Shown: piece after piece, positions 1-64,000 of the stretch
Position numbering within the stretch: position 1 is the first letter of the stretch
How the letters are laid out: every line of letters begins with the position of its first letter
Assembly: GCA_041659845.1 (NCBI GenBank)
Contig: JBAZXM010000003.1
Coordinates: 4,641-68,640 of the forward strand
DNA from: Minisyncoccota bacterium
GTDB lineage: Bacteria > Patescibacteriota > Minisyncoccia > Phycocordibacterales > UBA9973
DNA length: 64,000 bases
Direction of reading: 5' to 3'
Made by a program: the position numbers and the translations under genes
The notes under the pieces: model-generated
Told to the model about the DNA's origin: nothing
Seen by the model: the letters and a program-made list of their open reading frames with translations, nothing else
Databases searched by the model: none

Positions 1-3000
1 TTTTTTTATAAATTATTCCTATGAGCTTTTCTGTCCTCTCGATATCTTCCTTTGTGACTTCGAATCGCTTCTCAACAATAGCCTGCTTCCCTTCCACGAT
101 TACTGGTTCAACAAAAAGGAATATTCCATTCTTCATTTTATACTTTTTGTAATTCTTTGAATTTTCAATCAGGAGTTGATAGAAAATAATCTGATTTTTG
201 AAACTCCATTCTTTCATTTTATCCCTTTCAGTTTTGTCTTTTTCTGAAACAGGCTTTCCTGTTTTAAAATCATATACCTCTACGTATTCATCGTCTAAAA
301 CCCTAAGCAAGTCTATTTTGCCCCCAATATGGGCGTCTTCTATGACCACCCCCTCGTGCTTGAAATCGACTTCAGTTTTGTCTGTATTCCTAAAATCTTT
401 TATCTTTTCGTCATAAAAAACATCTAGCGCTTCTTTACCCTTTTCCAGATATTTCTTCAAGTCTATTTCTGATATTCTTTTACGCGATAAAATTTTCTCA
501 AAGGATTCCAGTGTTTCATTTTTGGTCGGCAATATTCCGGTATTTTTTAATTGAATCAACGCAAGCTCTAGCACTCTGTGTATGGCAGTCCCAAAAATAT
601 TCGAAACACTCATCGGTTGAGGAAAACGCACCAAGTTTTGTTCAAAGAAAGTTCTTGGTCCATCACCATATACCAAATTCAAGAAATTGTTAAAATGTGA
701 AACACTCAGTATGTAATTCTCCACGAGCGGAGCAAGAAAAGCCTTTTCGTTTTCAATATAGGCAGGATCACTGTAATTAGGCGTTGTTGTTTCAAGAATC
801 GAACTGGTGTCTATGTTTTCATCCTCATCGCCCTCTTCCTCGGAGATGTCTCCGAGATTAAGAAACCTCACTTCCACTGCCTCCTTGCCATCGTCTTTGT
901 ATTTATATGTAGATAAGTACAAACTACTCTTCGCGCGCGTAAGTGCAACATAAAACAATCGCAAGTCATCGTCGTCATCACTACCCACAGGCTCAATCGG
1001 CAAATTTTCTGGAAGCCTAATGTTGTTCCTCTTTCCCCCGCTTCCCCAGTTATCATCCTGACAAGATAATAGAAACACTGTTCCGAACTCCAACCCCTTG
1101 GATTTATGCGCAGACATCAGCTGTACAGCATTCTCTGCTCCAGTGAAAGGACTGGTGTCATTCAATAGGACATTACTATTTTCATGAACATCAACAAAAT
1201 CCACCAAGTCTTTTACTTTTAACAAACTCTGACTTTTGTGATTACGAAGCGCGCTTATAAAAAATTTAAGTCCGGACAAAAATCGCAAATACTCAGGCTT
1301 GTTATGATCAAGTTTTTCTCGGCTGAAATAGTATTCTTTATACGGACTTACGAACGGGCGTTCTTCATTTTGTGTTTCAATAAAATCATCACCATTAGTA
1401 TCTGGAGCGAGCGGAACATGAGCACCAATCAAACTTTCCAAAATATATTCCACAGGCTCGTACTCTGCACGCGCGGACAAGCTCACGAAAAATTCTGCAA
1501 TTCTTTTTACTGAATCTTCTTCATGATTAAGCATTACAGAAATCCATGGAGTGTCTGTTTCTGTGTCGCTATTTTTAGGACGAGCACGAAGAGAAATATC
1601 CCAAATTATTTTTGGAGAGATATTCCAAAATGGATACGACAAAATCTCCGGCATCAAATTATCGCCAGCAGATGGCCCATTACCCTTATTTGCATTAAGA
1701 AATCTACAAATCTGAATGAGCTGGTGGATATGAGGAGTAGCCAGAATATTCTGCTGTTTTTCGTAAACAATAGGCACTTTGTGACGATGCATAAATGGAA
1801 CAATATTTTCCAGCTCTTTGTGTTTGCGGGAAATTACCGCAATCTCCTTCGGCTCGTGACCAGAGTCAATCAAATTTTTTATACGAAGCGCAATATTGTG
1901 ATACTGATGTTCTTTTGTGGAGAATTTTAGTTTTTTAATCTCACCTGGTTTTATTTCAAACCCTTTTGAAACAAGATTTTTATCAATATCATGGACAATA
2001 TTCTCAAGGCGATTTTCTCCAGTCACAATTACTTTTCGAGCCAAATCCAATATGTCCTGACTAGAACGATAATTCTCCGTCATTACGATAGTTTTTACAT
2101 CTTCATATAATTTACTGAATCCGGTGATGTTGGAAACATCTGCTCCTTGAAAACGGTAAATAGCCTGATCATCGTCTCCGACAATCATAATATTGGGTTT
2201 ATTTTCATTTACAGGATTTTCAGCAAGAAGCTTGATTAAGCGAATCTGCGCATCATTAGTATCTTGAAATTCATCCACCATTGTGTACAAAAATTGTTCC
2301 TGAAGCTCAGCACGAAGATTTTCATTATTCTTCATGGCTTGCACAACTTCCAAAATCATATCGTCGTAGTCATAATATCCTCTGCGATATAGCTCGTCTT
2401 TATATAGTCGATACACGGATGCGAGTGCCTTTAATTTATCTTGCGCATTGTATGATTTTAAAAAAATATTTTCATTCGTTCCACCTGTGTACTTTTTCTT
2501 CCAGTCGCTTATTGGAGAAGTTTTGTTTAGAGAGATAGAGTCTTCTAGTGCTTTTTTAAGCGATGAAATACATGAGATTGAAATCGGTCCGAAGTAATCT
2601 GCAGGGAAATTTGAAACAGGGATTTTCTCCCAGTCGGCAATTAACGCCTCAATTTTTGAAAAACTTTTTACAGACAATCTTTCACCAAAAGCCTCATTTA
2701 ATAACGAGTTCATTTTTTCTAGAACATTCGCATTATGATTTAGAATCGCATCAAATTCATTCGGGGTAATACCCGCCTTTTTCAATTGAGAAATTCTACT
2801 CAACGAATCGCCCAAAAAAGAAAAACCATTTTCTGGATGAAAACTAGAAAGTGGGTTTTTAAAATCTAAACCTTGGAAAATTTCAGTCATCACCTCTTGC
2901 TGAACAAGCTTGTCTGCCGGAAGCAGGCTTGCTTGGTTGAAAAAATATTCAGGATATCGACTGATTATGTTCGTACCAAAAGAGTGGAAAGTAAAAATAT

Positions 3001-3265
3001 TAACTCTGTATGCATCTATGCCAATAATCGTCTTTAAGCGATTGAGCATATTCACAGCCCCAGCGTCAGTAAAAGTCAGGCACAAAATCCCATGAGAAGG
3101 TGTATCTGTTTTATTTAAAATATTTGCCACACGCAAGGCCAAGATTTGTGTTTTTCCACTTCCTGGTCCCGCTACTACCATTACCGGTCCATCAATAGAA
3201 TCCACTGCTTCCTTTTGGGCAGGGTTCAACTTAGTGTAATTTTCTTCAAAAGCCTGACTTTTCAT
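1..3265 (-). CDS. UvrD/PcrA/Rep-family ATP-dependent DNA helicase with long C-terminal extension (possible AddA-like helicase-nuclease); C-terminus beyond left window edge
   Basis: Minus-strand translation from ATG at 3263-3265 gives MKSQAFEENYTKLNPAQKEAVDSIDGPVMVVAGPGSGKTQILALRVANIL (Walker A) and ILCLTFTDAGAV. The same frame near nt 1100 reads LMSAHKSKGLEFGTVFLL (helicase motif VI). The frame is still open at nt 1, so the ORF is absent from the six-frame track only because its stop lies outside the window. Plus-strand ORFs 198..3358 are antisense shadows. Confidence 0.8.
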   Translation of the reverse strand, partial: MKSQAFEENYTKLNPAQKEAVDSIDGPVMVVAGPGSGKTQILALRVANILNKTDTPSHGILCLTFTDAGAVNMLNRLKTIIGIDAYRVNIFTFHSFGTNIISRYPEYFFNQASLLPADKLVQQEVMTEIFQGLDFKNPLSSFHPENGFSFLGDSLSRISQLKKAGITPNEFDAILNHNANVLEKMNSLLNEAFGERLSVKSFSKIEALIADWEKIPVSNFPADYFGPISISCISSLKKALEDSISLNKTSPISDWKKKYTGGTNENIFLKSYNAQDKLKALASVYRLYKDELYRRGYYDYDDMILEVVQAMKNNENLRAELQEQFLYTMVDEFQDTNDAQIRLIKLLAENPVNENKPNIMIVGDDDQAIYRFQGADVSNITGFSKLYEDVKTIVMTENYRSSQDILDLARKVIVTGENRLENIVHDIDKNLVSKGFEIKPGEIKKLKFSTKEHQYHNIALRIKNLIDSGHEPKEIAVISRKHKELENIVPFMHRHKVPIVYEKQQNILATPHIHQLIQICRFLNANKGNGPSAGDNLMPEILSYPFWNISPKIIWDISLRARPKNSDTETDTPWISVMLNHEEDSVKRIAEFFVSLSARAEYEPVEYILESLIGAHVPLAPDTNGDDFIETQNEERPFVSPYKEYYFSREKLDHNKPEYLRFLSGLKFFISALRNHKSQSLLKVKDLVDFVDVHENSNVLLNDTSPFTGAENAVQLMSAHKSKGLEFGTVFLLSCQDDNWGSGGKRNNIRLPENLPIEPVGSDDDDDLRLFYVALTRAKSSLYLSTYKYKDDGKEAVEVRFLNLGDISEEEGDEDENIDTSSILETTTPNYSDPAYIENEKAFLAPLVENYILSVSHFNNFLNLVYGDGPRTFFEQNLVRFPQPMSVSNIFGTAIHRVLELALIQLKNTGILPTKNETLESFEKILSRKRISEIDLKKYLEKGKEALDVFYDEKIKDFRNTDKTEVDFKHEGVVIEDAHIGGKIDLLRVLDDEYVEVYDFKTGKPVSEKDKTERDKMKEWSFKNQIIFYQLLIENSKNYKKYKMKNGIFLFVEPVIVEGKQAIVEKRFEVTKEDIERTEKLIGIIYKK

Positions 3266-3301
3266 GAACTTATTATACAGGAAATATACACAAGAATATG
3301 T

Positions 3302-3329
3302 TTGACAAAAATTTTAGATACGCTACAAT
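3302..3329 (+). promoter_or_regulatory. sigma70-like promoter (TTGACA-16-TACAAT)
   Basis: ttgaca at 3302-3307 and tacaat at 3324-3329. It lies inside the 5' part of track ORF 3298..3648, which suggests the real start is downstream. Confidence 0.4.
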
Positions 3330-3390
3330 GGAGTTTCCTCTCTATTTTGATAGGATAAACCAAGTATTGTTGAACCTTAAAAAAATTCTT

Positions 3391-3648
3391 ATGCAAAAAA
3401 AGAATCAAAAATCAAACAGACAAGCTGTGAGAAAATCAGCTGAAAAATTTAAGACAGATCCAAGCCAAGAAAACTACGAGAGCCTAAAAGCATTAAAAGA
3501 ATCTTCAAGGCTGGGATTTGATAGTCTTGGTATGGGAAAATCAGCCACAGCAATAATTAAACAATTATATGGGCGATTTGAAAATCCAAACTCAAAAATT
3601 AAAACACACAAAACTAGCAATCTGATGCTGCCTGTAGAAATGGTTTAA
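3391..3648 (+). CDS. small basic hypothetical protein (track ORF 3298..3648; likely start at ATG 3391 after the promoter)
   Basis: ORF followed by a strong terminator. No recognisable domain. Confidence 0.35.
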   Translation: MQKKNQKSNRQAVRKSAEKFKTDPSQENYESLKALKESSRLGFDSLGMGKSATAIIKQLYGRFENPNSKIKTHKTSNLMLPVEMV

Positions 3649-3662
3649 TAAAAAAATCTGTC

Positions 3663-3692
3663 AGAGAGCTCCAAAATGGGGCTCTTTTTTTA
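3663..3692 (+). terminator. rho-independent terminator (AGAGC-N11-GCTCT + T7)
   Basis: Hairpin at 3665-3685 followed by tttttttat, between convergent genes. Confidence 0.6.
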
Positions 3693-4094
3693 TTTCTTCT
3701 CTAAATCAAGTGCGCAGGAATTCAAACAAAAGCGCTTACCGGTTGTCTCCTTCGGACCATCGTCAAAAAGATGACCAAGATGGGCACCGCATTTCGCACA
3801 TACGACTTCAGTACGAGTCATACCCATACTATTGTCTTCATTAAATTTCACTGCTCCTAGCAATGCTTGGTCAAAAGACGGCCAACCCGTGCCGGAATCA
3901 AACTTAGTATCAGAAGCAAAAAGCTCAGTACCACAGACTTTGCATTTATACATTCCTTTGTCTTCTGTATGTACATACTCGCCCGTGAAAGGCATTTCAG
4001 TCCCCTTTTCTTGGGTTACATAATACTCATCTGGAGTTAATTGTTTCTTTAATTCTTCTTTATTCACGCATATACATGCTACCATTTTTGCCAA
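3690..4094 (-). CDS. msrB: peptide-methionine (R)-S-oxide reductase MsrB
   Basis: 134 aa with two CxxC pairs (CKVCG, CAKCG) and the HLGHLFDDGP signature of SelR/MsrB. Confidence 0.9.
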   Translation of the reverse strand: MAKMVACICVNKEELKKQLTPDEYYVTQEKGTEMPFTGEYVHTEDKGMYKCKVCGTELFASDTKFDSGTGWPSFDQALLGAVKFNEDNSMGMTRTEVVCAKCGAHLGHLFDDGPKETTGKRFCLNSCALDLEKK

Positions 4095-4174
4095 TTTTAA
4101 GGTATAACTAGTTTCAGTTGGCCAAACTAATCAATAACTTGATTAGTTGCCCGATCTGCCTTTGGCAGATATAG

Positions 4175-4259
4175 GGAGGGTTCGCATAGAGGTCTAGTGC
4201 GCTCGCTTGGAAAGCGAGTGTGGGTAAAACCACCAGGAGTTCGAATCTCCTACCCTCCG
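4175..4259 (+). tRNA. tRNA-Ser (anticodon GGA), class II with long variable arm
   Basis: Acceptor GGAGGGT/ACCCTCC. Anticodon arm CTCGC-TTGGAAA-GCGAG. Variable arm GTGG/CCAC. T-arm AGGAG-TTCGAAT-CTCCT. Discriminator G. CCA not encoded. Confidence 0.8.
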
Positions 4260-4319
4260 CAAATTTTTTATGTTACAAAAAAAGAATGGCAGTTGTCGTT
4301 CTTTTTTTTGTTTAGTCTA

Positions 4320-4715
4320 CTAACTAAAATTTATCAAAAAATTATACATCCCCATACTGCACATTCCTTGTAGGGGTTGTCCGGCTTTGGGTATGCCAAG
4401 ATCAATTTCGGTTTCTCCTGTTTGAACTAATATCTTTTGGTATCCGAGCGATCGAATTACAAGTGATGCCGAGCAATCATATGTACTGTTTGTTTTGACA
4501 ATTAGCTTTGTCGGGATTCCCGCTTTCGCAATTGTTACATTAGGAAAATACCCTCCCTTAGCGTTGATGGTAATATATTGAACTCCATTCTTAATTTCAA
4601 TATTTTGTGTTGATCCCATTGTGTTTGCAATATCTTTTCTTGACCCACCGATAAAAATAATACCGATACCTACAACGAGAGCCAGGGTGATGATAATTGA
4701 AGACGTTTTATTCAT
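4320..4715 (-). CDS. cupredoxin-like (EfeO-N/Cupredoxin_1-like) putative metal-binding secreted protein
   Basis: N-terminal TM/signal (MNKTSSIIITLALVVGIGIIF) and C-terminal C-x-MGM motif (GQPLQGMCSMGMYNF). Operonic with the HMA permease. Start trimmed to ATG 4713-4715. Confidence 0.55.
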   Translation of the reverse strand: MNKTSSIIITLALVVGIGIIFIGGSRKDIANTMGSTQNIEIKNGVQYITINAKGGYFPNVTIAKAGIPTKLIVKTNSTYDCSASLVIRSLGYQKILVQTGETEIDLGIPKAGQPLQGMCSMGMYNFLINFS

Positions 4716-4722
4716 AAAGAAA

Positions 4723-5730
4723 TTATATATTAAATAAAGGATTGATAATGCCAAGTCCCGCAAGTCCTGCCAGAAGAGCAAAAAGTCCGAGTCCAATCAC
4801 AACAATGCCTGCTGATTTGAAAAAGAGGGGTGCATATTTTCCATGTGCGAATGATGCCGATCCGAATGATAACAAGGCGAGCACAGGGAGAGTACCGAGG
4901 GCGAATGCAAACATAATGAACATTCCAGATATAAAAGATCCGCTTGAAAGCGCTGTGACTTGCATTGACTGTGTGAATCCGCACGGTAAGAAGAATGTGG
5001 CGAAACCGATGATAAGCGGAGTAAGAGTTTTGTGTTCTATTTTCCTAAAGAAGTTAAAGATTCCAGAAGGTAATGCTACTTTATTTTTTGCAAATATTCC
5101 GACTAGATTCAAACCAAGAAGTAACATTACACTAGACGCGATAATTCCCAATACTGCTGTAAATGTAAAATTAATCCCTATAGCATTGCCAACTACTCCC
5201 AATAACCCACCAAGCAATGCAAAACTCATAAGCCTACCTGTGTGAAAAAGCAGGAACGTTTTAGTGTCGCTTATATTGTCTTGTGAAATTTTAGCTGAAA
5301 GTGAAAGCACTAGCCCACCAACAATTGCCAGACAGCTTGAGACTGATGCAATCAATCCTATGATAAAGCTTGTGGTGGGCGTTGTTTTTCCTCCGATACC
5401 GAGATTCAAAATACCTGACTTTTGGAGTATGAAGAAAAGCATTAGGAATACAAGACCGATTGGTATCGCTTTCCAAATCACATCGTCAGTCTTTTTCTCT
5501 TGAAGATTTTTTTCAACTGAGAGTGTGTAGCCATTCGGTTTTATTTTATTTGTGATTAGCTGTGCTATAGCCTCGGCACTTTCGTTACTTTCTGTTTCAA
5601 TGGTAACTGTTTCTTTTTTCAAATTCACTTGTGAGCCTTTTATAAAATCTTGCTCGTTCAAAATATCCTCTACTAAAATTTTACATGACGCACAATGAGT
5701 ACCTGTTATATGGAATGTATATGTTTTCAT
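4723..5730 (-). CDS. heavy-metal-associated (HMA) domain fused to DsbD_2/UreH-like polytopic membrane permease
   Basis: N-terminus GTHCASC (MxCxxC HMA motif). Multi-TM body with an LPCG motif. Confidence 0.65.
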   Translation of the reverse strand: MKTYTFHITGTHCASCKILVEDILNEQDFIKGSQVNLKKETVTIETESNESAEAIAQLITNKIKPNGYTLSVEKNLQEKKTDDVIWKAIPIGLVFLMLFFILQKSGILNLGIGGKTTPTTSFIIGLIASVSSCLAIVGGLVLSLSAKISQDNISDTKTFLLFHTGRLMSFALLGGLLGVVGNAIGINFTFTAVLGIIASSVMLLLGLNLVGIFAKNKVALPSGIFNFFRKIEHKTLTPLIIGFATFFLPCGFTQSMQVTALSSGSFISGMFIMFAFALGTLPVLALLSFGSASFAHGKYAPLFFKSAGIVVIGLGLFALLAGLAGLGIINPLFNI

Positions 5731-5749
5731 AAAGGATAATATAATTCGT

Positions 5750-6223
5750 CTAATACTTTTTACTCAAAAAACAAAATATTATTCCAGTCCAAATTGATAT
5801 AAGTCCAAAAAGTAATATTAATCCGGAAAATACGTAAGTTATAATTCCGAGATTAAGTGCAGTAGTAAGTGTTGTTGCTGTTATCCAAGTGTTACGAGCA
5901 TCATTGGGCACCATAACAGCCTTTCCTGTTTCATCAAGAATAGGATTATTGTTTTGATCAAGCTTAGGAATTTGTTGTGGCATTTCCGAATATGTTTTAC
6001 CGCCAGTTATTTTAAGTGTGTGAGTTCTTATAATGTCTGCTTGGGCTTTGAGTGTTAGAGGGCCGCGCACAGGAACACCTGGGATGGATGCGTCTTTAGA
6101 TGTCGTAATATTTTCCCGCGCCACATTATTATAAGTGAAGACAATACCCCATAAACCGCCAGAGATCATTACAAACCCCGCAATAATTGCCAGCACCGAT
6201 GAAACTAAAAGTAATTTTTTCAT
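5750..6223 (-). CDS. hypothetical membrane protein (N- and C-terminal TM helices)
   Basis: 157-aa ORF within the copper cluster. Confidence 0.5.
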   Translation of the reverse strand: MKKLLLVSSVLAIIAGFVMISGGLWGIVFTYNNVARENITTSKDASIPGVPVRGPLTLKAQADIIRTHTLKITGGKTYSEMPQQIPKLDQNNNPILDETGKAVMVPNDARNTWITATTLTTALNLGIITYVFSGLILLFGLISIWTGIIFCFLSKKY

Positions 6224-6245
6224 GTTTTTTATTGTAATAAAGATA

Positions 6246-6500
6246 TTATTTTTTTATTGTATTCCAAAGCCAAGCAAACATTTCGACAGCTAACACCGCA
6301 ATGATATTCCAAATAATAAGTCCTGAAATGAATGTTCCGAAAGTTAACACGTTTTGGAATGGACTAGTGTTCATGTGTAAAGCATACATCATAAATCCAG
6401 GGCGAATACCTGAAAACATCATTACTCCCAAAAAACAGACTGTGTAAACAATACTCGTCCAAGCCACAGTAACTTTAAAGAGATGGTTTGTGTTTATCAT
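6246..6500 (-). CDS. small hypothetical membrane protein
   Basis: 84-aa hydrophobic ORF upstream of the preceding gene. Confidence 0.4.
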   Translation of the reverse strand: MINTNHLFKVTVAWTSIVYTVCFLGVMMFSGIRPGFMMYALHMNTSPFQNVLTFGTFISGLIIWNIIAVLAVEMFAWLWNTIKK

Positions 6501-6546
6501 AATTTATTAAATAATTAACTAATAATATCTATATAATCTATTGTGA

Positions 6547-8841
6547 TTATAGCTTTTTTGTCTTAATTCGCAAAGAATTAGACACAACCGAGACACTCGA
6601 CATTGCCATAGCGAATCCCGCAAAAACTGGTGAGAGAAGCCACCCAAAAATTGGATAGAACAATCCGGCTGCAAGAGGGATACCGACGACGTTGTAAATG
6701 AAAGCCCAGAATAGATTTTGCTTGATACCTCGCATGGTCATTTTAGAGAGCTTGATTGCTTTTACTATTTTTGAGATATCTCCACCGAGAAGTGTAATGC
6801 CAGCAGATTCAATCGCAACATCGGTACCAGTACCCATTGCAATACCAATGTCAGCTTGAGCAAGAGCAGGAGCATCATTAACACCATCACCTGCCATAGC
6901 CACAATCTTACCTTGTGATTGAAGTTCTTTTATTTTGTCGAGCTTGTCGTGAGGTAGCACATGAGCAACGACATCATCTATGCCAACAAGCGATGCCATA
7001 TGCTTTGCGGCCTTCTCATCATCTCCTGTAAGCATCACTACTTTGATTCCAAGTTTATGCATATCAGATACGGCTTGTCTTGATTCAGATTTTACTTCAT
7101 CTGAAACCATTACAAAACCAATAACCATATCTTTAGTCATAAGAATAACAGGGGTTTTTCCTTGTGCTGTAAATTTATCAATCTTTGAAAAATCAAATAC
7201 TAATCCCAAATCTTTAACGAGCTTACCGTTACCCACATAATATTCCACATTTTTAATTGATCCTTTGAGTCCCTTGCCCTGAATGCTTTCAAAATTTGAA
7301 ACTTCAGAAATAGGTATATTTTTCTCCTCAGCATAGTTCACAATGGCATGCGCAATTGGATGTTCTGATTTCTTTTCAAGTGTTGCGAGAATGGATACGA
7401 TTTCATCATTACTAAGATTTGAAATATTTTCTATATCGACAAGAGTCGGCTTTCCGATAGTAATAGTTCCAGTTTTATCAACAATGACTGTATCCACTTT
7501 GTGGAGTTTTTCAAGAGTCGCCGCGTCTTTGATTAAAATTCCCTCCTTAGCTCCTTTGCCTACTCCTACGATAATTGCAGTAGGAGTAGCAAGACCGAGA
7601 GCACACGGGCATGCAATAACAAGAACACCCACAAATGAAACCAATCCATAGGATAATGCTTGCGAGAATCCAAGAGGTCCTATCCCAAGCAAGAGCCATA
7701 CACTGAGGGTAAGAAAGGCAATAACAAGAACAATTGGAACAAAGATGCTTGAGATTTTATCTGCGAGGGCTTGAATTGGCGCTTTACTGCCTTGCGCTTC
7801 TTCCACCATTTTAATTATTTGAGCAAGTAACGTTTCCGATCCGACCTTAGTCGCTTTGAATGTGAAAGATCCTTTTGTATTCATTGTTCCCGCAACAACA
7901 CTATTGCCGATCTTTTTTTGGGCAGGCATCGGCTCTCCTGTAACCATTGACTCATCAACAAATGATGAACCCTCAGTAATTATTCCGTCAACAGGAATCT
8001 TTGCACCTGGCTTTATGATGATAAGGTCGCCATGCTTGACTTCATTCACAGATATTTCTACTTCTTTTCCGTCACGAATTACTAGGGCAGTTTTCGCTTG
8101 GAGATTGAGCAGTTTTTCAATAGCATCACCTGTCTTTATCTTTGAACGTGCTTCAAGATATTTGCCAAGCGCAATAAAAGTAACAACCACGATCGTCACA
8201 TCGTAGTATTGATAATCGACATTTATGAAAGGTCGGAGTGTATCCTCAAGTGCAGTAACCGCGAAGCTGTACAAAAAAGCTGCAGTTGTTCCAATCCCAA
8301 TGAGCGTATCCATATTAGCTTTGCCATAGCGAAGAAAGCGATAAAAGCCGAGAAGGTAGGGCTTCCCAACCACAAAGAGCGTGTAGGTTGCCATCAAAGG
8401 TAAGAGGTGATGAAAGAACTCTTTGATCGTATAGCTCATAGCGGGAACTACATTGTATTGTGTAAAAATATCCCAGCCCATGACAAAAATGGCAAATGTA
8501 GCTAGCGGAATTGCAGAGAACACTTTTGTCCTCATATCAGCAACCTCGGCAATTTTTTCTTTTTTTGACTGATTCAATCCAAGATGCGCTGCATGTTCGT
8601 CTATTGACATTCCCATTTCTTCGGCCGTTGGAATCATAAGAGAGTATCCTATTGGTTCAAGTTTTTTATTAAAAATATCTGGATTCGTTTTTGTTTCATC
8701 AAAAGATATCTTTGCGTTTTCAGTGCCGTTGTTTACAGATATTTCTTCTACACCGTCTATTTTCTTTATGGCTCTTTCAATAATGCTCGCACAAGAAGCA
8801 CAGTGCATGCCTTTTACTTTGTATACCTTCGGAGTATTCAT
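6547..8841 (-). CDS. copA: copper-translocating P1B-type ATPase
   Basis: N-terminal HMA GMHCASC, CPC (ACPCALGLATP), DKTGTIT, TGDDEKAAKHMA and GDGVNDAPAL motifs. Confidence 0.95.
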   Translation of the reverse strand: MNTPKVYKVKGMHCASCASIIERAIKKIDGVEEISVNNGTENAKISFDETKTNPDIFNKKLEPIGYSLMIPTAEEMGMSIDEHAAHLGLNQSKKEKIAEVADMRTKVFSAIPLATFAIFVMGWDIFTQYNVVPAMSYTIKEFFHHLLPLMATYTLFVVGKPYLLGFYRFLRYGKANMDTLIGIGTTAAFLYSFAVTALEDTLRPFINVDYQYYDVTIVVVTFIALGKYLEARSKIKTGDAIEKLLNLQAKTALVIRDGKEVEISVNEVKHGDLIIIKPGAKIPVDGIITEGSSFVDESMVTGEPMPAQKKIGNSVVAGTMNTKGSFTFKATKVGSETLLAQIIKMVEEAQGSKAPIQALADKISSIFVPIVLVIAFLTLSVWLLLGIGPLGFSQALSYGLVSFVGVLVIACPCALGLATPTAIIVGVGKGAKEGILIKDAATLEKLHKVDTVIVDKTGTITIGKPTLVDIENISNLSNDEIVSILATLEKKSEHPIAHAIVNYAEEKNIPISEVSNFESIQGKGLKGSIKNVEYYVGNGKLVKDLGLVFDFSKIDKFTAQGKTPVILMTKDMVIGFVMVSDEVKSESRQAVSDMHKLGIKVVMLTGDDEKAAKHMASLVGIDDVVAHVLPHDKLDKIKELQSQGKIVAMAGDGVNDAPALAQADIGIAMGTGTDVAIESAGITLLGGDISKIVKAIKLSKMTMRGIKQNLFWAFIYNVVGIPLAAGLFYPIFGWLLSPVFAGFAMAMSSVSVVSNSLRIKTKKL

Positions 8842-8845
8842 AAAA

Positions 8846-9124
8846 TTATTGCATATTATATATTTTTAATAATTCTTTAACTGACCCTTCTTTGTCATTT
8901 TTTAATCTTTCAGCAAGACATGATTCCAAATGACCTTTGAGTAATTCTTTTCTGGCACTGTGAAGCAAACCTATAACACTATCTATTTGTTGAATGACCT
9001 CGGGGCAATATCGCTGATCATCAATCATCTCAGGAATTTTTGCGACACCCCCGATTGCCATATTGATAACCTTGCGAGCTTTTGTATTTGGCTCTCCATG
9101 CTTATGTTGTATTTGTTTTACCAT
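8846..9124 (-). CDS. csoR: CsoR/RcnR-family metal-sensing transcriptional repressor
   Basis: 92 aa with C-H-C ligand arrangement (RYCPEV..H..C), immediately upstream of copA. Confidence 0.8.
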   Translation of the reverse strand: MVKQIQHKHGEPNTKARKVINMAIGGVAKIPEMIDDQRYCPEVIQQIDSVIGLLHSARKELLKGHLESCLAERLKNDKEGSVKELLKIYNMQ

Positions 9125-9128
9125 AGAC

Positions 9129-9162
9129 CCTATAGTATAGGATATATAATTCTAGTAGTCAA
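9129..9162 (-). promoter_or_regulatory. csoR-copA promoter (TTGACT-17-TATACT) with palindromic operator CCTATAgTATAGG overlapping -10
   Basis: Palindrome at 9129-9141. -35 is RC of agtcaa at 9157-9162. Confidence 0.45.
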
Positions 9163-9245
9163 GAAATTTTTTATTTTATAAACTAATATTTTTATTAACT
9201 AAATAGATCTTGTTCTTCAAACACCTAAACAATTCTCTAGATTTA

Positions 9246-10136
9246 TTAACCTCTCAGTGCTTTGATTCTCTCCTCTACCGGCGGGTGGGTCATAAAAAGT
9301 TTGTGCATTCCACGAAGTGCTTTGCTACCAAACGGATTAGCGATAAAAAGGTGTGCTGTTGCATTTGATGCGCGTTGCATCGGCTGGCTCTGGGTGGATA
9401 TTTTCTCAAGCGCGGAGGCAAGGCCTTCGGGATAGCGAGTCAAGAGTGCGCCGGATGCATCTGCAAGAAATTCGCGCTTGCGAGAAATCGCAAGCTGGAT
9501 GAGTGTGGCGATAATTGGCGATAGAATGGCAAGCGCAATACCGACAAGCATCATAATACTCCCCGCCTTGTTGTCATTATCACGATGCCCACCACCAAAA
9601 AACTGCGCGCGGATAAACATATCTGAAAGAATTGCGATAAAGCCGACAAGTACAACGACGACAGTTGAAAGAAGCATATCGCGATTGCCGATATGCCCGA
9701 GCTCGTGCGCGATAACGCCTTCAAGCTCTGTCTTATTAAGACTTGCGAGTAAGCCGGTCGTCACAGCCACCACCGCATGTTCCTTGTCTCTGCCTGTCGC
9801 GAAAGCGTTCATGGCCTGATCATTAATGACGTAGACTTTTGGCTTTGGTAAACCAGCAGTAATCGCCAAATTCTCGACGATATTGTGAAGATCACTGAAT
9901 TGTCCACCATCAGGCGCTTCATGCGCTCCTGTCATAGAAAGTACGATTTTATGTGAGAACCAATAGCCGAGAATGTTCATAAAAAGAGCGAAAATAATTG
10001 CGATATAAAGAATTGCCGGATTGCCGTAGGCACGACTAAAAACAAATGCCGTAGCTATGACAATGATAAAAAACACGCTCATGAGAAGCCATGTTTTTCG
10101 AATATTTGAATCTTGATGTGTATACAACGTTGCCAT
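9246..10136 (-). CDS. htpX: zinc metalloprotease HtpX
   Basis: HELGH motif, 4 TM helices and typical length. Confidence 0.9.
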   Translation of the reverse strand: MATLYTHQDSNIRKTWLLMSVFFIIVIATAFVFSRAYGNPAILYIAIIFALFMNILGYWFSHKIVLSMTGAHEAPDGGQFSDLHNIVENLAITAGLPKPKVYVINDQAMNAFATGRDKEHAVVAVTTGLLASLNKTELEGVIAHELGHIGNRDMLLSTVVVVLVGFIAILSDMFIRAQFFGGGHRDNDNKAGSIMMLVGIALAILSPIIATLIQLAISRKREFLADASGALLTRYPEGLASALEKISTQSQPMQRASNATAHLFIANPFGSKALRGMHKLFMTHPPVEERIKALRG

Positions 10137-10137
10137 A

Positions 10138-10647
10138 CTATTCGATTATGATCGGGATCAAAATCTTTTTGTCATTTTCGCGAAGATCGGAAGGATTGTC
10201 ATTGTGAATTTCGAGATATGCGGGACCTTTTGGCAGACCAGAGAAATCAATATTGCCTTCAAAATCAACCGGACCGGAAGTCATCCAGTCGGTCGTCGCC
10301 ATTGCATTACTCTGGCGAATGATTTTCTGATTCATATCAGCCACACCGATCAATATATTCGCCTCAAAGAAATATGCTCCTTTGATAGTTCCCCTATACG
10401 ACACAACTCCATGCACTTTTGACCACGGCCAAATTGAAAATGAAATCAGATCATCTTTATTGCCCAATATCCCCTCTCTCGGCATTGTTGTCGAAGTTAC
10501 TGGCTCATTTGTAGCTGTAGGTTGTGAAAACCAAGGAATATATGTTTCTTTATTCTGAAGCATAACCCTGATTGCAATAATCATCAAAATAATAAGAACT
10601 AATAAAAGCGCTGTATTTAATTTTGATCCAAAATATTTATTTTGCAT
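10138..10647 (-). CDS. hypothetical secreted/lipoprotein-like protein (track ORF 10138..10710; start trimmed to MQNKYF)
   Basis: N-terminal TM followed by a soluble domain. Confidence 0.5.
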   Translation of the reverse strand: MQNKYFGSKLNTALLLVLIILMIIAIRVMLQNKETYIPWFSQPTATNEPVTSTTMPREGILGNKDDLISFSIWPWSKVHGVVSYRGTIKGAYFFEANILIGVADMNQKIIRQSNAMATTDWMTSGPVDFEGNIDFSGLPKGPAYLEIHNDNPSDLRENDKKILIPIIIE

Positions 10648-10672
10648 AGAATTTTTGTAATAAAAATAATAT

Positions 10673-10945
10673 TTAAATGAGAGGCTTTTCAATATCTCTG
10701 AAAATTTCATCTTGCGTATCTAAATCAATACCAATTTCTCGCAAAACAGATTCAGAATCTTTACGATTATTGATTTCGGTCAATAATTTTTGAAATTTTA
10801 AATACATTTCTTTATAGTCAGATTTTTCTTCTGGTGTTTCTATTACTGGTCCCGCCACCGTTAAATATCTGAGAAGGTTCTCCGCCTCGTGAGCAATTTC
10901 TTCACGATCTATTTCCTTTTTTTGTTCTGGTATTGCTTCTCTCAT
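10673..10945 (-). CDS. small acidic hypothetical protein
   Basis: 90-aa ORF. Confidence 0.4.
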   Translation of the reverse strand: MREAIPEQKKEIDREEIAHEAENLLRYLTVAGPVIETPEEKSDYKEMYLKFQKLLTEINNRKDSESVLREIGIDLDTQDEIFRDIEKPLI

Positions 10946-10955
10946 ATTTTTAAAT

Positions 10956-11513
10956 TTAAAACTTCACTTCCACTGGGTTCTTCTCTGAGCTATTTTCATC
11001 AAGCTGGAAGAATTCCATTTTTCCAAATTTGAATATGGAAGCGATGATGTTGCCTGGGAAAGATTCGAGGCCGATGTTTAGATCACGGACATTGGTATTG
11101 TAGAATCGGCGAGCGGCTTGGATTTTGTTTTCAGTATCTGAGAGTTCGCGCTGGAGTTCGAGGAAATTGGTATTCGCTTTCAATTCCGGATATGCCTCGG
11201 CGATTCCAAACAATCCTGTAATAGCGCTGCCGAGCATAGCTTCAGACTTTGAGTGTTCACCCATTGTCTTAGCGCCCATTGCGGCTGCGCGAGCTTGGGT
11301 AACTTTTTCAAATGCAGTTGATTCGTGCGTAGCGTAGCCCTTCACAGTATTTACAAGGTTCGGAATGAGGTCATAGCGGCGCTTGAGCTGAACGTCGATA
11401 TCCGCCCAGGCTTCCTTGGTGCGGTTGATAAGGCGGACAAAACCATTGTAGGCGCTAACGAGGTAGATAATGATAATTGCGCCGATTATAAGAAGGATAT
11501 TTTGTGTAGACAT
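10956..11513 (-). CDS. lemA: LemA family protein
   Basis: N-terminal TM and conserved LemA core (DIDVQLKRRYDLIPNLV ... AARRFYN). Confidence 0.85.
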   Translation of the reverse strand: MSTQNILLIIGAIIIIYLVSAYNGFVRLINRTKEAWADIDVQLKRRYDLIPNLVNTVKGYATHESTAFEKVTQARAAAMGAKTMGEHSKSEAMLGSAITGLFGIAEAYPELKANTNFLELQRELSDTENKIQAARRFYNTNVRDLNIGLESFPGNIIASIFKFGKMEFFQLDENSSEKNPVEVKF

Positions 11514-11583
11514 GATTTATTGATTAAAAATTAAGAAATAAAAATACAACGTAAGTATAGCAAAATTAAGCATTAAAACAACT

Positions 11584-11614
11584 AAAAAACCGCTCACTTA
11601 TGAGCGGTTTTTTA
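11584..11614. terminator. bidirectional rho-independent terminator (CCGCTCA..TGAGCGG flanked by A/T runs)
   Basis: Directly downstream of secF. Confidence 0.7.
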
Positions 11615-11626
11615 TGGATATATTTT

Positions 11627-12529
11627 CTATTTGCGAGCTTTTTTAGTCTGCATTTCCTCCGTGAGTACTAAGAGTGGAGATGCAAGGAAAATTGAGGAGT
11701 AAGTTCCGAAGAACATACCGGCAGTGAGCATCAAAGCGAAATACTTAGTAGAAGTCGGACCGAAGAAATATAGTGCCAAGAGGACGAAAATAACAGTGAG
11801 AGAAGTGTTGATTGACCTAGTGATGGTCTGAGTGATACTTTTACCCACTATCTCGCTGAAATTACCACCTGTGTAACCTCTCAAATTTTCTCTGACTCGA
11901 TCAAAAACGACAATCTTGTCATTGATTGATATTCCCAAAATAGTGAGTAGGGCTACAACGAAAAGAGTATCTACTTCAGCGCCTAAATAATGAGAAAATA
12001 TCGCAAATATTCCGACCGGTATAATTGCATCGTAAAGGAGCGTAATAATCGTAATGATTCCGTATCTCCATGAAGAAACTGGCTTAGAAACTTTTCGGAA
12101 GGCATAAGCGATAAACAAAATAATAGCGATTGAGACAAAAATTATAGAGAAGAGAGATTTCATCGCAAGCTCCTTACCGACTGATGGGCCGATGGATGTA
12201 AAACTTTTTTGCTCCGCCTTGTATTTACCGTCAAAAGAAAATGAATCAAACAAGGTCAATCTTTCCACCTCGGTTAGGTCTTTAGTTTTAACCAAGTATC
12301 CATTATCCCCTGTCGGCTGAATAAGAACGCTTCCCAAATCAAGTCCGTTGAGTTTTTCCTGAAGAACATTGATTTCAGGCTGGCCATCTGTGTAAACTAC
12401 TTCCGTTAAAGCTCCGCCCTTAAAATCAATTCCGAATTTAAGACCGAAAACAGATAAGAGCGCTATTGCGATGACAGCAAAAGAAATTGAAATCCAGATA
12501 AATATTTTTTTGTTTTTGATTATAAACAT
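11627..12529 (-). CDS. secF: protein translocase subunit SecF
   Basis: 300 aa, 6 TM, SecF family; follows secD. Confidence 0.9.
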   Translation of the reverse strand: MFIIKNKKIFIWISISFAVIAIALLSVFGLKFGIDFKGGALTEVVYTDGQPEINVLQEKLNGLDLGSVLIQPTGDNGYLVKTKDLTEVERLTLFDSFSFDGKYKAEQKSFTSIGPSVGKELAMKSLFSIIFVSIAIILFIAYAFRKVSKPVSSWRYGIITIITLLYDAIIPVGIFAIFSHYLGAEVDTLFVVALLTILGISINDKIVVFDRVRENLRGYTGGNFSEIVGKSITQTITRSINTSLTVIFVLLALYFFGPTSTKYFALMLTAGMFFGTYSSIFLASPLLVLTEEMQTKKARK

Positions 12530-12530
12530 A

Positions 12531-13946
12531 TTATTTGCTTAAGCCTGAACTGAATAAAAATTTCATAAACTTACTTTCGTTTTTAAACTTAAACGAATAA
12601 AGAAATATTCTTGAAACAGTAATCGCAGAAAACATTGAGACTAAAACACCCAAGATGAATACGAGAGCGAACCCTTTAATGAGAGGAGTCCCTAGCCAGA
12701 AAAGAATTACTCCTGTAATTATGTGAGCGATGTTGGAATCTCTGATAGCAAACCATGCTCGGGAAAAGCCGTTCTTTGTCGCCTCAGTAATATTGCGACC
12801 AGCTCTGACCTCTTCTTTCAAACGCTCAAAAATAAGGATATTGGCATCTACTGCAAGACCGATAGAGATTATGAAGCCTGCGATACTTGCAGCTGTCAGT
12901 GTGACTGGAATCAATTTGAATATTGCTAGCATGAGCGAAACATAGATAGCAAGTGCAATAACAGCAATAATACCCGGCAAACGATACCAAAGAATGAGGA
13001 ATATTGCGATTACTAAAAGGCCGATGAGTGCGGCATGAGCGCCAGCCTTAACAGCTTGTTCACCAAGTGATGCACCGATAGTCTGTGTAGATACTAAAGA
13101 AATAGGCACAGGTAATGCTCCGGAATTCAGACGGCCAACCAAAAGCTTAGCTTCTTTAGCTGTGAAGCTTCCTGAGATAACGGCTTTACCTCCTGTGATT
13201 TCTTCATTAACAACAGGGGTTGAAATAGTGGAACCATCGAGGAATATAGCGACCATCTTGCCAACATTTTCTTTGGTAATTTTTGCAAAGAGATCTGAAC
13301 CCTCTTTATTGAATTGAAGTGCAACACGCGGTTCACCAGTGTTCTGATCAAATTCAAGTGTAGCTTTTTCGAGATAGCGACCGGTTAGATCTGTTGCAAT
13401 AAATTGATCATTAAGAGATGAAGGATCGATAATAGCATTGCCATCTTTATCCACTGTCATATTTTGCGGAGTTGGATTCGGATTTTCAATCCTAAATTCA
13501 AGCAATGGAGTCTGTCCTATCATTTCAACCGCCTTTGACACATCAGTTACTCCAGGCAAATCAACAATGAGCTTTTGATCCCCTTTCGCTGCACCAATAC
13601 CACCTTCTTGAATCTGAACTACTGGTTCGGAAACTCCAAAAAGATTCACTCTGCGCTCAATCACATCCCTAAGAGCATTCATAGAATCAGAGACTTCACC
13701 TGACTTCACTACCGAGACATCTGCCTGGTAAACAAGGTGAGTTCCACCAGATAGATCTAGTCCTAGTCTAAAAGGAAAATTAGATAAAAAGCCTGATTTC
13801 ACTCCTGTATCTGGATTAAAACGCGCTAATTCGGATTTGTAAACAAAAAAGCCGACGCCGAATCCAACCAATAAAATAAGGACTGCAGTAATTCTTGTTT
13901 TCCACATAATACCTGCCATTCTATAGGAAAAAACTTTTCTGGGCAA
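12531..13946 (-). CDS. secD: protein translocase subunit SecD
   Basis: 471 aa with periplasmic domain and C-terminal TM bundle. Confidence 0.9.
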   Translation of the reverse strand: MPRKVFSYRMAGIMWKTRITAVLILLVGFGVGFFVYKSELARFNPDTGVKSGFLSNFPFRLGLDLSGGTHLVYQADVSVVKSGEVSDSMNALRDVIERRVNLFGVSEPVVQIQEGGIGAAKGDQKLIVDLPGVTDVSKAVEMIGQTPLLEFRIENPNPTPQNMTVDKDGNAIIDPSSLNDQFIATDLTGRYLEKATLEFDQNTGEPRVALQFNKEGSDLFAKITKENVGKMVAIFLDGSTISTPVVNEEITGGKAVISGSFTAKEAKLLVGRLNSGALPVPISLVSTQTIGASLGEQAVKAGAHAALIGLLVIAIFLILWYRLPGIIAVIALAIYVSLMLAIFKLIPVTLTAASIAGFIISIGLAVDANILIFERLKEEVRAGRNITEATKNGFSRAWFAIRDSNIAHIITGVILFWLGTPLIKGFALVFILGVLVSMFSAITVSRIFLYSFKFKNESKFMKFLFSSGLSK

Positions 13947-13982
13947 GTTTTTTAGAAAGTGGAATAATCAAAATTTGGCTCA

Positions 13983-14010
13983 TTGACATATTTAATATTT
14001 AGTATATAAT
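13983..14010 (+). promoter_or_regulatory. sigma70-like promoter (TTGACA-16-TATAAT)
   Basis: ttgaca at 13983-13988 and tataat at 14005-14010, about 40 nt upstream of ORF 14051. Confidence 0.5.
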
Positions 14011-14050
14011 GGTTAGAAATAAAAAATTCATCTTTAAAAACTAAAAATTC

Positions 14051-14614
14051 ATGAAAAAAGACTTAAAAGATTACTATGATTCTTACCCAAAAGGATTCTT
14101 ATCTTTGGCAGAAGAAGACGAAATTAGAAAAAATGATTTACGTCTTAAATCAAAAAGTTCTATTGAGATAGTAATCTTAGTAGAAAAATCGATAAATAAT
14201 ATTTTTGTTATTCTTCGTAACCCTTCGATTGTTTTTAAAAAAACAGAGAAGGAAAAACATGAAATTATTACTATGAACAAAAGAGCTAGAATGAAAAGGT
14301 GTGGTAAAAAAACCACAGCGAAAGTAGCTATAATTCTAATTCTGTTAAAACAAGAAGAACAATATATTAATAGCTCTCCAAAAATTCGGAGGGTTACAAA
14401 AGGTAAGTTTGGTACACTCATCAGTACGCTGATGAATGACCTTATCATTCCATCAAAAGATGGAAAGAAAGATGGGATTATAAATTTCAAGAATGGATTG
14501 TCTTCCCTTTTAGAAAAGAATTTCCCTCCAGAAAATTTTTATACAGAAAACCTTAGTGTTAATAAAAATGAATACTCTAGTTGTGAGAATTTAAATTTAG
14601 GTATTTTTGGATAA
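14051..14614 (+). CDS. Lys-rich low-complexity hypothetical protein
   Basis: Bracketed by a consensus promoter and a strong terminator. No recognisable domain. Confidence 0.35.
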   Translation: MKKDLKDYYDSYPKGFLSLAEEDEIRKNDLRLKSKSSIEIVILVEKSINNIFVILRNPSIVFKKTEKEKHEIITMNKRARMKRCGKKTTAKVAIILILLKQEEQYINSSPKIRRVTKGKFGTLISTLMNDLIIPSKDGKKDGIINFKNGLSSLLEKNFPPENFYTENLSVNKNEYSSCENLNLGIFG

Positions 14615-14626
14615 TTAATTGTTCAC

Positions 14627-14661
14627 AAAAGCAGTTCTATTGATAGACTGCTTTTTTTTAT
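14627..14661 (+). terminator. rho-independent terminator (AAGCAGT-N11-ACTGCTT + T8)
   Basis: Perfect 7-bp stem followed by a T-run. Confidence 0.7.
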
Positions 14662-14696
14662 TTATTTCGAATGAATAGACGAGTCGAATTTTATGT

Positions 14697-15248
14697 TTAT
14701 TTTAATAGTTTTTTACCGACCCAATAAGTGGCAAGTGTAATAATCGACCCCAAAATAAAACCGCCCAGAATATCCAGCGGGAAATGCACTCCTCCGATAA
14801 TTCGTGCAAGCCCTATCAAGAGAGCACTGATCGCATATATTATGCCTATCCGACGATCAATCAGCCACAACGAAACAGCGAGAGCTGAAAAAGATACAGC
14901 ATGACTTGATGGGAAACCATAGCCAGTCTCCGGAAAAAGTACGTGAACTCCGGAAAGCATATCGAATGGACGAGGTGATTGAATTATGATTTTCAAAATT
15001 TTGCTCGTCAACCATGCAAACCCAGATGCAAAAAATACAAAAAACATACCGAGAACTTTTACCCGAAACAATTGTAGTGGGTTTTTATTCTCTCCTTCAA
15101 TTTTCCTAACAAACAAAAAAATAATCGCTACGGCAATAAGCAAATTACCGAAAGTTACAGCCGTAAAAATTACAACCTGATCGAGTAAGGCAGATTGTAG
15201 GGCAAAGTTATTCAGATATCGGAACAATTCGATGTTTATCATATACAA
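14697..15248 (-). CDS. PAP2-family phosphatase (undecaprenyl-diphosphatase BcrC/PgpB-like)
   Basis: KX6RP-like (SPRPFD), PSGH (FPSSHA) and SRX5HX3D (ARIIGGVHFPLD) motifs. Confidence 0.8.
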   Translation of the reverse strand: MYMINIELFRYLNNFALQSALLDQVVIFTAVTFGNLLIAVAIIFLFVRKIEGENKNPLQLFRVKVLGMFFVFFASGFAWLTSKILKIIIQSPRPFDMLSGVHVLFPETGYGFPSSHAVSFSALAVSLWLIDRRIGIIYAISALLIGLARIIGGVHFPLDILGGFILGSIITLATYWVGKKLLK

Positions 15249-15251
15249 ATA

Positions 15252-16418
15252 TTATACCGCATGTTCGAGACCTAAAAACTCGTTTTTCATATCATCACGA
15301 TGAGCAGTGCGAGAATATTTACGCATACCCATTAAAATCCCGAGAGCGGTAAATTCCATAAGTATATGGGACCCTCCATAACTCATGAAAGGCAGTGTGA
15401 TACCTGTCACCGGCATAAGCCCAATATTCATGCCGATATTTATGACAATGTGTGTCATAAACAGTATTGCGATACCCATACCGTAGAGCATTTCAAAATT
15501 AGTGGCGCCGATAAGCGCAGTCGCCAAAATACGCCAGATTACCAAACCAAAAAGAATCAGGATAATAATACCTCCGATAAAACCCCACTCTTCTGAAAAT
15601 GCAGCGAAAATAAAGTCTGTTTCATATTCCGGTAAAAATTGCAGTCTGGACTGTGTACCGTACCCTACTCCTTTACCAATAAGCTGGCCGGAACCGACTG
15701 CAATCGTCGCCTGGTAGACATTGTAACCTGACTTTCTAACATCAGTGAGCGGATTTAAAAAACTCACAATACGAGCCTTTTGATACGGCTTGAAAACAAA
15801 TACCCAAAGCGAAGTAAAAACAAGCGCGCCGATCACAAATACGAGTAGCAAATGCTTTTTTGAAATTCCGGAGACCAATGTCATACCGAACCAGATGAGA
15901 AATATGACCATTGCCGACCCGAAATCCGGCTGAAGAAAAACTATGATAAAAGGAATAAATGCATAAATAAAAGAAATGAAAATATGCTTGAAGTGCGCAA
16001 TTTCGACATGTCGACGTGAAAAATATTTTGCAAGCATCAAGACCACGATGAGCTTCATCAAATCGGACGGTTGAAAAGAGAAAAATCCGAAATTAAACCA
16101 GCTCTGCGCTCCATGCAAAGTACTGCCGATTACAAACAATGCTACCAATAATAAAATAAGCGAGATAAAAAGTCCGACTAATACATCAGTCCTTCGCAAA
16201 AAGCGAAAATCGACTTGAGAACAAAATAAAAAAATACCGAATGAGAGCACCACCCAAACAAGCTGCTTTTCAAAAAATGCATCAGCCTCACCGAACGACT
16301 TCATAGTGACAAGCCCGGCAGCAATTATTGGAATAAGAAAGGCTACGAGCAGCCAATCAATATTTGAAAACATGTGGCGCCGGATATTCCCTGGCACTTG
16401 AGTGAAGGAAGAAAACAT
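15252..16418 (-). CDS. ftsW: SEDS-family peptidoglycan glycosyltransferase FtsW/RodA
   Basis: 388 aa, about 10 TM helices, conserved SEDS loop. Confidence 0.85.
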   Translation of the reverse strand: MFSSFTQVPGNIRRHMFSNIDWLLVAFLIPIIAAGLVTMKSFGEADAFFEKQLVWVVLSFGIFLFCSQVDFRFLRRTDVLVGLFISLILLLVALFVIGSTLHGAQSWFNFGFFSFQPSDLMKLIVVLMLAKYFSRRHVEIAHFKHIFISFIYAFIPFIIVFLQPDFGSAMVIFLIWFGMTLVSGISKKHLLLVFVIGALVFTSLWVFVFKPYQKARIVSFLNPLTDVRKSGYNVYQATIAVGSGQLIGKGVGYGTQSRLQFLPEYETDFIFAAFSEEWGFIGGIIILILFGLVIWRILATALIGATNFEMLYGMGIAILFMTHIVINIGMNIGLMPVTGITLPFMSYGGSHILMEFTALGILMGMRKYSRTAHRDDMKNEFLGLEHAV

Positions 16419-16425
16419 AACGTAA

Positions 16426-17205
16426 TTAAAAAGCTACAGAGAAAATATTGATTCGCGGAATCACCTCTATAGTCGAGATAGTATCCCCAAATGGTTTCGA
16501 CCATGTAAAGAACACTGGAACAGATGAGCTTTTAGCAAGCGAATCTATTACGGTTTTTGAAGCGGCAATAGCATTGCCATCAGCATTATAAAGAATCGCC
16601 ACTACTTCAACATCAAAAAGATCATAGAATGAATTATTCACGATAGTCGAAGTGAGTTTAGGGGTGGTATCAATATTAATCAGGTTGTTGTCGCGAGACA
16701 CAATCGGGAGATTTTCAATTATATGCGAATCAACCTTAATCCAATCCAGCTTGCCGATAAACTCAAAAGATGTGCGTACGGGAGTTCGATTGCCGACGGA
16801 TATCGTAGATTCGAAAATAGGAGTGCGGCCGTTCGGTGGAATAAATGCAATTCCCTTTCGACTTGTGATAATTATGCTGTTTTCATCATAGATTTTGAAT
16901 TCATACGGAATTGATTTAATTGCTGCGTTGGAATTTTGGTTTTCAATATAGGCTACTGCATTATATGTATTTGTTGATGACTGAAATGACCGCGCCCAAA
17001 GTACGATTGCGCTGTTTACTTCAAAGGGACAGAAGTTCGGACACTCTCCTCCGCAGTCTATGCCCGCCTCTGTACCATTTTGTTTAGTGTCGGTACAAGT
17101 AGGCTTAGCAATTAACTTAGGAACAGCTAAAATACCAATGATAAGCATTATAAGGCCGAGAAAAATAGAGATGAAAAAAAGTTGTCGTTTCACTGCCCAG
17201 TTCAT
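16426..17205 (-). CDS. hypothetical membrane-anchored protein with Cys-rich region
   Basis: N-terminal TM followed by CTDTKQNGTEAGIDCGGECPNFCP. Confidence 0.5.
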   Translation of the reverse strand: MNWAVKRQLFFISIFLGLIMLIIGILAVPKLIAKPTCTDTKQNGTEAGIDCGGECPNFCPFEVNSAIVLWARSFQSSTNTYNAVAYIENQNSNAAIKSIPYEFKIYDENSIIITSRKGIAFIPPNGRTPIFESTISVGNRTPVRTSFEFIGKLDWIKVDSHIIENLPIVSRDNNLINIDTTPKLTSTIVNNSFYDLFDVEVVAILYNADGNAIAASKTVIDSLAKSSSVPVFFTWSKPFGDTISTIEVIPRINIFSVAF

Positions 17206-17252
17206 AGTGATCGGTAGTTAATAATTAAGAATACCGAAAGTATAGCAAAAAA

Positions 17253-17285
17253 AAGAGCGCGCCGAAAGGCGCGCTCTTTTTTTTT
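17253..17285. terminator. bidirectional rho-independent terminator (AGAGCGCGCC-GAAA-GGCGCGCTCT)
   Basis: Perfect 10-bp GC stem flanked by A9 and T11; terminates the 23S-5S transcript. Confidence 0.8.
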
Positions 17286-17299
17286 ATTTGATTAATTGC

Positions 17300-17415
17300 T
17301 TTGTGTTGGCGATAGCCTACTTTCCCCTTTATGAGTATCATCGGCTCAACAAGGCTTAACTTCTCTGTTCGAAATGTAAAAAGGTGTTTCCCTTGCGACA
17401 AATCACCAACACGGA
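17300..17415 (-). rRNA. rrf: 5S rRNA
   Basis: Minus-strand sequence contains CGAACAGAGAAGTTAAGCC and CCGATGATACTC, with a terminal helix TGTTGGTGA/TCGCCAACA. Confidence 0.75.
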
Positions 17416-17581
17416 ACAATCAATCAATTCAACTTTTAAAAGCTAAGTAGTGAGGGTGATCTTACAAATGATCACCCCTGGGGCCTGTGGGAGATTTAAA
17501 TACTCCCATCCCTTGAGCTAAACTCAAGGTCCTAGAAAAACACAATAAAATGTGTTGAAAGAACAGGTTATCCCCCTTCGA

Positions 17582-17656
17582 GGACGCGACAGGATTCGAA
17601 CCTATGACCTCAACCCATGGGAAGGTTGCGCTCTGCCAGTGCTGAGCTACGCGTCC
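17582..17656 (-). tRNA. tRNA-like gene in 23S-5S spacer with an 8-nt anticodon loop (UUCCCAUG; Gly(CCC)-like, discriminator U)
   Basis: Minus-strand sequence is GGACGCG-TA-GCTC-AGCACTGGCA-GAGC-G-CAACC-TTCCCATG-GGTTG-AGGTC-ATAGG-TTCGAAT-CCTGT-CGCGTCC. The 7-bp acceptor and 5-bp anticodon stem are perfect and the T-loop is canonical. Confidence 0.6.
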
Positions 17657-17754
17657 GTAAAGAACAGTGTGAGAAAAATCTCACTACTTAACTTTCAAAT
17701 TTATTTGTTTGTGTATGTTTCTATGTCTCTTAAATATGTGATTTTCAAATTTCC

Positions 17755-21245
<3,491 letters not shown>

Positions 21246-21586
21246 TTCCTATTAGGAAATTTAAAAACCACATAAACGTTTCTCCCACAACCGCTTGTGC
21301 GGAGAAACATACACAAACAATATCCGCCACCTCTCTCCGAGGATGACGGACCAATTTTTCTGCCTACACTGCGGCTCAAAAGACCCAAAAATCATTTCAT
21401 TATTCCATAAATGGACTAATGAAACGATAATTTGCAATGCGACAGAATGAAGTTATCAAATATCGAGCCGTGCAGTCATTTTTTAACTAAAAATACCCCT
21501 TTCGGGGCAGAAAATAAAAAACCTTAGAGGTCTCTCAATTTCTCCGCCCGAAGAAATAATTAGTCATATTCATATCAGTAATTGCC

Positions 21587-21615
21587 ATACTATACGAAAG
21601 CGAAAACAAAGTCAA
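21587..21615 (-). promoter_or_regulatory. candidate rRNA promoter (TTGACT-17-TAGTAT) about 340 nt upstream of 23S
   Basis: RC of agtcaa at 21610-21615 and atacta at 21587-21592. Confidence 0.3.
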
Positions 21616-21669
21616 GCATGGATAGTTAGGGGCTAATTTAAGGGTATTGGGGTAGTATAAAATAATGTA

Positions 21670-21697
21670 TTGACAAATTATATAATAAGTGTATAAT
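21670..21697 (+). promoter_or_regulatory. sigma70-like promoter (TTGACA-16-TATAAT)
   Basis: ttgaca at 21670-21675 and tataat at 21692-21697, upstream of ORF 21728. Confidence 0.55.
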
Positions 21698-21727
21698 ATA
21701 GACAAACGTACTTAAAAAATAAAAATC

Positions 21728-22141
21728 ATGAAAGTTACGACCAAGGGATTTAATATTGAACGATTTAAGCCTGGTGCTGTATTGTTACGTCTTCGCCCTG
21801 CAAATTCTGGAGATCGAAGTTATATAGGCTGGCCAGCAAAATTGGTTGAAATAGGCAAGAATACTTTTACAATTATGACTAGACTGTCCATCTTACGTGG
21901 TGAGCATGTTGAGTTAGAATTAAAAAACTTTAGACACGGTTGGGTAAAAATGGAAGACGTAAGTCATCCAGGACTTGGTTTACCAGATAGTGTACTTACA
22001 GCATTAGAGAATAAAGATTACTATGCCGTAAGTTCATCATTAGGTCACCACAACCGAGTCAATGAGTTGAAAGTATTTCTTGAAAGACAGATTCCGTATA
22101 AGGAAAGAGAGAAATATAAAGTACGGAACATCAAAATCTAA
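21728..22141 (+). CDS. hypothetical protein
   Basis: 137-aa ORF between a consensus promoter and a terminator. Confidence 0.5.
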   Translation: MKVTTKGFNIERFKPGAVLLRLRPANSGDRSYIGWPAKLVEIGKNTFTIMTRLSILRGEHVELELKNFRHGWVKMEDVSHPGLGLPDSVLTALENKDYYAVSSSLGHHNRVNELKVFLERQIPYKEREKYKVRNIKI

Positions 22142-22158
22142 CTATTCAACATGACATT

Positions 22159-22190
22159 TAAGACTCACCTTTTGTGAGTCTTTTTTTTGT
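22159..22190 (+). terminator. rho-independent terminator (AGACTCAC-N5-GTGAGTCT + T9)
   Basis: Perfect 8-bp stem followed by a T-run. Confidence 0.75.
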
Positions 22191-22210
22191 TTCCGTGGCT
22201 AATTTAATCG

Positions 22211-22235
22211 ATAGCTAGGCAAGACCTAGCTAGAT
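22211..22235. repeat. hairpin repeat copy 1 (atAGCTAGGcaagaCCTAGCTagat)
   Basis: 25-nt element. Second copy at 23745..23769 matches 23/25, and the stem is maintained by a G-U-compatible change. Confidence 0.6.
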
Positions 22236-22252
22236 TATTTGCATATAGATAA

Positions 22253-22465
22253 TTATAAACTATTCCATTCTTTTACTGAGATTCCAGATTGACGCAAGAT
22301 TTCAGAAAGTAAGTGTTTAGAGATATCACCATGATGCGGATTTGGTACGCGAAGTTTCAAACTTCCCTTTATCATAAACATATGCCTTCCGCCGGAACAT
22401 GGTCCTTCGAAACCAAACTGGCGTAGATTTTGGATAATTTTTCTGACTGAAATTGACTTAGGCAT
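22253..22465 (-). CDS. hicA: type II toxin-antitoxin system toxin, HicA family
   Basis: 70 aa; SVRKIIQNLRQFGF..GGRHMFM..PNPHHGDISKHLLSEILRQSGIS is HicA/YcfA-like. Confidence 0.75.
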   Translation of the reverse strand: MPKSISVRKIIQNLRQFGFEGPCSGGRHMFMIKGSLKLRVPNPHHGDISKHLLSEILRQSGISVKEWNSL

Positions 22466-22772
22466 TTTTTGCTAAAGAACGCATGCTAGGAAAGCGAAAA
22501 CCAGATATTTTTTTATCAGTTTTTATAGATAAAACAAGCCAACCCTCAAGAGTTTCTTGAAGTTCTTTTCTGCAATTTTCTAAAGTCTTGGCATTTGCCC
22601 ACACTCCTCGTACTCCAGGTATTTCGCCAAAATAAGTTTTGTCCTGCAAAAGCTTATATTTTGCTCCCTGAAGTCTTTTTTGAATAAAGTCTGTTAACAT
22701 AGAGCTATTATACCATAAAATTTTGAAAGCCAAACTGACTGTAGCATATGCCCGAAGCTTAGCTTCGGGCAA
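22458..22772 (-). CDS. hicB: HicB-family antitoxin (alternative start ATG at 22700)
   Basis: UPF0150/HicB-like core (YFGEIPGVRGVWANAKTLENCRKELQETLEGWL). Overlaps hicA by 8 nt. Confidence 0.6.
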   Translation of the reverse strand: MPEAKLRAYATVSLAFKILWYNSSMLTDFIQKRLQGAKYKLLQDKTYFGEIPGVRGVWANAKTLENCRKELQETLEGWLVLSIKTDKKISGFRFPSMRSLAKNA

Positions 22773-22810
22773 TTCAAAATAAAGACTTTTTATACATAAT
22801 TTGATATAGT

Positions 22811-23740
22811 TTGGGTATGGAAAAAAGCATAATAGAAGGAATAAAACAGCAGGGCGAGCAGGAAATATATGCCGAATTTGATAAGGTTGAAAAAAACTTG
22901 GAAATTATTCCCAAAATCGAGAATCTTACAAAAGAGATAAGACAAAAAGAACAGAGACTTCATCGAGTAAAAAATACTGATGAAGAAAATAAAATATACA
23001 GAGAAATCGAACCCCTTAATGAGGAGAAGTCGAAATTAGAGTATGCACTTGTAAATAAAAGTGAATTTTGGATGTATAGTCCTAATTTTTACGAAAAAAT
23101 AAAACCGGAAGAAGCGCTCAATTTTAAAACTTATATCTCAAAAGAACTTGATTTACTGAAAAGTGGCATTAGTTTGGCAAAAGATAAAGTTAACAAAAAC
23201 CCAGATTTTACAGACTTCCTTTCCTTAAGGAAACAATATGATGATCTTGTTTACCATACTGAAAATGAGCTTGAGTATGATTCACCGGAATTTATCGCAA
23301 ACATGGAAAAGGCCAAGGAGCTTGAAAAACAGGGTGAAGCCCTTTTCAAGAGTAAACCACCAGAAGTGCAAGTAAAGTTTAAAGAACTTCAATCAGATTG
23401 GTTCAAAAAGGAGAAAATTTATGATGATTTTGAATATATTGCTGAAAAGAAAATTAAAATTTTAGACGAAGTGATAATCCCGACACAAGAACAGCAAGAA
23501 AAATATGCTAGTTTAAAAAAAATGTATCAGACAGGATTTTATGAAACAATGAGAGGTAAACTCTATGAAAGATTAGAAAAAGATCCCAATAACAATGAAA
23601 TAGAGAAACAAATCCAAGATGTTGAGATAAAAATTGAGAAAAAAGACGAAATACTCTATAAAGAAAGGGAGAGGTCAGAATCTATGTTAGAAAAAATACC
23701 GATGCGAGCGAAAGAAATAATGGATCAAATAGTTTTGTAA
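22811..23740 (+). CDS. hypothetical coiled-coil protein (Lys/Glu-rich)
   Basis: 309-aa ORF; no motif recognised. Confidence 0.5.
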   Translation: MGMEKSIIEGIKQQGEQEIYAEFDKVEKNLEIIPKIENLTKEIRQKEQRLHRVKNTDEENKIYREIEPLNEEKSKLEYALVNKSEFWMYSPNFYEKIKPEEALNFKTYISKELDLLKSGISLAKDKVNKNPDFTDFLSLRKQYDDLVYHTENELEYDSPEFIANMEKAKELEKQGEALFKSKPPEVQVKFKELQSDWFKKEKIYDDFEYIAEKKIKILDEVIIPTQEQQEKYASLKKMYQTGFYETMRGKLYERLEKDPNNNEIEKQIQDVEIKIEKKDEILYKERERSESMLEKIPMRAKEIMDQIVL

Positions 23741-23744
23741 TTGA

Positions 23745-23769
23745 ACAGCTGGGCAAGACCTAGCTAGAT
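23745..23769. repeat. hairpin repeat copy 2 (acAGCTGGGcaagaCCTAGCTagat)
   Basis: Sits exactly between the convergent stop codons at 23740 and 23769. Confidence 0.6.
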
Positions 23770-24266
23770 CAATTTAAAAATCTAACGGTCCCATTCCCTC
23801 CCAAGAACTCCGTTTTAGCTTTTCGGTATTCGGAATACATTTTGCCTTCATAGGCTCTTTTTAATTCATTATATTCTGCTAAAAATTCTGGATGGTTTTT
23901 AAAAAAGTCACGAACTTTATGAAAATCATCTTTTTTTGAATCAATTACGGTAATCATATAGTCGAGAGGGGCTTGATACTCATGGCTTTTAAATATAGCA
24001 AAATCATCAGTCCATAAATGAGGATGTTTCTGGAGGAAATTACTATTCATAATAGCCAGAACATCTTGAAATTGATGGGGTAAAACTCTAATCTGTATAT
24101 CTAAATCTTTCTTTGAAAGAGCTCCTGGAATAGCTGAACTGCCCACATGCTCAATTATCACATTTGGTAAAAGCCCTTCTAAAACAGCCTTCTCTTTATT
24201 GAAAACATCTTCCATCTCTTCTCGAATATCTTCTGATGGGTAAAAATTTACTACGTAGTCATTCAT
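23769..24266 (-). CDS. GrpB-family (UPF0157) protein
   Basis: HVGSSAIPG motif and typical ~165-aa length. Confidence 0.7.
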   Translation of the reverse strand: MNDYVVNFYPSEDIREEMEDVFNKEKAVLEGLLPNVIIEHVGSSAIPGALSKKDLDIQIRVLPHQFQDVLAIMNSNFLQKHPHLWTDDFAIFKSHEYQAPLDYMITVIDSKKDDFHKVRDFFKNHPEFLAEYNELKRAYEGKMYSEYRKAKTEFLGGNGTVRFLN

Positions 24267-24281
24267 ATTGAGAGTATACCA

Positions 24282-24316
24282 AAAAACAAGCGCGCCGTGA
24301 GGCGCGCTTGTTTTAT
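24282..24316. terminator. bidirectional rho-independent terminator (CAAGCGCGCC-GTGA-GGCGCGCTTG)
   Basis: 10-bp GC stem flanked by A6 and T4. Confidence 0.75.
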
Positions 24317-24355
24317 AATCTTTTTTTGATTAGTTTAATGCTTTAAAAGCAAAGA

Positions 24356-25045
24356 CTATCGAGGCATTATGTCCTCTTTGATCTTTTCGATTGTTCGAGC
24401 AGCAGCATCTTTGCCACCGAGGCCGAAAGCAAGACCACCAGCAAGTGCAAGCATTGCAACAATACCGATAAAGAGAATCTGCATGAATTGAGGAGCAATT
24501 CCAAGCTCTGAAAGAGCGATCAAAAGAGCAAAAATCCAGATTGCGTATTTAGTAATAACACCAAGGAGGTTTGCTGATTTAACATTTGCGGCTTTTGCTG
24601 ATCCTGAAACCATGCGGGAAGCTGCATCAGCGACAATTGTCGCTACAATTAGAATAAGTGACGCAACTACGACCTGTGGGAGGTAGCCGAGCACTACTTC
24701 GCGAAGGAATTGATTAACCTGTGTCAATCCGACGATTTCAAGCGAAGTCATCAAGAATACGATGACAATGAACCAGCGAATGAGCCCGCCGATGAATCCT
24801 CCTACAGAGAATTTCATGCCCATCTTGTTCATAGTCTCTTCAGCGCCCGTATTCTTAAAAAGACGATCGATTTTGAGCGCATTGATGACACTCTCAAATG
24901 CTTGACCGACGATAGCACTGATGACCCAACCGATAATAAAAATGATTACTGCAACTATTAAACTCGGAACATATGACATGAAACCGAACCATAGATTTTG
25001 GAGTGATGCGCTAAACACCTCTCCCCATGCACTTAGTGTATACAT
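24356..25045 (-). CDS. membrane protein with conserved-TM-helix repeats (MscS N-terminal-like)
   Basis: 229 aa, multi-TM, repeated amphipathic helices. Confidence 0.5.
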   Translation of the reverse strand: MYTLSAWGEVFSASLQNLWFGFMSYVPSLIVAVIIFIIGWVISAIVGQAFESVINALKIDRLFKNTGAEETMNKMGMKFSVGGFIGGLIRWFIVIVFLMTSLEIVGLTQVNQFLREVVLGYLPQVVVASLILIVATIVADAASRMVSGSAKAANVKSANLLGVITKYAIWIFALLIALSELGIAPQFMQILFIGIVAMLALAGGLAFGLGGKDAAARTIEKIKEDIMPR

Positions 25046-25195
25046 AATAATGGACTGTCCGTTCCGTCCAGTAACGGAGCGGATTTCGGAAAATATTACC
25101 TAATAAAAATTATCTTCTTCAAGGTATGCCCTCAAAGTACATTCTTATTATAGCAAATAAGCTTATAAAAAGAGACTACCTGTGGAAAACTAATA

Positions 25196-25837
25196 TTATG
25201 ACTTTTTAATTAATCCGGTGAACTTCCCTAGATCAATTATTTTCTCATGAGGAAAATCAAAAATGTCGCGGACGAGCTTGTCGTACATATTTAGGCGGTA
25301 TATAAAATCCTGGGTTTCAAACATTGCATAGGAAATTTCTTTGCCGATTTCAGCCTCGATCCCCTTTACGGCCTGCTCTACATGCGAACGCTTGATATTG
25401 TCGCCAACAATCAAAAGATCGACTCTGCTGTCTGGATCTTGGATGAAAATACCAGCTGCCACGAGAAGTTTAATCTTGCCCACTGATTTGAAACGATCGG
25501 CTAGATCTTCCTTTTTTAAAAATTCTGCATCTATCAAGAGCGCTTGAAGCGCCGTCAAATATGGAAAAGAGTGATTAAGAAACCATCCTGGCATTTTTTT
25601 CTTTGTGATTTTCTTTGAACGGCTATTTTCAATTTCTTTATAAAAACTTTTCGCCTTAATAAAACCCATTGCTTCGAGAGCATTAATCTCTTTGCGAAGC
25701 GCCGTGCGAGCGACTCTGCTTCTAGTGGAAATTTCTTTAGCGTCAAAAATCATATCAGGGCTGAGTAGAAATAAGCGCATGACTTTCACGCGAGCGAGCG
25801 AACCGAATAATTTACCTAAAATCTGTACCGGATCCAT
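25196..25837 (-). CDS. hypothetical protein with N-terminal winged-helix and C-terminal nucleotidyltransferase-like region (track ORF 25196..25888)
   Basis: RVKVMRLFLLSPDMIFDAKEISTRSRVARTALRKEINALEAMGFI is wHTH-like. The C-terminal half contains a ...DSRVDLLIVGD motif. Confidence 0.45.
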   Translation of the reverse strand: MDPVQILGKLFGSLARVKVMRLFLLSPDMIFDAKEISTRSRVARTALRKEINALEAMGFIKAKSFYKEIENSRSKKITKKKMPGWFLNHSFPYLTALQALLIDAEFLKKEDLADRFKSVGKIKLLVAAGIFIQDPDSRVDLLIVGDNIKRSHVEQAVKGIEAEIGKEISYAMFETQDFIYRLNMYDKLVRDIFDFPHEKIIDLGKFTGLIKKS

Positions 25838-25950
25838 AATGTCCCATTCTAGCACTTTTAGCTTTCCAAGCAAAACAAAAGCCCCCATAAATGGGAGCTT
25901 TTGTTTAATTGAGTCTATCGAGGTTGAACCTTGATTACCGAAAGCTTGAG

Positions 25951-26313
25951 CTATTTAAGCTCAACTTTTCCACCAGCTTCTTCAATCTTCTTTTTAAGAT
26001 CTTCAGCTTCTGCCTTCTTCATACCATCTTTAAGTGTTGCTGGAGCGCCATCAACGATATCCTTAGCCTCTTTAAGACCAAGACCGAGAGCTTCCTTCAC
26101 AACCTTCATAACAGCGATTTTCTGTTCGCCGGCTGAAGCGAGGACTACAGTGAATGCATCCTTTTCTTCAGCTGCCGCTGCGCCTGCTGCTGGAGCAGCT
26201 GATACAGCTGCTGCGGAAACTCCGAATTTTTCTTCAATAGCCTTTACAAGGTCATTGAGCTCAAGAACTGAAGCACCTTCGAGTTCTGTAAGAAATGAAT
26301 CAAATTTTGCCAT
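25951..26313 (-). CDS. rplL: 50S ribosomal protein L7/L12
   Basis: 120 aa with Ala-rich hinge and C-terminal domain ([32 protein letters not shown]). Confidence 0.95.
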
Positions 26314-26338
26314 AATAATTTAGAATTAGTTTTATAAT

Positions 26339-26827
26339 TTAAGCTTTCTTCCCTGCAACCGCATTTACCGCAATGGCAAGGCGCTGCATAGGAGATTTGA
26401 GCAAGTATGCAATCTGTGACAGCAAGACCTCGCGTGGAGGAATTGTAGCAATAGATTCCATTTGACCCCTATCCATGAATTTCCCTTCAAAAACTCCTCC
26501 GATAATCGCGAGATTATCCTTGTGAGTTTTCTGGAAGTCATAGACTCCGCGTGCCGGAGCGAGCAGATCTTTCGCATATGCGATTGCAATCTGCCCATCA
26601 AGAGCCGGTAAGTCTCCGGAAATTCCAAGCGAATCAATGACTCGCTTCAGGAGTGTTTTCTTGGCTACCAAGTATCCAACACCTTCCTCGCGCAAATTCT
26701 TGCGGAGAGTATTGGAATCGGCGACTGTTAATTTGTTGAAGTTCACGAAAACAATAGACTCTGCACCCTTGAGTGCTGAACCGATCGTACTCACAATTTC
26801 AACTTTCTTTTCTTTTTTAATTGCCAT
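26339..26827 (-). CDS. rplJ: 50S ribosomal protein L10
   Basis: 162 aa of L10 family, immediately upstream of rplL. Confidence 0.9.
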   Translation of the reverse strand: MAIKKEKKVEIVSTIGSALKGAESIVFVNFNKLTVADSNTLRKNLREEGVGYLVAKKTLLKRVIDSLGISGDLPALDGQIAIAYAKDLLAPARGVYDFQKTHKDNLAIIGGVFEGKFMDRGQMESIATIPPREVLLSQIAYLLKSPMQRLAIAVNAVAGKKA

Positions 26828-27017
26828 ATAAATTTAGGATTTATTTGTTTTTTGCTTCAAATAAAAAAATCGACCATTCGGCCGCTGTAGAAAAATCCAT
26901 AAATTGGATTTAACCTTGGCAGGGCTTATCAGGATTTCTCCCATTGCCTGCTGTCTACGGCGTACGAATGAATCCTAGCATACAAGAGGTTTTTGTCAAA
27001 ACAATGAGAAACTAGTT

Positions 27018-27158
27018 AGTACTGTCATAAGGCGTCGCAGTAGAACTGCCAGACTGATCTTGATCATAATAGTTAATAACCATAAGCCCGACAATACCGA
27101 GAGTAAGCATACCGATAAAGCCGAAAAGGAATTTGAAAAAATGTTTATTTAACATATT
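27018..27158 (-). CDS. possible 46-aa small membrane protein (below the track threshold)
   Basis: Hand translation gives MLNKHFFKFLFGFIGMLTLGIVGLMVINYYDQDQSGSSTATPYDSTN. Confidence 0.25.
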
Positions 27159-27191
27159 TATAGCCATATTTTAACATTATTTAGAGCAAAT

Positions 27192-27222
27192 AAAAAACCG
27201 CTGTTTGGAGCGGTTTTTTATT
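27192..27222. terminator. bidirectional rho-independent terminator (CCGCT-GTTTGG-AGCGG)
   Basis: Flanked by A6 and T6. Confidence 0.6.
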
Positions 27223-27239
27223 ATAGTCTTTTTAAACTA

Positions 27240-30227
27240 TTATTTGGAATCAGTTGAATTAAACAATGATGCAGTTAAGAATCGTCCGAGAGAGCGAGCT
27301 GTGTTTTTAACTCTGGACCAGAATGAGACACGTTTCGGAGCAGTATCACCTGCTACGGTAGCAACTTCAACTTTTTCGGCAGTATTTAGAGAAATATTTG
27401 CCTTTGTTATTTTATTTGCAGATTGTGCTGATGAGATTGTTCCTTGTGTTTTAGTTAGAGGCTTCATGATTGAAGTCAATACGCTTTTCAACGGATTAAC
27501 TAATGTCTGATCCAAAACTTTCTCAATCGTGGAAGGTTCAGTTGCAGTTTCATCAGAAACAACTAAGAGTTCTGTGTTTGTTGGTGTTGTCGGTGTTGTC
27601 GGTGTTTCAACGCTCGTATAAGAATGAACTCCGGCAACATTCAATTCCAAAGTAATGACCTGCTGAGGGCTGGAATTTGAAGTACGGTCAGTATAGTTAA
27701 CAAACTTCTCATAGTGATATGGGAGATTATTTACTGCGTGAAGCACTGTGTCAACATGCGAAACCGGAATAGAACAATAATAAACTCCCGTTGTTCCAAA
27801 TTCAGGGCAAGTTATGGTGAAATTGTTGCCTGCGGTAACGGTATCGCCGGAAATATTAGTATTATAAATAGTTCGAATATCCACTACTTTCAATCCGAAT
27901 AATACATTTGAAACGCTGATTGATGCTCGAGGAGAAATAGCTGTACGATTTGTCGTTCCGAATGAAGTATTGGTAACATAAGTATCTTTCACAACAGTGA
28001 TATCCCCTGCTCCGCCATCTTGTGCTACAAGTACTGCACAGTAGTAGATACCTGCGCCACTTTCAATACATGCGGTTGCAGATGATCCGGCAGTGACGAC
28101 TGCTCCTGAAAATGCCGCTCCGTCGCCCTCACGTGTGACTGTAAGTTTCTGCGCGAATTCCAAGCCTTTACAAGAAGTAGATGCTGAAACAGAAGTCGAA
28201 CACACAGGATTTGCGCCAAGTGTGATTACGAGCTGGCCTGTAGCTGAAGTGTTTATAGTGGAAAATCCAGCATTGGTTATACCTGTATTAGCGTATCCGT
28301 CCTTGTACAATGAGAGTGCGTTTGTTCCTGAAGCCGGAGCCCAGTATGCACTGTTGGTAGAACTGTATGACGGAGCAACTCCGCCGAATGTCGCAGTGTC
28401 GAGGTTGGAAATATTGAATACTGTTCCCAATTCATTAGAAACGATTGTTTTGAATTGGAATAAAAGATTTGAAATAGCAGTTGAAGATTGTATGGATGTT
28501 CCGGAAGTTCGATTGGCTGTCGTATCATTTTTGGTAACATAGCCAGTTTTTGCAACAACGATATCATTCGCTCCACCATCCTCTGCCACTGGCACAGCAC
28601 AGTAATAAGTTGAAGCGTTTTCAATACATGCAGTTGCTAGAGATCCAGCAGTGATTGTTGCTCCAGAAATTGAAGCATTGTCGCCTTCGCGGGTTACTGT
28701 AATCTTCTGGCCGAATTCTAGACCTTTACATGAAGTAGAGGTTGAGATAGCAGATCCGCAAACAGGATTTGCGCCAAGTGTAATCACAATCTGACCTCCT
28801 GCTGAAGTAGTGACATTCATTAATCCGGCATTGGTTGTTCCAGCATCAACATAACCGTCTTCATTTAAAATGAGCGCAGCAGTTGCCGGAGCGACTGCCC
28901 AATAAGCAGTGTTGGTTGAATTTATATCAGCAGATGAACCATTAAAAGTCGCCGTATCAAGTCCTGAAAAAGTAAAAGCAGTTCCCAATTCATCAGAAAC
29001 TATTGCTTTTAATTGAAAGAGAATACCTGATACAGCAACACTAGCTTGTGCTCCAGTACCATCCACACGATCAATCGTTGCGCCTGATGTATTAGTAACG
29101 TATCCAATCTTTGTGATTTGAATATCACCTACTCCCCCATCCTCTGCCACTGGCACAGCACAGTAATAAGTTGAAGCGTTTTCAATACATGCAGTTGCTA
29201 GAGAACCGGCAGTGATTGTTGCTCCAGAAATTGAAGCACTGTCGCCTTCGCGGGTTACTGTAATCTTCTGGCCGAATTCTAGACCTTTACATGAGGTTGA
29301 TGCTGAGATCCCAGCTGCACAAGGAGCGCTTGTGTCGAGCGTAAGAGCAACTTGAGCGGTATCAGAAGTCGTAATCGCTGATAGGCCGGCGTTGGTTGTT
29401 GTTGCATCTACATAGCCGTTCTTATCTAAAACAAGCGAAGCTGTCATTGGGGCAGTTGCCCAGTAGGCAGTATTTCCTGAAATGAAATCTGGAGTGGCAG
29501 TGTTGAACGTTGCTGTATTAAAAGTAGCAAAAGGGAAAATATTTCCTAATTCATCAGCTGTAGTCACCTTCAGAGCGAAGAGAACATTCGAAACTGTGAT
29601 TGATGCCTGTGCATCTCCGTCTGTGGTACGGTCAATAGTGCTTGCAGTTGTTGTAATATATCCTGGGAGAGCTATTGAAATATCATTTGGTGTGCCGTCT
29701 TCTATGAAAGGAGTAGCGCAGTAATATACTGAAGCATTTTCAATACATGGTGTTGCGAGAGACCCAGCGGTAATTGTTGCGGCTGAAAGTGAAGCATTAT
29801 CCCCTTCGCGTGTAAGAGTAACTTTCTGTCCGAACTCTACAGCAGAAACATTATAGATGTTCGGATCAGCAACGAGCGCATCATAGGTTCCCACATTAGT
29901 CATGGTCTTTGTCACATATCCTGAAACACTTATTTGAAGATCTACTGTATCAGTATCATCACAACTTTCAGTCGTCATTGGAAGCGGCGCAGTAATCATT
30001 CCTGATCCATCAGTTGTACCGAGGGTTGCAAATGTTCCCCCCGCACACTGTATTTCAACAGTCGCGCCGGAAAGAGGAGCGTTATCCACCTCTCGAGTTA
30101 CGGTAACCTGTACATCACCTGCCGCAGCCAATACTTGACTAACAGGAGGCATTACAGAAAAAATTGCTAAAAATACTGATAAAATACTGATAAAAAATAG
30201 ATTCGCACGCAGTTTTGTTATTAACAT
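27240..30227 (-). CDS. large secreted surface protein with 4-5 tandem ~160-aa Cys-containing repeat modules and C-terminal Thr/Pro-rich region
   Basis: Signal peptide MLITKLRANLFFISILSVFLAIF. Repeats contain CKGLEFGQKITVTREGD..ATACIENASTYYCAVPVAEDGG. About 190-nt near-identical DNA repeats at 28570-28760 and 29145-29310. Confidence 0.7.
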   Translation of the reverse strand: MLITKLRANLFFISILSVFLAIFSVMPPVSQVLAAAGDVQVTVTREVDNAPLSGATVEIQCAGGTFATLGTTDGSGMITAPLPMTTESCDDTDTVDLQISVSGYVTKTMTNVGTYDALVADPNIYNVSAVEFGQKVTLTREGDNASLSAATITAGSLATPCIENASVYYCATPFIEDGTPNDISIALPGYITTTASTIDRTTDGDAQASITVSNVLFALKVTTADELGNIFPFATFNTATFNTATPDFISGNTAYWATAPMTASLVLDKNGYVDATTTNAGLSAITTSDTAQVALTLDTSAPCAAGISASTSCKGLEFGQKITVTREGDSASISGATITAGSLATACIENASTYYCAVPVAEDGGVGDIQITKIGYVTNTSGATIDRVDGTGAQASVAVSGILFQLKAIVSDELGTAFTFSGLDTATFNGSSADINSTNTAYWAVAPATAALILNEDGYVDAGTTNAGLMNVTTSAGGQIVITLGANPVCGSAISTSTSCKGLEFGQKITVTREGDNASISGATITAGSLATACIENASTYYCAVPVAEDGGANDIVVAKTGYVTKNDTTANRTSGTSIQSSTAISNLLFQFKTIVSNELGTVFNISNLDTATFGGVAPSYSSTNSAYWAPASGTNALSLYKDGYANTGITNAGFSTINTSATGQLVITLGANPVCSTSVSASTSCKGLEFAQKLTVTREGDGAAFSGAVVTAGSSATACIESGAGIYYCAVLVAQDGGAGDITVVKDTYVTNTSFGTTNRTAISPRASISVSNVLFGLKVVDIRTIYNTNISGDTVTAGNNFTITCPEFGTTGVYYCSIPVSHVDTVLHAVNNLPYHYEKFVNYTDRTSNSSPQQVITLELNVAGVHSYTSVETPTTPTTPTNTELLVVSDETATEPSTIEKVLDQTLVNPLKSVLTSIMKPLTKTQGTISSAQSANKITKANISLNTAEKVEVATVAGDTAPKRVSFWSRVKNTARSLGRFLTASLFNSTDSK

Positions 30228-30349
30228 CCTGAAAGTATACATAAGGAAAATCTTATGTCAAGAGTCATGTATAAGTGTTTGGAATAAATGATGGCTAATT
30301 TTTTCCCTTATTTTTATAAAGGACACTGTGTGTAAAATCTAAAGGACAT

Positions 30350-30378
30350 GAAAAACCGCTATTTTATAGCGGTTTTTC
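30350..30378. terminator. rho-independent terminator (AACCGCT-ATTTTAT-AGCGGTT)
   Basis: 7-bp stem flanked by A/T runs. Confidence 0.65.
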
Positions 30379-30420
30379 TGCGAAGTTCGATCTTAGAGCT
30401 AATTAATCTGATTTAACCAA

Positions 30421-30939
30421 TTATGCCTGAAGAAGGATAGTTAGGACGTTTTGATACTGGTTACAATCAACCATATATGTCTTTGGCATACTAGAGCTGT
30501 AGAGCGTTACGATTCTGAAGCCGTAAGCCGGAACAGTGTATGTATCCCCTCCGATTTTGATAACGTCTGAGATTGCAGTACGATTATCAAGCATGATTTT
30601 TGTGCCGTTCTTGTAGGTCACATTGTTTGGTGTTGCGAAACAACTCCTGTTGGTCGCAGAGTCAGTACCAAACTGAATACGCTTTGTCGCATATTTTTTA
30701 AGAGCATTGATATATGACTCTTTTGCAGATGGAACTACATCGGGAGAAAGATCATTTGCTCCTTCAAGAGCTATGTTTTCATCCTCAATCTGTGTTGATG
30801 CCTGATCATAAGGAGCATCGTCTTTTCCATCTCTATAATCCTTTTTAAAACCCCACATAGCTATCAAACCGATAATGATAACAACACCAGCTATTAAAAG
30901 ATACTTATTCTTGTTTTGATTATTTTCTATCATATGCAC
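30421..30939 (-). CDS. hypothetical membrane-anchored protein
   Basis: 172 aa with one N-terminal TM. Confidence 0.5.
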   Translation of the reverse strand: MHMIENNQNKNKYLLIAGVVIIIGLIAMWGFKKDYRDGKDDAPYDQASTQIEDENIALEGANDLSPDVVPSAKESYINALKKYATKRIQFGTDSATNRSCFATPNNVTYKNGTKIMLDNRTAISDVIKIGGDTYTVPAYGFRIVTLYSSSMPKTYMVDCNQYQNVLTILLQA

Positions 30940-31044
30940 ATTAATTAATTGTTATTAAAATTCTAACTAATCGACTTATTATTATACTTACATTATATAT
31001 CTTTTAGTAAATATTAGACAACAACATCTGTGCATAAAGAGAAT

Positions 31045-31078
31045 ACAAAAAACCACCCGATAAAGGGTGGTTTTTTGT
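31045..31078. terminator. rho-independent terminator (ACCACCC-GATAAA-GGGTGGT)
   Basis: 7-bp stem flanked by A7 and T6. Confidence 0.7.
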
Positions 31079-31147
31079 ATTGATTTAGAGTTTCAATAAA
31101 CTTAATCTATTAACCTAATTTCTATTGCTAGAAACTAAGCTGTTAGA

Positions 31148-34100
31148 TTATGACGTCTTTTGGATTGTTCCAAGAGCCGGCTTACCGTCAGCTGGAAGAG
31201 CTGTGATAGTGCCAGTTATGTCACCATCTTGCTCACCATCGTAACCAAGGTTAGCTTCAGTTACAGAGAACTTAAGATCACCAATGTTTGCGATAGACAA
31301 TGAGAAGGTGTCGCCAATTGCAACAGTAGTAACTGTAGAAATAGTTACCGTGATGTATCGGTATGAACCACCATTAATTGTCGTAGTTGCTGTAAGACTA
31401 CCAAAGTCTACAGAGTCAGTACCTGAAACTTCAAGAGAGTTTGCAAGGTAGTCACTTGAGTTTTCGCTTGAAGCGTAAACTGTGTAACGAGCCGCTGTAC
31501 CAGTGTGAGCTCCGCTGTCAGTGAACTTTGCGTTAGTCAAAGTAACTTGAGCAGAACCATTATTGGTAACCTTAAAGCGTCCAAGCACTGTACCAGCACC
31601 AACATTTGATGTGGTAGATGAACCATTCGTTGGATACTCACCTGAAGCGAGTATCTGGAATGGAACAATTGTGTTTACTGAGCCTGAAAGGTTAGCTGAA
31701 CCAGCGTAAGTTGGAGCGCTGTTTGTTACAGAACCCTTTGCAATGATACCACCGTTCGCTGTTGTAGCGACATTTGCTTGGTTAGCGTCTACAGAAATTG
31801 TAAACGGAAGACCAGCAGTGTCGGAAGTAACAGTGTAAACAGTTGTACCATCAGCAGCAGTTACAACTGAAGCTTGTGCGCTTAAGTTGATTGCAGCTGT
31901 CAAACCAGCTGTGATTTCAGCAACTGTTGCAGAAGCATCAGAAGTGTAAGTTATAGCTGTGCCGTTGATAGTTGTAGTGTATACAGTGCTATTAACAGCA
32001 GTTGGGGTAACTGTGTTTACCTGTGCAGTCTGAGCTGCAACACTCATGTAGAAATCATTGCCCAATTTAGCAGTGTTTTCACCGAGAATGTCAGCCTTTA
32101 CATACAATGTAACCGGTGTTCCTGGATTTATGGTCATAGGAAGAAGGTTATCAGTTGCAGTAAAGGTGTAGTAACAGATATTTGAAGTACAAGTTGAGAA
32201 GAGACTTGCAGTCTGGAATGCAGTTGTTGCATCCAAGAGAGCGCCTGTTCCAGCCTGAGCATAAACACGGATATTACTTAGGTTGTTCTGAGTAAGAGCA
32301 GTACCTGTTGCACGAAGCTGAAGACTTGTGATCTTCTGAGCTTCATACTGTGAAGTCAAACGCGCAGAAAGGTAGATACCGTTCATTGTGTTGATCTTTA
32401 CAATCTGAGCAACAGTAGGAGTAGCACCAGTGCCTGAAACTGTTGAGAGTGTCAAAGTTCCGCCAGCAACTAGTGTCATTGCCTGACCACTTCCAGCGAT
32501 TGTAGGTGAAGAGATGCTGTTGCCAGTATCCTTACCAGTAGCAGTAACGCCACCTGAAGCAATCTTGTAAGTGTGTGTACCTGATGTACCTGTAATGATG
32601 TCACCGTAAAGCTTCAAAGTAGTATTTGTGCTTCGTCCAACAATAATTGGGCTTGTGAAGCTAAATGTTACTGTGTTTGCGTTTACAGAAGTTGAAGATG
32701 ATGTATTCATCACTGTACCAGCTGAATCCTTCATTACAAGGTTTGCAATGTTAGAGTATGCAGCTGCGCCACCGATTGTGTCGGTAACTACTATAGATGA
32801 AATGCGAGCATCCTCACCAGAAGACTGAGCGTTAAACTCGAAGTTTGCAAGCTCAAAATTGTTTGTACCAGCAACAACTGATGCAGCAACCGGAGTTGTG
32901 AGAGTTGTTACGGACAATGAAGCAGCTTGAACTGCGCGAGTAAAGCCATCAGAAACAGATACTGTAGGATCAATAGTGTCGTTAGTCAAAAGACGCTTTA
33001 CAGATGTAATGTCAAAATCATTTACAAAGTAAGCATCAGATGAAGTAGCGCTACTAGAGATAGAAGCAGTTACTTCTATGAAGCTATCAGTACCTGCAGG
33101 AAGTACGTAGTAGCTTGATAGTGATCGAGCTGAAGCAGTACCAACTACTGGGAAGTTTGTAGTGTTAGCGGCTGCGCTGTAAACAACTGCGCCGTTAACC
33201 TTAACAAATACTGTACCAGTAAGAGCTACTGATGAAGCATCCTGATCGAGACCGAATGAAACTTGGCGGAGTTCCATGTTTTCGCCAACAGGCTTAACAC
33301 GGTACTTAGCAAGTACTACATCGTTAGCACCAGGAACAACTGCAACTGAAGGTGAATCAGTAGCGCGTACAAATGTAAGCGTACCTGAACCGATAGTTAC
33401 GAGGTTGTAGTTGGTAGCATCACCGATTGGGAATGATGTGTCAGTTGTACCAGCTGCAGGCAATAGGCCAGCACCAGTACTAACGCCACGAAGATCAACA
33501 TCTCCATTTTCTTCTACGACAAACTGAATTGTTCGTGAAGCACCGTCAACGATCTTAGCGCGTATTGTAAAGTCTTTTGTCTGTCCCTTAGTGATAAGGT
33601 ACGGAGTTGCAAGAGTAAACATTATGTCGCCATTTGTTGAAGGCTGAGCTGTCGCAATAATAGAACCTGTCTGATCAAGGAGTTCTACATCCTTGTAGTC
33701 AGTTGCTGAAGCATTTCCATTGTTTCGGACCTTGAAGCCATGAAGTCTTACGTCTTCATTACTTGAAGTTTCGCGAATTCGGAATTTAGTGATTTCCTGT
33801 GCGCTTGTAGCATCAGCATTCATAGTGATACCTGAAGCGTTAACCGGCTGAACATCAAATGTTGTAGTACCGATAGAAGAAGTTCCATCGATAACTGACA
33901 TTAGATTTCCGCTGATTGGGAATGAACCACCAACAGTGCCGCCTGAAACTATAACATCAGAAGCAGACTTGATGTTGAAACCAAGAGTTCCTGCGTTAGA
34001 TGTAGAAGCGACATTAACCTTGACCCATAGAGTCATTGTCTGACCAGCAGCAATGACGATAGGATCAGAAGAGAATGTCATGATTGCAATGCCGTCAGCA

Positions 34101-34840
34101 CCAAGAGTGGTGACAACATTACCATGGCGTACGCCACTTCCATCATAAACAGAAATACCTGCAATGTTAGTGTTGCCGTAGTAACCTGTTTTTGTAAGGT
34201 TTACACCGCTGACATTAACTGTTGAAGATGTACTGTTTGTAATGTTGAAGCCCAGAACTTTGTTGTTCGCACTACCGGTTGCAATGTATCCGGAAGCAGG
34301 ATTTTCAGAGGAAAGTGAAACAGTCACTGAACCTGTGATTGAAGTACCTGAACCAGAACATGGCTGTCCTGTAGTTGAACTGAATCCTGCAGTTGATGAA
34401 CAACCTGCTGGATAAGTCGTAGTCAAAGTAGTAGAACATGCTACTCCTGTGGTAGGACTAAATCCTGTGGTTGAAGTACAACCTGCTGGAAGAGTTGTTG
34501 AACCGCCCATTGAATTCAACACACCTCGTGTGATTGAACCAACGAATCCGGCAACAGGGCTGATGTTGTGCTTAGCCTGGAATTTCAAAACAGCAGAGTG
34601 AGTCTTCGCACCGAAGTATGAAGTCTCCATGCCGATTGAACCAGCACCAGAAGCGGAAACGAGAGTAGCAGCATCTGTGTTAAGAACTTTTTGGAGTTCT
34701 TTAACATCAGGTGATGTCATACCCATCTTCAAGTTTGTGTTGAAGGTGTAAGCGTGTGCGACTGAAGCGCCAGCAAGCACGAGTACTCCTACGAACAAAC
34801 CTAAAGCTGCTTTCGCAAATTTAGAATATGTTTTTAACAT
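31148..34840 (-). CDS. giant (~1230 aa) secreted surface protein with N-terminal peptidoglycan-binding-like domain and Thr/Ser/Ala-rich repeat region
   Basis: Signal peptide MLKTYSKFAKAALGLFVGVLVLAGASVAHA. Peptidoglycan-binding-like block LQKVLNTDAATLV..KFQAKHNISPVAGFVGSITRGVL. Long low-complexity repeated region follows. Confidence 0.7.
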   Translation of the reverse strand: MLKTYSKFAKAALGLFVGVLVLAGASVAHAYTFNTNLKMGMTSPDVKELQKVLNTDAATLVSASGAGSIGMETSYFGAKTHSAVLKFQAKHNISPVAGFVGSITRGVLNSMGGSTTLPAGCTSTTGFSPTTGVACSTTLTTTYPAGCSSTAGFSSTTGQPCSGSGTSITGSVTVSLSSENPASGYIATGSANNKVLGFNITNSTSSTVNVSGVNLTKTGYYGNTNIAGISVYDGSGVRHGNVVTTLGADGIAIMTFSSDPIVIAAGQTMTLWVKVNVASTSNAGTLGFNIKSASDVIVSGGTVGGSFPISGNLMSVIDGTSSIGTTTFDVQPVNASGITMNADATSAQEITKFRIRETSSNEDVRLHGFKVRNNGNASATDYKDVELLDQTGSIIATAQPSTNGDIMFTLATPYLITKGQTKDFTIRAKIVDGASRTIQFVVEENGDVDLRGVSTGAGLLPAAGTTDTSFPIGDATNYNLVTIGSGTLTFVRATDSPSVAVVPGANDVVLAKYRVKPVGENMELRQVSFGLDQDASSVALTGTVFVKVNGAVVYSAAANTTNFPVVGTASARSLSSYYVLPAGTDSFIEVTASISSSATSSDAYFVNDFDITSVKRLLTNDTIDPTVSVSDGFTRAVQAASLSVTTLTTPVAASVVAGTNNFELANFEFNAQSSGEDARISSIVVTDTIGGAAAYSNIANLVMKDSAGTVMNTSSSTSVNANTVTFSFTSPIIVGRSTNTTLKLYGDIITGTSGTHTYKIASGGVTATGKDTGNSISSPTIAGSGQAMTLVAGGTLTLSTVSGTGATPTVAQIVKINTMNGIYLSARLTSQYEAQKITSLQLRATGTALTQNNLSNIRVYAQAGTGALLDATTAFQTASLFSTCTSNICYYTFTATDNLLPMTINPGTPVTLYVKADILGENTAKLGNDFYMSVAAQTAQVNTVTPTAVNSTVYTTTINGTAITYTSDASATVAEITAGLTAAINLSAQASVVTAADGTTVYTVTSDTAGLPFTISVDANQANVATTANGGIIAKGSVTNSAPTYAGSANLSGSVNTIVPFQILASGEYPTNGSSTTSNVGAGTVLGRFKVTNNGSAQVTLTNAKFTDSGAHTGTAARYTVYASSENSSDYLANSLEVSGTDSVDFGSLTATTTINGGSYRYITVTISTVTTVAIGDTFSLSIANIGDLKFSVTEANLGYDGEQDGDITGTITALPADGKPALGTIQKTS

Positions 34841-35031
34841 AGTGATAATTAAGTGATGCACCTCTCTGTACAAGATCGCTCTCATATAAAAAGATGCGGT
34901 GCGCGATTAAATTTAATTTCGACAAATTAATAGTGCGCACCATGATTGAAAAAATTATCCGGAGCAATAATTATAATAAATGCCCGTAATAATTTCCCAA
35001 GCCATTTCCCCGTGAAGAGAAATGGACGAAC

Positions 35032-35096
35032 TCTCACATCACAGGATTTAATATTCTTTAATACTTTCAAAAAATACTAAATCCTGCGATGTGAGA
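35032..35096. repeat. imperfect 24-bp inverted repeat (TCTCACATCACAGGATTTAATATT ... AATACTAAATCCTGCGATGTGAGA)
   Basis: 22 of 24 positions complementary with a 17-nt spacer. Lies about 190 bp upstream of the giant surface-protein gene. Confidence 0.5.
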
Positions 35097-35463
35097 ATAT
35101 CTGCCTTGTCGACAGGGCCGATACCAAACAAATTTGGCAGAGCTCATGATTAATTAAAAATTAAAAACGATCTCATGCCGACGGCAGATAATTGAAAACA
35201 TGCAAACTGATACATACATATATATACGTATGTGTGAGTCTATAAAATTTTCAATGATCGTGCCGTTAAAGCGGGCTATATTGCGAAAGAAAAAACTCGC
35301 ACAATACGCCTGCGTACATATTAGCATAACGTATAAAAACAAGCTATACCATTGTGGAAAACTAGTGGAGAGGAAGAGATGAAAATAGCCAGAGAGCTTA
35401 AGGGTTTTAGAATAGAAAAGTAAAGGACAAGCATGGCGAGTCTCTCGCCCTATAGCTCTCTGG

Positions 35464-36342
35464 TTATTGAGCTAACTTGTACTTGCTCCATCTCTTGTCC
35501 CCTTCTTTTTTAAGGACACCTTCTGAGACAAGAAACATTAATTCTCTTTGGATAGTCTTCTCGCTACATTCGGAAATAATTCGGGAAACTTCTTTTATTG
35601 TAACTTCTTTTTTATCTTTCACTAGGCGAAGTATTGCATTCCGGCGAGCCAAGCGTAAAGCAATGTCTGACTTCGGTAATCGAGTATTCAATTGAATATT
35701 TTTGTCTTTTAAATTTGAAAATGATTGTCCTTTAGATTTTTCTTTAAGGACATGGGGTAATTCAATGTGCCCAGAAAATGTTTTATGTCCCTGATAACTA
35801 GCTGGTATGTCTGGCAAACGGACACTTTCATTTTCCATTTCAAAAGCGAAAAAATTTTCTGGGAGAGCTATTTCATTCGATCTTTTATCTTGAAATATTT
35901 CTCCGGAGAACTTTTTCTTTTTGATATCGTGCTCGATATTTTCCACAATAGCCAGTAAAGCGGAAAATTCTTTTATTAACACACTTCCGTTCATAGAAGA
36001 TATCATTCCGACAGTGGAAGAAATTTCCACTAGAGACATGATTTCTTTAATACTATTTCTAAGCTCAAAAGTTGAAATTTCCTTATCGGACAAATTGGCC
36101 GTATTAAATGCGTAAGCTTCAGAAATGAGGCTGATACCGAGTGAGCGAATACTCTCTTTCATCGGCTCATGGAGATCCATGCAATCAGTGACCATATATA
36201 GTGCCGTAACTAATTTTTCTGATTTTTTATTAAGGACACTCGAAAAAAGATTGGCCTGCATAGTCAAAGTATTGTTATTTTCCAAGCCTGCTACGTGATG
36301 TCCTTTATAAATAGATTCGCTTTTACTAATGTCCTTTTCCAT
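35464..36342 (-). CDS. hypothetical protein with C-terminal winged-helix (DeoR-like HTH) domain
   Basis: C-terminus RRNAILRLVKDKKEVTIKEVSRIISECSEKTIQRELMFLVSEGVLKKEG. Confidence 0.5.
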   Translation of the reverse strand: MEKDISKSESIYKGHHVAGLENNNTLTMQANLFSSVLNKKSEKLVTALYMVTDCMDLHEPMKESIRSLGISLISEAYAFNTANLSDKEISTFELRNSIKEIMSLVEISSTVGMISSMNGSVLIKEFSALLAIVENIEHDIKKKKFSGEIFQDKRSNEIALPENFFAFEMENESVRLPDIPASYQGHKTFSGHIELPHVLKEKSKGQSFSNLKDKNIQLNTRLPKSDIALRLARRNAILRLVKDKKEVTIKEVSRIISECSEKTIQRELMFLVSEGVLKKEGDKRWSKYKLAQ

Positions 36343-36497
36343 AATTATTTTCCGGTTGGTGTCCTTTTATTCAGAGACAGCTTTTAAAAATTAATAAGAG
36401 ATGTCCATTATATATCGGACATAATAAAATGCAAGTTAACATAGAGGTAAAAATTAAAATATTATATACATATATGATAAAATGTACTCATAAAATT

Positions 36498-38696
36498 ATG
36501 GCGAAAAATAAAACTGAAACCATCACAAAAAAGCAGATAATTACTAAAGATAATAAGCCTGGAAAGAAACCTACAGGGCTTGGGATAAAACAAGAAACAA
36601 AACACGGAGTTTTGGCGGTTGTTTGTTTCGCACTAGCACTATTTTTTATCCTAGCGGCATTCAATAAGGCGGGTATCGCAGGCGAATTCTTTTATAAGAT
36701 TTTCAGCTACTTGTTCGGCGTAGGCTACTCTCTTTTACCCATACTCTTGGTCATCCTCGGTATTTCTTTCACTCGTCCCACGAGACCAGATGTAGCACTA
36801 TCACACACCATTTCTTCATTCCTTTTTCTCGGTTCAACGCTTGGGATAATTTCCATATCAATAGGCGCAGATGGTGCGGGTGGAGCGTTGGGATCGATAG
36901 TCTCGTATCCGTTTCTGAAACTCTTTGATATTTACGCAAGTATCCTATTCCTCGGTGCGCTCTTAATAATCTCGCTCTTCGTACTATTCGATGAGCGCCC
37001 GAACCTTACCCCATTCTTCTCCTTCATACGATCCCTCTTCAAGAAAAAGGAAAAAATTGAGGAGGAAGAGCCTATACCTGAACCTGAAGAAGAACCCGAA
37101 ATTACATCTGATGAACCTGAAACAGAGGAGAAAAAATCTGTAAAAGAAAAAGTTGTGAAAATGCTTGGGCTTGAATCAAATGCAGATGAATTTATTCCTA
37201 ATACATCAAAATCAAAAAATCGAAGTTCTTATGTGCCGCCTCCACTCTCACTGCTTGAGCGTGATAAAGGCAAGCCGAATGTCGGCGACATCAAAGCGAA
37301 TGCAAATATCATCAAACGCACACTTTCCAACTTCGGCATCGAAGTAGAGATGGATGAAATAACTATCGGTCCGACTGTCACTCGCTATGCGTTAAAGCCT
37401 GCGCAAGGAGTTAAGCTTTCGCGCATTGTAGGGCTTCAGAATGATCTCTCTCTCGCACTTGCGGCACACCCTATCCGCATCGAGGCACCAATCCCCGGTC
37501 AATCGCTTGTCGGTATTGAAATACCGAATAAGGTCAAATCAATGGTCGGCCTCGCATCATTATTCTCTGATGAGAAATTCCAAAATGCGGTAAAGCCTCT
37601 GATGATCGGACTCGGCCGCGGACTTTCCGGTAAATCTGTTTTTGCTAACTTGGCGAAAATGCCACACTGTTTAATCGCCGGTACGACAGGCTCCGGTAAA
37701 TCAGTTACTATCCATGCCATTATCACTTCCCTACTCTACAGGAATGGCCCAGAAGATTTGAAATTGATCATGGTCGACCCGAAGCGAGTCGAGCTCACTC
37801 TATATAATAAAATTCCCCACCTTCTTACTCCTGTCATTACCGACGCCAAGAAGGCTATCCTCGCTCTCAAATGGGCAGCTAATGAAATGAGTCGCCGCTA
37901 TGACATCCTTGAGTCCGAATCGGTACGTGATGTCGAGTCTTACCACAACAATGTTGTTAAGCCTTATTTTTCTAAAAAACATTCCGAAACAGATGAAGAA
38001 GATGCATCGAAGCCGGACACTATGCCTTATATCGTGATAATCATCGACGAGCTTGCTGATATCATGAGCGCCTACCCTCGCGAACTTGAGTCTGCAATTG
38101 TGCGCTTGGCTCAAATGTCTCGAGCAGTCGGTATTCACCTTATACTTTCCACTCAGCGCCCGGAGGTAAACGTCATCACTGGTCTTATTAAAGCCAATGT
38201 CCCTGCCAGAATAGCTCTTAAGGTGGCTTCACAAATCGATTCACGCACCATTCTTGATTCCGGAGGTGCGGAAAAATTGCTGGGCGGAGGCGATATGCTC
38301 TACTCATCCGGTGAAGCACAGCCTGAACGCGTACAATGCGGATATATTTCTGAAGATGAGGTGAAGAAGGTCGTGAAATATCTGGCTGATAGTTACAAAG
38401 ATGAAATTATCAATGAAATCAGCCTTTCTGGCACTGTCAGCACGGATAAATCTATTTTTGAAAGCACTCTTGATGATGAAAATGAGGATGATGATATGTA
38501 TGAAGAAGCTCGAGTTACAGTAATCCAAGCTGGTAAGGCTTCGACATCATTCCTTCAGCGTAAGCTAGGCTTAGGCTATGCCCGCGCAGCGAGAATCATC
38601 GATATGCTTGAAGAAAGAGGGATTGTTGGCCCTGGATCCGGTGCCAAGCCGCGTGATGTATTAGAAAAGCCAGTTGATCATACTAGTGAAATCTAA
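36498..38696 (+). CDS. ftsK: DNA translocase FtsK/SpoIIIE
   Basis: N-terminal TM segments, Walker A GTTGSGKS, Walker B IIIDELAD and C-terminal gamma winged-helix (FLQRKLGLGYARAARIIDMLEERGIVGP). Confidence 0.9.
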   Translation: MAKNKTETITKKQIITKDNKPGKKPTGLGIKQETKHGVLAVVCFALALFFILAAFNKAGIAGEFFYKIFSYLFGVGYSLLPILLVILGISFTRPTRPDVALSHTISSFLFLGSTLGIISISIGADGAGGALGSIVSYPFLKLFDIYASILFLGALLIISLFVLFDERPNLTPFFSFIRSLFKKKEKIEEEEPIPEPEEEPEITSDEPETEEKKSVKEKVVKMLGLESNADEFIPNTSKSKNRSSYVPPPLSLLERDKGKPNVGDIKANANIIKRTLSNFGIEVEMDEITIGPTVTRYALKPAQGVKLSRIVGLQNDLSLALAAHPIRIEAPIPGQSLVGIEIPNKVKSMVGLASLFSDEKFQNAVKPLMIGLGRGLSGKSVFANLAKMPHCLIAGTTGSGKSVTIHAIITSLLYRNGPEDLKLIMVDPKRVELTLYNKIPHLLTPVITDAKKAILALKWAANEMSRRYDILESESVRDVESYHNNVVKPYFSKKHSETDEEDASKPDTMPYIVIIIDELADIMSAYPRELESAIVRLAQMSRAVGIHLILSTQRPEVNVITGLIKANVPARIALKVASQIDSRTILDSGGAEKLLGGGDMLYSSGEAQPERVQCGYISEDEVKKVVKYLADSYKDEIINEISLSGTVSTDKSIFESTLDDENEDDDMYEEARVTVIQAGKASTSFLQRKLGLGYARAARIIDMLEERGIVGPGSGAKPRDVLEKPVDHTSEI

Positions 38697-38699
38697 AAC

Positions 38700-39110
38700 G
38701 TGGCTTCAAACTTTAAACAAATTTTAAAGATAAGCTTGCTGGTTCTGTTGTTCGGTGGGATTCTAACATATTCATTCTATCGGGCACGAGATATTATTTT
38801 CGGTATCCCCCTTTCCGTTGAAGGCATTACTGATGGCATGTCGGTGAAGTCCCCGCTTGTAAATATAAGCGGGGAGGCGCCCCGCGCTAAAAGAATTACT
38901 GTGAATGATCGCGATATTGGCATCGCACAAGACGGATCGTTTACAGATGTTTTGCTCCTTCCCCGCGGGTATACTATAATATCCGTGAAGGCGTACGATA
39001 AGTTCGATAGAGTAACTGAAAAAGTCTTTCGTGTCGTGAATACTGAACCTGTCCCCGCTGTCGCAAGCCCTGAACCACCGGCACCAGCAGAGGAAATCCC
39101 AGAGTCATGA
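38700..39110 (+). CDS. hypothetical membrane-anchored protein (GTG start per track)
   Basis: 136 aa with N-terminal TM, directly downstream of ftsK. Confidence 0.45.
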   Translation: MASNFKQILKISLLVLLFGGILTYSFYRARDIIFGIPLSVEGITDGMSVKSPLVNISGEAPRAKRITVNDRDIGIAQDGSFTDVLLLPRGYTIISVKAYDKFDRVTEKVFRVVNTEPVPAVASPEPPAPAEEIPES

Positions 39111-39197
39111 GTATACAAAATAGTCACGGTCTGGTTGAGCCCAAAAGCGCATTCGGCTTGGGCGACCCGAGGACCTGAATATTTTGTATACTCATGA
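39105..39197. repeat. perfect 18-bp inverted repeat (TCATGAGTATACAAAATA / TATTTTGTATACTCATGA) with 57-nt spacer
   Basis: Left arm overlaps the upstream gene's stop codon; right arm ends 32 nt before the recA ATG. The spacer has its own GCCCAA/TTGGGC stem. Confidence 0.7.
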
Positions 39198-39228
39198 CTT
39201 GGTTTTATTAATAAAGTAACTAAATCAA

Positions 39229-40308
39229 ATGGCAAAAAATAAAACACCAAAAGAAAATGGAAGTACTATTGATGAAACAATCAAATCAATCCAGACAAAA
39301 TTCGGCGAAGGTGCAATTATGAAGTTGGGTGATGCACCTAAAGTAGCAATCAATGCCATCTCTACGGGCTCTATCGGCCTTGATAGCGCGCTTGGTGTTG
39401 GTGGGCTTCCTCGCGGACGCATAATTGAAGTATTCGGGCCGGAATCATCGGGTAAGACTACTCTCGCCCTCCACGTGGTGGCAGAAGCGCAGAAAACAGG
39501 CGGAGTCTGCGCATACATAGATGCCGAACATGCAATGGATCCGGAATATGCGAAGAAGCTGGGAGTAAAAATAAATGATCTACTTATTTCACAGCCAGAT
39601 ACAGGTGAGCAAGGATTAGAAATTACTGAATCACTCGTCCGATCAGGCAAGATTGATGTTGTTGTGGTGGATTCTGTCGCTGCTCTTACTCCGAAAGATG
39701 AAATTGAGGGCGATATGGGGCAATCACACATGGGCAAGCAGGCTCGCCTGATGTCTCAAGCGCTTCGTAAATTAACTGCCATCGTTGCTAAATCAAATAC
39801 TATCGTAATCTTCATCAACCAGATCCGCATGCAAATCGGTGTCATGTTCGGTAATCCTGAGACTACCCCGGGTGGTAAGGCGCTAAAATTCTACACATCC
39901 GTACGTTTGGATATTCGCCGCATCGCACAAATAAAAAAGGGTGATGAAATCGTCGGATCACGCACACGCGTGAAAGTGGTGAAGAATAAAGTCGCTGCAC
40001 CATTCAAACAGACTGAATTCGACATCATCTACAATGAAGGTATTTCCAAAGAAGGTGAAATCATCGCGCTTGGTGAGAATATGAAAATCCTTTCCAAAAG
40101 TGGATCATCCTACAGTTACTTCCCTGGCGGATCCAAGACTGATGAAATAAAACTCGGCCGCGGCTATGATGCCACCCGCACATACCTGCGCGAGAATCCA
40201 AAAATCCGCGATCAAATATTGAAAGAAATCAAACAAGGACTCAAAGAAGGCAAGATCGGTGATATGAAAAAACCGACAGCAAGTGAAGATGATGTGAGTC
40301 CGGAATAA
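39229..40308 (+). CDS. recA: recombinase RecA
   Basis: Walker [11 protein letters not shown]1/L2 loops and 359-aa length. Confidence 0.95.
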
Positions 40309-40322
40309 TTAGTAAAAGAAAC

Positions 40323-40354
40323 AAAAAAAACCACTACTTAAAGTAGTGGTTTTT
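40323..40354. terminator. bidirectional rho-independent terminator (CCACTACTT-A-AAGTAGTGG)
   Basis: Flanked by A8 and T5. Confidence 0.75.
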
Positions 40355-40369
40355 ACTAGAAACTAATTT

Positions 40370-40861
40370 TTATCTTGTTTTTTGAAATTTTTCTATGGCT
40401 TTAATTCTTACCGAATCATCAAAAAATTCTTTCGGCTTAATGAGGCCACAATTATCATCAGCGAGCATGATATTAACGGGAAACATTCCCGCCGCAGGAA
40501 CACTTTGACTATTACCACCATCAATACCGATTTCAGAGCAAATACAATATATAACCATTACGTCTTCGCCCCCAAGTTGTTGAAACATATGGGCAAGGAC
40601 TTCTGGTGTGTTCGGCCAATTCTTAATTGGTCCAATCATTATAACTTCAAACCGTTCTGGCTTGAGAAAAAATGTTTCCGCTTTAATATTTAAAGGGAAA
40701 TTAAATTGCATTCCTGATAAATCGAAACGATCCGATTCACCAAACCATTGAAGGAAAACAATGCCATCTTCGGTCTTGCGAAACAATCTCGGCATTTTGA
40801 CATTCTCCTTGCACACCTCGTGTACGGGTTGTCCTTTTTCGCGAATTATTGCTGTTGTCAT
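40370..40861 (-). CDS. hypothetical protein
   Basis: 163-aa ORF. Confidence 0.45.
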   Translation of the reverse strand: MTTAIIREKGQPVHEVCKENVKMPRLFRKTEDGIVFLQWFGESDRFDLSGMQFNFPLNIKAETFFLKPERFEVIMIGPIKNWPNTPEVLAHMFQQLGGEDVMVIYCICSEIGIDGGNSQSVPAAGMFPVNIMLADDNCGLIKPKEFFDDSVRIKAIEKFQKTR

Positions 40862-40922
40862 AATTTAAGTTTTTAAAGAGTTAAAGAATCCGTTTAATTA
40901 AAAACATATTACCATTTCATAA

Positions 40923-40951
40923 TTGACAAGTCAATGAATGCTTGGTAGTGT
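40923..40951 (+). promoter_or_regulatory. promoter with palindromic -35 region (TTGACAAGTCAA-TGAATgcTTGG-TAGTGT), copy 1
   Basis: Shares 25 of 27 nt with the element at 42721-42749. Confidence 0.5.
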
Positions 40952-40995
40952 AAGTTCAACCAACCTAGTACCTAACCAATTAAATCCAAAAAAAA

Positions 40996-41282
40996 TGAGT
41001 ACTGTTCTAGACAACACCGGGTATGTTTCTTATTTTATGAGAATGCAAATTATTGAACTTGTAAAACAAATAAACCTGACCATCACATTTTTAATCTTTA
41101 TTACAGTTTTTGTTGTAATTGTTTGTATTGCCATCATTTATGCACCACCTGAAGATTCTGTATTAAAAAATTTGGCTTGTATCTTAGGTGGAGGAATTGG
41201 ACTTTTTGTTCTTTATTTTATTCCGATCAATTATCTTGTGGTTGCTTGGAAAGTATTTAAAAGAAGGATAGAAAAATGTTAA
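40996..41282 (+). CDS. small hypothetical membrane protein (2 TM)
   Basis: Start taken at ATG 40996 downstream of the promoter; track ORF 40938 begins inside the promoter. Confidence 0.45.
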
Positions 41283-41402
41283 AAAATGACCGCCAATATA
41301 TCTTAGCTGATTGAGGTGGTCTTTTTATTTGTCTAAAATACTTATTCGAACATCCTCCCGAGTTTTGAGTACATCACAAATCTTCTTTGCTATAATATAA
41401 CC

Positions 41403-42071
41403 ATGTTTTTCGCGAATCACATTTATTTTCTAAGTGCTACAATCTTCTCTATTCTTTGGCTTGTATTATTTATCATAAACAAGAAAAATAGAAAACAAAT
41501 GGTTTTAATAGGACTACTACTAATGATTGGTGCGCCTTTTGCCGAACAAATGCATTTTACTGATTGGTGGCATCCACATTTTATTTTCAATTCATTTATT
41601 ACAATCGAAGACTTACTTTTCGGATTCAGTGTCGGAGGGGTTATTTCAGCAGTTTATTCTCTTTTAAATTCTCGAATTAAAGATGATTTTATCTTACCAA
41701 TAAATCTAACAGGTAAAATCCTCACTACCACCGCATTTCTTTTCTCAGTTTTCGGATTATTTTATATTTTCCATATTCACTCTTTTATATCTTCAATTAT
41801 TGCCTTATCTATTCCGGTTATTATTGTTGGCTATTACAATAAAAAATCTTTAATACCCATATTCTTAACAGGTATGTTTATGACCGTATTTGCCTTGGCT
41901 GGGTATCTTTTTTCAATTTATCTAAATCCTAATTTTGTTAAAGAAACATATTTACTTAATCATTTATCCAAAATATTAATACTTGGAATACCGATTGAGG
42001 AATTACTATGGTTCTTCTTTGCAGGTATGGGGGTATCTGCTTTTCAGAAAATTATTTGGAGTGAAAAATAG
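41403..42071 (+). CDS. hypothetical polytopic membrane protein
   Basis: 222 aa, 6-7 TM. Confidence 0.5.
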   Translation: MFFANHIYFLSATIFSILWLVLFIINKKNRKQMVLIGLLLMIGAPFAEQMHFTDWWHPHFIFNSFITIEDLLFGFSVGGVISAVYSLLNSRIKDDFILPINLTGKILTTTAFLFSVFGLFYIFHIHSFISSIIALSIPVIIVGYYNKKSLIPIFLTGMFMTVFALAGYLFSIYLNPNFVKETYLLNHLSKILILGIPIEELLWFFFAGMGVSAFQKIIWSEK

Positions 42072-42077
42072 AAAGAT

Positions 42078-42114
42078 AAAAAGGCTAGCTCATTTTTTGA
42101 GCTAGCCTTTTGGC
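42078..42114. terminator. bidirectional rho-independent terminator (AAGGCTAGCTCA-TTTTT-TGAGCTAGCCTT)
   Basis: Perfect 12-bp stem. Confidence 0.8.
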
Positions 42115-42130
42115 TTCCATCACAGGAAAA

Positions 42131-42646
42131 TTATTTTTGACTCTCTTTTATTTTTTCTCTTACCTCTCTGAGAGCATCCCTGACAGCTAGATACTTTTCT
42201 TCATCTGCAAATTCGGGATCAAAACCAAGACCAACAACCTGTTCACTAATTCTTTTCTTTTCATCATTAAATCCCAAATTACGCAGCGAGATGGAATTAT
42301 TGAAATGTTCTTTATCAAACTCAAACAGAATAATAATATTGTTCCAATATTTAAGTTTTAATTCATCAAAATATTCATGATGAATTATTTTAATTTCTCT
42401 TAAAAAAAGGCCGGTTCCCGGATAGTCTATGCTTTTGTAGAAATTATCCCTAAGCTGTTCATTTAAAAAAACAATGGTCTCTTCTAGTTGTATGGAAAAA
42501 AGAATGACCCCTTGTTTTTCTGCCTTTAGTCTTAGTGTAAGATCTTCAATTTCTTTATTGAATGCTAACTGTTTGACGGTTCTTTGTTTTAAAAATTTTA
42601 CTAGATTTTTAATCTTTTGAATTGATTTTAATTGAATTGTTTCCAT
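42131..42646 (-). CDS. hypothetical protein
   Basis: 171-aa ORF. Confidence 0.5.
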   Translation of the reverse strand: METIQLKSIQKIKNLVKFLKQRTVKQLAFNKEIEDLTLRLKAEKQGVILFSIQLEETIVFLNEQLRDNFYKSIDYPGTGLFLREIKIIHHEYFDELKLKYWNNIIILFEFDKEHFNNSISLRNLGFNDEKKRISEQVVGLGFDPEFADEEKYLAVRDALREVREKIKESQK

Positions 42647-42720
42647 TATTTAAGTTTTTAAAGGTTAAACATTTTTTTGTTTAATCCGAACTGGATTGAA
42701 AGAAACATAACATATAGATA

Positions 42721-42749
42721 TTGACAAGTCAATGAATCATTGGTAGATT
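42721..42749 (+). promoter_or_regulatory. promoter with palindromic -35 region (TTGACAAGTCAA-TGAATcaTTGG-TAGATT), copy 2
   Basis: Same element as at 40923. Confidence 0.5.
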
Positions 42750-42791
42750 TGGGTAAATTCACCCAGTTCCCACAATCTAAAATTAAATAAA

Positions 42792-42968
42792 ATGAGAAAA
42801 AATGTAAAAAATATCACATTAAATGAATTGTGTGGCAAAAAAGTTATTGACGAGAAAGCCACCAATGAGAAAACCGAAGCTAAGGAAAATTCTGATCATG
42901 AAGAAGATAATGATTGGGCAGAAAGAGAAGCACATAGCATAATAGCGATGTCGATTAAATCCAGATGA
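42792..42968 (+). CDS. 58-aa acidic small protein
   Basis: Hand translation gives MRKNVKNITLNELCGKKVIDEKATNEKTEAKENSDHEEDNDWAEREAHSIIAMSIKSR, followed by a terminator at 42983. The antisense track ORF 42819..43019 is rejected. Confidence 0.4.
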   Translation: MRKNVKNITLNELCGKKVIDEKATNEKTEAKENSDHEEDNDWAEREAHSIIAMSIKSR

Positions 42969-42982
42969 AGACCTAAAACTAA

Positions 42983-43006
42983 AACCTGCTTTGGCGGGTT
43001 TTTTAT
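42983..43006 (+). terminator. rho-independent terminator (CCTGC-TTTG-GCGGG + T6)
   Basis: Short stem followed by a T-run. Confidence 0.5.
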
Positions 43007-43068
43007 TTCCCATTGTCAAAATTCCAAAAATCGGCTAGAATCCTTAAATACTAATAAATTCTAGATAT

Positions 43069-43647
43069 ATGTCATTACTTGAATACAGTGAAATTAAAGA
43101 AAGAAAAATAGTCATTTATGAGGACGAGCCGTATGAAGTGCTTGAATCGCACGTCGCCCGTACTCAGCAGAGAAAGCCGCAAAATCAGGTCAAAATGCGA
43201 AGCTTGATAAATGGCCGAGCTGTGAATGTCACCTTCCGCTCATCCGATACGGTAGAGGAAGCTGATGTTAATAAAAAGGAAATCAAATTCCTCTACCACA
43301 ACCGCGGAGAGTACTGGTTCGCAGACCCGACTGATCCAAAAAGTCGCTTCCAGCTAAGTGCTAACCTTTTAGGTGATCAAACCAGATTCTTGAAAGACAA
43401 CATGCTCTTAAACGCGCTTGTGTTTGAATACAATGATGAGGAGAAAATTATCGGTCTTAAACTCCCGATCAAAATGGAATTCATCGTCAAAGATGCTCCA
43501 CCTGCAATCAAAGGCAATACCGCCCAAGGCGGAAACAAATTAGTAACGCTCGAAAACGGAGCAACCGTAAACGTTCCCCTCTTCATCGAGGCCGGTAATA
43601 AAATTGTAGTCAATACAGAAACAGGAGATTATGTCGAGCGAGCGTAG
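43069..43647 (+). CDS. efp: elongation factor P
   Basis: 192 aa of EF-P family with KOW-like N-terminus and two OB domains. Confidence 0.9.
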   Translation: MSLLEYSEIKERKIVIYEDEPYEVLESHVARTQQRKPQNQVKMRSLINGRAVNVTFRSSDTVEEADVNKKEIKFLYHNRGEYWFADPTDPKSRFQLSANLLGDQTRFLKDNMLLNALVFEYNDEEKIIGLKLPIKMEFIVKDAPPAIKGNTAQGGNKLVTLENGATVNVPLFIEAGNKIVVNTETGDYVERA

Positions 43648-43709
43648 GCGAACGAAGATCCTGAGCCGACCACGGTGAGGGTAAGAACGAGCGAATTAAA
43701 GACTAAATA

Positions 43710-43742
43710 AAAAAAACCACCCTCATTGGGTGGTTTTTTTTA
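43710..43742. terminator. bidirectional rho-independent terminator (CCACCC-TCATT-GGGTGG)
   Basis: Flanked by A8 and T9, between efp and rpsR. Confidence 0.75.
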
Positions 43743-43743
43743 T

Positions 43744-43944
43744 TTATCGAGCGATGAATGGGAGCAAACCCATGAATCGCGCATATTTAACTGCTAGAGA
43801 AAGCTTGCGCTGATTCTTCGCAGATACGCCTGTACGCTTACGTGAAAGTATGCGAGCGTTCGGATTTAAAAACTTCTTTAGAAGTTCTATGTCCTTGTAG
43901 TCGATATGTTTAATGTTGTTTGTTGAAAAAAAATCTTGTTTCAT
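43744..43944 (-). CDS. rpsR: 30S ribosomal protein S18
   Basis: 66 aa with the S18 signature (RILSRKRTGVSAKNQRKL..AVKYARFMGLLP). Confidence 0.9.
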   Translation of the reverse strand: MKQDFFSTNNIKHIDYKDIELLKKFLNPNARILSRKRTGVSAKNQRKLSLAVKYARFMGLLPFIAR

Positions 43945-43947
43945 AAT

Positions 43948-44394
43948 TTAGAATGGAATATCTTCCGGGTTAATGTCTTCATCTGGGTACTCGATAGATT
44001 CGAGCTCAGGAGCTTGCTGGATGTCTGCCGGCTTCTGCTCATAAGAGCTTCCGCCTGGTGCACCGCCTGTACGCGGACCGAACTGGATACGATCAGCGAC
44101 GATCTCTGTGCGGTAGCGCTTCTGACCATCTGCACCATCCCAGCTCCTCGTCTGCATTCGTCCTTCGACGAGAGCTGATGCCCCCTTCTTCAAGTACTGC
44201 GCTGCGATTTCAGCTTGTCTGCCGAAAACCACAATATTATGATAATCTGCAGCTTCCTTTTTTGCGCCACTCTGATCCTTCCAGACGCGATTTGTGGCAA
44301 GGCTCATTGTCGTTACTTTAATGCCAGACGGAAGAGATTTAAGCTCTGGGTCGCGAGTAAGATTGCCGATAACTAATGCTTTGTTTAAATACAT
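43948..44394 (-). CDS. ssb: single-stranded DNA-binding protein
   Basis: OB-fold N-terminus and acidic C-terminal tail ending DIPF. Confidence 0.9.
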   Translation of the reverse strand: MYLNKALVIGNLTRDPELKSLPSGIKVTTMSLATNRVWKDQSGAKKEAADYHNIVVFGRQAEIAAQYLKKGASALVEGRMQTRSWDGADGQKRYRTEIVADRIQFGPRTGGAPGGSSYEQKPADIQQAPELESIEYPDEDINPEDIPF

Positions 44395-44428
44395 AATAAT
44401 GATGAGTTAATGATATATACCTATCGTA

Positions 44429-44896
44429 TTACTCGGTGACGAGCGCGTCAATCTCTTTATCGACTGCCACTTCATCCATCTGCCCTGCAATTTCTTCCTT
44501 CGGCTCAAACTTCTTGCGAGCGCCTTCAGTGCGAGTGGCTTGGCGCTTCGGCATATAAGTGTTCTCTCGAACAGTCTTAATGATGAGCGAACGAATAATT
44601 TTGACATTAGCCTCGACTGCCTTCTTAAATTCAAGAAGAGTCTCAGGTGTAAGTTCAAATTTAAGCCAGCCGAAATATCCTTCAGAAAATTTCTGCTTCT
44701 TGTTTGCGACCATCTTTTCCATATCGTACGCCAAATCGATTATGCGTGGAGTTTCACCAGTTATCATCACGCCACCAAGCGATATGATCAAATCTTTGAC
44801 TGCCTGCTCCTCTCCAGCGACTTGCTCTTCAGCAATAGACGGGACGAGAATATAGGAAATCTCATAGACTTTATTGTCTTTAATTTCTTTTTCCAT
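44429..44896 (-). CDS. rpsF: 30S ribosomal protein S6 (with C-terminal extension)
   Basis: S6 family N-terminal ~95 aa; rpsF-ssb-rpsR gene order. Confidence 0.85.
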   Translation of the reverse strand: MEKEIKDNKVYEISYILVPSIAEEQVAGEEQAVKDLIISLGGVMITGETPRIIDLAYDMEKMVANKKQKFSEGYFGWLKFELTPETLLEFKKAVEANVKIIRSLIIKTVRENTYMPKRQATRTEGARKKFEPKEEIAGQMDEVAVDKEIDALVTE

Positions 44897-45037
44897 GCGT
44901 TTAATAGTTCAGGACAAAAATGCCCTATAAAAAATAATAAATTAGACCAGCTACGGACCTTGCGACACAAGTGCAAATGCACGGTGTCGAACTGGTGCTA
45001 CGCCATCTAATCTAGCAGATTAAAGGATTTTTGTCAA
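44897..45037 (-). promoter_or_regulatory. rpsF promoter (TTGACA-17-TAGATT at 45009-45037) and structured 5' leader, candidate S6:S18-binding rpsF-leader element
   Basis: -35 is RC of tgtcaa at 45032-45037 and -10 is RC of aatcta at 45009-45014. About 110 nt of leader with complementary segments. Confidence 0.4.
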
Positions 45038-45058
45038 AAAATATATTCTAAATATCTT

Positions 45059-48000
45059 TTAAGGTATTATTGGTTCAGGATTAGAAATTGGTGCTGGGTC
45101 GGGAGTGGGAGCAGGATCAGATTCCTCAATTGGAGGAGTGATTGGGTCTGGCACAGGGTCAGAAATTGGTGCAGGATCAGGAGTTGGTGCAGGGTCCGGG
45201 GCTGGAGATGGATCTTGATAAGATTGATTAGTATTACAATCACCCGCTGTTTGAGAGAGTGATCCGTTTTTTATTTTTATACAATATAAAGTTCCAGTAT
45301 CTTCATCTTTGAGTTCAATCTTATCAAATGTTCCCTTTTGTGCGGTAATTGTATTCGCAATCAATTCCTGCACCCTCACAACCCCATTCACAATCTTCTC
45401 CTCAGTACTAAATAGATAATCCATGATGAGTTTCTTCAGAGTTGAGGAACCTGTTCCATCATCGAGAGTTTCAAGACCCTTGAGACGGAGATCCAGTGCT
45501 TGCACTGAACCCATGAGTAAGCCGTTGACTGAAACTTGATCGATGGAATTGCCTTGCATAAATAGCGGATCGACTTCGTCAGCAATGAATCCGAGGTGAG
45601 CTTTAGAAAGAGGGTTATCAGTACCGTAGCCTTGTACTTCTTTGATGTAACGGAACATTCTTAGTGGTGCAGAAACAACTTTATCAAGAGCTTGCGATGG
45701 ATCTGTGTATGGGGTGATGTCTTGTTTGGTATCTCTGGTTGATGTTTGATCTCCCACAACTACGCCTGCTGTGTCATTGGCATTCGTTGGAGCGGCGGTG
45801 TGTATGCGGAGCTTGCCGGCTGCGTCTTGCCATGTATAACCTGCGGTGCCAGTATTACTTTGAAAGTTGATGGAGCCTGCGCCGGGAGTAGCGTTGGTGT
45901 TGCGGCCGAGGGTGAGGACTGGGCCGGCGGCGCCGGAGCCGAAGTCGTTGTTGGCAAATGTAATATCGCCTGTATTTGTAATTCGCATTCTTTCAATCAA
46001 AGTTCCTCCTGTTGCTGTTGAGAAGTATATTGACCCTGCATTTTCAGCTGTTCCAAAATTTTCTAGCCCTATTCTGGCTGTATTCACAGGAGTAGTTGCT
46101 CCAACCCACCAGTTCAAGCCGTTCAAATCTGCTCCGTTAGATATAGCGTCTGAGTTAGACCAGAATTCCATTACTGGAAGAACAGAGTTGGCATTAGTTA
46201 TAGTAATACCCCTAAATCCTGCACCTGCTTTGATTGGAGTAGTGGTCCCGATACCCAAATTCCCCGTACTCCCCTGCACAAACAGAGAAGAAGTTCCGGA
46301 GGAATTCGTGAAGTTCGCAGTAGATCTGTGAATAGTATAAGTTTCTCCGGTTACTCCGGCTGTGAATGCAGGAGTGATTGTGAATGACGTACCTGTTGCT
46401 GTTGTGACTATTGCACGAGCTTGGCCAGTGGTGGTGGTAGGGATAATGTAATCGCCTGCGTTTAGGGTGACACTAGATGATGTGGTGAATGTGGTAGCTG
46501 TGTCTACTGCGGTCATTGTGACAGCTCCGCTGGATGTAGTACCTCCGAGTGTTTGGAGTTGAGCGGTAGGAGTGGTGGTGCCGATGCCGACGTTGCCGGC
46601 AGAATCTATTCGCATTCTTTCTGTACCTGTATTCGTTCCTGTTGGGGTGGTATAAAACATCAAACGACCAGGCATACTACCAACCCCCGGCACTCCATCA
46701 ACTGATGAACGAATCAATGCTGATTGTTGAAAAGTTACACCATCAGAACCTTGAAATTCTAATTCACCAATATTGTCAGCATTATTGACTATCGTTTGTC
46801 CGCCCTTAGTTGCCGAACGAGAAAATTGAAGTTTTAAACGAGAACTTCCGTTAGTATTACTAAAAAAACCTAAACGTAAAGCTCTAGTAGCACTAGTGTT
46901 TGATTGAATATCAAGAATTTCTGTCGGTGCTGTTGTACCGATGCCCATATTCCCTGCACTATCTATTCTCATTCTCTCAGTCAAAACACTTGGCGAAGCA
47001 TCAGTAGCTGTCGAAAAAGAGACATTTGTTGGAACTCTGTCAGTTCCTATCGTACCTTCCGCGGCGAAGTCAATCGAGCCCATTTGCTTAAAATTAGTTC
47101 CGTCATATCCTTCTGCAACAAAAGATGTCAACCTATCCCCAGTAACTATTGTTGTCGGAATTGCTTCTGTGCCTCTGGCTTTTCTTCCAAGAAAAATAGA
47201 GCCAAGTGTATTAGTAGAATATTGAGCAGACATTATACCTCGAACCGCCACTGCTGTAGTTTCTGAAACATGAATTTTTGATAATGGTGCTGTCGTGCCA
47301 ATACCAACATTCCCCATGATATTCATTCCCCCTTGGTAGATGTTGTTTAGAGAAATTGCAATGTAGTCGGTTTTGCCGGAGGTCATGACGCGATTGCCTG
47401 TTCCTGTGTTGGAGACGGCGACGAACATGCCGTTGCCATAAGTAATGCCTTCCCAAATATTGTCAGCAACGCTAGTGCGCGTTACCCATGTAATACCATC
47501 AGGTGAAGTCATGACGCGGTTGCCTGTGCCAGAAGCACCTATTGCAACAAACAGACCGTTACCATATGTAATACCAAACCAACTGTTGTCCGCTGCACTT
47601 GTTCTACTTGTCCATGTGATGCCGTCCGGTGAGGTCATGACGCGGTCGGAGGTGCCGGTGTTTGAAACCGCCACAAAGAGACCGTTACCATAGGTTACTG
47701 CAATCCAGTTGTTATCTACTGCACTTGTTCTACTTGTCCATGTAATACCATCAGGTGAAGTCATGACGCGGTTGCCGGAGCCGGTAGTAGATACCGCAAC
47801 AAACAATCCATTGCCGTAGGTGACACCAAGCCAGCTATTATCCGCTGCGCTTGTGCGGGATGTCCACGTAATGCCGTCAGGTGAGGTCATGACGCGGTTG
47901 CCGGAGCCGGTAGAAGCCACTGCAACAAAAAGTCCGTTACTGTAAGTGACATCACGCCAGGTATTATCTGCTGCACTTGTGCGGGATGTCCAGGTGATGC

Positions 48001-48448
48001 CGTCAGGTGAGGTCATGACGCGGTTGCTAGTGCCATCAGCAGAGATCGCAACAAAAAGTCCGTTGCCGTAAGTAATGCCAACCCATTGATTATCTACAGC
48101 ACTTGTACGAATAGTCCAGTTGATGCCATCAGGTGAAGTCATGACGCGGTTTCCGGAGCCAGTACCTGCTACCGCTACAAAAAGTCCATTTCCATAAGCC
48201 ACATTATTCCACTCATTATCCGCTGCGCTGGTGCGTGAAGTCCAGCTCGTACCCTTGGAAAGAGTATTACTGACATCTACAGTGCAGTCTACTGATCCCG
48301 GGGTACAATTGGGATCTAGTGTTTGACCAGGAGAGAATGATGCTAGGAGTTGTAATCCTGAGGAGAAGATCGCAAATGAAGCAAGCGAAACGATAAGAAT
48401 GGAGTTTCGTTTGAAAAAGAGTTTGGTATGTTTAAAAATAGTTGACAT
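45059..48448 (-). CDS. large secreted protein with eight BNR/Asp-box beta-propeller repeats, Thr/Gly-rich middle, C-terminal intramolecular-chaperone (peptidase S74, phage tail-fibre type) domain and Pro-rich tail
   Basis: Eight copies of MTSPDGITWTSRTSAADNxWxGVTYGNGLFVAV (SxDxGxTW Asp-box). The C-terminal block TRDTKQDITPY..LRMFRYIKEVQGYGTD..AHLGFIADEV..LDLRLKGLE resembles endosialidase-chaperone domains. Tail is PAPDPAPTPDP. Confidence 0.7.
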   Translation of the reverse strand: MSTIFKHTKLFFKRNSILIVSLASFAIFSSGLQLLASFSPGQTLDPNCTPGSVDCTVDVSNTLSKGTSWTSRTSAADNEWNNVAYGNGLFVAVAGTGSGNRVMTSPDGINWTIRTSAVDNQWVGITYGNGLFVAISADGTSNRVMTSPDGITWTSRTSAADNTWRDVTYSNGLFVAVASTGSGNRVMTSPDGITWTSRTSAADNSWLGVTYGNGLFVAVSTTGSGNRVMTSPDGITWTSRTSAVDNNWIAVTYGNGLFVAVSNTGTSDRVMTSPDGITWTSRTSAADNSWFGITYGNGLFVAIGASGTGNRVMTSPDGITWVTRTSVADNIWEGITYGNGMFVAVSNTGTGNRVMTSGKTDYIAISLNNIYQGGMNIMGNVGIGTTAPLSKIHVSETTAVAVRGIMSAQYSTNTLGSIFLGRKARGTEAIPTTIVTGDRLTSFVAEGYDGTNFKQMGSIDFAAEGTIGTDRVPTNVSFSTATDASPSVLTERMRIDSAGNMGIGTTAPTEILDIQSNTSATRALRLGFFSNTNGSSRLKLQFSRSATKGGQTIVNNADNIGELEFQGSDGVTFQQSALIRSSVDGVPGVGSMPGRLMFYTTPTGTNTGTERMRIDSAGNVGIGTTTPTAQLQTLGGTTSSGAVTMTAVDTATTFTTSSSVTLNAGDYIIPTTTTGQARAIVTTATGTSFTITPAFTAGVTGETYTIHRSTANFTNSSGTSSLFVQGSTGNLGIGTTTPIKAGAGFRGITITNANSVLPVMEFWSNSDAISNGADLNGLNWWVGATTPVNTARIGLENFGTAENAGSIYFSTATGGTLIERMRITNTGDITFANNDFGSGAAGPVLTLGRNTNATPGAGSINFQSNTGTAGYTWQDAAGKLRIHTAAPTNANDTAGVVVGDQTSTRDTKQDITPYTDPSQALDKVVSAPLRMFRYIKEVQGYGTDNPLSKAHLGFIADEVDPLFMQGNSIDQVSVNGLLMGSVQALDLRLKGLETLDDGTGSSTLKKLIMDYLFSTEEKIVNGVVRVQELIANTITAQKGTFDKIELKDEDTGTLYCIKIKNGSLSQTAGDCNTNQSYQDPSPAPDPAPTPDPAPISDPVPDPITPPIEESDPAPTPDPAPISNPEPIIP

Positions 48449-48508
48449 ATAGATATGGTAGACGGATTTCACATCCACTATACACCGTAATATTATATAA
48501 TTTTTTAT

Positions 48509-49351
48509 TCAGTCAAACAAGGATATCTTAAAAAGTTTCTGTGAATTCTCAACCATAGCCTGACGGACCATTTCTAAATCTTCCCTGCGGATTTCGGCAA
48601 TCTTTTTAACAACTTCGGTGACATATTCAGGACTGTTGCGCTTGCCACGATAGGGTACGGGGGCAGCGAACGGAGCATCGGTTTCGGAAAGTATATTTTC
48701 AAGCGGAAGCATTTTGATTACATCGTCATAATCGCGAGCGAAAGTTATCACTCCGGGGAATGACATAGTAAATCCAAGCGCGAGAAAGCGCTTAGCGATC
48801 GTGATATCCCCAACAAAGAAATGGGCATTGCCCGGCGGTAAAATCTTTATTTTTTCTGCACTCCCTAATTCGTCATTCGTAATTCGTAATTTATAATTCT
48901 CCAGTATCTCCAGCGTATCTTCATATGCATCCATAGTTCCCTTCGAGGGGCGACAATGGAGCATCAACGGCTTACTAGATTGTACAGAGATGGCTACATG
49001 CTCGCGGAATAATTTCTTTTGGCGTTCTTTTTCCGCTTCGATATTTTCTGTGAGTCTGAAATAATCCAGCCCGCACTCTCCTATGCAGACAACTTTCGGA
49101 TGCATAGTCATTTTTTCATACACCTCGCGGTTAAAAACTTCTTCTCGGTTATCCACTGGATGCATGCCGATACCTGCGAAAAGATTTTTATATTTTTCCG
49201 CAAGCGCTATCGCGCGCTCTGAACTTTCACGATCAACGCCGATAGTGATCGTCCCGATATTTTTCTCTTTGAGATTTTTAATCACATCTTCTCTGTCCAG
49301 ATCATATTCGGATAAGTTGAGGTGTGAATGGGAATCGAAATATTCAAACAT
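48509..49351 (-). CDS. tatD: TatD-family metal-dependent deoxyribonuclease/hydrolase
   Basis: DSHSHL, GECGLDY and ETDAPF motifs. Start trimmed to MFEYFDSHSHL (track ORF 48509..49435). Confidence 0.85.
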   Translation of the reverse strand: MFEYFDSHSHLNLSEYDLDREDVIKNLKEKNIGTITIGVDRESSERAIALAEKYKNLFAGIGMHPVDNREEVFNREVYEKMTMHPKVVCIGECGLDYFRLTENIEAEKERQKKLFREHVAISVQSSKPLMLHCRPSKGTMDAYEDTLEILENYKLRITNDELGSAEKIKILPPGNAHFFVGDITIAKRFLALGFTMSFPGVITFARDYDDVIKMLPLENILSETDAPFAAPVPYRGKRNSPEYVTEVVKKIAEIRREDLEMVRQAMVENSQKLFKISLFD

Positions 49352-49352
49352 A

Positions 49353-50906
49353 TTATTCAATTCGGCGGAACAAAGGCTCAGTGAGCTCTTTTGTCTTAAA
49401 TGAAATAAGTTCTTTGTTTTCATCGAGTGTAACACCTAGTAGATCTTTTATTTTTTTACTCGTATCCGGCATTGCAGGTTCAATCATGAGAGCGACATAG
49501 TTAAGCCCATACATTAAAGCCCACAGCACTTGGGCGGTTTTTTCTTTGTCGTCTTTTATTAATTTATAAGGCTCGTAGTCACTAACATAATGATCGAGAG
49601 CGGAAATAAGCTCCCACACCACATCAAGCGCTTTATTTATCTCATATGCTTCCATGGCATCCTGATATTTGGGAATAAAAATATGATTCACTGCATACGA
49701 AACGCTCCAGCCTTCGATTTTTTCCTTTTCAGTAATGCCTGAGATGTGATTGTTCATAGGCACGGAGACATCACTTTCCTTTTTCAGCACCCCATCGAAA
49801 TAAGTGTTAATCATTTTCAAACTGCGAGAAACCAGATTTCCGAGCCCGTTTGCTAAATTGGCATTGTATGCCTCGATGAATTTTTCTCGGGTGAAATCGC
49901 TATCAGCAAAAGGGTTCACTTCCCTACCCAGGAAATATCGTACTGCATCAATTCCGAATTCTTTTATATACTCTTTCGGATCGACCACATTGCCTATGGA
50001 CTTGGACATTTTCTTGCCATCAGAAGTCAAAAATCCGTGTACTAAAATTTCTTCCGGCAATGGGAGTCCGGCTGAAATGAGCATCGCCGGCCAAATCGCC
50101 GCATGAAAGCGCAAAATGTCTTTGCCTATGACATGCGCCTGTGCCGGCCAAAATTTTTTAAAATTTTCATCATCGTCCGTTCCATAACCGAGCGCAGTGA
50201 TGTAATTTGAAAGCGCATCACACCATACATACATAAGCTGACTATCATCTCCCGGGACCGGAATACCCCAGAGCACAGACTCCTTTTTTCTAGAGAAAGA
50301 GACATCTTCCAAGCCTTCATTTAGAAGCGCTAGGATTTCATTGCGAGCGGAAAGCGGAGTAATTAAAAGCTCTTTGCTTTCGATTTTTTCTTTGATTTCA
50401 TCTGTGTATCTGGAAAGCTTGAAAAAATAATTTTCTTCTTCTACTATCTCCGGGGCTTTGTTGTGATCTGGACACAATCCATCTACAAGTTCTTTCTCGG
50501 TATAGAATTTCTCACAGCCGACACAGTAAAGGCCGACATAAATTTTCTTATATATATCTCCAGATTCTACGAGTTTTTTCCACAACAGCTCTACTCCTGG
50601 CCAATGATTTTTCTTGCTAGACGTCCGCACAAAAAAGTCGTAGGAGATATTGAGCATTTCATCCAACTCTTTGAATGATTCAGCTTTTTTATCGACAAAT
50701 GCCTTAGTGCTTATTCCGACATCCTTAGCGGCGCGAGCTATCTTCATGCCATGCTCGTCCATGCCAGTTGTAAAATACACATCCATACCCTTTATGCGAC
50801 GATGACGAGCTATCACATCGGCAAAAAATAATTCATAAGCAAAGCCGATATGAGGGTTGGCATTAGGATACGCTATTGCTGTAGTGATGTAAAAAGTATT
50901 TTTCAT
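49353..50906 (-). CDS. metG: methionyl-tRNA synthetase
   Basis: HIGH-region variant (PNANPHIGFAYE), KMSKS and Zn-knuckle CVGCEKF..CPDH. Confidence 0.9.
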   Translation of the reverse strand: MKNTFYITTAIAYPNANPHIGFAYELFFADVIARHRRIKGMDVYFTTGMDEHGMKIARAAKDVGISTKAFVDKKAESFKELDEMLNISYDFFVRTSSKKNHWPGVELLWKKLVESGDIYKKIYVGLYCVGCEKFYTEKELVDGLCPDHNKAPEIVEEENYFFKLSRYTDEIKEKIESKELLITPLSARNEILALLNEGLEDVSFSRKKESVLWGIPVPGDDSQLMYVWCDALSNYITALGYGTDDDENFKKFWPAQAHVIGKDILRFHAAIWPAMLISAGLPLPEEILVHGFLTSDGKKMSKSIGNVVDPKEYIKEFGIDAVRYFLGREVNPFADSDFTREKFIEAYNANLANGLGNLVSRSLKMINTYFDGVLKKESDVSVPMNNHISGITEKEKIEGWSVSYAVNHIFIPKYQDAMEAYEINKALDVVWELISALDHYVSDYEPYKLIKDDKEKTAQVLWALMYGLNYVALMIEPAMPDTSKKIKDLLGVTLDENKELISFKTKELTEPLFRRIE

Positions 50907-50921
50907 GCTGAATATGTGAAA

Positions 50922-51986
50922 TTACGTAGTGGATAAAAAGCTTTTACGCTTTTCCACATCGTCAGAAAATTCCAAGATAGGCACAACGATAGGAATTGCA
51001 AGAATCAAACCCCAGAACCCGGCGAGTTCAGCGCCTACAATCACTGAAATAATGACTACAAGTGGCGAGATGCCAACAACTTTCTTCACGACAAGCGGAG
51101 CAATTAAATAGTTTTCAAACTGCTGAACTATCACATAAAATCCGGAAACAAGGAGCATAAGTGAAACTCCGCCTTCCGAATATGCGAATGCGATAGCGGG
51201 GATAGCGGCAAGTATGATACCAAAAGGAATAAGTTCGGAAAGCGCCGCAATAACTGCGAGTAAAAGCGCGTAGTGTACTCCCAAAATAGAAAGCCCTAGG
51301 AAAACCAGCACGCCGACTAAAATCCCGAGTAAGAGCTGGCCTTGGATCCAAAGGGCGATTTTTCGCTGTGAGCGGTCCCAGAGATTTATGACGTAATCCT
51401 CTTCTTTGCGCGGCGTCACAATGCGTAAAAACTTTTCAATCCCCTTTTCTTGAATCGAAAGATAGAAAGAAATAACGACTATCAAAACAAAATTAACAAT
51501 GCCTCCGAATGCAAGTGACAACATTTCCAAAAACCCGGCAGAAGCGCCAGAGGCTATAGCACGCGCATATGATGCAATATTCGTAATCGAATTATGTGAC
51601 AAATTTGAGGCCAATTCTTTAGCTCCAGTTATTGTTTCCGAAGAAAGCACCCCAAAAGAGTCGAGTCCTGGAAAGTATGCTGACATAGCAGTGGCAAGGT
51701 TGGACATTTCAATGATTAAAATTGGTGTGAAGAAGTAAAAGATGGTTATAATAACCGAAAACGATGCAAAATACATTAGAAAAACAGAAAGAGTGCGGTC
51801 GATGCCATACCGCGCCAGCCTTCGCGAAGCACGTTCGATAAATGATGCAATAACTATTGAAGTTAAAACAATAAGCACTATTTCTCGAAGGACGTATAGT
51901 GACACAAGCAAAAGGCCGAATAAAATCACTCGGATAATTGTGCCGTTCGATATTGCGAAAAGCTGTGGTTTTTCCTTCTCTGACAT
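50922..51986 (-). CDS. AI-2E family transporter (UPF0118/PerM-like)
   Basis: 354 aa, about 8 TM, typical architecture. Confidence 0.75.
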   Translation of the reverse strand: MSEKEKPQLFAISNGTIIRVILFGLLLVSLYVLREIVLIVLTSIVIASFIERASRRLARYGIDRTLSVFLMYFASFSVIITIFYFFTPILIIEMSNLATAMSAYFPGLDSFGVLSSETITGAKELASNLSHNSITNIASYARAIASGASAGFLEMLSLAFGGIVNFVLIVVISFYLSIQEKGIEKFLRIVTPRKEEDYVINLWDRSQRKIALWIQGQLLLGILVGVLVFLGLSILGVHYALLLAVIAALSELIPFGIILAAIPAIAFAYSEGGVSLMLLVSGFYVIVQQFENYLIAPLVVKKVVGISPLVVIISVIVGAELAGFWGLILAIPIVVPILEFSDDVEKRKSFLSTT

Positions 51987-52001
51987 AGACCTACTATAAC
52001 A

Positions 52002-53279
52002 CTATTTATTACTGAACGAAAGAATGGATTTGAATGCCTTTTGATCTTTAAACGGTCCGATTAAAGCAAAATTTAGATAGCGATTCGTGAATATTTCTTT
52101 TGCTAGACGCATGATTTCAGGTGCAGTGACTGAGCGGATTTTCTTAGCGATTTCTAGAGGTGTTTCAATCTTCTTTTTTAAAATCTCCTGCCCGCCTGTG
52201 AAATTCGCCAGAGAATCCGAAGATTCTAGTTCCAAATGCAAATTGCCTATCATGTAATCTTTAACTTTTTTAAGCTCATCTTCAAGTACCGGCTCTTTTA
52301 TTAAGCGCGTGCACTCGGCGAGGATTTCTTTCACTACTTCCGGTACGCGCTTCACATCAACACCGGCAGAAATTTCCAAAAATCCATGGTCGGTATACGC
52401 ATCATTCATGGAACGTACGTAGTAAGCAACACCCATTTCTTCGCGAAGCTTTTGGAATAATCTAGAGCTCATCCCCCCAGCAAGGATTGTCGATAGTACA
52501 TTCAATATGGGATTCTTTTTATTTAAAATATCATAAGCACGGACACCAAGTACAAAGTGTGCTTGGTCTGTTTTTTTATACTGCACAAATACTTGCGGAT
52601 TTGACTGTGTATCCTTAACACGAAGCTTGCCACCTTTAGAACTTACCCTTATTGGAGCGAAGTATTTCTCAACTTCCTTGACTGCTTCTTTTTCAGTTAT
52701 CGCGCCTGATACGACGACAGTAGTCGCTTTAGCCACATAGTGCATTTTTTTATATTCCACAAAATCATCACGCTTCATTTTTCGAATATTCTCTCTCGGC
52801 CCCGCTATACTCCAACCTGCCGGCTGATCGCCGTAAAGCAAAGATAAAAATAATTCTTGCACATGGCTCTGAGGCATATCTTCGTACATATTTATCTCTT
52901 CGATAATTACGCCTTTTTCTTTCTCCATTTCAGCTTCTGGAAACGTTGAGTGTAAATAAATATCTGAAACGACGTCCAAAATTTTTTTGAAATGCTTCTT
53001 TTCACTCTTGGCATAGTAGCCTGTGTATTCTTGCGAAGTGAAAGCATTGTATTGGCAACCAAGACTATCAAGCTCACGCGAAATCGCCATAGCTGTCGGG
53101 CGCTTCACGGTACCCTTGAAGCACATATGCTCCAAGAAGTGAGAAATGCCGTTTAATTTCTTTGTCTCGTATTTTGAACCGGTTTCTACTAGTACAAGTA
53201 CCGTTACCGTTGGATTATCCTTCATCGGCACAGTAATAATCCTCATCCCGTTCTTTAAAATTTTTTTCTTGAATTGCAT
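52002..53279 (-). CDS. M16-family (insulinase-like) zinc peptidase
   Basis: HFLEHMCFKGT inverted zinc-binding motif (HxxEH). Confidence 0.85.
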   Translation of the reverse strand: MQFKKKILKNGMRIITVPMKDNPTVTVLVLVETGSKYETKKLNGISHFLEHMCFKGTVKRPTAMAISRELDSLGCQYNAFTSQEYTGYYAKSEKKHFKKILDVVSDIYLHSTFPEAEMEKEKGVIIEEINMYEDMPQSHVQELFLSLLYGDQPAGWSIAGPRENIRKMKRDDFVEYKKMHYVAKATTVVVSGAITEKEAVKEVEKYFAPIRVSSKGGKLRVKDTQSNPQVFVQYKKTDQAHFVLGVRAYDILNKKNPILNVLSTILAGGMSSRLFQKLREEMGVAYYVRSMNDAYTDHGFLEISAGVDVKRVPEVVKEILAECTRLIKEPVLEDELKKVKDYMIGNLHLELESSDSLANFTGGQEILKKKIETPLEIAKKIRSVTAPEIMRLAKEIFTNRYLNFALIGPFKDQKAFKSILSFSNK

Positions 53280-53324
53280 AAGAAAAATATACCACAAAAT
53301 ACTTAAAAATACTTATTTAATAAA

Positions 53325-53361
53325 TCGCACTATATCTACGCTATAGCGTAATAATAGCGCG
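53325..53361. promoter_or_regulatory. imperfect palindrome containing ACGCTATAGCGT (operator copy 2)
   Basis: cgcactatatctACGCTATAGCGTaataatagcgcg, between the regulator gene's 3' end and the M16 peptidase start. Confidence 0.45.
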
Positions 53362-53389
53362 GTATGAAATAAGTACTAAAAAATTAACG

Positions 53390-53974
53390 CTACTTGAGAT
53401 TAAAAGCTTCTATGAGTGGTTTATCGTATTCTATTTTTTCCGCAATGACATAGAGGACATCTTTGCCTATTTTGAAATCAGCCTTAAGTAGAGTAATTAA
53501 ATCCTCGCAATCGTAAGGATAAATCCACACACTGTCTTGCAGGCGAATAAAACCGATTTGTAAAAGCGTACGCCTGATTTTATCGCGAGTACCTTTGCGT
53601 TCTTCCTTGATGTCGAAAATAAGCATTCGCCATTTACCGTCCCATCGTTTTGGTTTTTTGATTTTATAATCGCGCAATTCCAGTTGTCGCATTTTCGCCT
53701 CCCCTTTTCCAGTAAGACTAATAAAAGTTCCTTTTGGTGTTTTTTCAAAAATTATCAAACCATTCTCTTTTAATCTTGATACTGATCGATTGAACGAGTA
53801 CTTTCTGCTCTGTCTTTTCATAAACTCCGGTTCAAATTTCGCAAGCAGTTTTGTCATTTTGGGAGCAGATAAAGCAATACTTAACATCCCAACACTATAA
53901 ATAGTGGCCAAAATAATTTTTTGTATATTTGCCTTTCTGTTTCTTTGACGAACTTCTTTTTCTAAATTACCCAT
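53390..53974 (-). CDS. putative transcriptional regulator: N-terminal winged-helix plus C-terminal Cas2-fold/PaaX-like domain
   Basis: N-terminal region LSRLKENGLIIFEKTPKGTFISLTGKGEAK is wHTH-like. C-terminal WRMLIFDIKEERKGTRDKIRRTLLQIGFIRLQDSVWIYPYD matches the Cas2/PaaX-C beta-alpha-beta pattern. Confidence 0.45.
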   Translation of the reverse strand: MGNLEKEVRQRNRKANIQKIILATIYSVGMLSIALSAPKMTKLLAKFEPEFMKRQSRKYSFNRSVSRLKENGLIIFEKTPKGTFISLTGKGEAKMRQLELRDYKIKKPKRWDGKWRMLIFDIKEERKGTRDKIRRTLLQIGFIRLQDSVWIYPYDCEDLITLLKADFKIGKDVLYVIAEKIEYDKPLIEAFNLK

Positions 53975-53992
53975 TGCATAATTCTAGCATCT

Positions 53993-54026
53993 GCGCTATT
54001 TATACGCTATAGCGTATAAATAGCGC
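53993..54026. promoter_or_regulatory. perfect 34-bp palindrome GCGCTATTTATACGCTATAGCGTATAAATAGCGC (operator copy 1)
   Basis: Lies 19-52 nt upstream of the regulator start codon. Contains TATTTAT and TATAAAT boxes. Confidence 0.55.
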
Positions 54027-54081
54027 AGAGAGTACTTTCATACTTTCAGAGTTTTATTATAATCATGTTATATGATAATGA

Positions 54082-54855
54082 CTATTTGTGTTTTATTCCC
54101 TGTTTTTTAAATGCTTCGTATGTCTCTGGGCTGATAACCTTAGCATGACCAGTTGAATCATAATATACATACTGCCCCTTCCCGCCCGAGAGGTTTGTCG
54201 TATTCGGCTCATAATCAATCATGTTTTTTATTTCTCCTTGTTTTGTGTCTTGGATTTCTGCTTTTTTAATTTTTGGAGAAATAACTTCCTGAATTTTTTT
54301 CTCAGGCTCTGTCTCAACTTTTGTTTCCGGTTTATATATTATCTTCTGAGCTGGTTTTTTATAAAAAAATTCAGTAACATATTTTCCTTTGCCTTCTGGT
54401 AGTGACTCCGATGTAACAGAACTGAACCCTGGATGTGTTGGTTTAGGTTCTTTTTTGTTTTTTAATTTTAATTTATCAAACGCTTTTTTAAATTTTTTGT
54501 AAACAGACTGAGAATTACGCCATACCTCATAATTTGCCTTGGTTGAATGTTCAATTTTTATAGGTTCCAGATTGTTGTGTTTTTTTACCAAATCAACTAA
54601 ATCACCTGCGATATTATATAAATTTAGACTATCACGATATGTTTCTAATCTCGAATCATTTGGGTCATGTGTAATTATGGTGCCTTGGGGAATTTTGTCT
54701 TTGGTTTGAGCGTGAGATTCCTTAGACGGTAAAACGCTGGCAAGCATGGCAATGCCGGCTAAAGCGAATTTACGAGCAGTTTTTCCTAAACCTGATTTTT
54801 GTTCTAGTTTTTTCTCTTCTGGTTGTTCAGCTTCAATTTTAGGAAAATTTTCCAT
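54082..54855 (-). CDS. hypothetical secreted Lys-rich protein
   Basis: 257-aa ORF with signal/TM near the N-terminus. Confidence 0.5.
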   Translation of the reverse strand: MENFPKIEAEQPEEKKLEQKSGLGKTARKFALAGIAMLASVLPSKESHAQTKDKIPQGTIITHDPNDSRLETYRDSLNLYNIAGDLVDLVKKHNNLEPIKIEHSTKANYEVWRNSQSVYKKFKKAFDKLKLKNKKEPKPTHPGFSSVTSESLPEGKGKYVTEFFYKKPAQKIIYKPETKVETEPEKKIQEVISPKIKKAEIQDTKQGEIKNMIDYEPNTTNLSGGKGQYVYYDSTGHAKVISPETYEAFKKQGIKHK

Positions 54856-54860
54856 TTTTT

Positions 54861-56204
54861 TTATAAATCCTTAGAAATATATGCTATGAGTTCATCTTCA
54901 TGAATGCGATCTTGCTTGAGCGTATCGCGGTCGCGGACTGTGATGGTGCCGTCTTCGAGTGTTTGGAAGTCGATTACTACGCAGTATGGGGTTCCGATTT
55001 CATCTTGGCGGCGGTAACGCTTGCCGATATTACCATTGTCATCCCACATGATTTGAGGGATTGATGTTTTTACTTTTGCGTAGATTGCGCGAGCGCGCTC
55101 AACGAGCTCAGGTTTATTTTTCAAAAGTGGAGAAATCGCAGCCTTGACCGGAGCCATTTTGGGTGGGAATTTCAAATACACTCGATCCTCCCCTTCATTA
55201 CCCGGAACCGCTTCTTCGCGGTAAACACTTGAAATAAGTGCAAGCACAGTGCGGTCAAGACCGAATGAAGGCTCTATGACGTGCGGAATTATTTTTTCTC
55301 CCGATTCTTCATCAAGATACGAAAGTTCAACACCACTCACTTCGGAATGTTTAGTAAGGTCATAATTCGTACGATATGCGAGTCCATATAATTCTTTCTG
55401 TCCGAATGGAAATTCAAATTCAAAATCAATCGTGCGCTTAGAATAATGCGCGCGGTCATCTGCGGTAACTTCAACCTCATGGACTTTACCCATATCAATA
55501 CCGACATCATTAATCCACTCCAGCATCTCATCGCGGAAATATTCAAAATATTTTTCCCAATCTGATTCTTTCAAAAAGTATTCGATTTCCATCTGCTCGA
55601 ATTCTCGCACGCGAAAAATAAAATCTCGCGGAGTTATTTCGTTGCGGAATGCCTTGCCGATCTGTGCCAAACCGAATGGAAGCTTAGGATGAAATGAGTC
55701 GATAACATTTTTAAAATTAACAAACATCCCTTGCGCGGTCTCGGGGCGTAGATATGAAATAGATGAAGAATCTTCGACTGCTCCGACAGAAGTCTGGAAC
55801 ATCATATTAAAATTACGCTCCTCCCCGAAATTCCCGCCGCAATCAGGGCATTTGCTTTTATCATCCAAGTGATCGGTGCGGAAGCGGTGGTGGCATTTTT
55901 CACACTCAACCATCGGGTCGGAAAATCCAGAAACATGGCCGGAAGTTTTCCATACATTCTGATTCATTAAGATTGCCGCATCTATACCGTACATATCCTC
56001 ACGTTCATCGACGAATTTCCTCCACCAAAGTGCCTTAATGTTATTCTTCAAAACAACTCCCAAAGGACCGTAATCCCATGTGCCGGCAAGCCCACCATAA
56101 ATATCTGAGCCTTGGTAGATAAAGCCTTTACGCTTTGAAAGCGAAATAATCTTTTCCATTAATTGTTCATTTTTGATTAGAGACATAGCAGTATCATACA
56201 CCAA
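54861..56204 (-). CDS. glyQS: glycyl-tRNA synthetase (alpha2 dimeric type)
   Basis: Class II motifs; N-terminus YQGSDIYGGLAGTWDYGPLG; 447 aa. Confidence 0.9.
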   Translation of the reverse strand: MVYDTAMSLIKNEQLMEKIISLSKRKGFIYQGSDIYGGLAGTWDYGPLGVVLKNNIKALWWRKFVDEREDMYGIDAAILMNQNVWKTSGHVSGFSDPMVECEKCHHRFRTDHLDDKSKCPDCGGNFGEERNFNMMFQTSVGAVEDSSSISYLRPETAQGMFVNFKNVIDSFHPKLPFGLAQIGKAFRNEITPRDFIFRVREFEQMEIEYFLKESDWEKYFEYFRDEMLEWINDVGIDMGKVHEVEVTADDRAHYSKRTIDFEFEFPFGQKELYGLAYRTNYDLTKHSEVSGVELSYLDEESGEKIIPHVIEPSFGLDRTVLALISSVYREEAVPGNEGEDRVYLKFPPKMAPVKAAISPLLKNKPELVERARAIYAKVKTSIPQIMWDDNGNIGKRYRRQDEIGTPYCVVIDFQTLEDGTITVRDRDTLKQDRIHEDELIAYISKDL

Positions 56205-56210
56205 AGGTTT

Positions 56211-58124
56211 CTATCTCACCACTTTCTCATTACCAGATACGAATGCCGGGTCATTTGTGAGGCGTGTAGTCACTTGGCCGCGCTTGCTTGAAACTGTGGT
56301 ATTAGTAAAAGTATCTGTGCCGGAAAGTGTCGATTCAGAAACCAAAATCGGAACACTACCTACTTGCGTTATAGATGGTGTTAGCCCAACCTGGAAAGAA
56401 ACCTCTCGTGCCACTCCGGAGAACCCTGCTCCACGTGGCACTGAACCCGCCTTCCAAATAACTTGCCGACTAGACACATCAAAACTGACATCCTCGCCTG
56501 CGGGCGAAACAGTACCCAAGAAGCGCACGTAGACAGGCAGCGCCGCGCGAACTTCTGCATCAGAAACAGGATTAGCGGAATTAGCCATTGTCCACACTAT
56601 GGTATATGTGGTTTCCGTATCAGCTTTCGGCGGGATTGGGCCGGTATTTGTAAAAGCACCGGATGAATAGAGTGCTCGCGCAGCAAGATCAAGGCTTGTC
56701 GCGATTCGAATAATTTTCGTATCAGAATTATTAATCTCAGCCGCATTTTGACTCTCAGACAATTGACTACCCTTGATATCGATTGCCACCATGATAGATG
56801 GATCAGATATGATTGTTTGTGAACCGGTCAAAAGAGGTAATGGTGAGAATGTGAAGCTTAACTTCCCTGTTTCTCCGGGCTCTATTGTAGCTAGCTCTTT
56901 GCTTGTATTTTTATCCCAAATAATTTGACCGTTTTTTGAATCATAGAAGCCACCGAGAGGAGAGATTGAATTTGAATCAAGCGCATTACCAGTGACGCGC
57001 GCGGTTATTTGTACATCGTCAATTCGTGTCGGTAAATTATTCGTCCACACTATTTCCGCTCTGATCGGCGTAGTTCCGGAAACGACAAAATCTTTCTGGT
57101 CTTGCCCATTCACGATAAGCTTGGCCTCAAGGAACGGCTTCTTGATAGTAACACTGTGAAGCAATGAATTATATATGACGGCAATCGATGATTGATCTGT
57201 CTTGTCACCCTCGCCGGCATATGCACGGAAAGAACGTTCGTCTCCATCTTCACCATACAGCGATCCGATGATGGAAATGTTTTTCTCTGCGCCTTGCGCA
57301 AGGTCGCCGATAGACCATGCATTATTGCTGAAATCAGGCTTCGGATTTGCACTCGCGAATTGAAACCCTGGCGGATACTCCACTCTGACAAGCATGTTTT
57401 GAGCGGGCTTCGAAGCGTTCAAGGTCGCTTTGATATTGAGAGTGAACTGCTGATTGGAACTTGCTGTATTCGGAGCGTTGATTGAAATTGATAAAGGAGC
57501 GGAGTTGATAGTGATTGAATAGTGACGTTCTTTGACAAAAATGGCATTCGAACCGGCGACACGATACTCAAGCGTAGCTTTTACGTCTTTAATACTGCCC
57601 TGTTCACCATAGAGCGTGAGCTTTATGTTTTCATTTGCGGTCCGACCGGCTAAAATAGTGCCGAGGTCTTTACGAATTCGAACTATATCTTTTGTCTGGT
57701 CGCCTCCACCTTTAGAATATTCGATCACAAGAGAACTGAAATCGAGCGGGACGGTATTTTTATTAACCACTTCTATTTGAAGCGGAAGCTCTTCCCCACC
57801 GGCAGTGAATGCATTGCCTAAAATATTGATATCGATATTATCATTTGAGACAGCATTACCCCCGCCATAAAATTTGTATGCGACGAACCCAAGAACTGCA
57901 ACAAAAAAGACAATTGACCAAATAAAAAACTTTTTGAAAATTGAAGGACTTAATTTTGCCATGAAATTTTGCTTCGGGCCTTCCTCCTTATGAGACCATT
58001 CTGCGGGTACGGATAATTCTTTGCGATGAAGAGTGCCTTCCGTACGCTTACGGAGCAATTGATTGTTTTTAGTGTAGAGGCGCTTTTTTAATTCTTCTAT
58101 GTGATTTTCATCAGTCTCAGCCAT
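56211..58124 (-). CDS. hypothetical membrane-anchored extracellular protein (637 aa)
   Basis: One TM (FFIWSIVFFVAVLGFVAYKF) followed by a large beta-rich ectodomain. Confidence 0.55.
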   Translation of the reverse strand: MAETDENHIEELKKRLYTKNNQLLRKRTEGTLHRKELSVPAEWSHKEEGPKQNFMAKLSPSIFKKFFIWSIVFFVAVLGFVAYKFYGGGNAVSNDNIDINILGNAFTAGGEELPLQIEVVNKNTVPLDFSSLVIEYSKGGGDQTKDIVRIRKDLGTILAGRTANENIKLTLYGEQGSIKDVKATLEYRVAGSNAIFVKERHYSITINSAPLSISINAPNTASSNQQFTLNIKATLNASKPAQNMLVRVEYPPGFQFASANPKPDFSNNAWSIGDLAQGAEKNISIIGSLYGEDGDERSFRAYAGEGDKTDQSSIAVIYNSLLHSVTIKKPFLEAKLIVNGQDQKDFVVSGTTPIRAEIVWTNNLPTRIDDVQITARVTGNALDSNSISPLGGFYDSKNGQIIWDKNTSKELATIEPGETGKLSFTFSPLPLLTGSQTIISDPSIMVAIDIKGSQLSESQNAAEINNSDTKIIRIATSLDLAARALYSSGAFTNTGPIPPKADTETTYTIVWTMANSANPVSDAEVRAALPVYVRFLGTVSPAGEDVSFDVSSRQVIWKAGSVPRGAGFSGVAREVSFQVGLTPSITQVGSVPILVSESTLSGTDTFTNTTVSSKRGQVTTRLTNDPAFVSGNEKVVR

Positions 58125-58142
58125 ACCTCTATTGTAGCATGA

Positions 58143-58727
58143 CTAGAGCTGGCTTTCCCGAAGGGCGGTGTTGATTTCTCGCACTATGGATTGCTTCTCA
58201 GTAGAAGCAGAGGTGATGAGTTCCAAACTATACGGAGAAAGTATGAAATCTTTCGTTCGTTCACCATGAGCAATGTAACCGAGGTGATATAAAATACGGA
58301 GCACAAGAATAATTTCTGCTTGATCAAGCGCTTCGTTTGGAATAGATTCATTTTCCAAAAAAGTAAACATGCCTTGCACGTCGTCATATAGAGCTTCATG
58401 AACTTCCTCACCGGGGCAAAGCCTGCGGAGCAGGTTAAAAATATTCGCCACAAACATCCTCTTTTCATGGTTATGTAAAATAGCTTCATGCTCATTAATC
58501 TTCCCTGCGCTCGTTACTCGCCAAATTTCCTTCCCTCGAACGAGATCGACTTTCGCATATGAAAAATCTTGCAAGCTGAAGCGCAACCGCGAGCGCAAAT
58601 GTCGCACTCCCTGCACATGAGCAGACACTACACCGAGCTCTCTAGTGAAAAGCGTTAAAAATTTATTCGCCTCGCCCGTATTCGTATTTCCTAGGACAAA
58701 AGCATGAGTGTGGTAAATGTGGTGCAT
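58143..58727 (-). CDS. recO: DNA repair protein RecO
   Basis: N-terminal OB-fold (MHHIYHTHAFVLGNTNTGEANKFLTLFTRELGVV) and RecO-like length. Confidence 0.75.
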   Translation of the reverse strand: MHHIYHTHAFVLGNTNTGEANKFLTLFTRELGVVSAHVQGVRHLRSRLRFSLQDFSYAKVDLVRGKEIWRVTSAGKINEHEAILHNHEKRMFVANIFNLLRRLCPGEEVHEALYDDVQGMFTFLENESIPNEALDQAEIILVLRILYHLGYIAHGERTKDFILSPYSLELITSASTEKQSIVREINTALRESQL

Positions 58728-58730
58728 GAT

Positions 58731-59321
58731 CTATTTCGCAATTTCTAAAATACTTTCAAGCGCGGATGGAAGTTCACGACACCCACTTTTCCCATTCAAG
58801 TGACCACCATTAGGAATAGGAATAAGTTTACACTCAAGAACACCGGAAAGAAATTCTGCATGCTCAAAAGGAACCCTATCGTCATTGTCACCATGTATTA
58901 CCACAAATTTTTCACATGATGATTTTATTTTTTCAAAATCAAAAGGATGGTCTACAAAATGATCAATTTTTCTGATATCACCTTCTGTATCCTCAACACG
59001 CAGTGGTTTATATAAACCAGAAACGAGAACAGCGCCGGCAATTTTTTTACCTTCGGGAACTTGCTCAAGAAAACGCAAAACAGCCGGAACTCCAAGACTG
59101 TGCCCAACTAAACATACGTCTTCATACTTTTCTCCGACTGCTTTTTGTATAGTCTCCAACCATTCTTCAAAAATAGGATCATCGGGACTCGGCATACTAA
59201 GTGCTTCAGCCTCTATCCCCTTATTCTGTAATTCTTGAACAAGCCACGGCCTCCAACCACCAGTGGGCGAAGCATGAAAACCATGAATTATAATTACTCG
59301 TTTCATATTATTTTTATACAA
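58731..59321 (-). CDS. alpha/beta serine hydrolase, RBBP9/YdeN family (paralog 2)
   Basis: IIHGFHASP..W and GHSLG nucleophile elbow; 196 aa. Confidence 0.7.
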   Translation of the reverse strand: MYKNNMKRVIIIHGFHASPTGGWRPWLVQELQNKGIEAEALSMPSPDDPIFEEWLETIQKAVGEKYEDVCLVGHSLGVPAVLRFLEQVPEGKKIAGAVLVSGLYKPLRVEDTEGDIRKIDHFVDHPFDFEKIKSSCEKFVVIHGDNDDRVPFEHAEFLSGVLECKLIPIPNGGHLNGKSGCRELPSALESILEIAK

Positions 59322-59877
59322 CTTCCGCTAGAAGTTCCGGGAATGCATCGGTACCCATATCATCATAACAAAAGTGACCCATGTTTTTGAATTCAACAAC
59401 TTTAATATTCTTTATTTTATTTTTTAGGATTTCTAACGTATCCTGCATTTCTTTCTCATCATTTGTTGAACTAAAAACCATAACACCATTTGTTTTAGCA
59501 ACCAGATTTTCATCAATTTCAAAATCAAACATCCCAGTTTTTAAAAATGTATCCGGATCAATCCACGGAGCAACGAGTACAACCTTTCCAACTTTTACAT
59601 TGTTTTCACTGAGATATCTCACGATAAAACCGGCACCGCAAGAATGACCGATTAAAATAGTTTCTTGATTTAAGAGAAATTGTTCGAATATTTCTTTCCA
59701 AGAATTATAGTCTGGATTATATGGCACGGGCATTTCAGGGGTTTGAGCGACAATGTCTTTCAGTAAAAGTTGTTTTTGGATCCAAGGAAACCAGTGACGG
59801 TTGGAAGATGCTGGACGATTTATGTCGTAATATTCTTCTTTATTTGGCATTCCATGAATTATAATTGCGGTTTTCAT
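59314..59877 (-). CDS. alpha/beta serine hydrolase, RBBP9/YdeN family (paralog 1)
   Basis: IIHGMPN..W and GHSCG; 187 aa. Tandem with the previous gene and overlaps it by 8 nt. Confidence 0.7.
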   Translation of the reverse strand: MKTAIIIHGMPNKEEYYDINRPASSNRHWFPWIQKQLLLKDIVAQTPEMPVPYNPDYNSWKEIFEQFLLNQETILIGHSCGAGFIVRYLSENNVKVGKVVLVAPWIDPDTFLKTGMFDFEIDENLVAKTNGVMVFSSTNDEKEMQDTLEILKNKIKNIKVVEFKNMGHFCYDDMGTDAFPELLAEVV

Positions 59878-59878
59878 A

Positions 59879-62800
59879 TTACTTTTCTATTGTAACCTTA
59901 AACACCATATCTTCGATCTTGATTTCGGTGCCGTCATTTTCAGTAAATGAAACATCTTTTACCAGCACAGTCTTTTTGAGATCCGATTCGAATTTTTCTA
60001 TTAGAGATTTGCCAATACTATCTGTTTGGATTGAAAGAGAAATCACATCACTAGGGGTGAGCCCTTGTTGCTTACGCAAATCTTGCAATCCTCGGACAAG
60101 CTCGCGATAATTCCCTTCGGCTTTCAATTCTGGAGTGATTGTAGTATCAAACTCAAAATCCTCTGCGACTGCCGAATTTTGTACCACATTTTTAATATTA
60201 AGTTCGTCTTTAATTATTTCACTGTATTCTATTCCTAATTCGTAATTTTTAATTCGTAATTCATTCAGTGGTTGTCGTACTGGAATACCAAGCTTCTTGC
60301 GGAGTGCATTGCCTCCAGTACAGATAGTGCGCACTGTTTCTATGTTTTTAATAAGTTCTTCATCAGTAGTCCGAGATTCCGGCCAATTTTCAAGATGCAC
60401 CGATTCTTTATCTCCTTCATTCTTCAATTTCTGCCATATGTCTTCCGAAGCGAACGGCGCAAACGGTGCCATAAATTTCGCAAGGTTGATGAGAACAATA
60501 TAAAGTGTTTGTTTTGATTCCGCGTCCACTTCTTTTATACGATCACGCGAGCGGCGGACGTACCAAGTTGAGAGGTCGTCGATAAATGAGCGGATTAGAC
60601 GAACTGGTTCCAAGATTTTGAATCCATCCAAATGGTCAGTTATTTTTTTATTCAAGACATTCAGCTCCGCGAGAATCCACTGATCGAGTACATTCTTCGG
60701 CATGAAGTCGGTGGGCTGCGTCTCTAAATTCTTGTCTCGATACAATTCATAAAAAGCGAGAACATTATAGAGCAGGTTGAAAACTTTATTATGAAGTTCT
60801 GCGACAGTCTTTTCGTCGAAATTTTTAGAATCTCCCGGCTGATTAACTGCATACATCCACAATCGGAGCGTATCAACGCCGTATTTATCAATCATCGTCC
60901 ACGGGTCAACAATGTTTCCCTGTGACTTCGACATCTTCTTACCCTTTTCATCGAGAATATGCCCTAAGCAAATAACATTCTTGTATGCCTTACCGCGACC
61001 CATGAGAATTCCGACAGCATGAAGCGTGTAGAACCATCCGCGAGTCTGATCGATTGCCTCGGAAATATAATCTGCCGGGTAGCCTTTGGTATCTACCCAT
61101 TCTTTGTTCTCAAACGGATAGTGATCCTGAGCAAAAGGCATCGCGCCGGAATCAAACCAAACATCCATAACTTCTTTCACACGCTTCATCGGCTCTCCGT
61201 CATCAGACACGAGCTCAATCTCATCGATATATGGTCGATGCAAATCAAGTTCATACTTTTCATTGTGCGGAATTGGAACAAAAGGCAATAGTCTAATCTC
61301 TGCATTATTCGGCGGATTGTTTAAATCATTTCTTGTTGCCATATCAGCAAAAGTAACCCCTTCTGCAATAAAATTCAGAGCTCGCTCTGTCCCGGAGTGA
61401 CTGATAATTAATATATTTTTTCCATCATACTTCGCATCAATATCATAGATAAAATCTCCAGCCCTATTCACGACATCAGCGAAGCTTTCTCCGTCAGAAA
61501 ATCTTTTCTCGGGTTCAAATACATAATCATGGTCATAGTATTGCTTCATGGCAGAACGATCTTTTCCGATAAATTCAGAACTGATCTGCCATTCATGAAT
61601 GCGATCATCATAAACAACCTGATCTAAAGGAAAGTTTAATTGCTGGCATAGTATGGCAGTAGTTTCTTTCGTACGCACGTATGGAGAAGATATTATGATA
61701 TCAACTTTTTGATTAAACTCTTTTGTTTTTTCTAAAACTTGTTTTTGCCCGTTTTCAGTCAAAGGGCATGGGGCGGAATCAACAACACATTCCTCAGTAA
61801 CATTATTTACCGCTTCTCCATGACGCATAACAAAGTAGGTATTCCCGGATTTTTTGGTTTTTTTCTTAAGGTCTTCCAGCGAGCCTATGACCTCTGTTTT
61901 TCCGCTCTCCGTTGTCCATATCGGCAACGGAGTACCCCAATAACGCTCGCGGGAAATCGCCCAGTCTTTGATATCCTTCAGCCATTCGCCGAAGCGCCCA
62001 TCGCGAATATGAGCAGGTTCCCAATTAATCGATTGATTTTCTTTAACCATCTCGTCGCTAAGAGATGACATGCGGATATACCACGAATCACGTGCGAAGT
62101 AGATAAGCGGAGTCTTACAGCGCCAACAATGCGGATAGGAGTGCTCGTATTTTTCTTTTTTGAAGAGTAGTCCACGATGAGCCAAATCTTTGATTATTTC
62201 CACAGCCGTAGCTTCATCCTTCACAAATTTCCCCGCCAGGAATCCTGTCTCAGGCTTGAATGTTCCGTCATCATTCACGAGGTGATACTTCGGCAAACCG
62301 ACTTTCGTCCCAAGCTCAAAGTCCTCCTGCCCGTACATTACAGCGGTGTGTACGATACCAGTACCGTCGGTCGTAGTCACGAAATCCGCCGGATAGACTT
62401 TAAAAGCATTTGGAAGTTTTTCCCTTTCCGCACCGCTGACATCATCTTGAAGAAATGGGTAGAGTGGTTCGTATTCGAGACCGACAAGATTCGTACCTTT
62501 TATTTTTTCTATAATTTCATATGCTTCAGTGATAACTGACAATCGAGATCCAGCAAGATAAATAAAGCCATCGCCGATTTTAATTTTTACATAATCAATT
62601 TTCTCCCCCACGGCTAGCCCAACATTACCGGGCAATGTCCATGGTGTCGTCGTCCAAGCTAGAATATATTCATTCTCCTTCCCTGAAATTTTGAATTTCA
62701 CATACACAGACAAATCTTTCACATCTTCATATCCTTGCGCGAGTTCATGCGAAGAAAGCGCTGTTCCGCAACGCGGGCACCATGGCACAACCTTGTAGTC

Positions 62801-63358
62801 TTTATAGAGAAAATTCTTATCCGAAACATTTTTTAAAACATTCCAAACGGATTCTATATATTTGGATTCATAAGTGACATACGGATTTTCCTGATCTACC
62901 CAATATCCGATACGATGAGTAAATTTATTCCAAATGTCCAAAAATTCCCAAACGCTTTCTTTACATTCTTTGTTAAATTGCGCTATTCCGTAGTTTTCAA
63001 TTTCTTTCTTTGACGACAACCCGAGCTTTTTCTCCACCTGTAACTCCACCGGTAAACCGTGTGTATCCCAGCCGCCCTTTCTGCGTACATGAAATCCGCG
63101 CATTGTCTTGTAGCGAGGGATAATATCTTTGAATGCACGAGCCTCCAAGTGGTGAATACCCGGCTTGCCGTTCGCCGTCGGCGGACCTTCGTAAAAAACG
63201 AATTCACCCTTGGGCGCTTCTTTTTCCAAAGATTTTTTGAATATCTGCTGCTCATTCCAGAATTCCAGAATTTTTTCTTCACGCTCTGCAGCAGCTGATT
63301 TTTCTTGCTTTTTTTCCGAAGGTTCCATAGAAATCACTTTAGCATATTCCTGCTTCAA
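59879..63358 (-). CDS. ileS: isoleucyl-tRNA synthetase (type 2) with an inserted ~200-aa histidine-phosphatase (PGAM-family) domain
   Basis: P(T)ANG..HHL (HIGH), editing-domain WTTTPWTLPGN, WAISRERYWGTPLP, then the insertion FVMRHGEAVNN..SSPYVRTKETT..DDRIHEW..ILIISHSGTERAL, then LHRPYIDE..DVWFDSG..KMSKS. Confidence 0.9.
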   Translation of the reverse strand: MKQEYAKVISMEPSEKKQEKSAAAEREEKILEFWNEQQIFKKSLEKEAPKGEFVFYEGPPTANGKPGIHHLEARAFKDIIPRYKTMRGFHVRRKGGWDTHGLPVELQVEKKLGLSSKKEIENYGIAQFNKECKESVWEFLDIWNKFTHRIGYWVDQENPYVTYESKYIESVWNVLKNVSDKNFLYKDYKVVPWCPRCGTALSSHELAQGYEDVKDLSVYVKFKISGKENEYILAWTTTPWTLPGNVGLAVGEKIDYVKIKIGDGFIYLAGSRLSVITEAYEIIEKIKGTNLVGLEYEPLYPFLQDDVSGAEREKLPNAFKVYPADFVTTTDGTGIVHTAVMYGQEDFELGTKVGLPKYHLVNDDGTFKPETGFLAGKFVKDEATAVEIIKDLAHRGLLFKKEKYEHSYPHCWRCKTPLIYFARDSWYIRMSSLSDEMVKENQSINWEPAHIRDGRFGEWLKDIKDWAISRERYWGTPLPIWTTESGKTEVIGSLEDLKKKTKKSGNTYFVMRHGEAVNNVTEECVVDSAPCPLTENGQKQVLEKTKEFNQKVDIIISSPYVRTKETTAILCQQLNFPLDQVVYDDRIHEWQISSEFIGKDRSAMKQYYDHDYVFEPEKRFSDGESFADVVNRAGDFIYDIDAKYDGKNILIISHSGTERALNFIAEGVTFADMATRNDLNNPPNNAEIRLLPFVPIPHNEKYELDLHRPYIDEIELVSDDGEPMKRVKEVMDVWFDSGAMPFAQDHYPFENKEWVDTKGYPADYISEAIDQTRGWFYTLHAVGILMGRGKAYKNVICLGHILDEKGKKMSKSQGNIVDPWTMIDKYGVDTLRLWMYAVNQPGDSKNFDEKTVAELHNKVFNLLYNVLAFYELYRDKNLETQPTDFMPKNVLDQWILAELNVLNKKITDHLDGFKILEPVRLIRSFIDDLSTWYVRRSRDRIKEVDAESKQTLYIVLINLAKFMAPFAPFASEDIWQKLKNEGDKESVHLENWPESRTTDEELIKNIETVRTICTGGNALRKKLGIPVRQPLNELRIKNYELGIEYSEIIKDELNIKNVVQNSAVAEDFEFDTTITPELKAEGNYRELVRGLQDLRKQQGLTPSDVISLSIQTDSIGKSLIEKFESDLKKTVLVKDVSFTENDGTEIKIEDMVFKVTIEK
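61247..61852 (-). other. histidine-phosphatase/phosphoglycerate-mutase-family domain embedded in IleS (approx. residues 503-704)
   Basis: PROSITE-like [LIVM]-x-R-H-G-[EQ]-x-x-x-N matches VMRHGEAVNN. SPYVRTKETT, an E-containing RIHEW loop and SHSG supply the remaining catalytic positions. Confidence 0.7.
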
Positions 63359-63587
63359 ACATAAGAGAATAGAGATTTTCTAAATAGTCTTTATTCTCTG
63401 AGAGAATAACAAAATCATCAGCATAACGGATATAATATTTTGTTTTTAAATCGTGCTTCATGAATTGATCAAATTCATTCATATAAATATTCACTAAAAG
63501 CTGTGATGTTAAATCGCCCAAAGGAAGCTCTTTTTTAATCTCAGCCATGGCGTAGATTGGATTTTGAGTTTCAAAGCTGTCTACGTA
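63339..63587 (-). pseudogene. reverse-transcriptase remnant (RT motifs 4-5 only)
   Basis: In-frame from stop 63588-63590: YVDSFETQNPIYAMAEIKKELPLGDLTSQLLVNIYMNEFDQF..YIRYADDFVILSE. Fingers and thumb are absent. Overlaps the ileS start by 20 nt. Confidence 0.6.
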
Positions 63588-63590
63588 TTA

Positions 63591-64000
63591 TTACATCTTC
63601 TCCGGGGTGGAAATACCAAGCAGGGTAAGGCCATTTTTCATCGTTGTGGAGAAGGCTTCAACAAGGGCAAGGCGGTAGCTTGATTCTGAAACACTCTCGC
63701 CGATGATTTGATAGTGAGCATAAAAATTATTGAAGGCACCGGCAATCTCAATTAGATAGGTCGCAATATGATGGGGCGCGTAAAATATGCCTGACTCTTC
63801 AATCACCCCTGGGAAACGATATAATAATTTTTCAAGTATGATTATTTCCTGCCCTTCTTTTGCATCACTCGAAGCGGTGATGCCGGCAGTCTTGGCTTTC
63901 TCTATCACTGACTGGGCGCGAATATATGCGTATTGAAGGTATGGCCCGGAGTCACCCTCGAATGAAATGGATTTTTCAAAATCATAGACTATGTCGCTTC
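63591..64000 (-). CDS. argS: arginyl-tRNA synthetase, C-terminal (DALR anticodon-binding) part; N-terminus beyond right window edge
   Basis: C-terminus ..PHHIATYLIEIAGAFNNFYAHYQI..YRLALVEAFSTTMKNGLTLLGISTPEKM. The frame is open to nt 64000. Confidence 0.75.
   Translation of the reverse strand, partial: SDIVYDFEKSISFEGDSGPYLQYAYIRAQSVIEKAKTAGITASSDAKEGQEIIILEKLLYRFPGVIEESGIFYAPHHIATYLIEIAGAFNNFYAHYQIIGESVSESSYRLALVEAFSTTMKNGLTLLGISTPEKM

Follow-up and report, generated by a model that had tools for sequence, protein, structure and literature searches.

Considering its structure, the context of its co-transcription, its place relative to the rRNA processing stems, and a family-wide conserved frame that carries an arbitrary anticodon arm, all of which were observed directly, we lean toward the view that the tRNA-shaped element located between the 23S and 5S rRNA genes of this Paceibacterota (CPR) genome does not decode, and that it is a tRNA-like module retained in the 23S-5S precursor for RNase P and RNase Z to act on. 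The element was identified in a window of 64,000 nt, by which we mean the whole stretch of DNA that was analysed. It occupies 76 nt of the minus strand, including the discriminator U73, and was described with its loop and trailer as follows.

17581..17656, minus strand: tRNA-shaped element (ARAGORN 'ccca'; Rfam tRNA, 53.3 bits; model R1, 69.7 bits; cloverleaf as minimum-energy fold)
17616..17623, minus strand: anticodon loop UUCCCAUG, 8 nt (from the sequence and RNAfold; one inserted base in the Rfam alignment)
17577..17580, minus strand: 3' trailer CGAA adjoining the discriminator, with no encoded CCA (same CGAA in the relatives L005, L026, L038, L017, L048, and L024)

The first-pass annotation of this DNA had described a minus-strand cloverleaf, and every structural detail of it (acceptor, D, anticodon, and T arms, and a 5-nt variable loop) was present in the sequence; its span of 17582-17656 covered the cloverleaf and left out the discriminator U at 17581. 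The acceptor stem is formed by GGACGCG (17656-17650) and CGCGTCC (17588-17582), followed by U8-A9. The D-stem is GCTC/GAGC with GG in the D-loop, the anticodon stem pairs CAACC (17628-17624) with GGTTG (17615-17611) over 5 bp, the variable loop is AGGTC, and the T-arm reads ATAGG-TTCGAAT-CCTGT with one U.G pair. All 21 of the 21 stem pairs are formed, and U8, A14, GG, and the T-loop are intact. The element therefore has the 7-bp acceptor stem, 4-bp D-stem, 5-bp T-stem, TTCRANY T-loop, GG, and U8 of a canonical tRNA cloverleaf. What it does not have is the canonical anticodon loop, in which positions 32-38 make up 7 nt, including U33 and a purine at position 37. Its loop, TTCCCATG (17623-17616), is 8 nt long and reads UU-CCC-AUG, so that U33 is present, A37 follows CCC, and the extra base lies 3' of A37.

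The 8-nt loop on a perfect 5-bp stem, also claimed at first pass, was borne out by the sequence and by two programs. ARAGORN called the element tRNA-??? with the 4-base anticodon 'ccca'. The Rfam tRNA model scored it at 53.3 bits (gathering score 29; E = 1.2e-8 over the window), aligned every arm, and kept one extra base in the anticodon loop. Our covariance model R1, which was built from eight near-normal-length elements and describes the acceptor, D, and T helices only, with no anticodon-arm structure, gave 69.7 bits and had no other match in the window. The minimum-energy fold in RNAfold was the cloverleaf (z = -2.9 against shuffles). No alternative register that would yield a 7-nt anticodon loop pairs in RNAfold; the sole alternative closes a U.G pair across the loop, giving a 6-bp stem and the 6-nt loop UCCCAU. 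Neither broken stems nor lost invariant nucleotides, the marks of a tRNA pseudogene, were seen in the element, although a single copy may still be evolving neutrally.

The position of the element in the 23S-5S spacer was confirmed with Rfam, as both rRNA genes lie on the minus strand and flank it.

21677..21705, minus strand: best promoter-like site upstream of 23S, TTGTCT-17-TATAAT (consensus match only)
21303..21321, minus strand: extended 23S processing stem, 5' strand (leader side), AUUGUUUGUGUAUGUUUCU (RNAduplex; perfect complement of a segment in 17703-17722)
17753..21254, minus strand: 23S rRNA gene, about 3.5 kb (Rfam LSU_rRNA_bacteria, 2348 bits)
17703..17722, minus strand: extended 23S processing stem, 3' strand, AGAAACAUACACAAACAAAU, with 46 nt between it and the downstream element (-61.7 kcal/mol for its duplex with the leader in RNAduplex)
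17454..17529, minus strand: three hairpins of the linker that joins the element to the 5S stem, at 17511-17529, 17489-17507, and 17454-17477 (spacer fold)
17417..17432, minus strand: 5S leader strand, UUGAAUUGAUUGAUUG, pairing with the 5S trailer 17288-17298 (RNAduplex, post-element spacer versus trailer)
17304..17410, minus strand: 5S rRNA gene (Rfam 5S_rRNA, 66.1 bits)
17247..17284, minus strand: intrinsic terminator 3' of 5S, a 17-bp stem followed by a T-run (the only strong terminator)

The 23S gene owes its length of about 3.5 kb to insertions. It is unlinked to 16S within the window, as Rfam gave no SSU match anywhere in it. The ends of the element are 96 nt from the 3' end of 23S and 170 nt from the 5' end of 5S. 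The 23S rRNA is predicted to be bracketed by helix 1 and a perfect 19-bp leader/trailer segment (21303-21321 with 17703-17722), and the element sits in the linker between the predicted processing stems of 23S and 5S. A weak hairpin (17669-17684) was noted upstream of the element. Because promoter-like sites occurred only upstream of 23S and a strong terminator only after 5S, the element is most simply read from the sequence as co-transcribed with both rRNAs. The stretch from 23S to the element contained no promoter-like site, which leaves a transcription unit of its own unsupported.

A Pfam scan of about 40 ORFs in the window detected GlyRS, MetRS, IleRS, and EF-P, and the same ORFs included no RNase P protein, RNase Z, RNase III, or Fem transferase. 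Free-standing tRNA-Ser genes were found without an encoded CCA and without a CGAA or CGCA trailer. From the missing CCA it follows that the cell must have tRNA 3'-processing and CCA-adding activities, which would be able to act on the element.

To place the element in its clade, 23S-5S spacers were collected from 29 species-representative genomes and 43 metagenome contigs, with the conserved 23S 3' end as the anchor, since this end is unbiased with respect to the tRNA. Further contigs were added through RodA homologues. The host group is Candidatus Paceibacterota (CPR): the RodA near the element matched at 100% identity a protein assigned to a MAG of this group, and the closest other RodA homologue was 74% identical; in the contigs of the closest RodA homologues (P0002, P0003, and P0011), no rRNA operon was present beside the gene cluster. 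At least one tRNA-like element occurred in 8 of the 51 distinct related spacers, which agrees with the earlier remark that the position is uncommon. The remaining 43 complete spacers had none, and most of these were only 53-217 nt long, which leaves too little room for such an element. As the element is thus optional, it cannot be essential for the maturation of 23S and 5S. ARAGORN missed every element with a long insert, and a structure scanner and the covariance model were used instead. R1 recovered all held-out long-insert elements at 36-52 bits and gave no matches in short spacers. The anticodon arms of the long elements were parsed by hand from the structure scans, because the model alignment misplaced their inserts.

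Using ARAGORN and the covariance model, we also found tRNA-shaped modules within the 23S genes of relatives, on the 23S strand. In eight of them (L038, L017, L044, L046, L048, L056, L070, and L024), the module caps a long hairpin that belongs to an insertion near LSU model position 2620. This insertion is group I intron-like: Rfam Intron_gpI scored 50.5 bits at the corresponding site of L005 and 34.7 bits, below the gathering score, in the insertion of L038. The modules of L038 and L024 are orthologous by position, being in the same intron hairpin. The window carries an insertion at ~2620 too (Intron_gpI 30.7 bits, below the gathering score), but has a plain hairpin at the module site. L042 carries a pair of modules in tandem, one of which has an 8-nt loop, at the tip of an extended helix 45, the classical IVS site. 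The other modules of relatives were confined to the parts of the rRNA operon that are not in mature rRNA, namely the 23S group I intron hairpin and the helix-45 insertion.

The anticodon arms of these elements were highly diverse. That of L005 has a 9-bp stem and a 14-nt loop, and L026 has the same stem with a 9-nt loop. The anticodon loop of L001 is 6 nt, L013 combines a 9-nt anticodon loop with a 48-nt D-loop, and L022, L040, and L051 carry anticodon-arm inserts of 36-41 nt. The A34 'anticodons' AUA and ACA were read in L040c and L022c, respectively. L004a has a D-loop insert of ~75 nt. L004b (also in L002) is a canonical tRNA-Val(UAC), and L004 is the one case with a canonical anticodon loop among about 15 distinct rRNA-operon elements. 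Loops of 8 nt recur in L024 and L042. Positional counterparts did not share the conserved anticodon and loop expected of a decoding tRNA (6-, 9-, and 14-nt loops or 36-41-nt inserts), so the comparison of orthologous spacers proposed at first pass spoke against decoding.

It is highly unlikely that the extra base is an assembly or sequencing indel and that the true sequence is a canonical 7-nt-loop tRNA-Gly(CCC) in the spacer. Admittedly, the loop differs from a normal one by just one base, the sequence comes from one metagenome-assembled contig for which the collections contain no independent assembly, and the case of L004 indicates that a canonical tRNA can occupy the position. However, the loop contains no long homopolymer (the longest run is CCC), 8-nt loops appear again in L024 and L042, and almost every rRNA-operon element, across many assemblies and samples that are independent of one another, has a non-canonical anticodon arm.

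The first-pass annotation had put a sufD-like quadruplet-reading tRNA-Gly at the head of its options. A tRNA that decodes in spite of its enlarged loop could be a natural suppressor of +1 frameshifts, a reader of quadruplets (GGG-N or UGGG), or a triplet decoder tolerating an 8-nt loop, and we regard this as the least probable of all the readings considered here. The perfect cloverleaf, with U33 and with A37 after CCC, would suit a decoder, and L024 (UU-AACC-AA) and L042b (UU-UAAU-AC) fit the pattern YU-NNNN-R-N. Furthermore, 8-nt loops are able to bind the A site and to give +1 shifts with the insertion on either side of the anticodon (PMC4238358). Against this, the loop is not CCCC, and the search for GGGN frameshift sites suggested at first pass returned no split genes and no in-frame GGG or UGGG shift sites in the 64-kb window: such sites were present in 0 of 14 overlaps of adjacent +1-offset ORF pairs, which were ordinary short overlaps. 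GGG is an ordinary codon here (116 of 14,008), and a frameshifter of GGG-N produced as abundantly as rRNA would be harmful. Sister modules inside an intron and an rRNA insertion also argue against decoding. The strongest argument is that neither the length nor the sequence of the loop is conserved among the counterparts.

The frame around these arms was well preserved. Across 22 distinct elements in the R1 alignment, 96.4% of the stem cells were paired (acceptor 95.8%, D 92.5%, and T 100%), although part of this intact-frame pattern could stem from ascertainment, because detection favours intact stems and broken-stem elements are harder to find. Changes on both sides were seen in 13 of the 16 stem pairs, and slid-register controls were only 38-49% paired. 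Between the window element and L005, there were three compensatory and three one-sided changes with no broken pairs, the orthology of the window element with L005 and L026 being based on position, D-arm, and CGAA trailer, as the flanks are not alignable. L038 and L024 differed by three compensatory changes, again with no broken pairs, and their loops (7 nt versus 8 nt) are unrelated in sequence; L038 has G37 and a 7-nt variable loop beside its 7-nt anticodon loop. In L005 and L026, the T-loop change C56->U is joined with a change of the D-loop GG to GA, which is consistent with keeping the tertiary 19:56 pair. Most modules have a CGAA or CGCA trailer after the discriminator, and CCA is encoded in a few. 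On the other hand, L001 and L004 have flanks of several kb that are 94.5-96% identical, and their modules differ, from which we judge that modules are replaced within a species-level cluster. Since these modules have been swapped, some of the differences listed above may be replacements and not compensatory evolution.

The sporadic occurrence and the swapping of modules between strains 95% identical would also suit a decaying tRNA gene, that is, a former Gly(CCC)-like spacer tRNA that recently lost decoding by a 1-nt insertion and is now functionless. We consider this doubtful, but it is the alternative that deserves the most attention. Removal of one base (U or G) from the loop gives the normal UUCCCAN loop of Gly(CCC), and U73 is Gly-like under the E. 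coli rules. In addition, the elements can be arranged in a graded series, from the canonical tRNA-Val of L004 through loop lesions to degenerate relics (L001a, at 14.7 bits, L023, and L060). Decay does not readily explain where the lesions are found: they cluster in the anticodon arm and the D-loop, yet the stem cells remain almost entirely paired. All four single-base length changes (window, L001b, L024, and L042b) fall inside the 7-nt anticodon loop, a region that makes up about 9% of the molecule, and the chance of this would be about 0.09^4, a figure that is illustrative only. Mismatched stems were never seen together with a canonical anticodon loop in one element. Compensatory substitutions between positional orthologues, as in L038 and L024, and the possible 19:56 covariation in L005 and L026 also speak against decay.

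A further reading is that the element gives rise to a stable trans-acting RNA. The excised 76-nt RNA would receive CCA and perhaps glycine, and would act outside decoding, for example as an aminoacyl donor for the cell wall or by mimicking tRNA or serving as its decoy, and its production would follow that of ribosomes. We think this unlikely. The E. coli tRNA-Gly identity set consists of U73, C35, C36, G1:C72, C2:G71, and G3:C70, and the rules may differ in the host, a CPR bacterium with dimeric GlyRS. The element has U73, C35, C36, and G1:C72, and a dimeric GlyRS is encoded in the window at 54864-56204 (NF003211, 600 bits); positions 2:71 (G-C) and 3:70 (A-U), however, depart from the C-G and G-C of the E. 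coli set. Co-transcription with rRNA would imply high expression. Its T-stem (A49-U65, U50.G64, and A51-U63) resembles the weak EF-Tu-binding set of the S. aureus non-proteogenic tRNA-Gly (A49-U65, U50-A64, and A51-U63; PMC7826273). These Gly-like features were not shared by relatives: in L005 and L026, position 73 is A, the anticodon arms are long, and the T-stem is of the 'tight' kind (G49.U65, C50-G64, and G51-C63), and no Fem-type transferase was found among the window genes. The idea of a weak EF-Tu-binding T-stem is true of the window element and fails for L005 and L026, so that it is no more than a lead.

The comparative evidence is best accounted for by a tRNA-like processing signal of the rRNA transcript, which the first-pass annotation had listed among its readings. 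The acceptor/T minihelix, together with the D/T elbow, is the part to which RNase P, RNase Z, and the CCA-adding enzyme respond, and the anticodon part is what the ribosome and most synthetases read. We propose the element as a substrate of processing endonucleases because the minihelix and the elbow are conserved and the part read by ribosomes and synthetases is free to vary. In accordance with a processing element, a tRNA-shaped acceptor/T domain is embedded in the precursor of another RNA and has no promoter or terminator of its own. We infer that RNase P and RNase Z probably cut the element and that rRNA maturation would benefit. The rRNA transcript, running from the promoter that precedes 23S as far as the terminator that follows 5S, would include the element, and selection would preserve its tRNA L-shape, i.e., the acceptor stem, D-arm, T-arm, and D/T-loop elbow. 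RNase P would then cut 5' at G1 (17656), and RNase Z or an equivalent 3' activity would cut after U73 (~17581), so that cleavage of the element would sever and clear the 23S-5S linker. The anticodon arm, being unnecessary for recognition by RNase P and RNase Z, would drift or become disabled, here by one extra loop base. A disabled anticodon loop might be tolerated or even favoured in an RNA made in step with ribosomes. Such cleavage would not directly make the mature end of a neighbour, given the 170 nt to 5S and the 96 nt to 23S, and the own flanking stems of 23S and 5S could suffice for processing, which counts against a role of the element.

More tentatively, the same idea may be extended to a form of 'tRNA punctuation' in Paceibacterota. 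According to this assumption, non-decoding tRNA-like modules would reside in every removed part of the rRNA precursor (the 23S-5S linker, the helix-45 intervening sequences, and the peripheral hairpins of the 23S group I intron), would be excised or fragmented by RNase P and RNase Z, and would have their anticodon loops disabled to stay out of translation. In CPR bacteria, genomes are reduced, rRNA genes are unlinked, and rRNAs are rich in insertions. The presence of modules in exactly the removed parts of the rRNA transcript points to the universal tRNA-processing enzymes being reused for rRNA processing. Mitochondria use tRNAs to punctuate transcripts, and such reuse, if true, would parallel this and the haloarchaeal 5S case discussed below. 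There is also a consequence for annotation: elements of this kind will be called tRNAs with 'quadruplet anticodons' or odd identities, and they should be neither taken as evidence of recoding nor counted in tRNA complements.

In the full-text literature, which leaves most subscription journals out of reach, we found no bacterial 23S-5S tRNA-like elements and no tRNA-like modules in CPR rRNA insertions, and recent CPR papers that deal with insertions in rRNA, features of the ribosome, and introns in tRNA made no mention of tRNAs or tRNA-like structures in the 23S-5S spacer or in rRNA insertions. The window element is thus one instance of a wider set of tRNA-like modules in Paceibacterota rRNA operons that is apparently undescribed. 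It can be compared with bacterial spacer tRNAs. These are tRNA-Ile and tRNA-Ala between 16S and 23S, with others distal to 5S, and they are conserved decoders with canonical loops. Like them, the element is a tRNA-shaped unit co-transcribed with rRNA, and the spacer tRNAs are released by RNase P and 3' processing, which helps to separate the rRNAs. Unlike them, it lies between 23S and 5S, has a non-canonical loop, and does not conserve its anticodon. The likeness to sufD-type suppressors, drawn at first pass, holds for the anticodon loop of 8 nt in a tRNA body that is normal in other respects and for a CCC core as in tRNA-Gly(CCC). The sufD tRNA, which arose in the laboratory by suppressing a frameshift mutation, has an additional C between positions 33 and 34 of tRNA-Gly, and the resulting CCCC matches GGG-G (PMC4238358). 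The comparison is inexact because the extra base of the window element lies 3' of A37 and its loop has CCC, and no target sites were found in the window.

Comparable in principle are the plant mitochondrial t-elements, tRNA-like structures that define mRNA ends (PMC1920247). They too are tRNA-like structures within longer transcripts that serve as signals for RNase P and RNase Z and not as adaptors, and they are often degenerate in the anticodon; the Paceibacterota elements likewise have a degenerate anticodon region and a retained acceptor/T domain. The t-elements are organellar and flank mRNAs, whereas the Paceibacterota modules are hosted by the rRNA operon of a bacterium, in its spacer, an intron hairpin, or a helix-45 insertion, and have fully canonical acceptor, D, and T arms. 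The closest documented analogue is found in Haloferax volcanii, where a tRNA-like structure upstream of 5S rRNA is thought to be recognised by tRNase Z, according to the accounts of Hoelzle et al. (2008) given in PMC5627344 and PMC7714728. Both elements are tRNA-shaped, non-decoding parts of the 23S-5S precursor, and the proposal for both is that they bring in an endonuclease of tRNA processing to help mature the rRNA. The Haloferax element is archaeal and its cleavage directly makes the mature 5' end of 5S, whereas the window element is bacterial (CPR), with putative cuts 170 nt from 5S. It also differs in being a complete cloverleaf 96 nt from 23S that is optional in its clade.

In the 23S gene of relatives, represented here by related-clade contigs with L numbers, tRNA-shaped modules were found at the hairpin tip of a group I intron-like insertion, at about position 2620 of the LSU model.

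tRNA-shaped modules of the intron hairpin in 23S
L038 1791-1865, intron-hairpin module
L017 2049-2123, intron-hairpin module
L044 5246-5320, intron-hairpin module
L046 1669-1743, intron-hairpin module
L048 1827-1901, intron-hairpin module
L056 5189-5263, intron-hairpin module
L070 918-992, intron-hairpin module
L024 891-967, intron-hairpin module

These modules were labeled 'Ile(gat)' by ARAGORN, yet they possess G37 and a 7-nt variable loop, and the anticodon loop of the L024 module has 8 nt (UUAACCAA). At the insertion site of these modules, the 23S of the window likewise has a group I intron-like insertion (18120-18441, minus strand; 30.7 bits with Rfam Intron_gpI, which is under the gathering score), where a near-perfect long hairpin (18373-18441) is present in place of the relatives' tRNA-like module. 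The tip of the extended helix 45 of 23S, the classical site of intervening sequences (IVS), was occupied by two tandem tRNA-like modules in L042.

tRNA-like modules of helix 45
L042 3062-3146, first tandem module
L042 3182-3255, second tandem module, with an 8-nt loop (UUUAAUAC)

If both were cleaved by RNase P and RNase Z, the 23S of this organism would be fragmented. Helix 45 of the window is also drawn out into a long hairpin (19949-20006, minus strand), which resembles a short IVS and lies at the same site as the two L042 modules.

The rRNA-operon modules of the spacer, intron and IVS alike were found to share a C-G-A/C-A trailer directly 3' of the discriminator, which the free-standing tRNA-Ser genes lack.

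Trailers directly 3' of the discriminator
CGAA: window 17577-17580, and the same position in L005, L026, L038, L017, L048 and L024
CGCA/CGCT: the same position in L001, L004 and L042b

This trailer is a candidate 3'-processing determinant, or it could be a mark of common origin.

The spacer modules of L001 and L004 were different, while RodA was identical and the flanking DNA was 94.5-96% identical (L001 320-690 vs. L004 157-570). L001 contains an element with a 6-nt loop, and L004, like L002, contains a canonical tRNA-Val(UAC) and a 144-nt element bearing a D-loop insert. The spacer module has been exchanged like a cassette inside the species-level cluster of L001 and L004. In the spacers of L057, L058, L051 and L060, an extra 5S-like sequence was observed between the 23S end and the recognized 5S, upstream of the latter. 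It starts with the 5' motif of 5S (…UAGUGUUGGUGAUUUGAC…), has large internal insertions and could represent a copy of 5S that is degenerate or bears insertions.

Two aminoacyl-tRNA ligases were also noted in the window. The window thus holds, besides the Gly-like element, the gene of a dimeric (alpha2-type) glycine-tRNA ligase (54864-56204, minus strand; NF003211, 600 bits). In the isoleucine-tRNA ligase (59882-63358, minus strand; TIGR00392, 898 bits), residues 509-673 form an inserted domain of the histidine-phosphatase superfamily (PF00300), which is an unusual architecture for this enzyme.

In L005 8555-8644 and L026 2373-2456, the T-loop is UUUGAAU (C56->U), and GG of the D-loop is replaced by GA. 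These changes fit a compensated tertiary 19:56 pair, and hence selection on the tRNA elbow. The T-stem of the window's spacer element (17589-17605) includes the pairs A49-U65, U50.G64 and A51-U63, resembling the weak EF-Tu-binding combination of the Staphylococcus aureus non-proteogenic tRNA-Gly species (PMC7826273). In contrast, the T-stems of L005 and L026 have the 'tight' combination.

Follow-up and report, generated by a model that had tools for sequence, protein, structure and literature searches.

The 64-kb window, by which we mean the whole stretch of DNA analysed, holds on its minus strand a gene whose product combines a propeller, a long shaft and an S74 domain. The ATG form of this open reading frame is identical to MFA5933795.1 (NCBI, locus tag WC795_01040, Candidatus Paceibacterota MAG), and its features are as follows.

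45059..48448, minus strand: fibre coding sequence, ATG start, 1129 aa plus stop; propeller-fibre-S74 protein
48341..48448, minus strand: probable Sec signal peptide, residues 1-36 (n-region KHTKLFFKR, hydrophobic core 16-36)
48263..48340, minus strand: conserved leader SFSPGQTLDPNCTPGSVDCTVDV, residues 37-62, with a Cys48-x6-Cys55 pair
47381..48262, minus strand: seven-bladed beta-propeller, residues 63-356, 7 x 42 aa
45743..47380, minus strand: connector SGKTDY..NNIYQGG, then shaft, residues 357-902, Thr/Gly/Ala/Ser-rich with ERMRI-type repeats
47285..47314, minus strand: capping-loop-like motif 1, GNVGIGTTAP, which aligns with GNVGVGVGAPT and GNVGIGTTTT of Bdellovibrio MAT fibres
46925..46954, minus strand: capping-loop-like motif 2, ERMRIDSAGNMGIGTTAP, in the MAT alignment region
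46568..46597, minus strand: capping-loop-like motif 3, ERMRIDSAGNVGIGTTTP, in the MAT alignment region
46235..46264, minus strand: capping-loop-like motif 4, GNLGIGTTTP, from its sequence motif
45461..45742, minus strand: Peptidase_S74 intramolecular-chaperone domain (Pfam PF13884), variant subfamily, residues 903-996
45740-45742, minus strand: predicted catalytic Ser903, aligned with canonical S74
45725-45727, minus strand: predicted catalytic Lys908, aligned with canonical S74
45236..45460, minus strand: post-S74 extension, residues 997-1071, helical at LKKLIMDYL..VRVQELI, with a two-cysteine module LYCIKIKNGSLSQTAGDC
45059..45235, minus strand: low-complexity Pro/Asp-rich tail PAPDPAPTPDP..., residues 1072-1129 plus stop, from sequence composition

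An alternative in-frame GTG start at 48478 would give a protein of 1139 aa. The ATG at 48448 is preferred because P0058, a paralogue that seems to come from the same MAG, opens with the same MSTIFKH, and because a promoter-like TTGACT-16-AATATT (48516-48489) would overlap the GTG. The motifs quoted in the first-pass annotation (SPDGITWT..YGNGLFVAV..GNRVMT, DTKQDITPY, LRMFRYIKE, GFIADEV, LDLRLKGLE and PAPDPAPTPDP) are all present; its open reading frame, S74 domain, C-terminal Pro-rich tail and housekeeping neighbours stand, and its blade count, DNA identity and BNR assignment are revised below.

The gene is cell-encoded and does not lie in a prophage, in line with the earlier reading. Specifically, it is flanked by genes for S6, SSB and EF-P on one side and for TatD, MetRS and others on the opposite side, the neighbours also including an AI-2E transporter, an M16 peptidase, RecA, FtsK and IleRS; S6, SSB, TatD and MetRS share its strand, and rRNA genes are present within the window. 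A Pfam scan of 20 ORFs across the window returned 0 phage genes, and no phage structural, packaging or integration genes were found near the fibre gene among the window neighbours examined. Additionally, its GC3 of 0.37 falls inside the host range of 0.29-0.47. No partner gene adjoining the fibre gene was seen in the window.

At the N-terminus, we infer from the sequence, rather than from a dedicated predictor, that the signal peptide is cleaved after Ala36 (LLA/SF). This Ala lies three residues before PGQ, and a small residue is equally spaced in the related leaders of four loci from other CPR genomes (L010, L011, L017 and L020). The leader that follows (residues 37-62) is a candidate docking or anchoring module. 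Its motif PGQTLDPNCxPx4C is found again on other S74 fibres of CPR genomes, and the broader motif [YF]xPG[QE]TL[DN]PxCxPx4C heads the S74 fibres in L010 and L020. The leader motif also heads ORFs that run past the locus end in L011, L013 and L017, these five loci coming from Paceibacteria, Kaiserbacteria and Saccharibacteria MAGs, and it stands at the start of P0246, P0249, P0287, P0288, P0290 and P0324. The leader-bearing S74 fibres of other CPR genomes carry shafts unrelated to the present one.

The paralogue P0058, which NCBI names ‘tail fiber domain-containing protein’, is 99% identical to the present protein in its first 80 residues and 75-85% identical in the propeller; in the shaft and S74 domain the identity falls to 15-25%. 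That two fibres have leader and propeller in common and differ in shaft and tip suggests that the bacterium has a small set of fibres with differing specificities.

In the propeller, every blade carries the pattern W..V.YGNGLFVAV..GNRVMT and the hairpin SPDGITW, and GTSWTSR at the N-terminus is probably the strand that closes the ring. The AlphaFold2 model (pLDDT 90.7, pTM 0.88) has 7 x 4 strands, so that the eight blades of about 40 aa first reported become seven, each of exactly 42 aa (residues 63-356). The mean blade-versus-blade identity is 73% in protein and 70% in DNA (range 58-86%), the latter having been put at about 90% in the first-pass annotation. The DNA of the blade repeats shows their age: Tandem Repeats Finder reports a 126-bp period with 76% matches, third codon positions agree in only 49%, and no exact DNA match between blades exceeds 28 nt. 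Seven blades are likewise found in P0058, and the length of repeat runs peaks at seven (112 of 222 runs, 120 homologues examined), as closing the ring would require. Since the repeats are old in DNA and the blade number is at, or peaks at, seven in relatives, recombinational length variation, which had been proposed from the presumed repeat identity, is unlikely, and the comparison of repeat number among relatives does not support it.

The propeller fold proposed in the first-pass annotation is retained in the model, and its BNR label is not. In particular, Pfam EPTP (PF03736) matches the propeller with 32.9 bits, above its cut-off of 21, and among the propeller and its homologues EPTP is matched in 17/17 and DUF6242 in 15/17, whereas the BNR, BNR_2 and PSII_BNR models gave no match to the target at E values up to 10. 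The sequence S-P-D-G-I-[TN]-W, present in six blades, is one residue short of the Asp-box S-x-D-x-G-x-T-W, and this Asp-box-like motif is modelled in the hairpin between the RVMT and TWT-type strands. The seven near-identical blades do not fit a six-bladed catalytic sialidase fold. The fold is best matched by Ycf48 (top PDB match in Foldseek), Kelch, WD40 and virginiamycin lyase, which are mostly binding scaffolds, and matches in BFVD and in phage genomes include tail-fibre proteins. Specifically, the propeller is 56% identical (TM 0.92) to that of A0A6J7WX40, an uncultured Caudovirales ‘intramolecular chaperone auto-processing domain’ protein, and a homologous propeller, 30% identical with 72% of the domain covered, lies in the Caulobacter phage KSC tail fibre, which is of the T7 type. 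Judged by these homologues, the propeller type is a phage host-recognition module.

The Thr/Gly-rich region had been recorded earlier simply as following the blades; it is present, and it is more than a linker, being a fibre shaft that shares homology with the MAT fibres of Bdellovibrio. By this homology, the shaft region (~550 aa) probably forms a trimeric beta-helix. In phmmer searches the shaft matches the solved MAT fibres 8OML (E 1e-12), 8OND (2e-10) and 8OL4 (5e-10), which are Bd1334, Bd2133 and Bd2439, respectively (PMC10769870); together with 8ON4 and 8OJN the E values range from 1e-12 to 0.3, and the alignments cover ERMRIDSAGNxGIGTxAPT. The shaft holds four GNxGIGTTxP motifs, the first of which resembles the capping-loop consensus of MAT and MyRF (PMC10769870). 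PHROG tail-fibre families 9942 and 18345 also match the shaft (E 4e-30 and 4e-27), and a search of 50,697 phage genomes gave no match to the distal shaft together with the S74 region. The shaft tip region is the part swapped between the two paralogues.

Pfam, which the first-pass annotation had proposed as a check on both domains, confirms Peptidase_S74 and yields no BNR or sialidase model. With a cut-off of 22 bits, Peptidase_S74 reaches 22.3 bits on the whole protein and 26.0 bits on residues 880-1065 alone, and PF13884 matches 8/8 members of the subfamily. The usual S74 motif is SDxxxK, with Asp after the Ser in most members; here QTS-T-R-D-T-K-QDI stands against SSD-x-R-L-K-x-NI, a Thr following the catalytic Ser, and T, I or V occupies that position across the subfamily. 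Ser, Arg+2 and Lys+5 are nevertheless invariant in 71/71 representatives (clusters at 50% identity within the S74 subfamily) in which adjacent positions vary, and Ser and Lys are also invariant in 69/69 more distant S74 hits. In line with this, hhalign against canonical S74 domains, themselves matching solved tail-fibre and MyRF chaperones, gives a probability of 95.4% (E 1.9e-8) with Ser and Lys aligned. Because the dyad is strictly conserved, we infer that Ser903 and Lys908 would cleave the chain between Thr902 and Ser903. The S74 chaperone fold consists of hairpins and a long C-terminal helix that forms a trimer. AlphaFold2 returned for residues 880-1065 (pLDDT 41) a low-reliability helix, two strands and a long helix at 975-994, an order that would agree with this fold, and because this C-terminal model failed, the S74 fold is a prediction from sequence profiles; the subfamily S74 profile, when used alone against the PDB, matched no solved structure. 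Beyond the S74 domain, modules similar to the two-cysteine one occur in P0007, P0032, P0129 and P0138, and Pro/Thr/Glu-rich tails also end the L010 and L020 fibres as well as P0007, P0032 and P0058; the sole Pfam match to the tail, Trypan_PARP, is low-complexity, far under its cut-off and discarded as spurious. In Bdellovibrio MAT, S74 self-cleavage at the Ser has been demonstrated and is blocked in the S782A mutant (PMC10769870).

Taken together, these features make it fairly probable, in our assessment, that the gene encodes a secreted, probably homotrimeric, phage-tail-fibre-type fibre of the cell surface that works like Bdellovibrio MAT, and such a fibre probably attaches the bacterium to other cells. 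The ‘domesticated tail-fibre-like adhesin’ of the first-pass annotation is thus the best reading, with its S74 and non-prophage elements retained, its recombination element dropped and the shaft, which it had missed, added. An episymbiont lifestyle of this tiny, uncultured bacterium is assumed from its phylum.

In the mechanism that we propose, the chain would be exported via the N-terminal signal peptide. The S74 family is known to register three chains and to drive shaft folding, and here the C-terminal S74 domain would likewise align three chains and drive folding of the beta-helical shaft. The Ser903-Lys908 dyad may then cut between Thr902 and Ser903, freeing a 227-residue fragment in which the chaperone is followed by the two-cysteine module and the Pro-rich tail; the post-S74 extension would thus depart with the chaperone. 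The mature fibre (approximately residues 37-902) would be held on the cell by the conserved Cys-loop leader, with three seven-bladed propellers near its base and the shaft tip exposed, and this tip, and probably the propellers too, would bind a surface structure of the other cell. Judging from phage fibres and MATs, specificity is more likely set by the shaft tip preceding the S74 cleavage site than by the propeller alone.

The mounting could also be reversed, with the C-terminal extension and Pro-rich tail spanning or binding the wall, the propellers forming a distal ligand-binding head and the S74 domain either uncut or cut but still associated. We regard this arrangement as unlikely, but several features of the C-terminus speak for it. 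A long post-chaperone extension is characteristic of the subfamily, the median number of residues after the S74 match being 149 in the close subfamily versus 7.5 in more distant hits; the post-S74 stretch is 68% identical to P0058 over residues 1001-1040, and Pro-rich segments are typical of the regions with which Gram-positive surface proteins span the wall. Additionally, the propellers of phage KSC lie distal to its virion-binding adaptor. On the other hand, the invariant Ser-Lys dyad argues for cleavage, which would detach a C-terminal anchor, and inspection of the C-terminal sequence reveals neither a transmembrane segment nor an LPXTG-like signal. Reversal would also place the most conserved part, the 99% identical leader common to CPR fibres, at the tip, contrary to the usual logic of fibres, and relatives with several propellers carry them at intervals along the shaft, as side decorations rather than a terminal head.

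It is still less likely that the S74-like domain has degenerated into a relic that does not cleave, in which case the product would simply be a large, repeat-rich structural protein of the surface or envelope that does not mature like a tail fibre. The whole-protein Pfam score barely at its cut-off, the Thr in place of the Asp of SDxxxK, the lack of a solved structure matched by the subfamily profile and the poor C-terminal model would fit such a relic, yet it sits badly with a Ser, Arg+2 and Lys+5 kept in all 71 diverse representatives amid varying positions, with the Pfam model passed by every one of the eight members, and with the hhalign match in which the dyad aligns.

A viral origin, either as a prophage or its remnant or as a phage contig misjoined to the MAG, would make the product a real virion tail fibre. 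The propeller, shaft and S74 domain do all have phage counterparts, and the paralogue carries a tail-fibre name at NCBI. This explanation is nonetheless highly improbable given the housekeeping flanks, several of them on the same strand, that hold no phage gene among the ORFs scanned, the GC3 inside the host range, a signal peptide that virion proteins do not need, and a distal shaft and S74 region unmatched in the phage genomes searched; moreover, the related leader-bearing fibres of other CPR genomes adjoin rpsL/rpsG/fusA and atpD. It is also highly improbable that the propeller is a sialidase or other glycosidase, comparable to endosialidase tailspikes, and the protein a surface-bound depolymerase instead of an adhesin. 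Endosialidases are the proteins on which S74 was first described, the blade hairpin is Asp-box-like and related phage propellers are annotated ‘BNR repeat domain protein’, but sialidases have six differentiated blades against seven near-identical ones here, the target protein has no Pfam match to a BNR, sialidase or glycosyl-hydrolase family, the best fold matches are mostly binding scaffolds, and 73% blade identity leaves scant room for a single asymmetric active site.

Returning to the attachment fibre that we favour, we tentatively raise the broader possibility that CPR/Patescibacteria own a family of phage-tail-fibre-derived, S74-matured host-recognition fibres, which would share a docking leader and diversify as paralogues exchange shafts, tips and accessory modules, the propeller among them. 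A neighbouring GWINF-repeat membrane protein, found in two genomes, could be the anchor of the leader-bearing fibres. If such a family exists, it would be a main determinant of the host cells to which an episymbiont attaches and the CPR counterpart to the Bdellovibrio MAT repertoire.

Among known systems, Ycf48/HCF136 likewise has seven four-stranded blades, and in Ycf48-type propellers, as here, a Ser-x-Asp-Gly...Trp hairpin joins the last strand of one repeat to the first strand of the next. Ycf48 is the best solved Foldseek match (TM 0.66-0.73) at only 13-15% sequence identity; however, the blades here are far more alike (73% identity), and Ycf48 is a free-standing assembly factor, whereas the present propeller is built into a fibre. 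The tail fibre of Caulobacter phage KSC/Percy, a cultured podophage, contains a homologous propeller within an annotated tail fibre. Unlike the present protein, it starts with a Phage_T7_tail adaptor, has no S74 domain and carries its propellers in the distal half; because the propeller here lies at the presumed cell-proximal end and that of KSC downstream of the adaptor, the orientation of the present fibre is only presumed. Phage fibres and tailspikes with PF13884 (K1F endosialidase, T5 pb1, S16 gp38-type) have S74 directly behind the shaft, as here. The combination of propeller and chaperone recurs in uncultured Caudovirales proteins (A0A6J7WX40), and the shaft is matched by PHROG tail-fibre families. 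Distinct from these phage proteins, the present one has no T7-tail or collar domain in Pfam and carries a secretion signal instead, its gene is set among housekeeping genes, and its distal shaft and S74 subfamily are unmatched in sequenced phage genomes.

A close parallel is offered by the S74 subgroup of the Bdellovibrio bacteriovorus MAT (mosaic adhesive trimer) fibres, which includes Bd3182; MAT fibres sit on the Bdellovibrio surface (PMC10769870). Surface fibres of such a kind are known in this predator, and we found none described in the literature for Paceibacterota. Both are cell-encoded and start with a signal peptide, in both, GNxGIGTxxP capping-loop motifs mark a long Thr/Gly-rich shaft that can be aligned directly between them, a C-terminal S74 chaperone/protease has a Ser...Lys dyad, and there are several paralogues whose N-termini are conserved and whose distal parts are exchanged. 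On the other hand, the MAT family has, directly after the signal peptide, an invariant beta-rich domain of ~130 aa without a PDB homologue (PMC10769870). This domain is absent here, where a 26-residue Cys-loop leader is followed by a propeller that has many solved homologues. Additionally, the catalytic motif is STRDTK here and SDxxxK in MAT, approximately 130 residues (the two-cysteine module and the Pro-rich tail) follow the chaperone here, and the host is a Paceibacterota (CPR) bacterium rather than a Gram-negative predator. By this comparison, the fibre is MAT-like in its shaft and in its proposed function, and it lies outside the MAT family as defined.

The open reading frame at window 45059-48448 (-), the fibre gene, is a single ORF that, read from the ATG at 48448, encodes 1129 aa; all motifs quoted in the first-pass annotation are present in it. 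We propose, with moderate confidence, that its product is an exported, trimeric fibre that would be assembled and cut by a C-terminal S74 domain, held at the cell by a conserved N-terminal leader, and used in adhesion to another cell or surface. In such a fibre, three propellers near the base would act as auxiliary binding modules, probably for glycans, and the variable shaft tip, exposed through cleavage, would be the main determinant of specificity. Observed in the sequence data are the identities of the domains, the conserved dyad, the mosaic relation to a paralogue, the recurrent leader and the cellular context; export, trimerisation, cleavage, orientation, retention at the surface and the ligand are proposed. 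The parts of the protein are as follows.

Residues 16-36: hydrophobic part of a probable signal peptide, with a basic n-region and Ala at -1; then SFSPGQTLDPNCTPGSVDC
Residues 37-62: leader
Residues 63-356 (window 47381-48262): propeller, 7 copies of exactly 42 aa
Residues 357-902: shaft
Beyond the S74 domain: helical stretch, two-cysteine module (LYCIKIKNGSLSQTAGDC) and Pro/Asp-rich tail

Counted from this ATG, the protein is identical to NCBI MFA5933795.1 ('MAG: hypothetical protein WC795_01040 [Candidatus Paceibacterota bacterium]', 69-kb contig). Starting instead at an in-frame GTG at 48478 would lengthen it by 10 residues; the ATG is preferred because the paralogue P0058 begins with the same MSTIFKH and because a promoter-like TTGACT-16-AATATT at 48516-48489, just upstream of the gene, would overlap the GTG.

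The C-terminal S74 chaperone domain that had been proposed is borne out by Pfam, in which Peptidase_S74 scores 22.3 bits in the whole protein (cut-off 22) and 26.0 bits for residues 880-1065, and is also matched in all 8 close homologues. The domain falls in a variant subfamily of Peptidase_S74, in which Q-T-S-T-R-D-T-K-Q-D-I replaces S-S-D-x-R-L-K-x-N-I. A profile of this subfamily matches canonical S74 domains from related fibres at E 1.9e-8 (95.4% probability), the Ser and Lys lining up, and these canonical domains match solved chaperones of phage tail fibres (8JOV, 6F45, 8HQZ from T5), MyRF (7DC3) and phi29 gp12 (3GUD). The tie to solved chaperones takes two steps because the subfamily profile alone matches no PDB sequence at E up to 10. 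For residues 880-1065, AlphaFold2 modelling from an 8-sequence alignment is unusable (pLDDT 41), and the S74 fold of the target is a prediction from these profiles.

The chaperone is followed by a median of 149 residues in this subfamily, versus 7.5 in more distant matches. Modules and low-complexity tails similar to those of the target also end the homologues P0007, P0032, P0129 and P0138, the paralogue P0058, and the fibres at loci L010 and L020 of other CPR (Patescibacteria) genomes. A long extension of this kind would suit the main rival reading, in which the fibre is oriented the other way round and the C-terminal extension is its wall anchor. We consider this unlikely: the extension would leave with the chaperone upon the predicted cleavage, and the end that recurs as a leader is the N-terminus. 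Specifically, the motif [YF]xPG[QE]TL[DN]PxCxPx4C heads proteins in several CPR MAGs in a scan of one genome per species, and six further S74 fibres among the HMMER matches bear it. The loci are listed below.

L010 (Paceibacteria): 975 aa, leader, distinct NTxG-repeat shaft, S74 at 47.5 bits; adjoins rpsL/rpsG/fusA
L020 (Kaiserbacteria): 867 aa, leader, S74 at 32.4 bits; adjoins atpD
L017 (Paceibacteria), L011 and L013 (Saccharibacteria): leader-bearing ORFs running past the locus end

None of these other leader-bearing proteins (L010, L011, L013, L017, L020 and the six HMMER matches) carries the propeller, and no Pfam or NCBIfam model covers the leader. We infer that the leader is the best candidate for docking the fibre to the cell, the role played by the invariant N-terminal domain of the mosaic adhesive trimer (MAT) fibres of Bdellovibrio, and it may be a CPR-specific surface-docking signal. 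In two CPR genomes, the leader-bearing S74 fibre genes are directly adjoined by genes (L010:12912-13958 (+) and L020:8467-9954 (+)) for proteins with repeated G[YF]AW..GWINF motifs, a C-terminal hydrophobic segment and no Pfam match. These could be conserved partners or anchors of leader-bearing fibres; the target window holds no GWINF-repeat ORF.

Returning to the proposed S74-cut fibre, a HMMER scan of 1.84 billion representatives retrieves 442 proteins at E 0.001 or better, of which 70 reach E 1e-30 or lower. Every one of 71 subfamily members keeps Ser, Arg+2 and Lys+5, and every one of 69 weaker matches keeps Ser and Lys, while adjacent positions vary. Because the dyad is invariant amid this variation, Ser903 and Lys908 are predicted to cut their own chain between Thr902 and Ser903. 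For the MAT fibre Bd3182, the structure stops at A781, and the S782A mutant is not cleaved (PMC10769870). A non-cleaving relic domain, a reading to which the variant motif and the Pfam score at cut-off would lend themselves, is in our judgement quite improbable given the unbroken conservation of the dyad.

The region that had been described as Thr/Gly-rich is, by homology, a fibre shaft, predicted to be a trimeric beta-helix. It matches solved MAT fibres, namely 8OML (Bd1334; E 1e-12), 8OND (Bd2133; 2e-10) and 8OL4 (Bd2439; 5e-10), as well as 8ON4 and, weakly, 8OJN (Bd3182) (PDB codes as assigned in PMC10769870), through alignments that pass along ERMRIDSAGNxGIGTxAPT. The PHROG tail-fibre families 9942 and 18345 match as well (E 4e-30 and 4e-27). 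Four GNxGIGTTxP motifs in the shaft are the counterparts of capping loops reported in MATs and MyRF (PMC10769870).

Comparison with P0058 reveals a mosaic relation. This 1006-aa 'tail fiber domain-containing protein' (NCBI MFA5933617.1, Candidatus Paceibacterota, 72.5-kb contig) probably comes from the same MAG, since the two accessions are just 178 apart. In global alignment, residues 1-80 of the target are 99% identical to it, the propeller 75-85%, the shaft and S74 domain 15-25%, and residues 1001-1040 68%; its S74 motif is canonical (SSDQSLKHDI). Phage tail fibres and the MAT repertoire likewise keep the base and swap the distal part. The distal shaft and S74 domain of the target are closest to those of the propeller-less homologues P0127, P0130, P0129 and P0138, and a metagenome scan with the unique shaft of P0058 returned distant relatives only. 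A separate observation concerns a stretch of about 65 residues in the P0058 shaft (approximately residues 575-640, TGSGRFIGTGTSVLTGSIDP...GDSITVNAETRRVTVITDALNLTVD), which has matches of 65-74% identity on numerous metagenome contigs from sea and fresh water, TARA among them (L026-L040). The stretch may thus be a small insert domain that fibre proteins exchange widely.

The propeller consists of seven blades, not the eight first counted; the first blade reads SKGTSW instead of SPDGITW, and the array ends in TSGKTD. Blade-to-blade identity averages 73% for protein and 70% for DNA (range 58-86%), the latter well short of the 'about 90%' claimed; Tandem Repeats Finder gives 76% matches at a 126-bp period, and the longest exact DNA match among blades is 28 nt. 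By codon position, the blades are 78%, 85% and 49% identical. They thus read as old repeats held alike by protein-level selection, not as recent duplications or gene-conversion products, so that neither the high identity nor the easy recombinational length variation inferred from it holds. Blade runs in the first 120 homologues show a sharp maximum at 7 (112 runs) and another at 14, where 15 runs represent tandem propellers; P0058 also has 7, and the number is fixed because the ring must close. Recent repeat expansion or contraction is rejected on both counts, third codon positions and fixed blade number.

An AlphaFold2 model of residues 55-375 with 16 homologous domains (pLDDT 90.7, pTM 0.88) shows 7 x 4 strands, and Foldseek against the PDB places seven-bladed Ycf48 on top (E 3e-13, TM 0.66-0.73, 13-15% identity), with Kelch domains and designed propellers ranking next. 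The isolated propeller matches Pfam EPTP (PF03736) at 32.9 bits (cut-off 21); across aligned propeller domains, EPTP is matched in 17/17 and DUF6242 in 15/17; for BNR, BNR_2 and PSII_BNR there is no match at E up to 10. In the target, the hairpin S-P-D-G-x-T-W falls one residue short of the Asp-box S-x-D-x-G-x-T-W, so 'BNR/Asp-box propeller' names a fair resemblance rather than an established membership. An enzymatic propeller, which this hairpin might call to mind, is very improbable, and a six-bladed sialidase is excluded by the seven blades.

The propeller is very widespread: a homology search with the target yields 7145 proteins at E 1e-5 or better, most of which, many from Bacteroidota, align over the propeller alone (typically about 26% of the query). 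In Bacteroidota it occurs combined with other surface-protein domains. Several CPR and other fibres of 1600-1950 aa (P0007, P0032, P0091, P0048, P0052) carry two or three complete seven-bladed propellers spaced on one shaft, which marks the propeller as an insertable cassette. In P0007 and P0032, (L/V)E(V/I)(I/V)GNIISKGTxWT stands before each propeller and MTSGK(T/P)D after it. Among predicted viral structures, the best match is A0A6J7WX40, an uncultured Caudovirales 'intramolecular chaperone auto-processing domain containing protein' (56% identity, TM 0.92), with a second chaperone-domain protein, a Hokovirus collagen-repeat protein, and tail-fibre and baseplate proteins further down. Among sequenced phage genomes, the Synechococcus jumbo phages B3 and B23 carry the propeller (46% identity over 93% of the domain), as do Stenotrophomonas and Xanthomonas jumbo phages. 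It also lies in the annotated tail fibre of Caulobacter phage KSC, where a T7 tail-fibre adaptor comes first, the propeller repeats follow further along, and there is no S74 domain. These matches indicate that the combination of propeller and chaperone is not unique to the target gene and that phages use the propeller in receptor-binding proteins.

Viral kinship of the parts could point to a locus of viral origin, which we regard as highly unlikely. The distal shaft and S74 domain find no tblastn match in 50,697 phage genomes, and the earlier statement that the gene is not in a prophage stands for the 64-kb window, where its neighbours are housekeeping genes and no phage gene occurs among the scanned ORFs. 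The context is as follows.

Low-coordinate side of the fibre gene: S6, SSB, EF-P
High-coordinate side: TatD, MetRS, AI-2E transporter, M16 peptidase
Elsewhere in the window: RecA, FtsK, IleRS, SecD, FtsW, 23S/5S rRNA genes
17304-17410: 5S rRNA
17581-17656: tRNA
17753-21254 (-): 23S rRNA gene
27240-30242 (-) and 31148-34885 (-): giant ORFs of 1000 and 1245 aa
59879-63358 (-): isoleucyl-tRNA synthetase ORF, 1159 aa

Promoter-like sites lie upstream of both the fibre gene and rpsF, and no terminator-like site separates the fibre gene from its neighbours. The gene has a raised GC content (0.46), whose excess comes from second codon positions (0.54) and reflects a composition rich in Gly, Ala, Thr and Pro; at 0.37, GC3 stays inside the range of the host (0.29-0.47), and foreign origin judged by GC is thus rejected. 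Promoter-like matches (TGGACA/TGGACT-18-GATAAT) also occur every 126 bases inside the propeller repeats (window 47837-48244 (-)). These were rejected as internal promoters, being a by-product of the repeated codons for ..WTSRTSAADN.. that inflates the regional promoter count.

Other features of the window deserve mention. The two giant ORFs are Gly/Ala/Thr-rich like the fibre gene (GC2 about 0.52, GC3 about 0.30); Pfam finds nothing in one and just a peptidoglycan-binding domain close to the N-terminus in the other, and both probably encode further proteins of the envelope or surface. At 3502 bases, compared with 2925 positions in the model, the 23S rRNA gene carries about 580 bases of insertions; introns are frequent in CPR rRNA genes. 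A search of 16500-27500 yielded no 16S rRNA gene. In the isoleucyl-tRNA synthetase, a His_Phos_1 domain (residues 509-673, E 8e-24) lies between the two halves of the catalytic domain; such a fusion or insertion is unusual.

The literature found on host recognition and attachment by ultrasmall CPR bacteria centres on type IV pili; within the library searched, no paper links CPR/Patescibacteria, Saccharibacteria included, with S74 or tail-fibre proteins. A cell-encoded fibre built of phage receptor-binding parts would be a concrete host-recognition candidate in an uncultured episymbiont lineage, testable without culture, and a paralogue, apparently in the same genome, keeps its base and swaps its tip. 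The fibre embodies no new principle and would not surprise specialists in phage receptor-binding proteins: it belongs to the broad class that NCBI already names 'tail fiber domain-containing protein', and its mechanism is borrowed from well-studied families. Compared with Bdellovibrio MATs, the target lacks their defining 130-aa N-terminal domain and is for this reason not filed as a family member, yet it shares shaft and S74 homology and, by analogy, may work alike, which would carry the MAT concept beyond a Gram-negative predator and into a lineage of quite another kind.

Follow-up and report, generated by a model that had tools for sequence, protein, structure and literature searches.

Why does a single gene for a small PaaX/Cas2-like protein lie between two copies of one long palindrome, and does its product control the peptidase gene next to it? 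These questions are raised by one locus in a 64-kb stretch of DNA, which was analyzed as a whole and is called the window below. The locus comes from an ultra-small, uncultured member of the Patescibacteria (CPR), whose tiny genomes contain very few recognizable regulators and in which, to our knowledge, almost nothing is known about transcription control. An earlier note on this DNA had proposed an autoregulated repressor that also controls the peptidase. The gene and the domains of its product are as follows.

53390..53974, minus strand: gene for the short PaaX-like protein, 194 aa (ORF; Pfam PaaX_M; PDB 8a39)
53675..53974, minus strand: N-terminal PadR/PaaX-type winged-helix DNA-binding domain, residues ~1-100
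53765-53812, minus strand: predicted recognition helix, residues 55-70
53426..53650, minus strand: Cas2-fold (PaaX_M) domain, residues 109-183, beta-alpha-beta-beta-alpha-beta

We confirmed that the protein has a winged-helix N terminus, with the wing at residues 74-87, and a C-terminal half of the Cas2/PaaX pattern, both of which had been suspected from the sequence. Residues 109-183 matched Pfam PaaX_M (PF20803) with 76.3 bits (gathering cutoff, 24; E value, 1.9e-21), and the 194-aa protein matched PaaX (PDB 8a39) with an E value of 2.7e-5; residues 115-155 contain WRMLIFDIKEERKGTRDKIRRTLLQIGFIRLQDSVWIYPYD. A membrane helix at the hydrophobic residues 17-37 was considered and rejected because, in the alignment to PadR-type winged helices, this stretch corresponds to their helices 1-2. 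Besides the winged helix and the PaaX_M/Cas2-like domain, no other domain was found in the protein, which is not like HUH/Y1 (IS200/IS605-type) transposases. Pfam gave no match to PadR or to PaaX_C, and the chain ends 11 residues past the PaaX_M match. The PaaX equivalog model (TIGR02277) scored 55.7 bits against a cutoff of 264.55 and covered only profile positions 39-139 of 279, and the Cas2 model (TIGR01573) scored 24.8 against 24.5 bits and covered only positions 3-39 of 96. Because the Cas2 model was barely passed, misannotation of such proteins as Cas2 is widespread. A scan of the 64 kb revealed neither a CRISPR array nor other Cas-like matches, in agreement with the earlier note. The note was right that the Cas2 fold would be used here outside CRISPR but overstated the point, since PaaX had already established such a use (PDB 8a39 and the Pfam name). 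A protein 100% identical to ours is present in a Candidatus Paceibacterota MAG. The neighbors in the window encode GlyRS, a hypothetical protein, an M16 peptidase, an AI-2E transporter, and MetRS, and the window contains no second member of the family.

PaaX is the repressor of phenylacetate catabolism in Escherichia coli and Pseudomonas, and its Cas2-fold domain is a dimerization module. The protein studied here shares with PaaX (PDB 8a39; PaaX-like 3l09 and 3kfw/Rv0674) a winged helix followed by a Cas2-fold domain (PF20803); the sequences align over residues 64-163, including the WDGKW motif, and the folds match too. It comprises 194 aa, whereas PaaX comprises 316 aa, and it lacks the helical domain of ~120 aa with which PaaX ends. 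As this missing domain is the effector-binding one, no inducer can be put forward. The paa neighbors of PaaX are likewise absent, both beside the gene in the window and near 80 relatives. Cas2 is a subunit of CRISPR adaptation, and VapD is a toxin-type endoribonuclease; our protein resembles them in the ferredoxin-like beta-alpha-beta-beta-alpha-beta fold, in the pattern "hydrophobic strand-D-I/V ... Q-x-S-V-aromatic," and in an invariant Asp that ends strand 1. Cas2 is a stand-alone protein of ~90-110 aa, whereas the domain here is fused to a 100-aa winged helix and has no cas1, CRISPR array, or VapX-like partner. PadR family proteins dimerize by a C-terminal helix or helices and not by a Cas2-fold domain, as would be the case here. 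The literature that we searched contained no paper joining PaaX with Cas2, VapD, or CPR.

The search for relatives gave 2225 matches. Clusters at 50% identity numbered 453 at E <= 1e-30, 2577 at 1e-10, and 5025 at 1e-3, the last and loosest set probably also including PaaX proper and Cas2. Among the best 150 clusters, nearly all members were ~170-260 aa long (two shorter ones are probably truncated), and most matched nearly the whole profile. The family is a large, Patescibacteria-specific one of short PaaX-like proteins of ~190 aa that are predicted to bind DNA. Its definition as one large and uniform family is of practical use, since "Cas2," "PaaX," and "hypothetical" are routine misnomers for its members, and it corrects a misannotation that inflates CRISPR-Cas counts in CPR genomes.

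Upstream of the regulator gene, we identified the following elements.

53990..54029, strand not assigned: site 1, perfect 40-bp palindrome TCTGCGCTATTTATACGCTA-TAGCGTATAAATAGCGCAGA, proposed autoregulatory operator
53981..53986, minus strand: -10-like hexamer TAGAAT, 6 nt before the regulator ATG (sequence reading)

Site 1 consists of two 20-nt arms that are 100% complementary with no loop, and its center lies 36 nt before the regulator ATG. It had been described as a perfect 34-bp palindrome 19-52 nt upstream of the start codon; the position and the perfection hold (34-mer GCGCTATTTATACGCTATAGCGTATAAATAGCGC, 53993-54026; ATG, 53974), but the palindrome is in fact 40 bp long. TACGCTATAGCGTA occurs exactly twice in the 64 kb, both times without a mismatch, with 0.14 occurrences expected if up to two mismatches are allowed. 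The search for further copies that the earlier note had advised was carried out over the 64-kb window and gave none beyond the two that frame the regulator, and no third copy of the 34-mer was detected there even with 12 substitutions allowed. Shuffled windows contained 0-1 palindromes of comparable score. As RNA, site 1 would fold with -29.7 kcal/mol (z, -7.4).

At the level of sequence motifs, site 1 overlaps the regulator promoter: it covers the -35 region, and its edge lies 3 nt before the -10 box. A -10-like box 6 nt before the ATG implies that the regulator mRNA is leaderless. Indeed, TANNNT stands exactly 6 nt before the start codon in 35% of the family genes versus ~4% of the background, and motifs like a Shine-Dalgarno (SD) sequence were seen in <10% of them; the family hexamer lies just beyond the operator or within its proximal spacer. 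These counts point to leaderless promoters as a common feature of the clade. A sigma-70 promoter-like match upstream of site 1, TAGTCA-17-TATAAT (54084..54056), may also serve as a regulator promoter, but it was not adopted as the main one, given that across the family a -10 box is seen 6 nt ahead of the ATG. In E. coli, the PaaX operator is TGATTC-N27-GAATCA with a 39-bp span, and steric hindrance is how PaaX represses the promoter of its own gene (PMC9493321). Site 1 resembles this operator as a palindrome of ~40 bp, here predicted from sequence, over the gene's own promoter, and with the -10 box 6 nt before the ATG, the autoregulated repressor of the earlier note is plausible.

Downstream of the regulator gene, the order of elements is as follows.

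53327..53360, strand not assigned: site 2, a 29/34-identical copy of site 1, GCACTATATCTACGCTATAGCGTAATAATAGCGC
53310..53375, minus strand: 66-nt extended inverted repeat enclosing site 2, possible terminator hairpin for the regulator
53286..53294, minus strand: extended -10 box TGGTATATT, the peptidase's own promoter, 6 nt before the ATG (53279)
52002..53279, minus strand: M16 peptidase gene, downstream neighbor (Pfam Peptidase_M16, 5.2e-40; M16_C, 1e-34)

Site 2, itself an imperfect palindrome, lies 30 nt after the regulator stop codon, ahead of the peptidase gene; measured from its center, the distance is 46 nt back to that stop codon and 64-65 nt on to the peptidase ATG. A degenerate copy of the palindrome core had been reported between the two genes; the copy is present, but it is a full 34-nt copy (29/34) and not merely the 23-nt core. 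The identity of the downstream gene was correctly recognized, as both Peptidase_M16 and M16_C matched.

We then weighed the proposal that site 2 is the peptidase operator, so that regulator and peptidase genes form one unit under an autoregulated repressor. In its favor, site 2 sits between two co-directional genes, the closest two relatives (L001 and L002) share this gene order, and in several co-directional loci the edge of site 2 lies ~32-40 nt from the downstream ATG, where it could touch the -35/UP region. In the window, however, site 2 does not overlap the core promoter TGGTATATT. The same TGnTATATT + 6 nt + ATG arrangement occurs in L002 and L001, and the distance from the site-2 center to the peptidase ATG is 64-65 nt in the window, 56-57 nt in L002, and 73-74 nt in L001; the spacing is therefore not in helical phase. 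Furthermore, the peptidase gene lies 3' of the regulator only in these three closest loci, and the idea of a peptidase regulon was downgraded because clustering of the neighbors of 80 relatives gave no conserved partner gene.

The comparison of related loci bears on the same point. In 69 of 76 (Patescibacteria), a bipartite palindrome of ~40 bp that is specific to the lineage stands on both sides of the gene, a frame being counted when a 30-mer common to both flanks exceeded the 95th percentile of a mismatched-locus null. Site 2 is found 0-50 nt after the regulator stop codon in every case and whatever gene comes next: the downstream gene is convergent in ~25 loci, and the downstream genes are unrelated housekeeping genes, e.g., those for ThrRS, KsgA, RNase H, and ThyA. 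Thus, control of the peptidase by the regulator was not borne out; the M16 peptidase is probably not part of the regulator system, and we consider a peptidase operator at site 2 unlikely. Upstream of the relatives, long palindromes, mostly GCTATAGC-centered, lie within ~60 nt. Conservation of the palindrome at orthologues, together with the fold similarity, is the opposite of what the earlier note had named as evidence against its own reading. The two-site frame is specific to this family of short PaaX-like genes, each lineage has its own palindrome, and several paralogues occur per genome. We thereby describe a conserved self-framing architecture for short PaaX-like genes, which appears to be undescribed in the literature searched.

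What may recognize the sites is suggested by their internal pattern. Between the two sites of a locus, positions 2-5 and 11-17 from the center are 85-99% identical, and the spacer positions 6-10 are 59-72% identical. Such conserved blocks around a variable spacer resemble the conservation of a protein footprint. Besides, the outer block co-varies with the recognition-helix motif: xRSRDRL pairs with GTGTA, FIxxSRxRL with AACGTA, and YSFNRSxxRL with AATAG. The family's probable DNA target is accordingly a ~40-bp bipartite palindrome whose outer block changes with the recognition helix, and these loci offer ready-made, predicted protein/operator pairs for biochemical work. Compared with the PaaX operator, the sites have an extra conserved central block, and here two sites frame the gene, with orphan sites at gene 3' ends.

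The reading that we favor, with a probability of roughly 0.6, is that the protein acts as a PaaX-like autorepressor in dimeric form, with its first operator lying across its leaderless promoter. We infer that the protein, as a dimer or a pair of dimers, binds the ~40-bp bipartite palindrome, in each arm of which an inner block would lie at 2-5 nt from the center and an outer block at 11-17 nt, the outer block being presumably read by the recognition helix. Binding at site 1 should exclude RNA polymerase and lead to negative autoregulation, like that by PaaX at the Px promoter. Site 2 would most likely be an auxiliary operator that raises local occupancy or loops to site 1 ~670 bp away, and it may also end the transcript as a roadblock or hairpin; it is part of the cassette family-wide and would be no dedicated peptidase operator.

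Two further observations are not required by, or fit oddly with, such an autorepressor. First, spacer changes between site 1 and site 2 that preserve pairing by altering both arms were found 23 times versus ~3 expected, which a plain dimer-operator model does not require. Second, orphan palindromes of identical sequence lie just 3' of the stop codons of unrelated housekeeping genes. A metagenome scan gave 25 clear orphan sites (at least 750 nt from a contig end), or 33 if sites closer to a contig end are included, compared with 21 gene-adjacent sites, and strict orphans amount to ~2-3 per regulator gene. Their median distance is ~43 nt from 3' ends versus ~125 nt from 5' ends, and they stand between convergent genes in 8 cases, divergent genes in 2, and tandem genes in 14, compared with a convergent:divergent background of 36:35; the convergent enrichment rests on small numbers (one-sided p, ~0.05). 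Often they fill convergent gaps, e.g., those of 53 nt between the LeuRS and CysRS genes and 75 nt between those for L9 and L27. Sites that hug stop codons away from promoters are odd for a classical repressor regulon. Hidden gene remnants beside the orphans were sought with the family HMM on six-frame translations and rejected, as only one additional, diverged member, L090, was recovered.

The position of the orphans is what one would expect if the palindromes stopped or insulated transcription at 3' ends by a protein roadblock, an RNA hairpin, or both, in which case the protein would act in termination or insulation at specific sequences and would keep its own synthesis in check as well. The orphans begin a few nucleotides past stop codons, site 2 always follows the regulator stop codon within 50 nt, the spacer changes preserve self-complementarity, and the RNA folds predicted for the sites are very stable. 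In the window, the 66-nt inverted repeat around site 2 (-26.5 kcal/mol; z, -6.7) is followed on the transcribed strand by UUUUU, and the two together make it a possible terminator hairpin of the regulator. This UUUUU is confined to the window, however: T was not enriched 3' of site 2 in 41 loci, a terminator scan called none at site 1 or site 2, and Rfam gave nothing meaningful at either site. A canonical intrinsic terminator was consequently rejected for lack of a family-wide U-tract and of any terminator call. Ordinary intrinsic terminators are used elsewhere in the same genome, and several paralogues of differing specificity in one small genome are hard to rationalize for a termination factor. 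Moreover, site 1 is a perfect palindrome also at loci with a divergent upstream gene (L019, L064, L078, L040, and L045), where there is nothing to terminate; the palindrome is therefore more than a terminator. We judge such a gene-end function rather improbable.

The same hairpin potential and 3'-proximal positions could belong to structural elements that act without the protein, such as ordinary terminators or mRNA-stabilizing hairpins, and merely lie beside an unrelated regulator gene. This is highly improbable: the lineage-specific palindrome changes with the recognition helix of the protein encoded beside it, the frame is specific to this gene family, the conserved blocks flank a variable spacer as in a protein footprint, site 1 lies over the promoter and probably stays untranscribed, and a U-tract is absent.

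REP/RAYT systems (REPtrons) have a gene flanked by copies of an element, scattered extragenic copies, and elements of their own in each lineage. The loci described here are alike in having a single gene between two palindromic element copies, an element also scattered extragenically, often 3'-proximal or convergent, and a separate element for each gene lineage. They differ in that the protein is not a HUH/Y1 transposase, the copy number is seemingly low, with none besides the frame in 64 kb, and the palindromes are long and perfect with no evidence of mobility. In a REP/RAYT-like or otherwise selfish cassette, the Cas2-fold domain would be an active nuclease, the flanking palindromes would be its ends or substrates (hairpins or cruciforms), and the orphans would be spread copies or solo sites left behind. 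The framing and mostly 3'-proximal dispersal of cognate palindromes, the lineage-specific palindromes and multiple paralogues, and the lack of a conserved functional partner gene all agree with this, and compensatory spacer changes would suit the need for a hairpin. Nevertheless, quasipalindrome template-switch correction, a known mutational process, could yield symmetric changes without function. The cassettes also hold stable syntenic positions across relatives 70-90% identical, and no identical copies were seen within one genome. No orphans were found in the 64-kb window and no third palindrome copy within +-4 kb in 31 loci, indicating a low copy number. A comparison of the neighbors of orphan sites with those of regulators gave no filled-versus-empty pair in the same geometry.

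Polarity of the sites was analyzed for a mobile cassette with terminal inverted repeats or one "cut at the center." For the asymmetric center dinucleotides of site 1 and site 2, 5 loci showed the direct and 5 the inverted orientation, and overall identity was equal in the two orientations (direct, 1300; inverted, 1281). As direct centers are as frequent as inverted ones, there is no terminal-inverted-repeat polarity, and such a cassette is unsupported. A phage or mobile-element link was likewise rejected, since neither relatives nor sites were found in viral contigs and PHROG gave no match; PADLOC returned weak Cas2 profiles only. Taken with the stable synteny, these results make a selfish cassette, in our estimate, still less probable than a gene-end function.

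The favored reading of a PaaX-like autorepressor leaves a role for the C-terminal domain that may exceed that of a dimerization module. Across the family, the Cas2-like domain is almost invariant, with many acidic residues, and is far more conserved than the variable DNA-binding domain; as judged from the alignments, a typical regulator family would show the opposite pattern, and this hints at a function beyond dimerization. The near-invariance of the Asp at the catalytic position and of the acidic residues while the DNA-binding domain diverges would also suit an active nuclease. Together with the orphans at gene 3' ends, it takes these proteins beyond the routine repressor and, if both features reflect function, bears on the origin of the Cas2 fold and its non-CRISPR roles. 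It is doubtful, but conceivable, that a Cas2-fold domain, perhaps still catalytic or active in another way, is aimed by a rapidly diversifying winged helix at long perfect palindromes, which flank its gene and label housekeeping genes at their 3' ends, in a palindrome/protein system unique to Patescibacteria; such a system may take the form of a REPtron-like Cas2-fold-nuclease element or of a sequence-specific, protein-dependent terminator or insulator. If true, this would be a free-living Cas2 relative with a DNA-targeting function. Five residues, D121, R116, R130, W150, and P153, do not vary among 97 sequences 33-76% identical to the query; at the end of strand 1, D121 stands where Cas2 has its catalytic Asp, a position taken by Ser/Thr in E. 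coli PaaX and Rv0674.

The observation in the earlier note, a gene for a PaaX/Cas2-fold regulator framed by palindromes, was confirmed in the sequence, which holds two palindromes and a PF20803 domain. An NCBI entry from a Candidatus Paceibacterota MAG matches the encoded protein at 100% identity.

Features of the regulator cassette (the gene and its two sites), its surroundings, and ordinary terminators of the same window
53390..53974, minus strand: regulator ORF, 194 aa
53990-54029: site 1, perfect palindrome of 40 bp, directly upstream of the regulator gene
53981-53986: TANNNT hexamer of the regulator, reading TAGAAT-TATGCA-ATG
53327-53360: site 2, copy of site 1 (29/34 identical), beginning 30 nt after the regulator stop codon
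53310-53375: imperfect inverted repeat of 66 nt enclosing site 2
53286-53294: M16 peptidase promoter hexamer region
11583-11614, 17247-17284, 24283-24314, 25873-25906, 31042-31081: canonical bidirectional intrinsic terminators (A-run, GC-rich stem, T-run)

The proposed fold, a winged helix followed by a Cas2/PaaX-like C-terminal half, is supported by Pfam, in which PF20803 (PaaX central Cas2-like domain) covers residues 109 to 183 (E value of 1.9e-21, 76 bits), and by the closest solved structure by sequence, E. coli PaaX (8a39; E value of 2.7e-5, residues 64 to 163). AF2 modeling at first gave a mediocre pLDDT of 69.6, and a second model from a 97-sequence alignment reached 81.6, with more than 90 in the C-terminal domain. 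The regulator ends directly after the Cas2-like domain and thus lacks the PaaX C-terminal domain; since the paa gene context is missing as well, it is not PaaX proper. Nor is it Cas2, given its fusion to a winged helix and the lack of a cas or CRISPR context. The regulator is a short PaaX-like variant. Its Asp-121 aligns with the Asp that closes strand 1 of Cas2, a catalytic position occupied by Ser/Thr in E. coli PaaX and Rv0674. Neither a CRISPR array, as the earlier note had stated, nor a second family member was found in the 64-kb window. The non-CRISPR use of the Cas2 fold also holds, but such use was already known.

A word-indexed search returned 2225 relatives, the best 120 of which were all 189 to 204 aa long, and the sources naming an organism pointed to Patescibacteria lineages. 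By exhaustive profile search, 453, 2577, and 5025 clusters (50% identity) were obtained at E values of ≤1e-30, ≤1e-10, and ≤1e-3, respectively; nearly all of the best 150 clusters were about 170 to 260 aa (two shorter ones are probably truncated), and they mostly matched the profile almost end to end. Conservation was uneven, with a variable winged-helix region and a nearly invariant Cas2-like domain (W111, D112, W115, R116, D121, E124, R130, Q146, S148, W150, P153, C156, E157, K164, E182, and D184). Members are variously named "Cas2," "PaaX," or "hypothetical," because the NCBIfam PaaX match lies far below its equivalog cutoff (55.7 versus 264.55 bits) and that to the Cas2 model TIGR01573 lies at threshold (24.8 versus 24.5 bits). 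Many carry the PGAP or IMG label "CRISPR-associated endonuclease Cas2"; this annotation error is systematic and would lead to an overcount of Cas proteins in CPR genomes. Several MAGs hold two or more paralogues; one (CAZYRJ01) has a pair, L022 and L064, 84% identical and in differing gene contexts, whose site 1 palindromes are almost identical, being one symmetric (both-arm) change apart. This pair could have arisen by recent duplication, or genomes could have been mixed during binning.

The palindrome upstream of the gene is present and perfect as described, but it is 40 bp long rather than 34 bp, and the copy reported between the 3' end of the gene and the M16 peptidase gene was located as site 2. 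Within the 64 kb, the 14-mer core is confined to these two sites (0.14 matches expected at ≤2 mismatches), and no third 34-mer copy was found in the window even with 12 substitutions. Orthologues also carry the palindrome: among 80 loci from GTDB species genomes (41 to 69% identical to the query), many have a perfect or near-perfect palindrome of 34 to 52 bp within about 60 nt of the start codon, mostly centered on GCTATAGC, with the variants CGATCG, CGRYCG, and CCTATAGG. A second, related palindrome lies 0 to 50 nt past the stop codon in nearly all loci, and in an unbiased comparison, 69 of 76 loci had a 30-mer common to both flanks of the gene that exceeded the 95th percentile of a null built from mismatched loci. 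In 41 site 1/site 2 pairs, positions 2 to 5 and 11 to 17 from the center were 85 to 99% identical and self-complementary, and spacer positions 6 to 10 varied (59 to 72% identity), a profile that appears footprint-like.

At the 130 cells where spacer positions 6 to 10 were paired in site 1, site 2 showed 12 single-arm and 27 double-arm changes; 23 of the latter preserved the pairing, where independently evolving arms would give about 3. Self-complementarity itself may be selected, for example, if a hairpin or cruciform is needed. Alternatively, template-switch correction of quasipalindromes, which is a known mutational process, may homogenize the arms.

The outer block of the palindrome varied together with the predicted recognition helix: xRSRDRL went with GTGTA, FIxxSRxRL or YxSSSASKL with AACGTA, and YSFNRSxxRL, the type in the window, with AATAG. 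This is what direct recognition would predict, although it is confounded by phylogeny. The same helix can go with different centers, so the center would be read by something else. The overall geometry resembles that of the 39-bp PaaX operator, TGATTC-N27-GAATCA (PMC9493321). In locus L087 (1314-3261), an orphan palindrome (one with no family gene nearby) lies 1.2 kb from a regulator gene whose own sites carry GGTGGG; its outer block is GTCGTG, as in site 1 of L085 (199-226), another regulator found in that sample, which suggests paralogue-specific site sets interleaved within one genome or community.

A TANNNT hexamer precedes the start codon by exactly 6 nt in 35% of family genes, compared with 16% of other genes (background, about 4%), and SD-like motifs precede <10% of genes in the 80 Paceibacterota loci; leaderless mRNAs thus seem widespread in the clade. 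In the window, site 1 (center at -36) stops 3 nt upstream of the TAGAAT hexamer; in another class of loci the center is at -18, with the -10 hexamer inside the proximal spacer and an outer block that overlaps the ATG (..GTATG). Because site 1 overlaps the core promoter in both classes, autorepression is its natural reading, and we infer support for the autoregulation proposed earlier. A generic sigma-70-like match further upstream may be a second promoter. Site 1 is not merely the terminator of the upstream gene, since it is still a perfect palindrome where that gene is divergent.

The gene downstream is a genuine M16 peptidase, and its control by the regulator, which the earlier note had also suggested, is possible but unsupported. 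No gene common to the neighborhoods of the 80 relatives was found; they fall into some eight small syntenic groups, whose neighbors are unrelated housekeeping genes, including ThrRS, KsgA, RNase H, ThyA, MnmA, UvrD, RecJ, RmuC, SMC, and DnaX. The peptidase follows only in the window and in two relatives (L001 and L002), with its own promoter (TGnTATATT, 6 nt, ATG); the center of site 2 lies 64 to 65, 73 to 74, and 56 to 57 nt from that ATG, respectively. These positions fall beyond the core promoter and do not share a helical phase. Site 2 is also present in about 25 loci with a convergent downstream gene, where it often exceeds site 1 in length and perfection. Being present whatever gene follows, and outside the peptidase core promoter, site 2 belongs to the regulator cassette.

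Across the family, site 2 lacks a trailing U-tract, and a canonical terminator was therefore rejected for it; only in the window does an extended hairpin around it precede UUUUU. Given the ordinary bidirectional terminators in the same genome, these AT-rich, U-tract-less 40-bp palindromes stand out. They matched no known RNA family. A mobile cassette cut at the palindrome center was likewise rejected: it predicts inverted asymmetric centers, and we observed five inverted and five direct. The cassettes hold stable syntenic positions, and neither a filled/empty site pair nor a viral association of family or sites was found.

One metagenome scan with CTATNNNTACGCTATAGCGTANNNATAG (49 contigs) yielded 21 sites flanking a family gene (11 upstream and 10 downstream) and 25 sites at least 750 nt from a contig end with no family gene nearby, all but one of which were true orphans by the family HMM against six-frame translations. 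They match cassette sites in length and perfection (arms up to 28 nt). Indeed, site 2 of the L094 regulator shares an identical 38-mer with two orphans in L091, which fill gaps of 53 and 75 nt between the convergent pairs LeuRS/CysRS and L9/L27. All orphans are intergenic, beside unrelated housekeeping genes, at a median of about 43 nt from stop codons versus about 125 nt from start codons, and in tandem, convergent, and divergent contexts in a ratio of 14/8/2 (background, 110/36/35). Since they hug 3' ends in mostly tandem or convergent contexts, they are not promoter operators. Copy number is low, with none in the window beyond the frame and no third copy within ±4 kb of 31 relatives checked. 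We consider it rather improbable that a Cas2-fold protein forms the basis of a REPtron-like or terminator-like system; this minority reading, if true, would be much more interesting than the short PaaX-like variant. In the searchable literature, we found no description of how large and uniform this CPR family is, of a bipartite 40-bp palindrome covarying with the recognition helix, or of near-universal two-site gene framing or 3'-end orphan sites.

Besides the peptidase, the neighbors in the window are GlyRS, MetRS, an AI-2E transporter, and a 257-aa protein upstream of the regulator (54082-54855, minus strand), which had no match in Pfam, PADLOC, or PHROG and may be secreted or membrane anchored, judging from its N-terminal hydrophobic segment. 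A tandem repeat at 47486-48244 (126-nt, 42-codon unit; about 5.7 copies; 76% matches) probably encodes a repeat-domain protein. The 23S rRNA gene (17753-21254, minus strand) spans 3502 nt against 2925 nt in the Rfam model, that is, about 580 nt of insertions, which are common in CPR rRNA genes; within it lie two long palindromes (18386-18429 and 19949-20006), both with ATAAATCTTT.

Follow-up and report, generated by a model that had tools for sequence, protein, structure and literature searches.

A histidine phosphatase domain nested within isoleucyl-tRNA synthetase

A single unbroken open reading frame on the minus strand of the window (the whole 64-kb stretch of DNA analyzed here) spans positions 59879-63358 and encodes, from a TTG codon, an isoleucyl-tRNA synthetase (IleRS) of 1159 aa. 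The start is probably the ATG of residue 11 (63326-63328), which would give 1149 aa, as in P0121, a database copy of the window IleRS that is 100% identical and 1149 aa long. The gene is laid out as follows:

59879..63358, minus strand: ileS, type-2 isoleucyl-tRNA synthetase with a nested phosphatase domain (ORF, TIGR00392, Pfam)
61853..63358, minus strand: synthetase before the insert, residues 1-502 (tRNA-synt_1 at 29-504; aligns to 1ILE 398-482)
63149..63160, minus strand: GIHH, residues 67-70, non-canonical HIGH signature (translation)
62636-62653, minus strand: TTTPWT, CP1 editing motif (invariant in relatives)
61916-61939, minus strand: WGTPLPIW, in the first arm of the CP3 hairpin (translation)
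61247..61852, minus strand: histidine-phosphatase (branch 1) insert plus linkers, residues 503-704 (PF00300, AF2, Foldseek)
61340-61834, minus strand: Pfam core of the insert, residues 509-673 (PF00300)
59879..61246, minus strand: synthetase after the insert (Anticodon_1 at 892-1032, DUF5915 at 1070-1159; aligns to 1ILE 488-537)

The synthetase itself is of a familiar kind. It scores 898 bits against the isoleucyl-tRNA synthetase profile TIGR00392 (cutoff 621.4) and 66 bits against DUF5915 (cutoff 27), and among PDB entries it matches the type-2 enzymes 1ILE and 8C8U best. The class I signatures and the CP1 editing motif are all intact (HIGH in the IleRS2-type form GIHH, KMSKS, and TTTPWT), with PGIHH present in 109 of 121 relatives and KKMSKS in 120 of 121. 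Based upon these conserved motifs and a housekeeping synteny, the window IleRS would be expected to aminoacylate tRNA-Ile. The G/AXHH variant of IleRS2 has been tied to mupirocin hyper-resistance (PMC10485003). Two more specialized identities were considered and rejected: the MupA/MupB mupirocin-resistance IleRS (780-788 bits against a cutoff of 1900) and ileS_w_GNAT (NF040702; 331 bits against a cutoff of 1999, and no GNAT Pfam match).

What sets this protein apart is the interruption of its catalytic domain. A preliminary description of the locus had placed an insertion at about residues 503-704, between the motifs WGTPLPIW and LHRPYIDE, and translation agrees exactly: coordinates 61247-61852 encode residues 503-704, and the phosphatase domain sits between these two motifs. 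Residues 1-502 contain the first Rossmann half, the CP core, the CP1 editing domain, CP2, the CP2-CP3 linker and the first arm of the CP3 hairpin. The Pfam domain tRNA-synt_1 spans residues 29-504 (profile positions 1-270) and is then interrupted by His_Phos_1 (PF00300) at 509-673 (E = 8.1e-24 and 84.8 bits against a cutoff of 21.7 in the whole protein; E = 2.9e-25 and 89.5 bits when the insert is searched alone), which is the nesting that had been anticipated. The continuous reading frame likewise bears out the view that this is a genuine in-frame fusion and not two genes.

The two flanks of the insert align to residues 398-482 and 488-537 of T. thermophilus 1ILE and to residues 396-476 and 485-536 of P. 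megaterium 8C8U. From these alignments, about 200 residues stand here where the tip of the CP3 zinc-knuckle hairpin has 5-8 residues elsewhere, consistent with the earlier statement that type-2 enzymes usually carry a short connective peptide at this point. The spacing between the flanking motifs is 224 residues in the window protein versus 44 in P0113, a related IleRS2 without the domain. The topology of the CP3 subdomain differs among IleRSs. Immediately before it comes the CP2-CP3 linker, which lines the CCA-end pocket and is part of the tRNA CCA/reveromycin pocket (PMC7191050, PMC7955072). The G+C content of the insert (0.36-0.39) is slightly below that of the adjoining parts of the gene; the same values occur elsewhere in ileS, and we found no discontinuity in base composition along the gene beyond its own range.

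The insert models as a phosphatase of the PGAM-type fold

When predicted alone with AF2 (pLDDT 88.4, pTM 0.86), the insert models as an autonomous alpha/beta/alpha PGAM-type domain. In Foldseek searches, this model matches PspA (4IJ5/4IJ6) with E = 1e-12, a TM-score of 0.73-0.75 and an rmsd of 2.7 A, and it also matches PhoE (1H2E), GpgP (4PZ9) and a histidine family phosphatase of the riboflavin pathway. The AF2 model of the whole protein (60 relatives) has a pTM of 0.50, with pLDDT below 50 at residues 48-102 and 730-819 and a poor Rossmann core.

The profile score, the catalytic core and the PGAM-type fold all place the insert among the branch-1 histidine phosphatases (PF00300). Within this family, the insert belongs to the phosphatase subgroup (PhoE/PspA/CobC-like) and not to the mutases. 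Its scores against dPGM_arch (50-55 bits against a cutoff of 225) and GpmB (25-30 against 261) exclude a dPGM proper, pgm_1 (TIGR01258) is absent among the families listed for the insert, and true dPGM structures superpose on the model worse than phosphatases do, with an rmsd of 5-8 A. Thus, of the original assignment to a PGAM/histidine-phosphatase family, the superfamily and the independent PGAM-type fold hold, and the mutase part does not. Nor does the insert reach the equivalog cutoff for CobC (53-58 bits against 162.9), PspA (48-52 against 350) or SixA (28-32 against 74.5). As it falls far under every one of these cutoffs, substrate specificity cannot be transferred to it from CobC, PspA or SixA.

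Catalytic residues of the insert are conserved

The motifs that were first picked out by eye are all present and map to the catalytic positions of the fold:

61817..61825, minus strand: RHG, comprising R512, H513 (predicted phospho-accepting nucleophile) and G514 (conservation)
61673..61675, minus strand: R562, second phosphate-binding Arg, in SSPYVRTKET (invariant)
61592..61594, minus strand: E589, predicted general acid, in DDRIHEW (invariant in close and diverse sets)
61397..61399, minus strand: H654, second catalytic His, in ILIISHSG (invariant)

R512, H513, R562, E589 and H654 are unchanged in 60 close and 17 diverse relatives; G514 is invariant in the close set and at least 90% conserved in the diverse one. 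Among the 78 site-A-type copies of the domain, E589 is replaced by Asp in two, and the R-H-R-E-H pattern is kept in 71 of the 75 copies labelled A?. All complete copies checked at insertion sites A2, B and C, and in valyl-tRNA synthetase (ValRS), retain it as well. Relative to the window protein, identity averages 0.45 in the insert versus 0.72 and 0.64 in the core parts. This pattern suggests that the catalytic residues are under selection while the remainder of the domain drifts faster than the synthetase, and it supports the earlier impression that the domain is not degenerate.

The fusion is ancient and widespread

Far from being a one-off event, the nested-phosphatase IleRS is the standard housekeeping IleRS of a large Paceibacteria/Parcubacteria radiation. 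PF00300 is present in all 120 of the closest relatives of full length, which are 61-69% identical and lie on contigs of up to 598 kb; P0113, a related IleRS2, lacks it. At least 85 GTDB species representatives (Paceibacteria/Parcubacteria) have this architecture, and dozens of 50%-identity representatives carry the domain near residue 480-530. The gene order argS-ileS-recO-DUF11-glyS is conserved in 52-63 of 81 loci, and gene-neighborhood analysis of these 81 loci found no conserved phosphate-related gene beside ileS. Core and insert distances are correlated (Mantel r = 0.68), with none of 999 permutations as high. The insertion is therefore ancient, vertically inherited with the synthetase, and fixed across this radiation.

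Among the best 150 relatives of the insert itself, 91 of the 139 new proteins also hold core sequence resembling IleRS or ValRS, and no further kind of host protein turned up. Two apparent free-standing homologs proved to be otherwise: P0028 is a piece of a frameshifted ileS (at locus L081) and P0031 ends in the IleRS HRP motif. Short matches are therefore unreliable as a guide to function. P0191 and P0196 contain an HD domain as a C-terminal extension; its own Met-like N-terminus makes fusion with a downstream gene more probable than insertion.

Sequences of this kind have been public, and annotated by Pfam, for years. Yet we found no description of the phosphatase insert in the searchable literature, including papers on IleRS structure and evolution, and a survey of 96,219 IleRS sequences makes no mention of it, in line with the preliminary description, which knew of no precedent. 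The occurrence in ValRS, the further IleRS loops and the multiple copies are new here.

The domain recurs at other sites and in ValRS

Contrary to the first impression, the domain is not confined to IleRS. About 35 ValRS clusters hold it at the homologous hairpin, inside WGHRIPVWYCxxC...CxxCG...DTWFSSG. In other IleRS lineages it is found in at least three further loops, with insertion sites overall at about 505/696, 725-727, 746-760 and 875-890. Single IleRS proteins may carry two copies, and the ValRS fragment P0287 carries four. Every insertion seen was internal and inside the catalytic domain, and none was a simple fusion at a terminus. Pairwise identity among the site A, A2, B, C, ValRS and free-standing copies is about 28-35%, and only the ValRS group is coherent by this measure (41%). 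The methionyl-tRNA synthetase in the 64-kb window has no insert, and neither do most Parcubacteria ValRS, so any role in aminoacylation is not a general one.

Possible functions of the nested phosphatase

We hypothesize, with moderate confidence, that the window protein is a housekeeping IleRS2 that is bifunctional, with a phosphatase in its CP3 hairpin that is probably tied to the synthetase reaction. The roles suggested for the domain in the preliminary description are speculative. Judging from its motifs, the protein would be both synthetase and phosphatase. The synthetase part would charge and proofread tRNA-Ile as normal, while the inserted domain would hydrolyze a phosphomonoester via a phospho-His513 intermediate, with the phosphate held by R512, R562 and H654 and with E589 serving as the acid. 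[quoted passage not shown] On balance, the sequence evidence favors a functional tie between the phosphatase activity and the class Ia synthetase reaction, because the sites are repeated, there are sometimes 2-4 copies, catalysis appears intact and only internal insertions were seen. Our best guess for the substrate would be a phosphorylated nucleotide or the phosphorylated acceptor end of a tRNA, beside the synthetic site. Two considerations temper this proposal. The two ends of the chain in a histidine-phosphatase fold emerge on the face away from the active site, and thus the phosphatase pocket may face away from the synthetase. In addition, CP3 is plastic and peripheral, so repeated insertion there could mean tolerance and not function.

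Alternatively, the domain could be a housekeeping phosphatase that hitch-hikes on the synthetase, an explanation that we regard as possible, if on the unlikely side. Here a COG0406-type enzyme (a phosphoserine, sugar-phosphate or nucleotide phosphatase), acting on a metabolite unrelated to aminoacylation, would have become fixed in a surface hairpin that tolerates insertion, within a gene that genome-reduced bacteria need and express constitutively, the synthetase being merely its scaffold. The nearest structures and profiles are indeed metabolic (PspA, PhoE, GpgP, the riboflavin-pathway phosphatase and CobC), CP3 is variable, no conserved neighboring gene points to tRNA biology, and the domain changes more quickly than the core does, as could be the case for a passenger only loosely coupled to it. 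However, chance hosting is hard to credit for a domain that has entered a second class Ia synthetase and at least three other IleRS loops, in up to four copies, always internally and never as a terminal fusion among the insertions seen, and whose best 150 relatives point to no host other than IleRS and ValRS.

If instead the phosphatase acted on the synthetase itself, it could be a cis-acting protective enzyme that dephosphorylates, for example, a KMSKS-loop Ser after attack by HipA/HipT-type kinase toxins, so that IleRS and ValRS stay active. The insertion points flank the KMSKS segment, with those at about 505-760 ahead of it and those at 875-890 beyond it; some branch-1 histidine phosphatases do act on proteins (SixA, PGAM5, Sts-1), and GltX and TrpS are phosphorylated on their KMSKS-type loop by HipA/HipT kinases. 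Yet we know of no kinase toxin directed against IleRS or ValRS, the SixA profile score lies far under its cutoff, and the closest structures are those of phosphatases that act on small molecules and have a cap subdomain; we consider this account improbable. Still harder to sustain is a non-catalytic module, that is, a structural or tRNA/phosphate-binding appendage without turnover, like the leucine-specific domain of LeuRS. It is true that class Ia synthetases have idiosyncratic insertions close to the catalytic site through which tRNA handling is modulated, but binding alone would need neither an acid nor a nucleophile, and the five catalytic residues are invariant though other insert positions are only about 30-45% identical, with every complete copy checked at the other sites and in ValRS equally intact. 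We give practically no weight to an assembly chimera or mis-joined genes. We found nothing in its favor: the insert is slightly lower in G+C than its immediate flanks, but its values recur elsewhere in ileS, the frame is continuous, an identical protein (P0121) is in the public record, the same junctions are found in more than 120 independent assemblies (61-69% identity) and at least 85 species genomes, and insert and core co-diverge. With the same architecture in more than 120 independent assemblies, the fusion is not a chimera.

A more speculative extension of the tie to the synthetase reaction, to which we assign a low probability, is that the nested phosphatase is a cis-acting repair or defense module of class Ia synthetases. 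A CP3 phosphatase beside the CCA-end pocket could strip a blocking phosphate or pyrophosphate from the tRNA 3' end, where toxSAS-type toxins might add such a block or RNase damage might leave one behind; alternatively, its target might be phosphate on the synthetase's own KMSKS loop. IleRS and ValRS would then be "self-healing" in episymbiotic bacteria that could not afford separate repair systems, and an arms race might have left its mark in the repeated, multi-copy, always-active insertions.

Few enzymes are as conserved as the aminoacyl-tRNA synthetases, whose catalytic domains are thought to accommodate idiosyncratic insertions only when these are small. In the present case, an essential synthetase houses within its catalytic domain a second complete, predicted enzyme, which has long been kept throughout a major branch of the Candidate Phyla Radiation. 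Should the phosphatase work on the synthetase, on nucleotides bound to it or on the ends of tRNA, it would represent a new layer of translation quality control or defense; if it is an unrelated metabolic enzyme, it would be a striking constructive fusion in reduced genomes. Because such proteins may score as "phosphoglycerate mutase/gpmB" (COG0406, K15634), metabolic reconstructions should treat them with caution.

Comparison with known systems

The closest likenesses of the insert are PspA (4IJ5), PhoE/YhfR (1H2E and 1EBB), GpgP (Rv2419c, 4PZ9) and CobC, which share its fold (TM-score 0.72-0.75, rmsd 2.7-2.9 A), its length of about 190-200 aa, and its RHG nucleophile, two Arg, Glu acid and second His. 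These proteins are free-standing, whereas the domain in the window is nested in another enzyme. A CobC-like domain is also fused to a nucleic-acid enzyme in the bifunctional RNase H/acid phosphatase of the Rv2228c type (NF005567), a profile that matches the insert weakly (about 50 bits against a cutoff of 326), but there the fusion is end to end and the partner enzyme is a different one. On the synthetase side, no described IleRS2 with G/AXHH (PMC10485003) has a catalytic domain in CP3, unlike the window IleRS. NF040702 (ileS_w_GNAT, N-acetyltransferase domain-containing) provides a curated precedent for an IleRS joined to an unrelated enzymatic domain, although the added domain is GNAT and not a histidine phosphatase. 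Finally, the CP3 zinc knuckle of T. thermophilus IleRS and the leucine-specific domain of LeuRS are, like the insert, peripheral modules in the second half of the Rossmann fold. These modules are small and non-enzymatic, whereas the insert is a full enzyme fold of about 200 aa with a predicted active site.

A histidine-phosphatase domain nested within IleRS

The isoleucyl-tRNA synthetase (IleRS) gene ileS is a single unbroken ORF of 1159 codons starting with TTG (59879-63358, minus strand), and residues 503-704 of its product are the exact translation of coordinates 61247-61852. The start codon is ambiguous (63326-63358, minus strand): TTG gives the longest ORF (1159 aa), as opposed to 1149 aa from an ATG. 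P0121, a database protein identical to the window IleRS, is 1149 aa long, a length consistent with initiation at the residue-11 ATG (63326-63328); we nevertheless number residues by the 1159-residue version throughout.

The preliminary description had proposed that this stretch encodes a histidine-phosphatase domain inside IleS in a continuous reading frame, and profile searches confirm the proposal far above chance. Pfam places tRNA-synt_1 at residues 29-504, ending at profile position 270 of 414, then His_Phos_1 (PF00300) at residues 509-673 (E = 8.1e-24, 84.8 bits against a cutoff of 21.7), followed by the remaining class I core, Anticodon_1 and DUF5915. The insert by itself scores 89.5 bits for His_Phos_1, and the whole protein is recognized as IleS at equivalog level by NCBIfam (898 bits against a cutoff of 621).

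The catalytic elements, also described as intact, withstand comparison with relatives. Relative to the window protein, identity averages 0.45 in the insert, compared with 0.72 and 0.64 in the N- and C-terminal parts of the synthetase. The few invariant insert positions among 60 relatives include R512, H513, G514, R562, E589 and H654; all but G514 are the residues that define catalysis in the histidine-phosphatase superfamily, and these five are also unchanged in 17 diverse inserts (32-55% identity). When modelled alone, the insert adopts a phosphatase fold (pLDDT 88.4, pTM 0.86) that overlays the phosphoserine phosphatase PspA (4IJ5/4IJ6; TM 0.73-0.75, rmsd 2.7 A), as well as GpgP Rv2419c, PhoE and a riboflavin-pathway histidine phosphatase, whereas true phosphoglycerate mutases overlay more poorly (rmsd 5-8 A). 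None of the NCBIfam equivalog models CobC, PspA, dPGM, SixA and GpmB reached its cutoff. The full-length IleRS model was poor in the synthetase core. Because the catalytic residues are invariant and the model superposes on phosphatases, we regard the predicted fold and catalytic machinery of the insert as established.

The synthetase part retains KMSKS, and TTTPWT, the editing motif in CP1, does not vary among relatives. Its HIGH signature is variant:

63149-63160, minus strand: GIHH, a non-canonical G/AXHH form with first and third positions swapped

PGIHH occurs in 109 of 121 relatives; the single-His forms PVLHT (seven) and PPLHS (one) look more aberrant still. The G/AXHH signature is known only from IleRS2 and is tied to mupirocin hyper-resistance, raising Ki experimentally up to thousand-fold with function retained (PMC10485003).

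The insertion point is the CP3 hairpin

The flanks of the insert align with residues 398-482 and 488-537 of T. thermophilus IleRS (1ILE) and with residues 396-476 and 485-536 of P. megaterium IleRS2 (8C8U); thus, about 200 residues replace 5-8 in those enzymes. Similarly, P0113, a related IleRS2 without the phosphatase domain, has 44 residues from WGTPLPIW to LHKPYVDE, compared with 224 in the window protein. The insertion region is the CP3 subdomain, which is peripheral, differs in topology among IleRSs and, in Thermus, forms a zinc knuckle; the linker between CP2 and CP3 directly preceding it (DW.ISR.RYWG) contributes to the tRNA CCA-end/reveromycin pocket (PMC7191050, PMC7955072). In 96 of 121 relatives, three knuckle cysteines flank the insert (WxC... 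/ LVCxCGG); they are missing from the window protein and 23 others, the window sequence reading TTESGK / VSDDGE at residues ~482-487 and 718-724 (61898-61915 and 61187-61207, minus strand). All of these cysteines are replaced in the window protein, whose hairpin presumably no longer binds zinc.

The architecture is genuine and fits vertical inheritance

Each of the 120 best-matching full-length relatives in the database (61-69% identity, 1131-1335 aa) has PF00300 precomputed within IleS; their contigs reach 598 kb, and their labels read Paceibacterota, Nomurabacteria, Minisyncoccia or Patescibacteria. When GTDB species representatives were scanned, the same junction turned up in at least 85 genomes, with labels including Nomura-, Zambryski-, Taylor-, Wolfe-, Yanofsky-, Colwell- and Falkowbacteria. 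Across 81 loci, ileS has argS upstream in 55, and recO (63), a DUF11-family protein (62) and glyS (52) downstream; this conserved block indicates that the insert-bearing gene is the regular housekeeping ileS. Among insert carriers, where cores in many pairs are only 30-50% identical, core and insert distances correlate (Mantel r = 0.68, reached by 0 of 999 permutations), which fits a single old insertion that would have been passed on vertically. Insert G+C (0.36-0.39) is inside the range of the remaining ileS. The shared junctions, synteny and co-divergence exclude an assembly chimera, in keeping with the original view of a genuine fusion. At one related locus (L081, a 12.5 kb JGI contig), ileS is split into many short ORFs, one of which (243 aa) is called 'broad specificity phosphatase PhoE'; thus, frameshifted assemblies can give the nested domain the appearance of a free-standing gene.

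Other features of the window

59314-59877 and 58731-59321, minus strand: two tandem Ser_hydrolase genes (PF06821, YdeN/RBBP9-type alpha/beta hydrolase), abutting or overlapping the ileS stop
17580-17656, minus strand: tRNA gene (ARAGORN; Rfam tRNA, 53 bits)
31148-34885, minus strand: very large ORF, 1245 aa, no Pfam match at E <= 1e-5
27240-30242, minus strand: very large ORF, 1000 aa, no Pfam match at E <= 1e-5
45059-48478, minus strand: very large ORF, 1139 aa, no Pfam match at E <= 1e-5

Because they abut or overlap the ileS stop, the Ser_hydrolase genes look co-transcribed with ileS; the family adjoins ileS in only 6 of 81 loci and is thus a local feature. ARAGORN assigns the tRNA gene, located just downstream of a 23S rRNA gene 3' end (17751 onward), the four-base anticodon 'ccca', which corresponds to an anticodon loop of 8 nt (TTCCCATG).

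The domain recurs at other IleRS sites and in ValRS

When 1.84 billion representatives were scanned in full by HMMER with the insert as query, 3507 matched at E <= 1e-3, 257 of them at E <= 1e-10. The best 150 of these 3507 include 139 new proteins, of which 91 also carry an IleRS- or ValRS-like core; the remainder are short and phosphatase-only, some being fragments, and no host other than IleRS or ValRS was seen among these closest relatives. Copies mapped to window numbering reveal at least four insertion points in IleRS.

Insertion points of the phosphatase domain in IleRS (window numbering)
~505/696: site of the window protein
~725-727: second point
~746-760: between DVWFDSG and the DQTRGWF segment
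~875-890: past KMSKS, ahead of the anticodon-binding domain

Some IleRS proteins contain two copies. P0296, P0311, P0322, P0370, P0290, P0317 and P0358 have either two copies or a single one in a loop different from that of the window protein; these insertions lie both before and after the KMSKS segment, and all copies are catalytically intact. The double-insert form of P0296 is present on contigs as long as 1.06 Mb.

Two relatives are best matched as valyl-tRNA synthetase (ValRS): P0287 (valS 380 bits versus ileS 199) and P0330 (323 versus 150). The P0287 fragment holds four phosphatase copies, of which three are full-length and one is cut short where the contig ends; the first copy has an insertion point of its own, upstream of the CxxC...CxxC hairpin. 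A follow-up search found about 35 Patescibacteria ValRS clusters with the domain (metagenome ValRS include P0388-P0436), and in every cluster spanning the junction it lies within the homologous hairpin, WGHRIPVWYCxxC...[domain]...CxxCG...DTLDTWFSSG. The majority of Parcubacteria ValRS (~720-750 aa) are without it.

R-H-R-E-H (R512, H513, R562, E589 and H654 of the window protein) is kept by every complete copy checked in ValRS (30 of 30) and at A2, B and C, IleRS sites distinguished from site A of the window insert. Copies labelled A? keep it in 71 of 75 cases, with D for E in two and a truncated start in two. The ValRS copies cluster together, with a mean identity of 41%, and the copy groups are ~28-35% identical to one another.

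Two IleRS relatives, P0191 (1327 aa) and P0196 (1335 aa), carry, besides the nested phosphatase, a second phosphohydrolase: an HD domain appended at the C-terminus from residue ~1132 onward, which takes the place of the DUF5915 end. The extension, which has a Met-like N-terminus of its own, probably represents a downstream gene that became fused.

Possible functions of the insert

Judged by sequence, the ileS polypeptide is predicted to be bifunctional, with both active sites under purifying selection. The insert would hydrolyse a phosphomonoester via phospho-His513. Taken together with the architecture, we lean slightly towards a function tied to the class Ia reaction, for example on a phosphorylated nucleotide or the tRNA acceptor end, because all insertions seen lie inside the catalytic domain and none is a simple terminal fusion, because multiple active-looking copies recur in two paralogous synthetases and several loops, and because the best 150 of 3507 matches reveal no other host. 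The main rival is an unrelated housekeeping phosphatase lodged in a tolerant hairpin, a reading that agrees with CP3 being plastic, with the nearest structures being metabolic enzymes and with the absence of informative neighbour genes in the 81 loci; set against the recurrence within synthetases, we consider it rather unlikely. A protein phosphatase acting on the KMSKS loop and a non-catalytic module are less likely readings.

Relation to known synthetases

Insert-bearing sequences have long been public, annotated solely as 'class I tRNA ligase family protein' or 'isoleucine--tRNA ligase'. The searched full-text literature, including IleRS structure papers and recent IleRS evolution papers (one of the latter annotating 96,219 IleRS sequences), makes no mention of a phosphatase insert in IleRS, and the initial impression that no such insertion in a synthetase had been described holds within it. 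The ValRS occurrence and the further IleRS insertion points are new beyond the original finding. Domain accretion by synthetases is, however, a known theme, and an IleRS with a GNAT domain, curated by NCBIfam, provides a precedent for a second domain on this enzyme.
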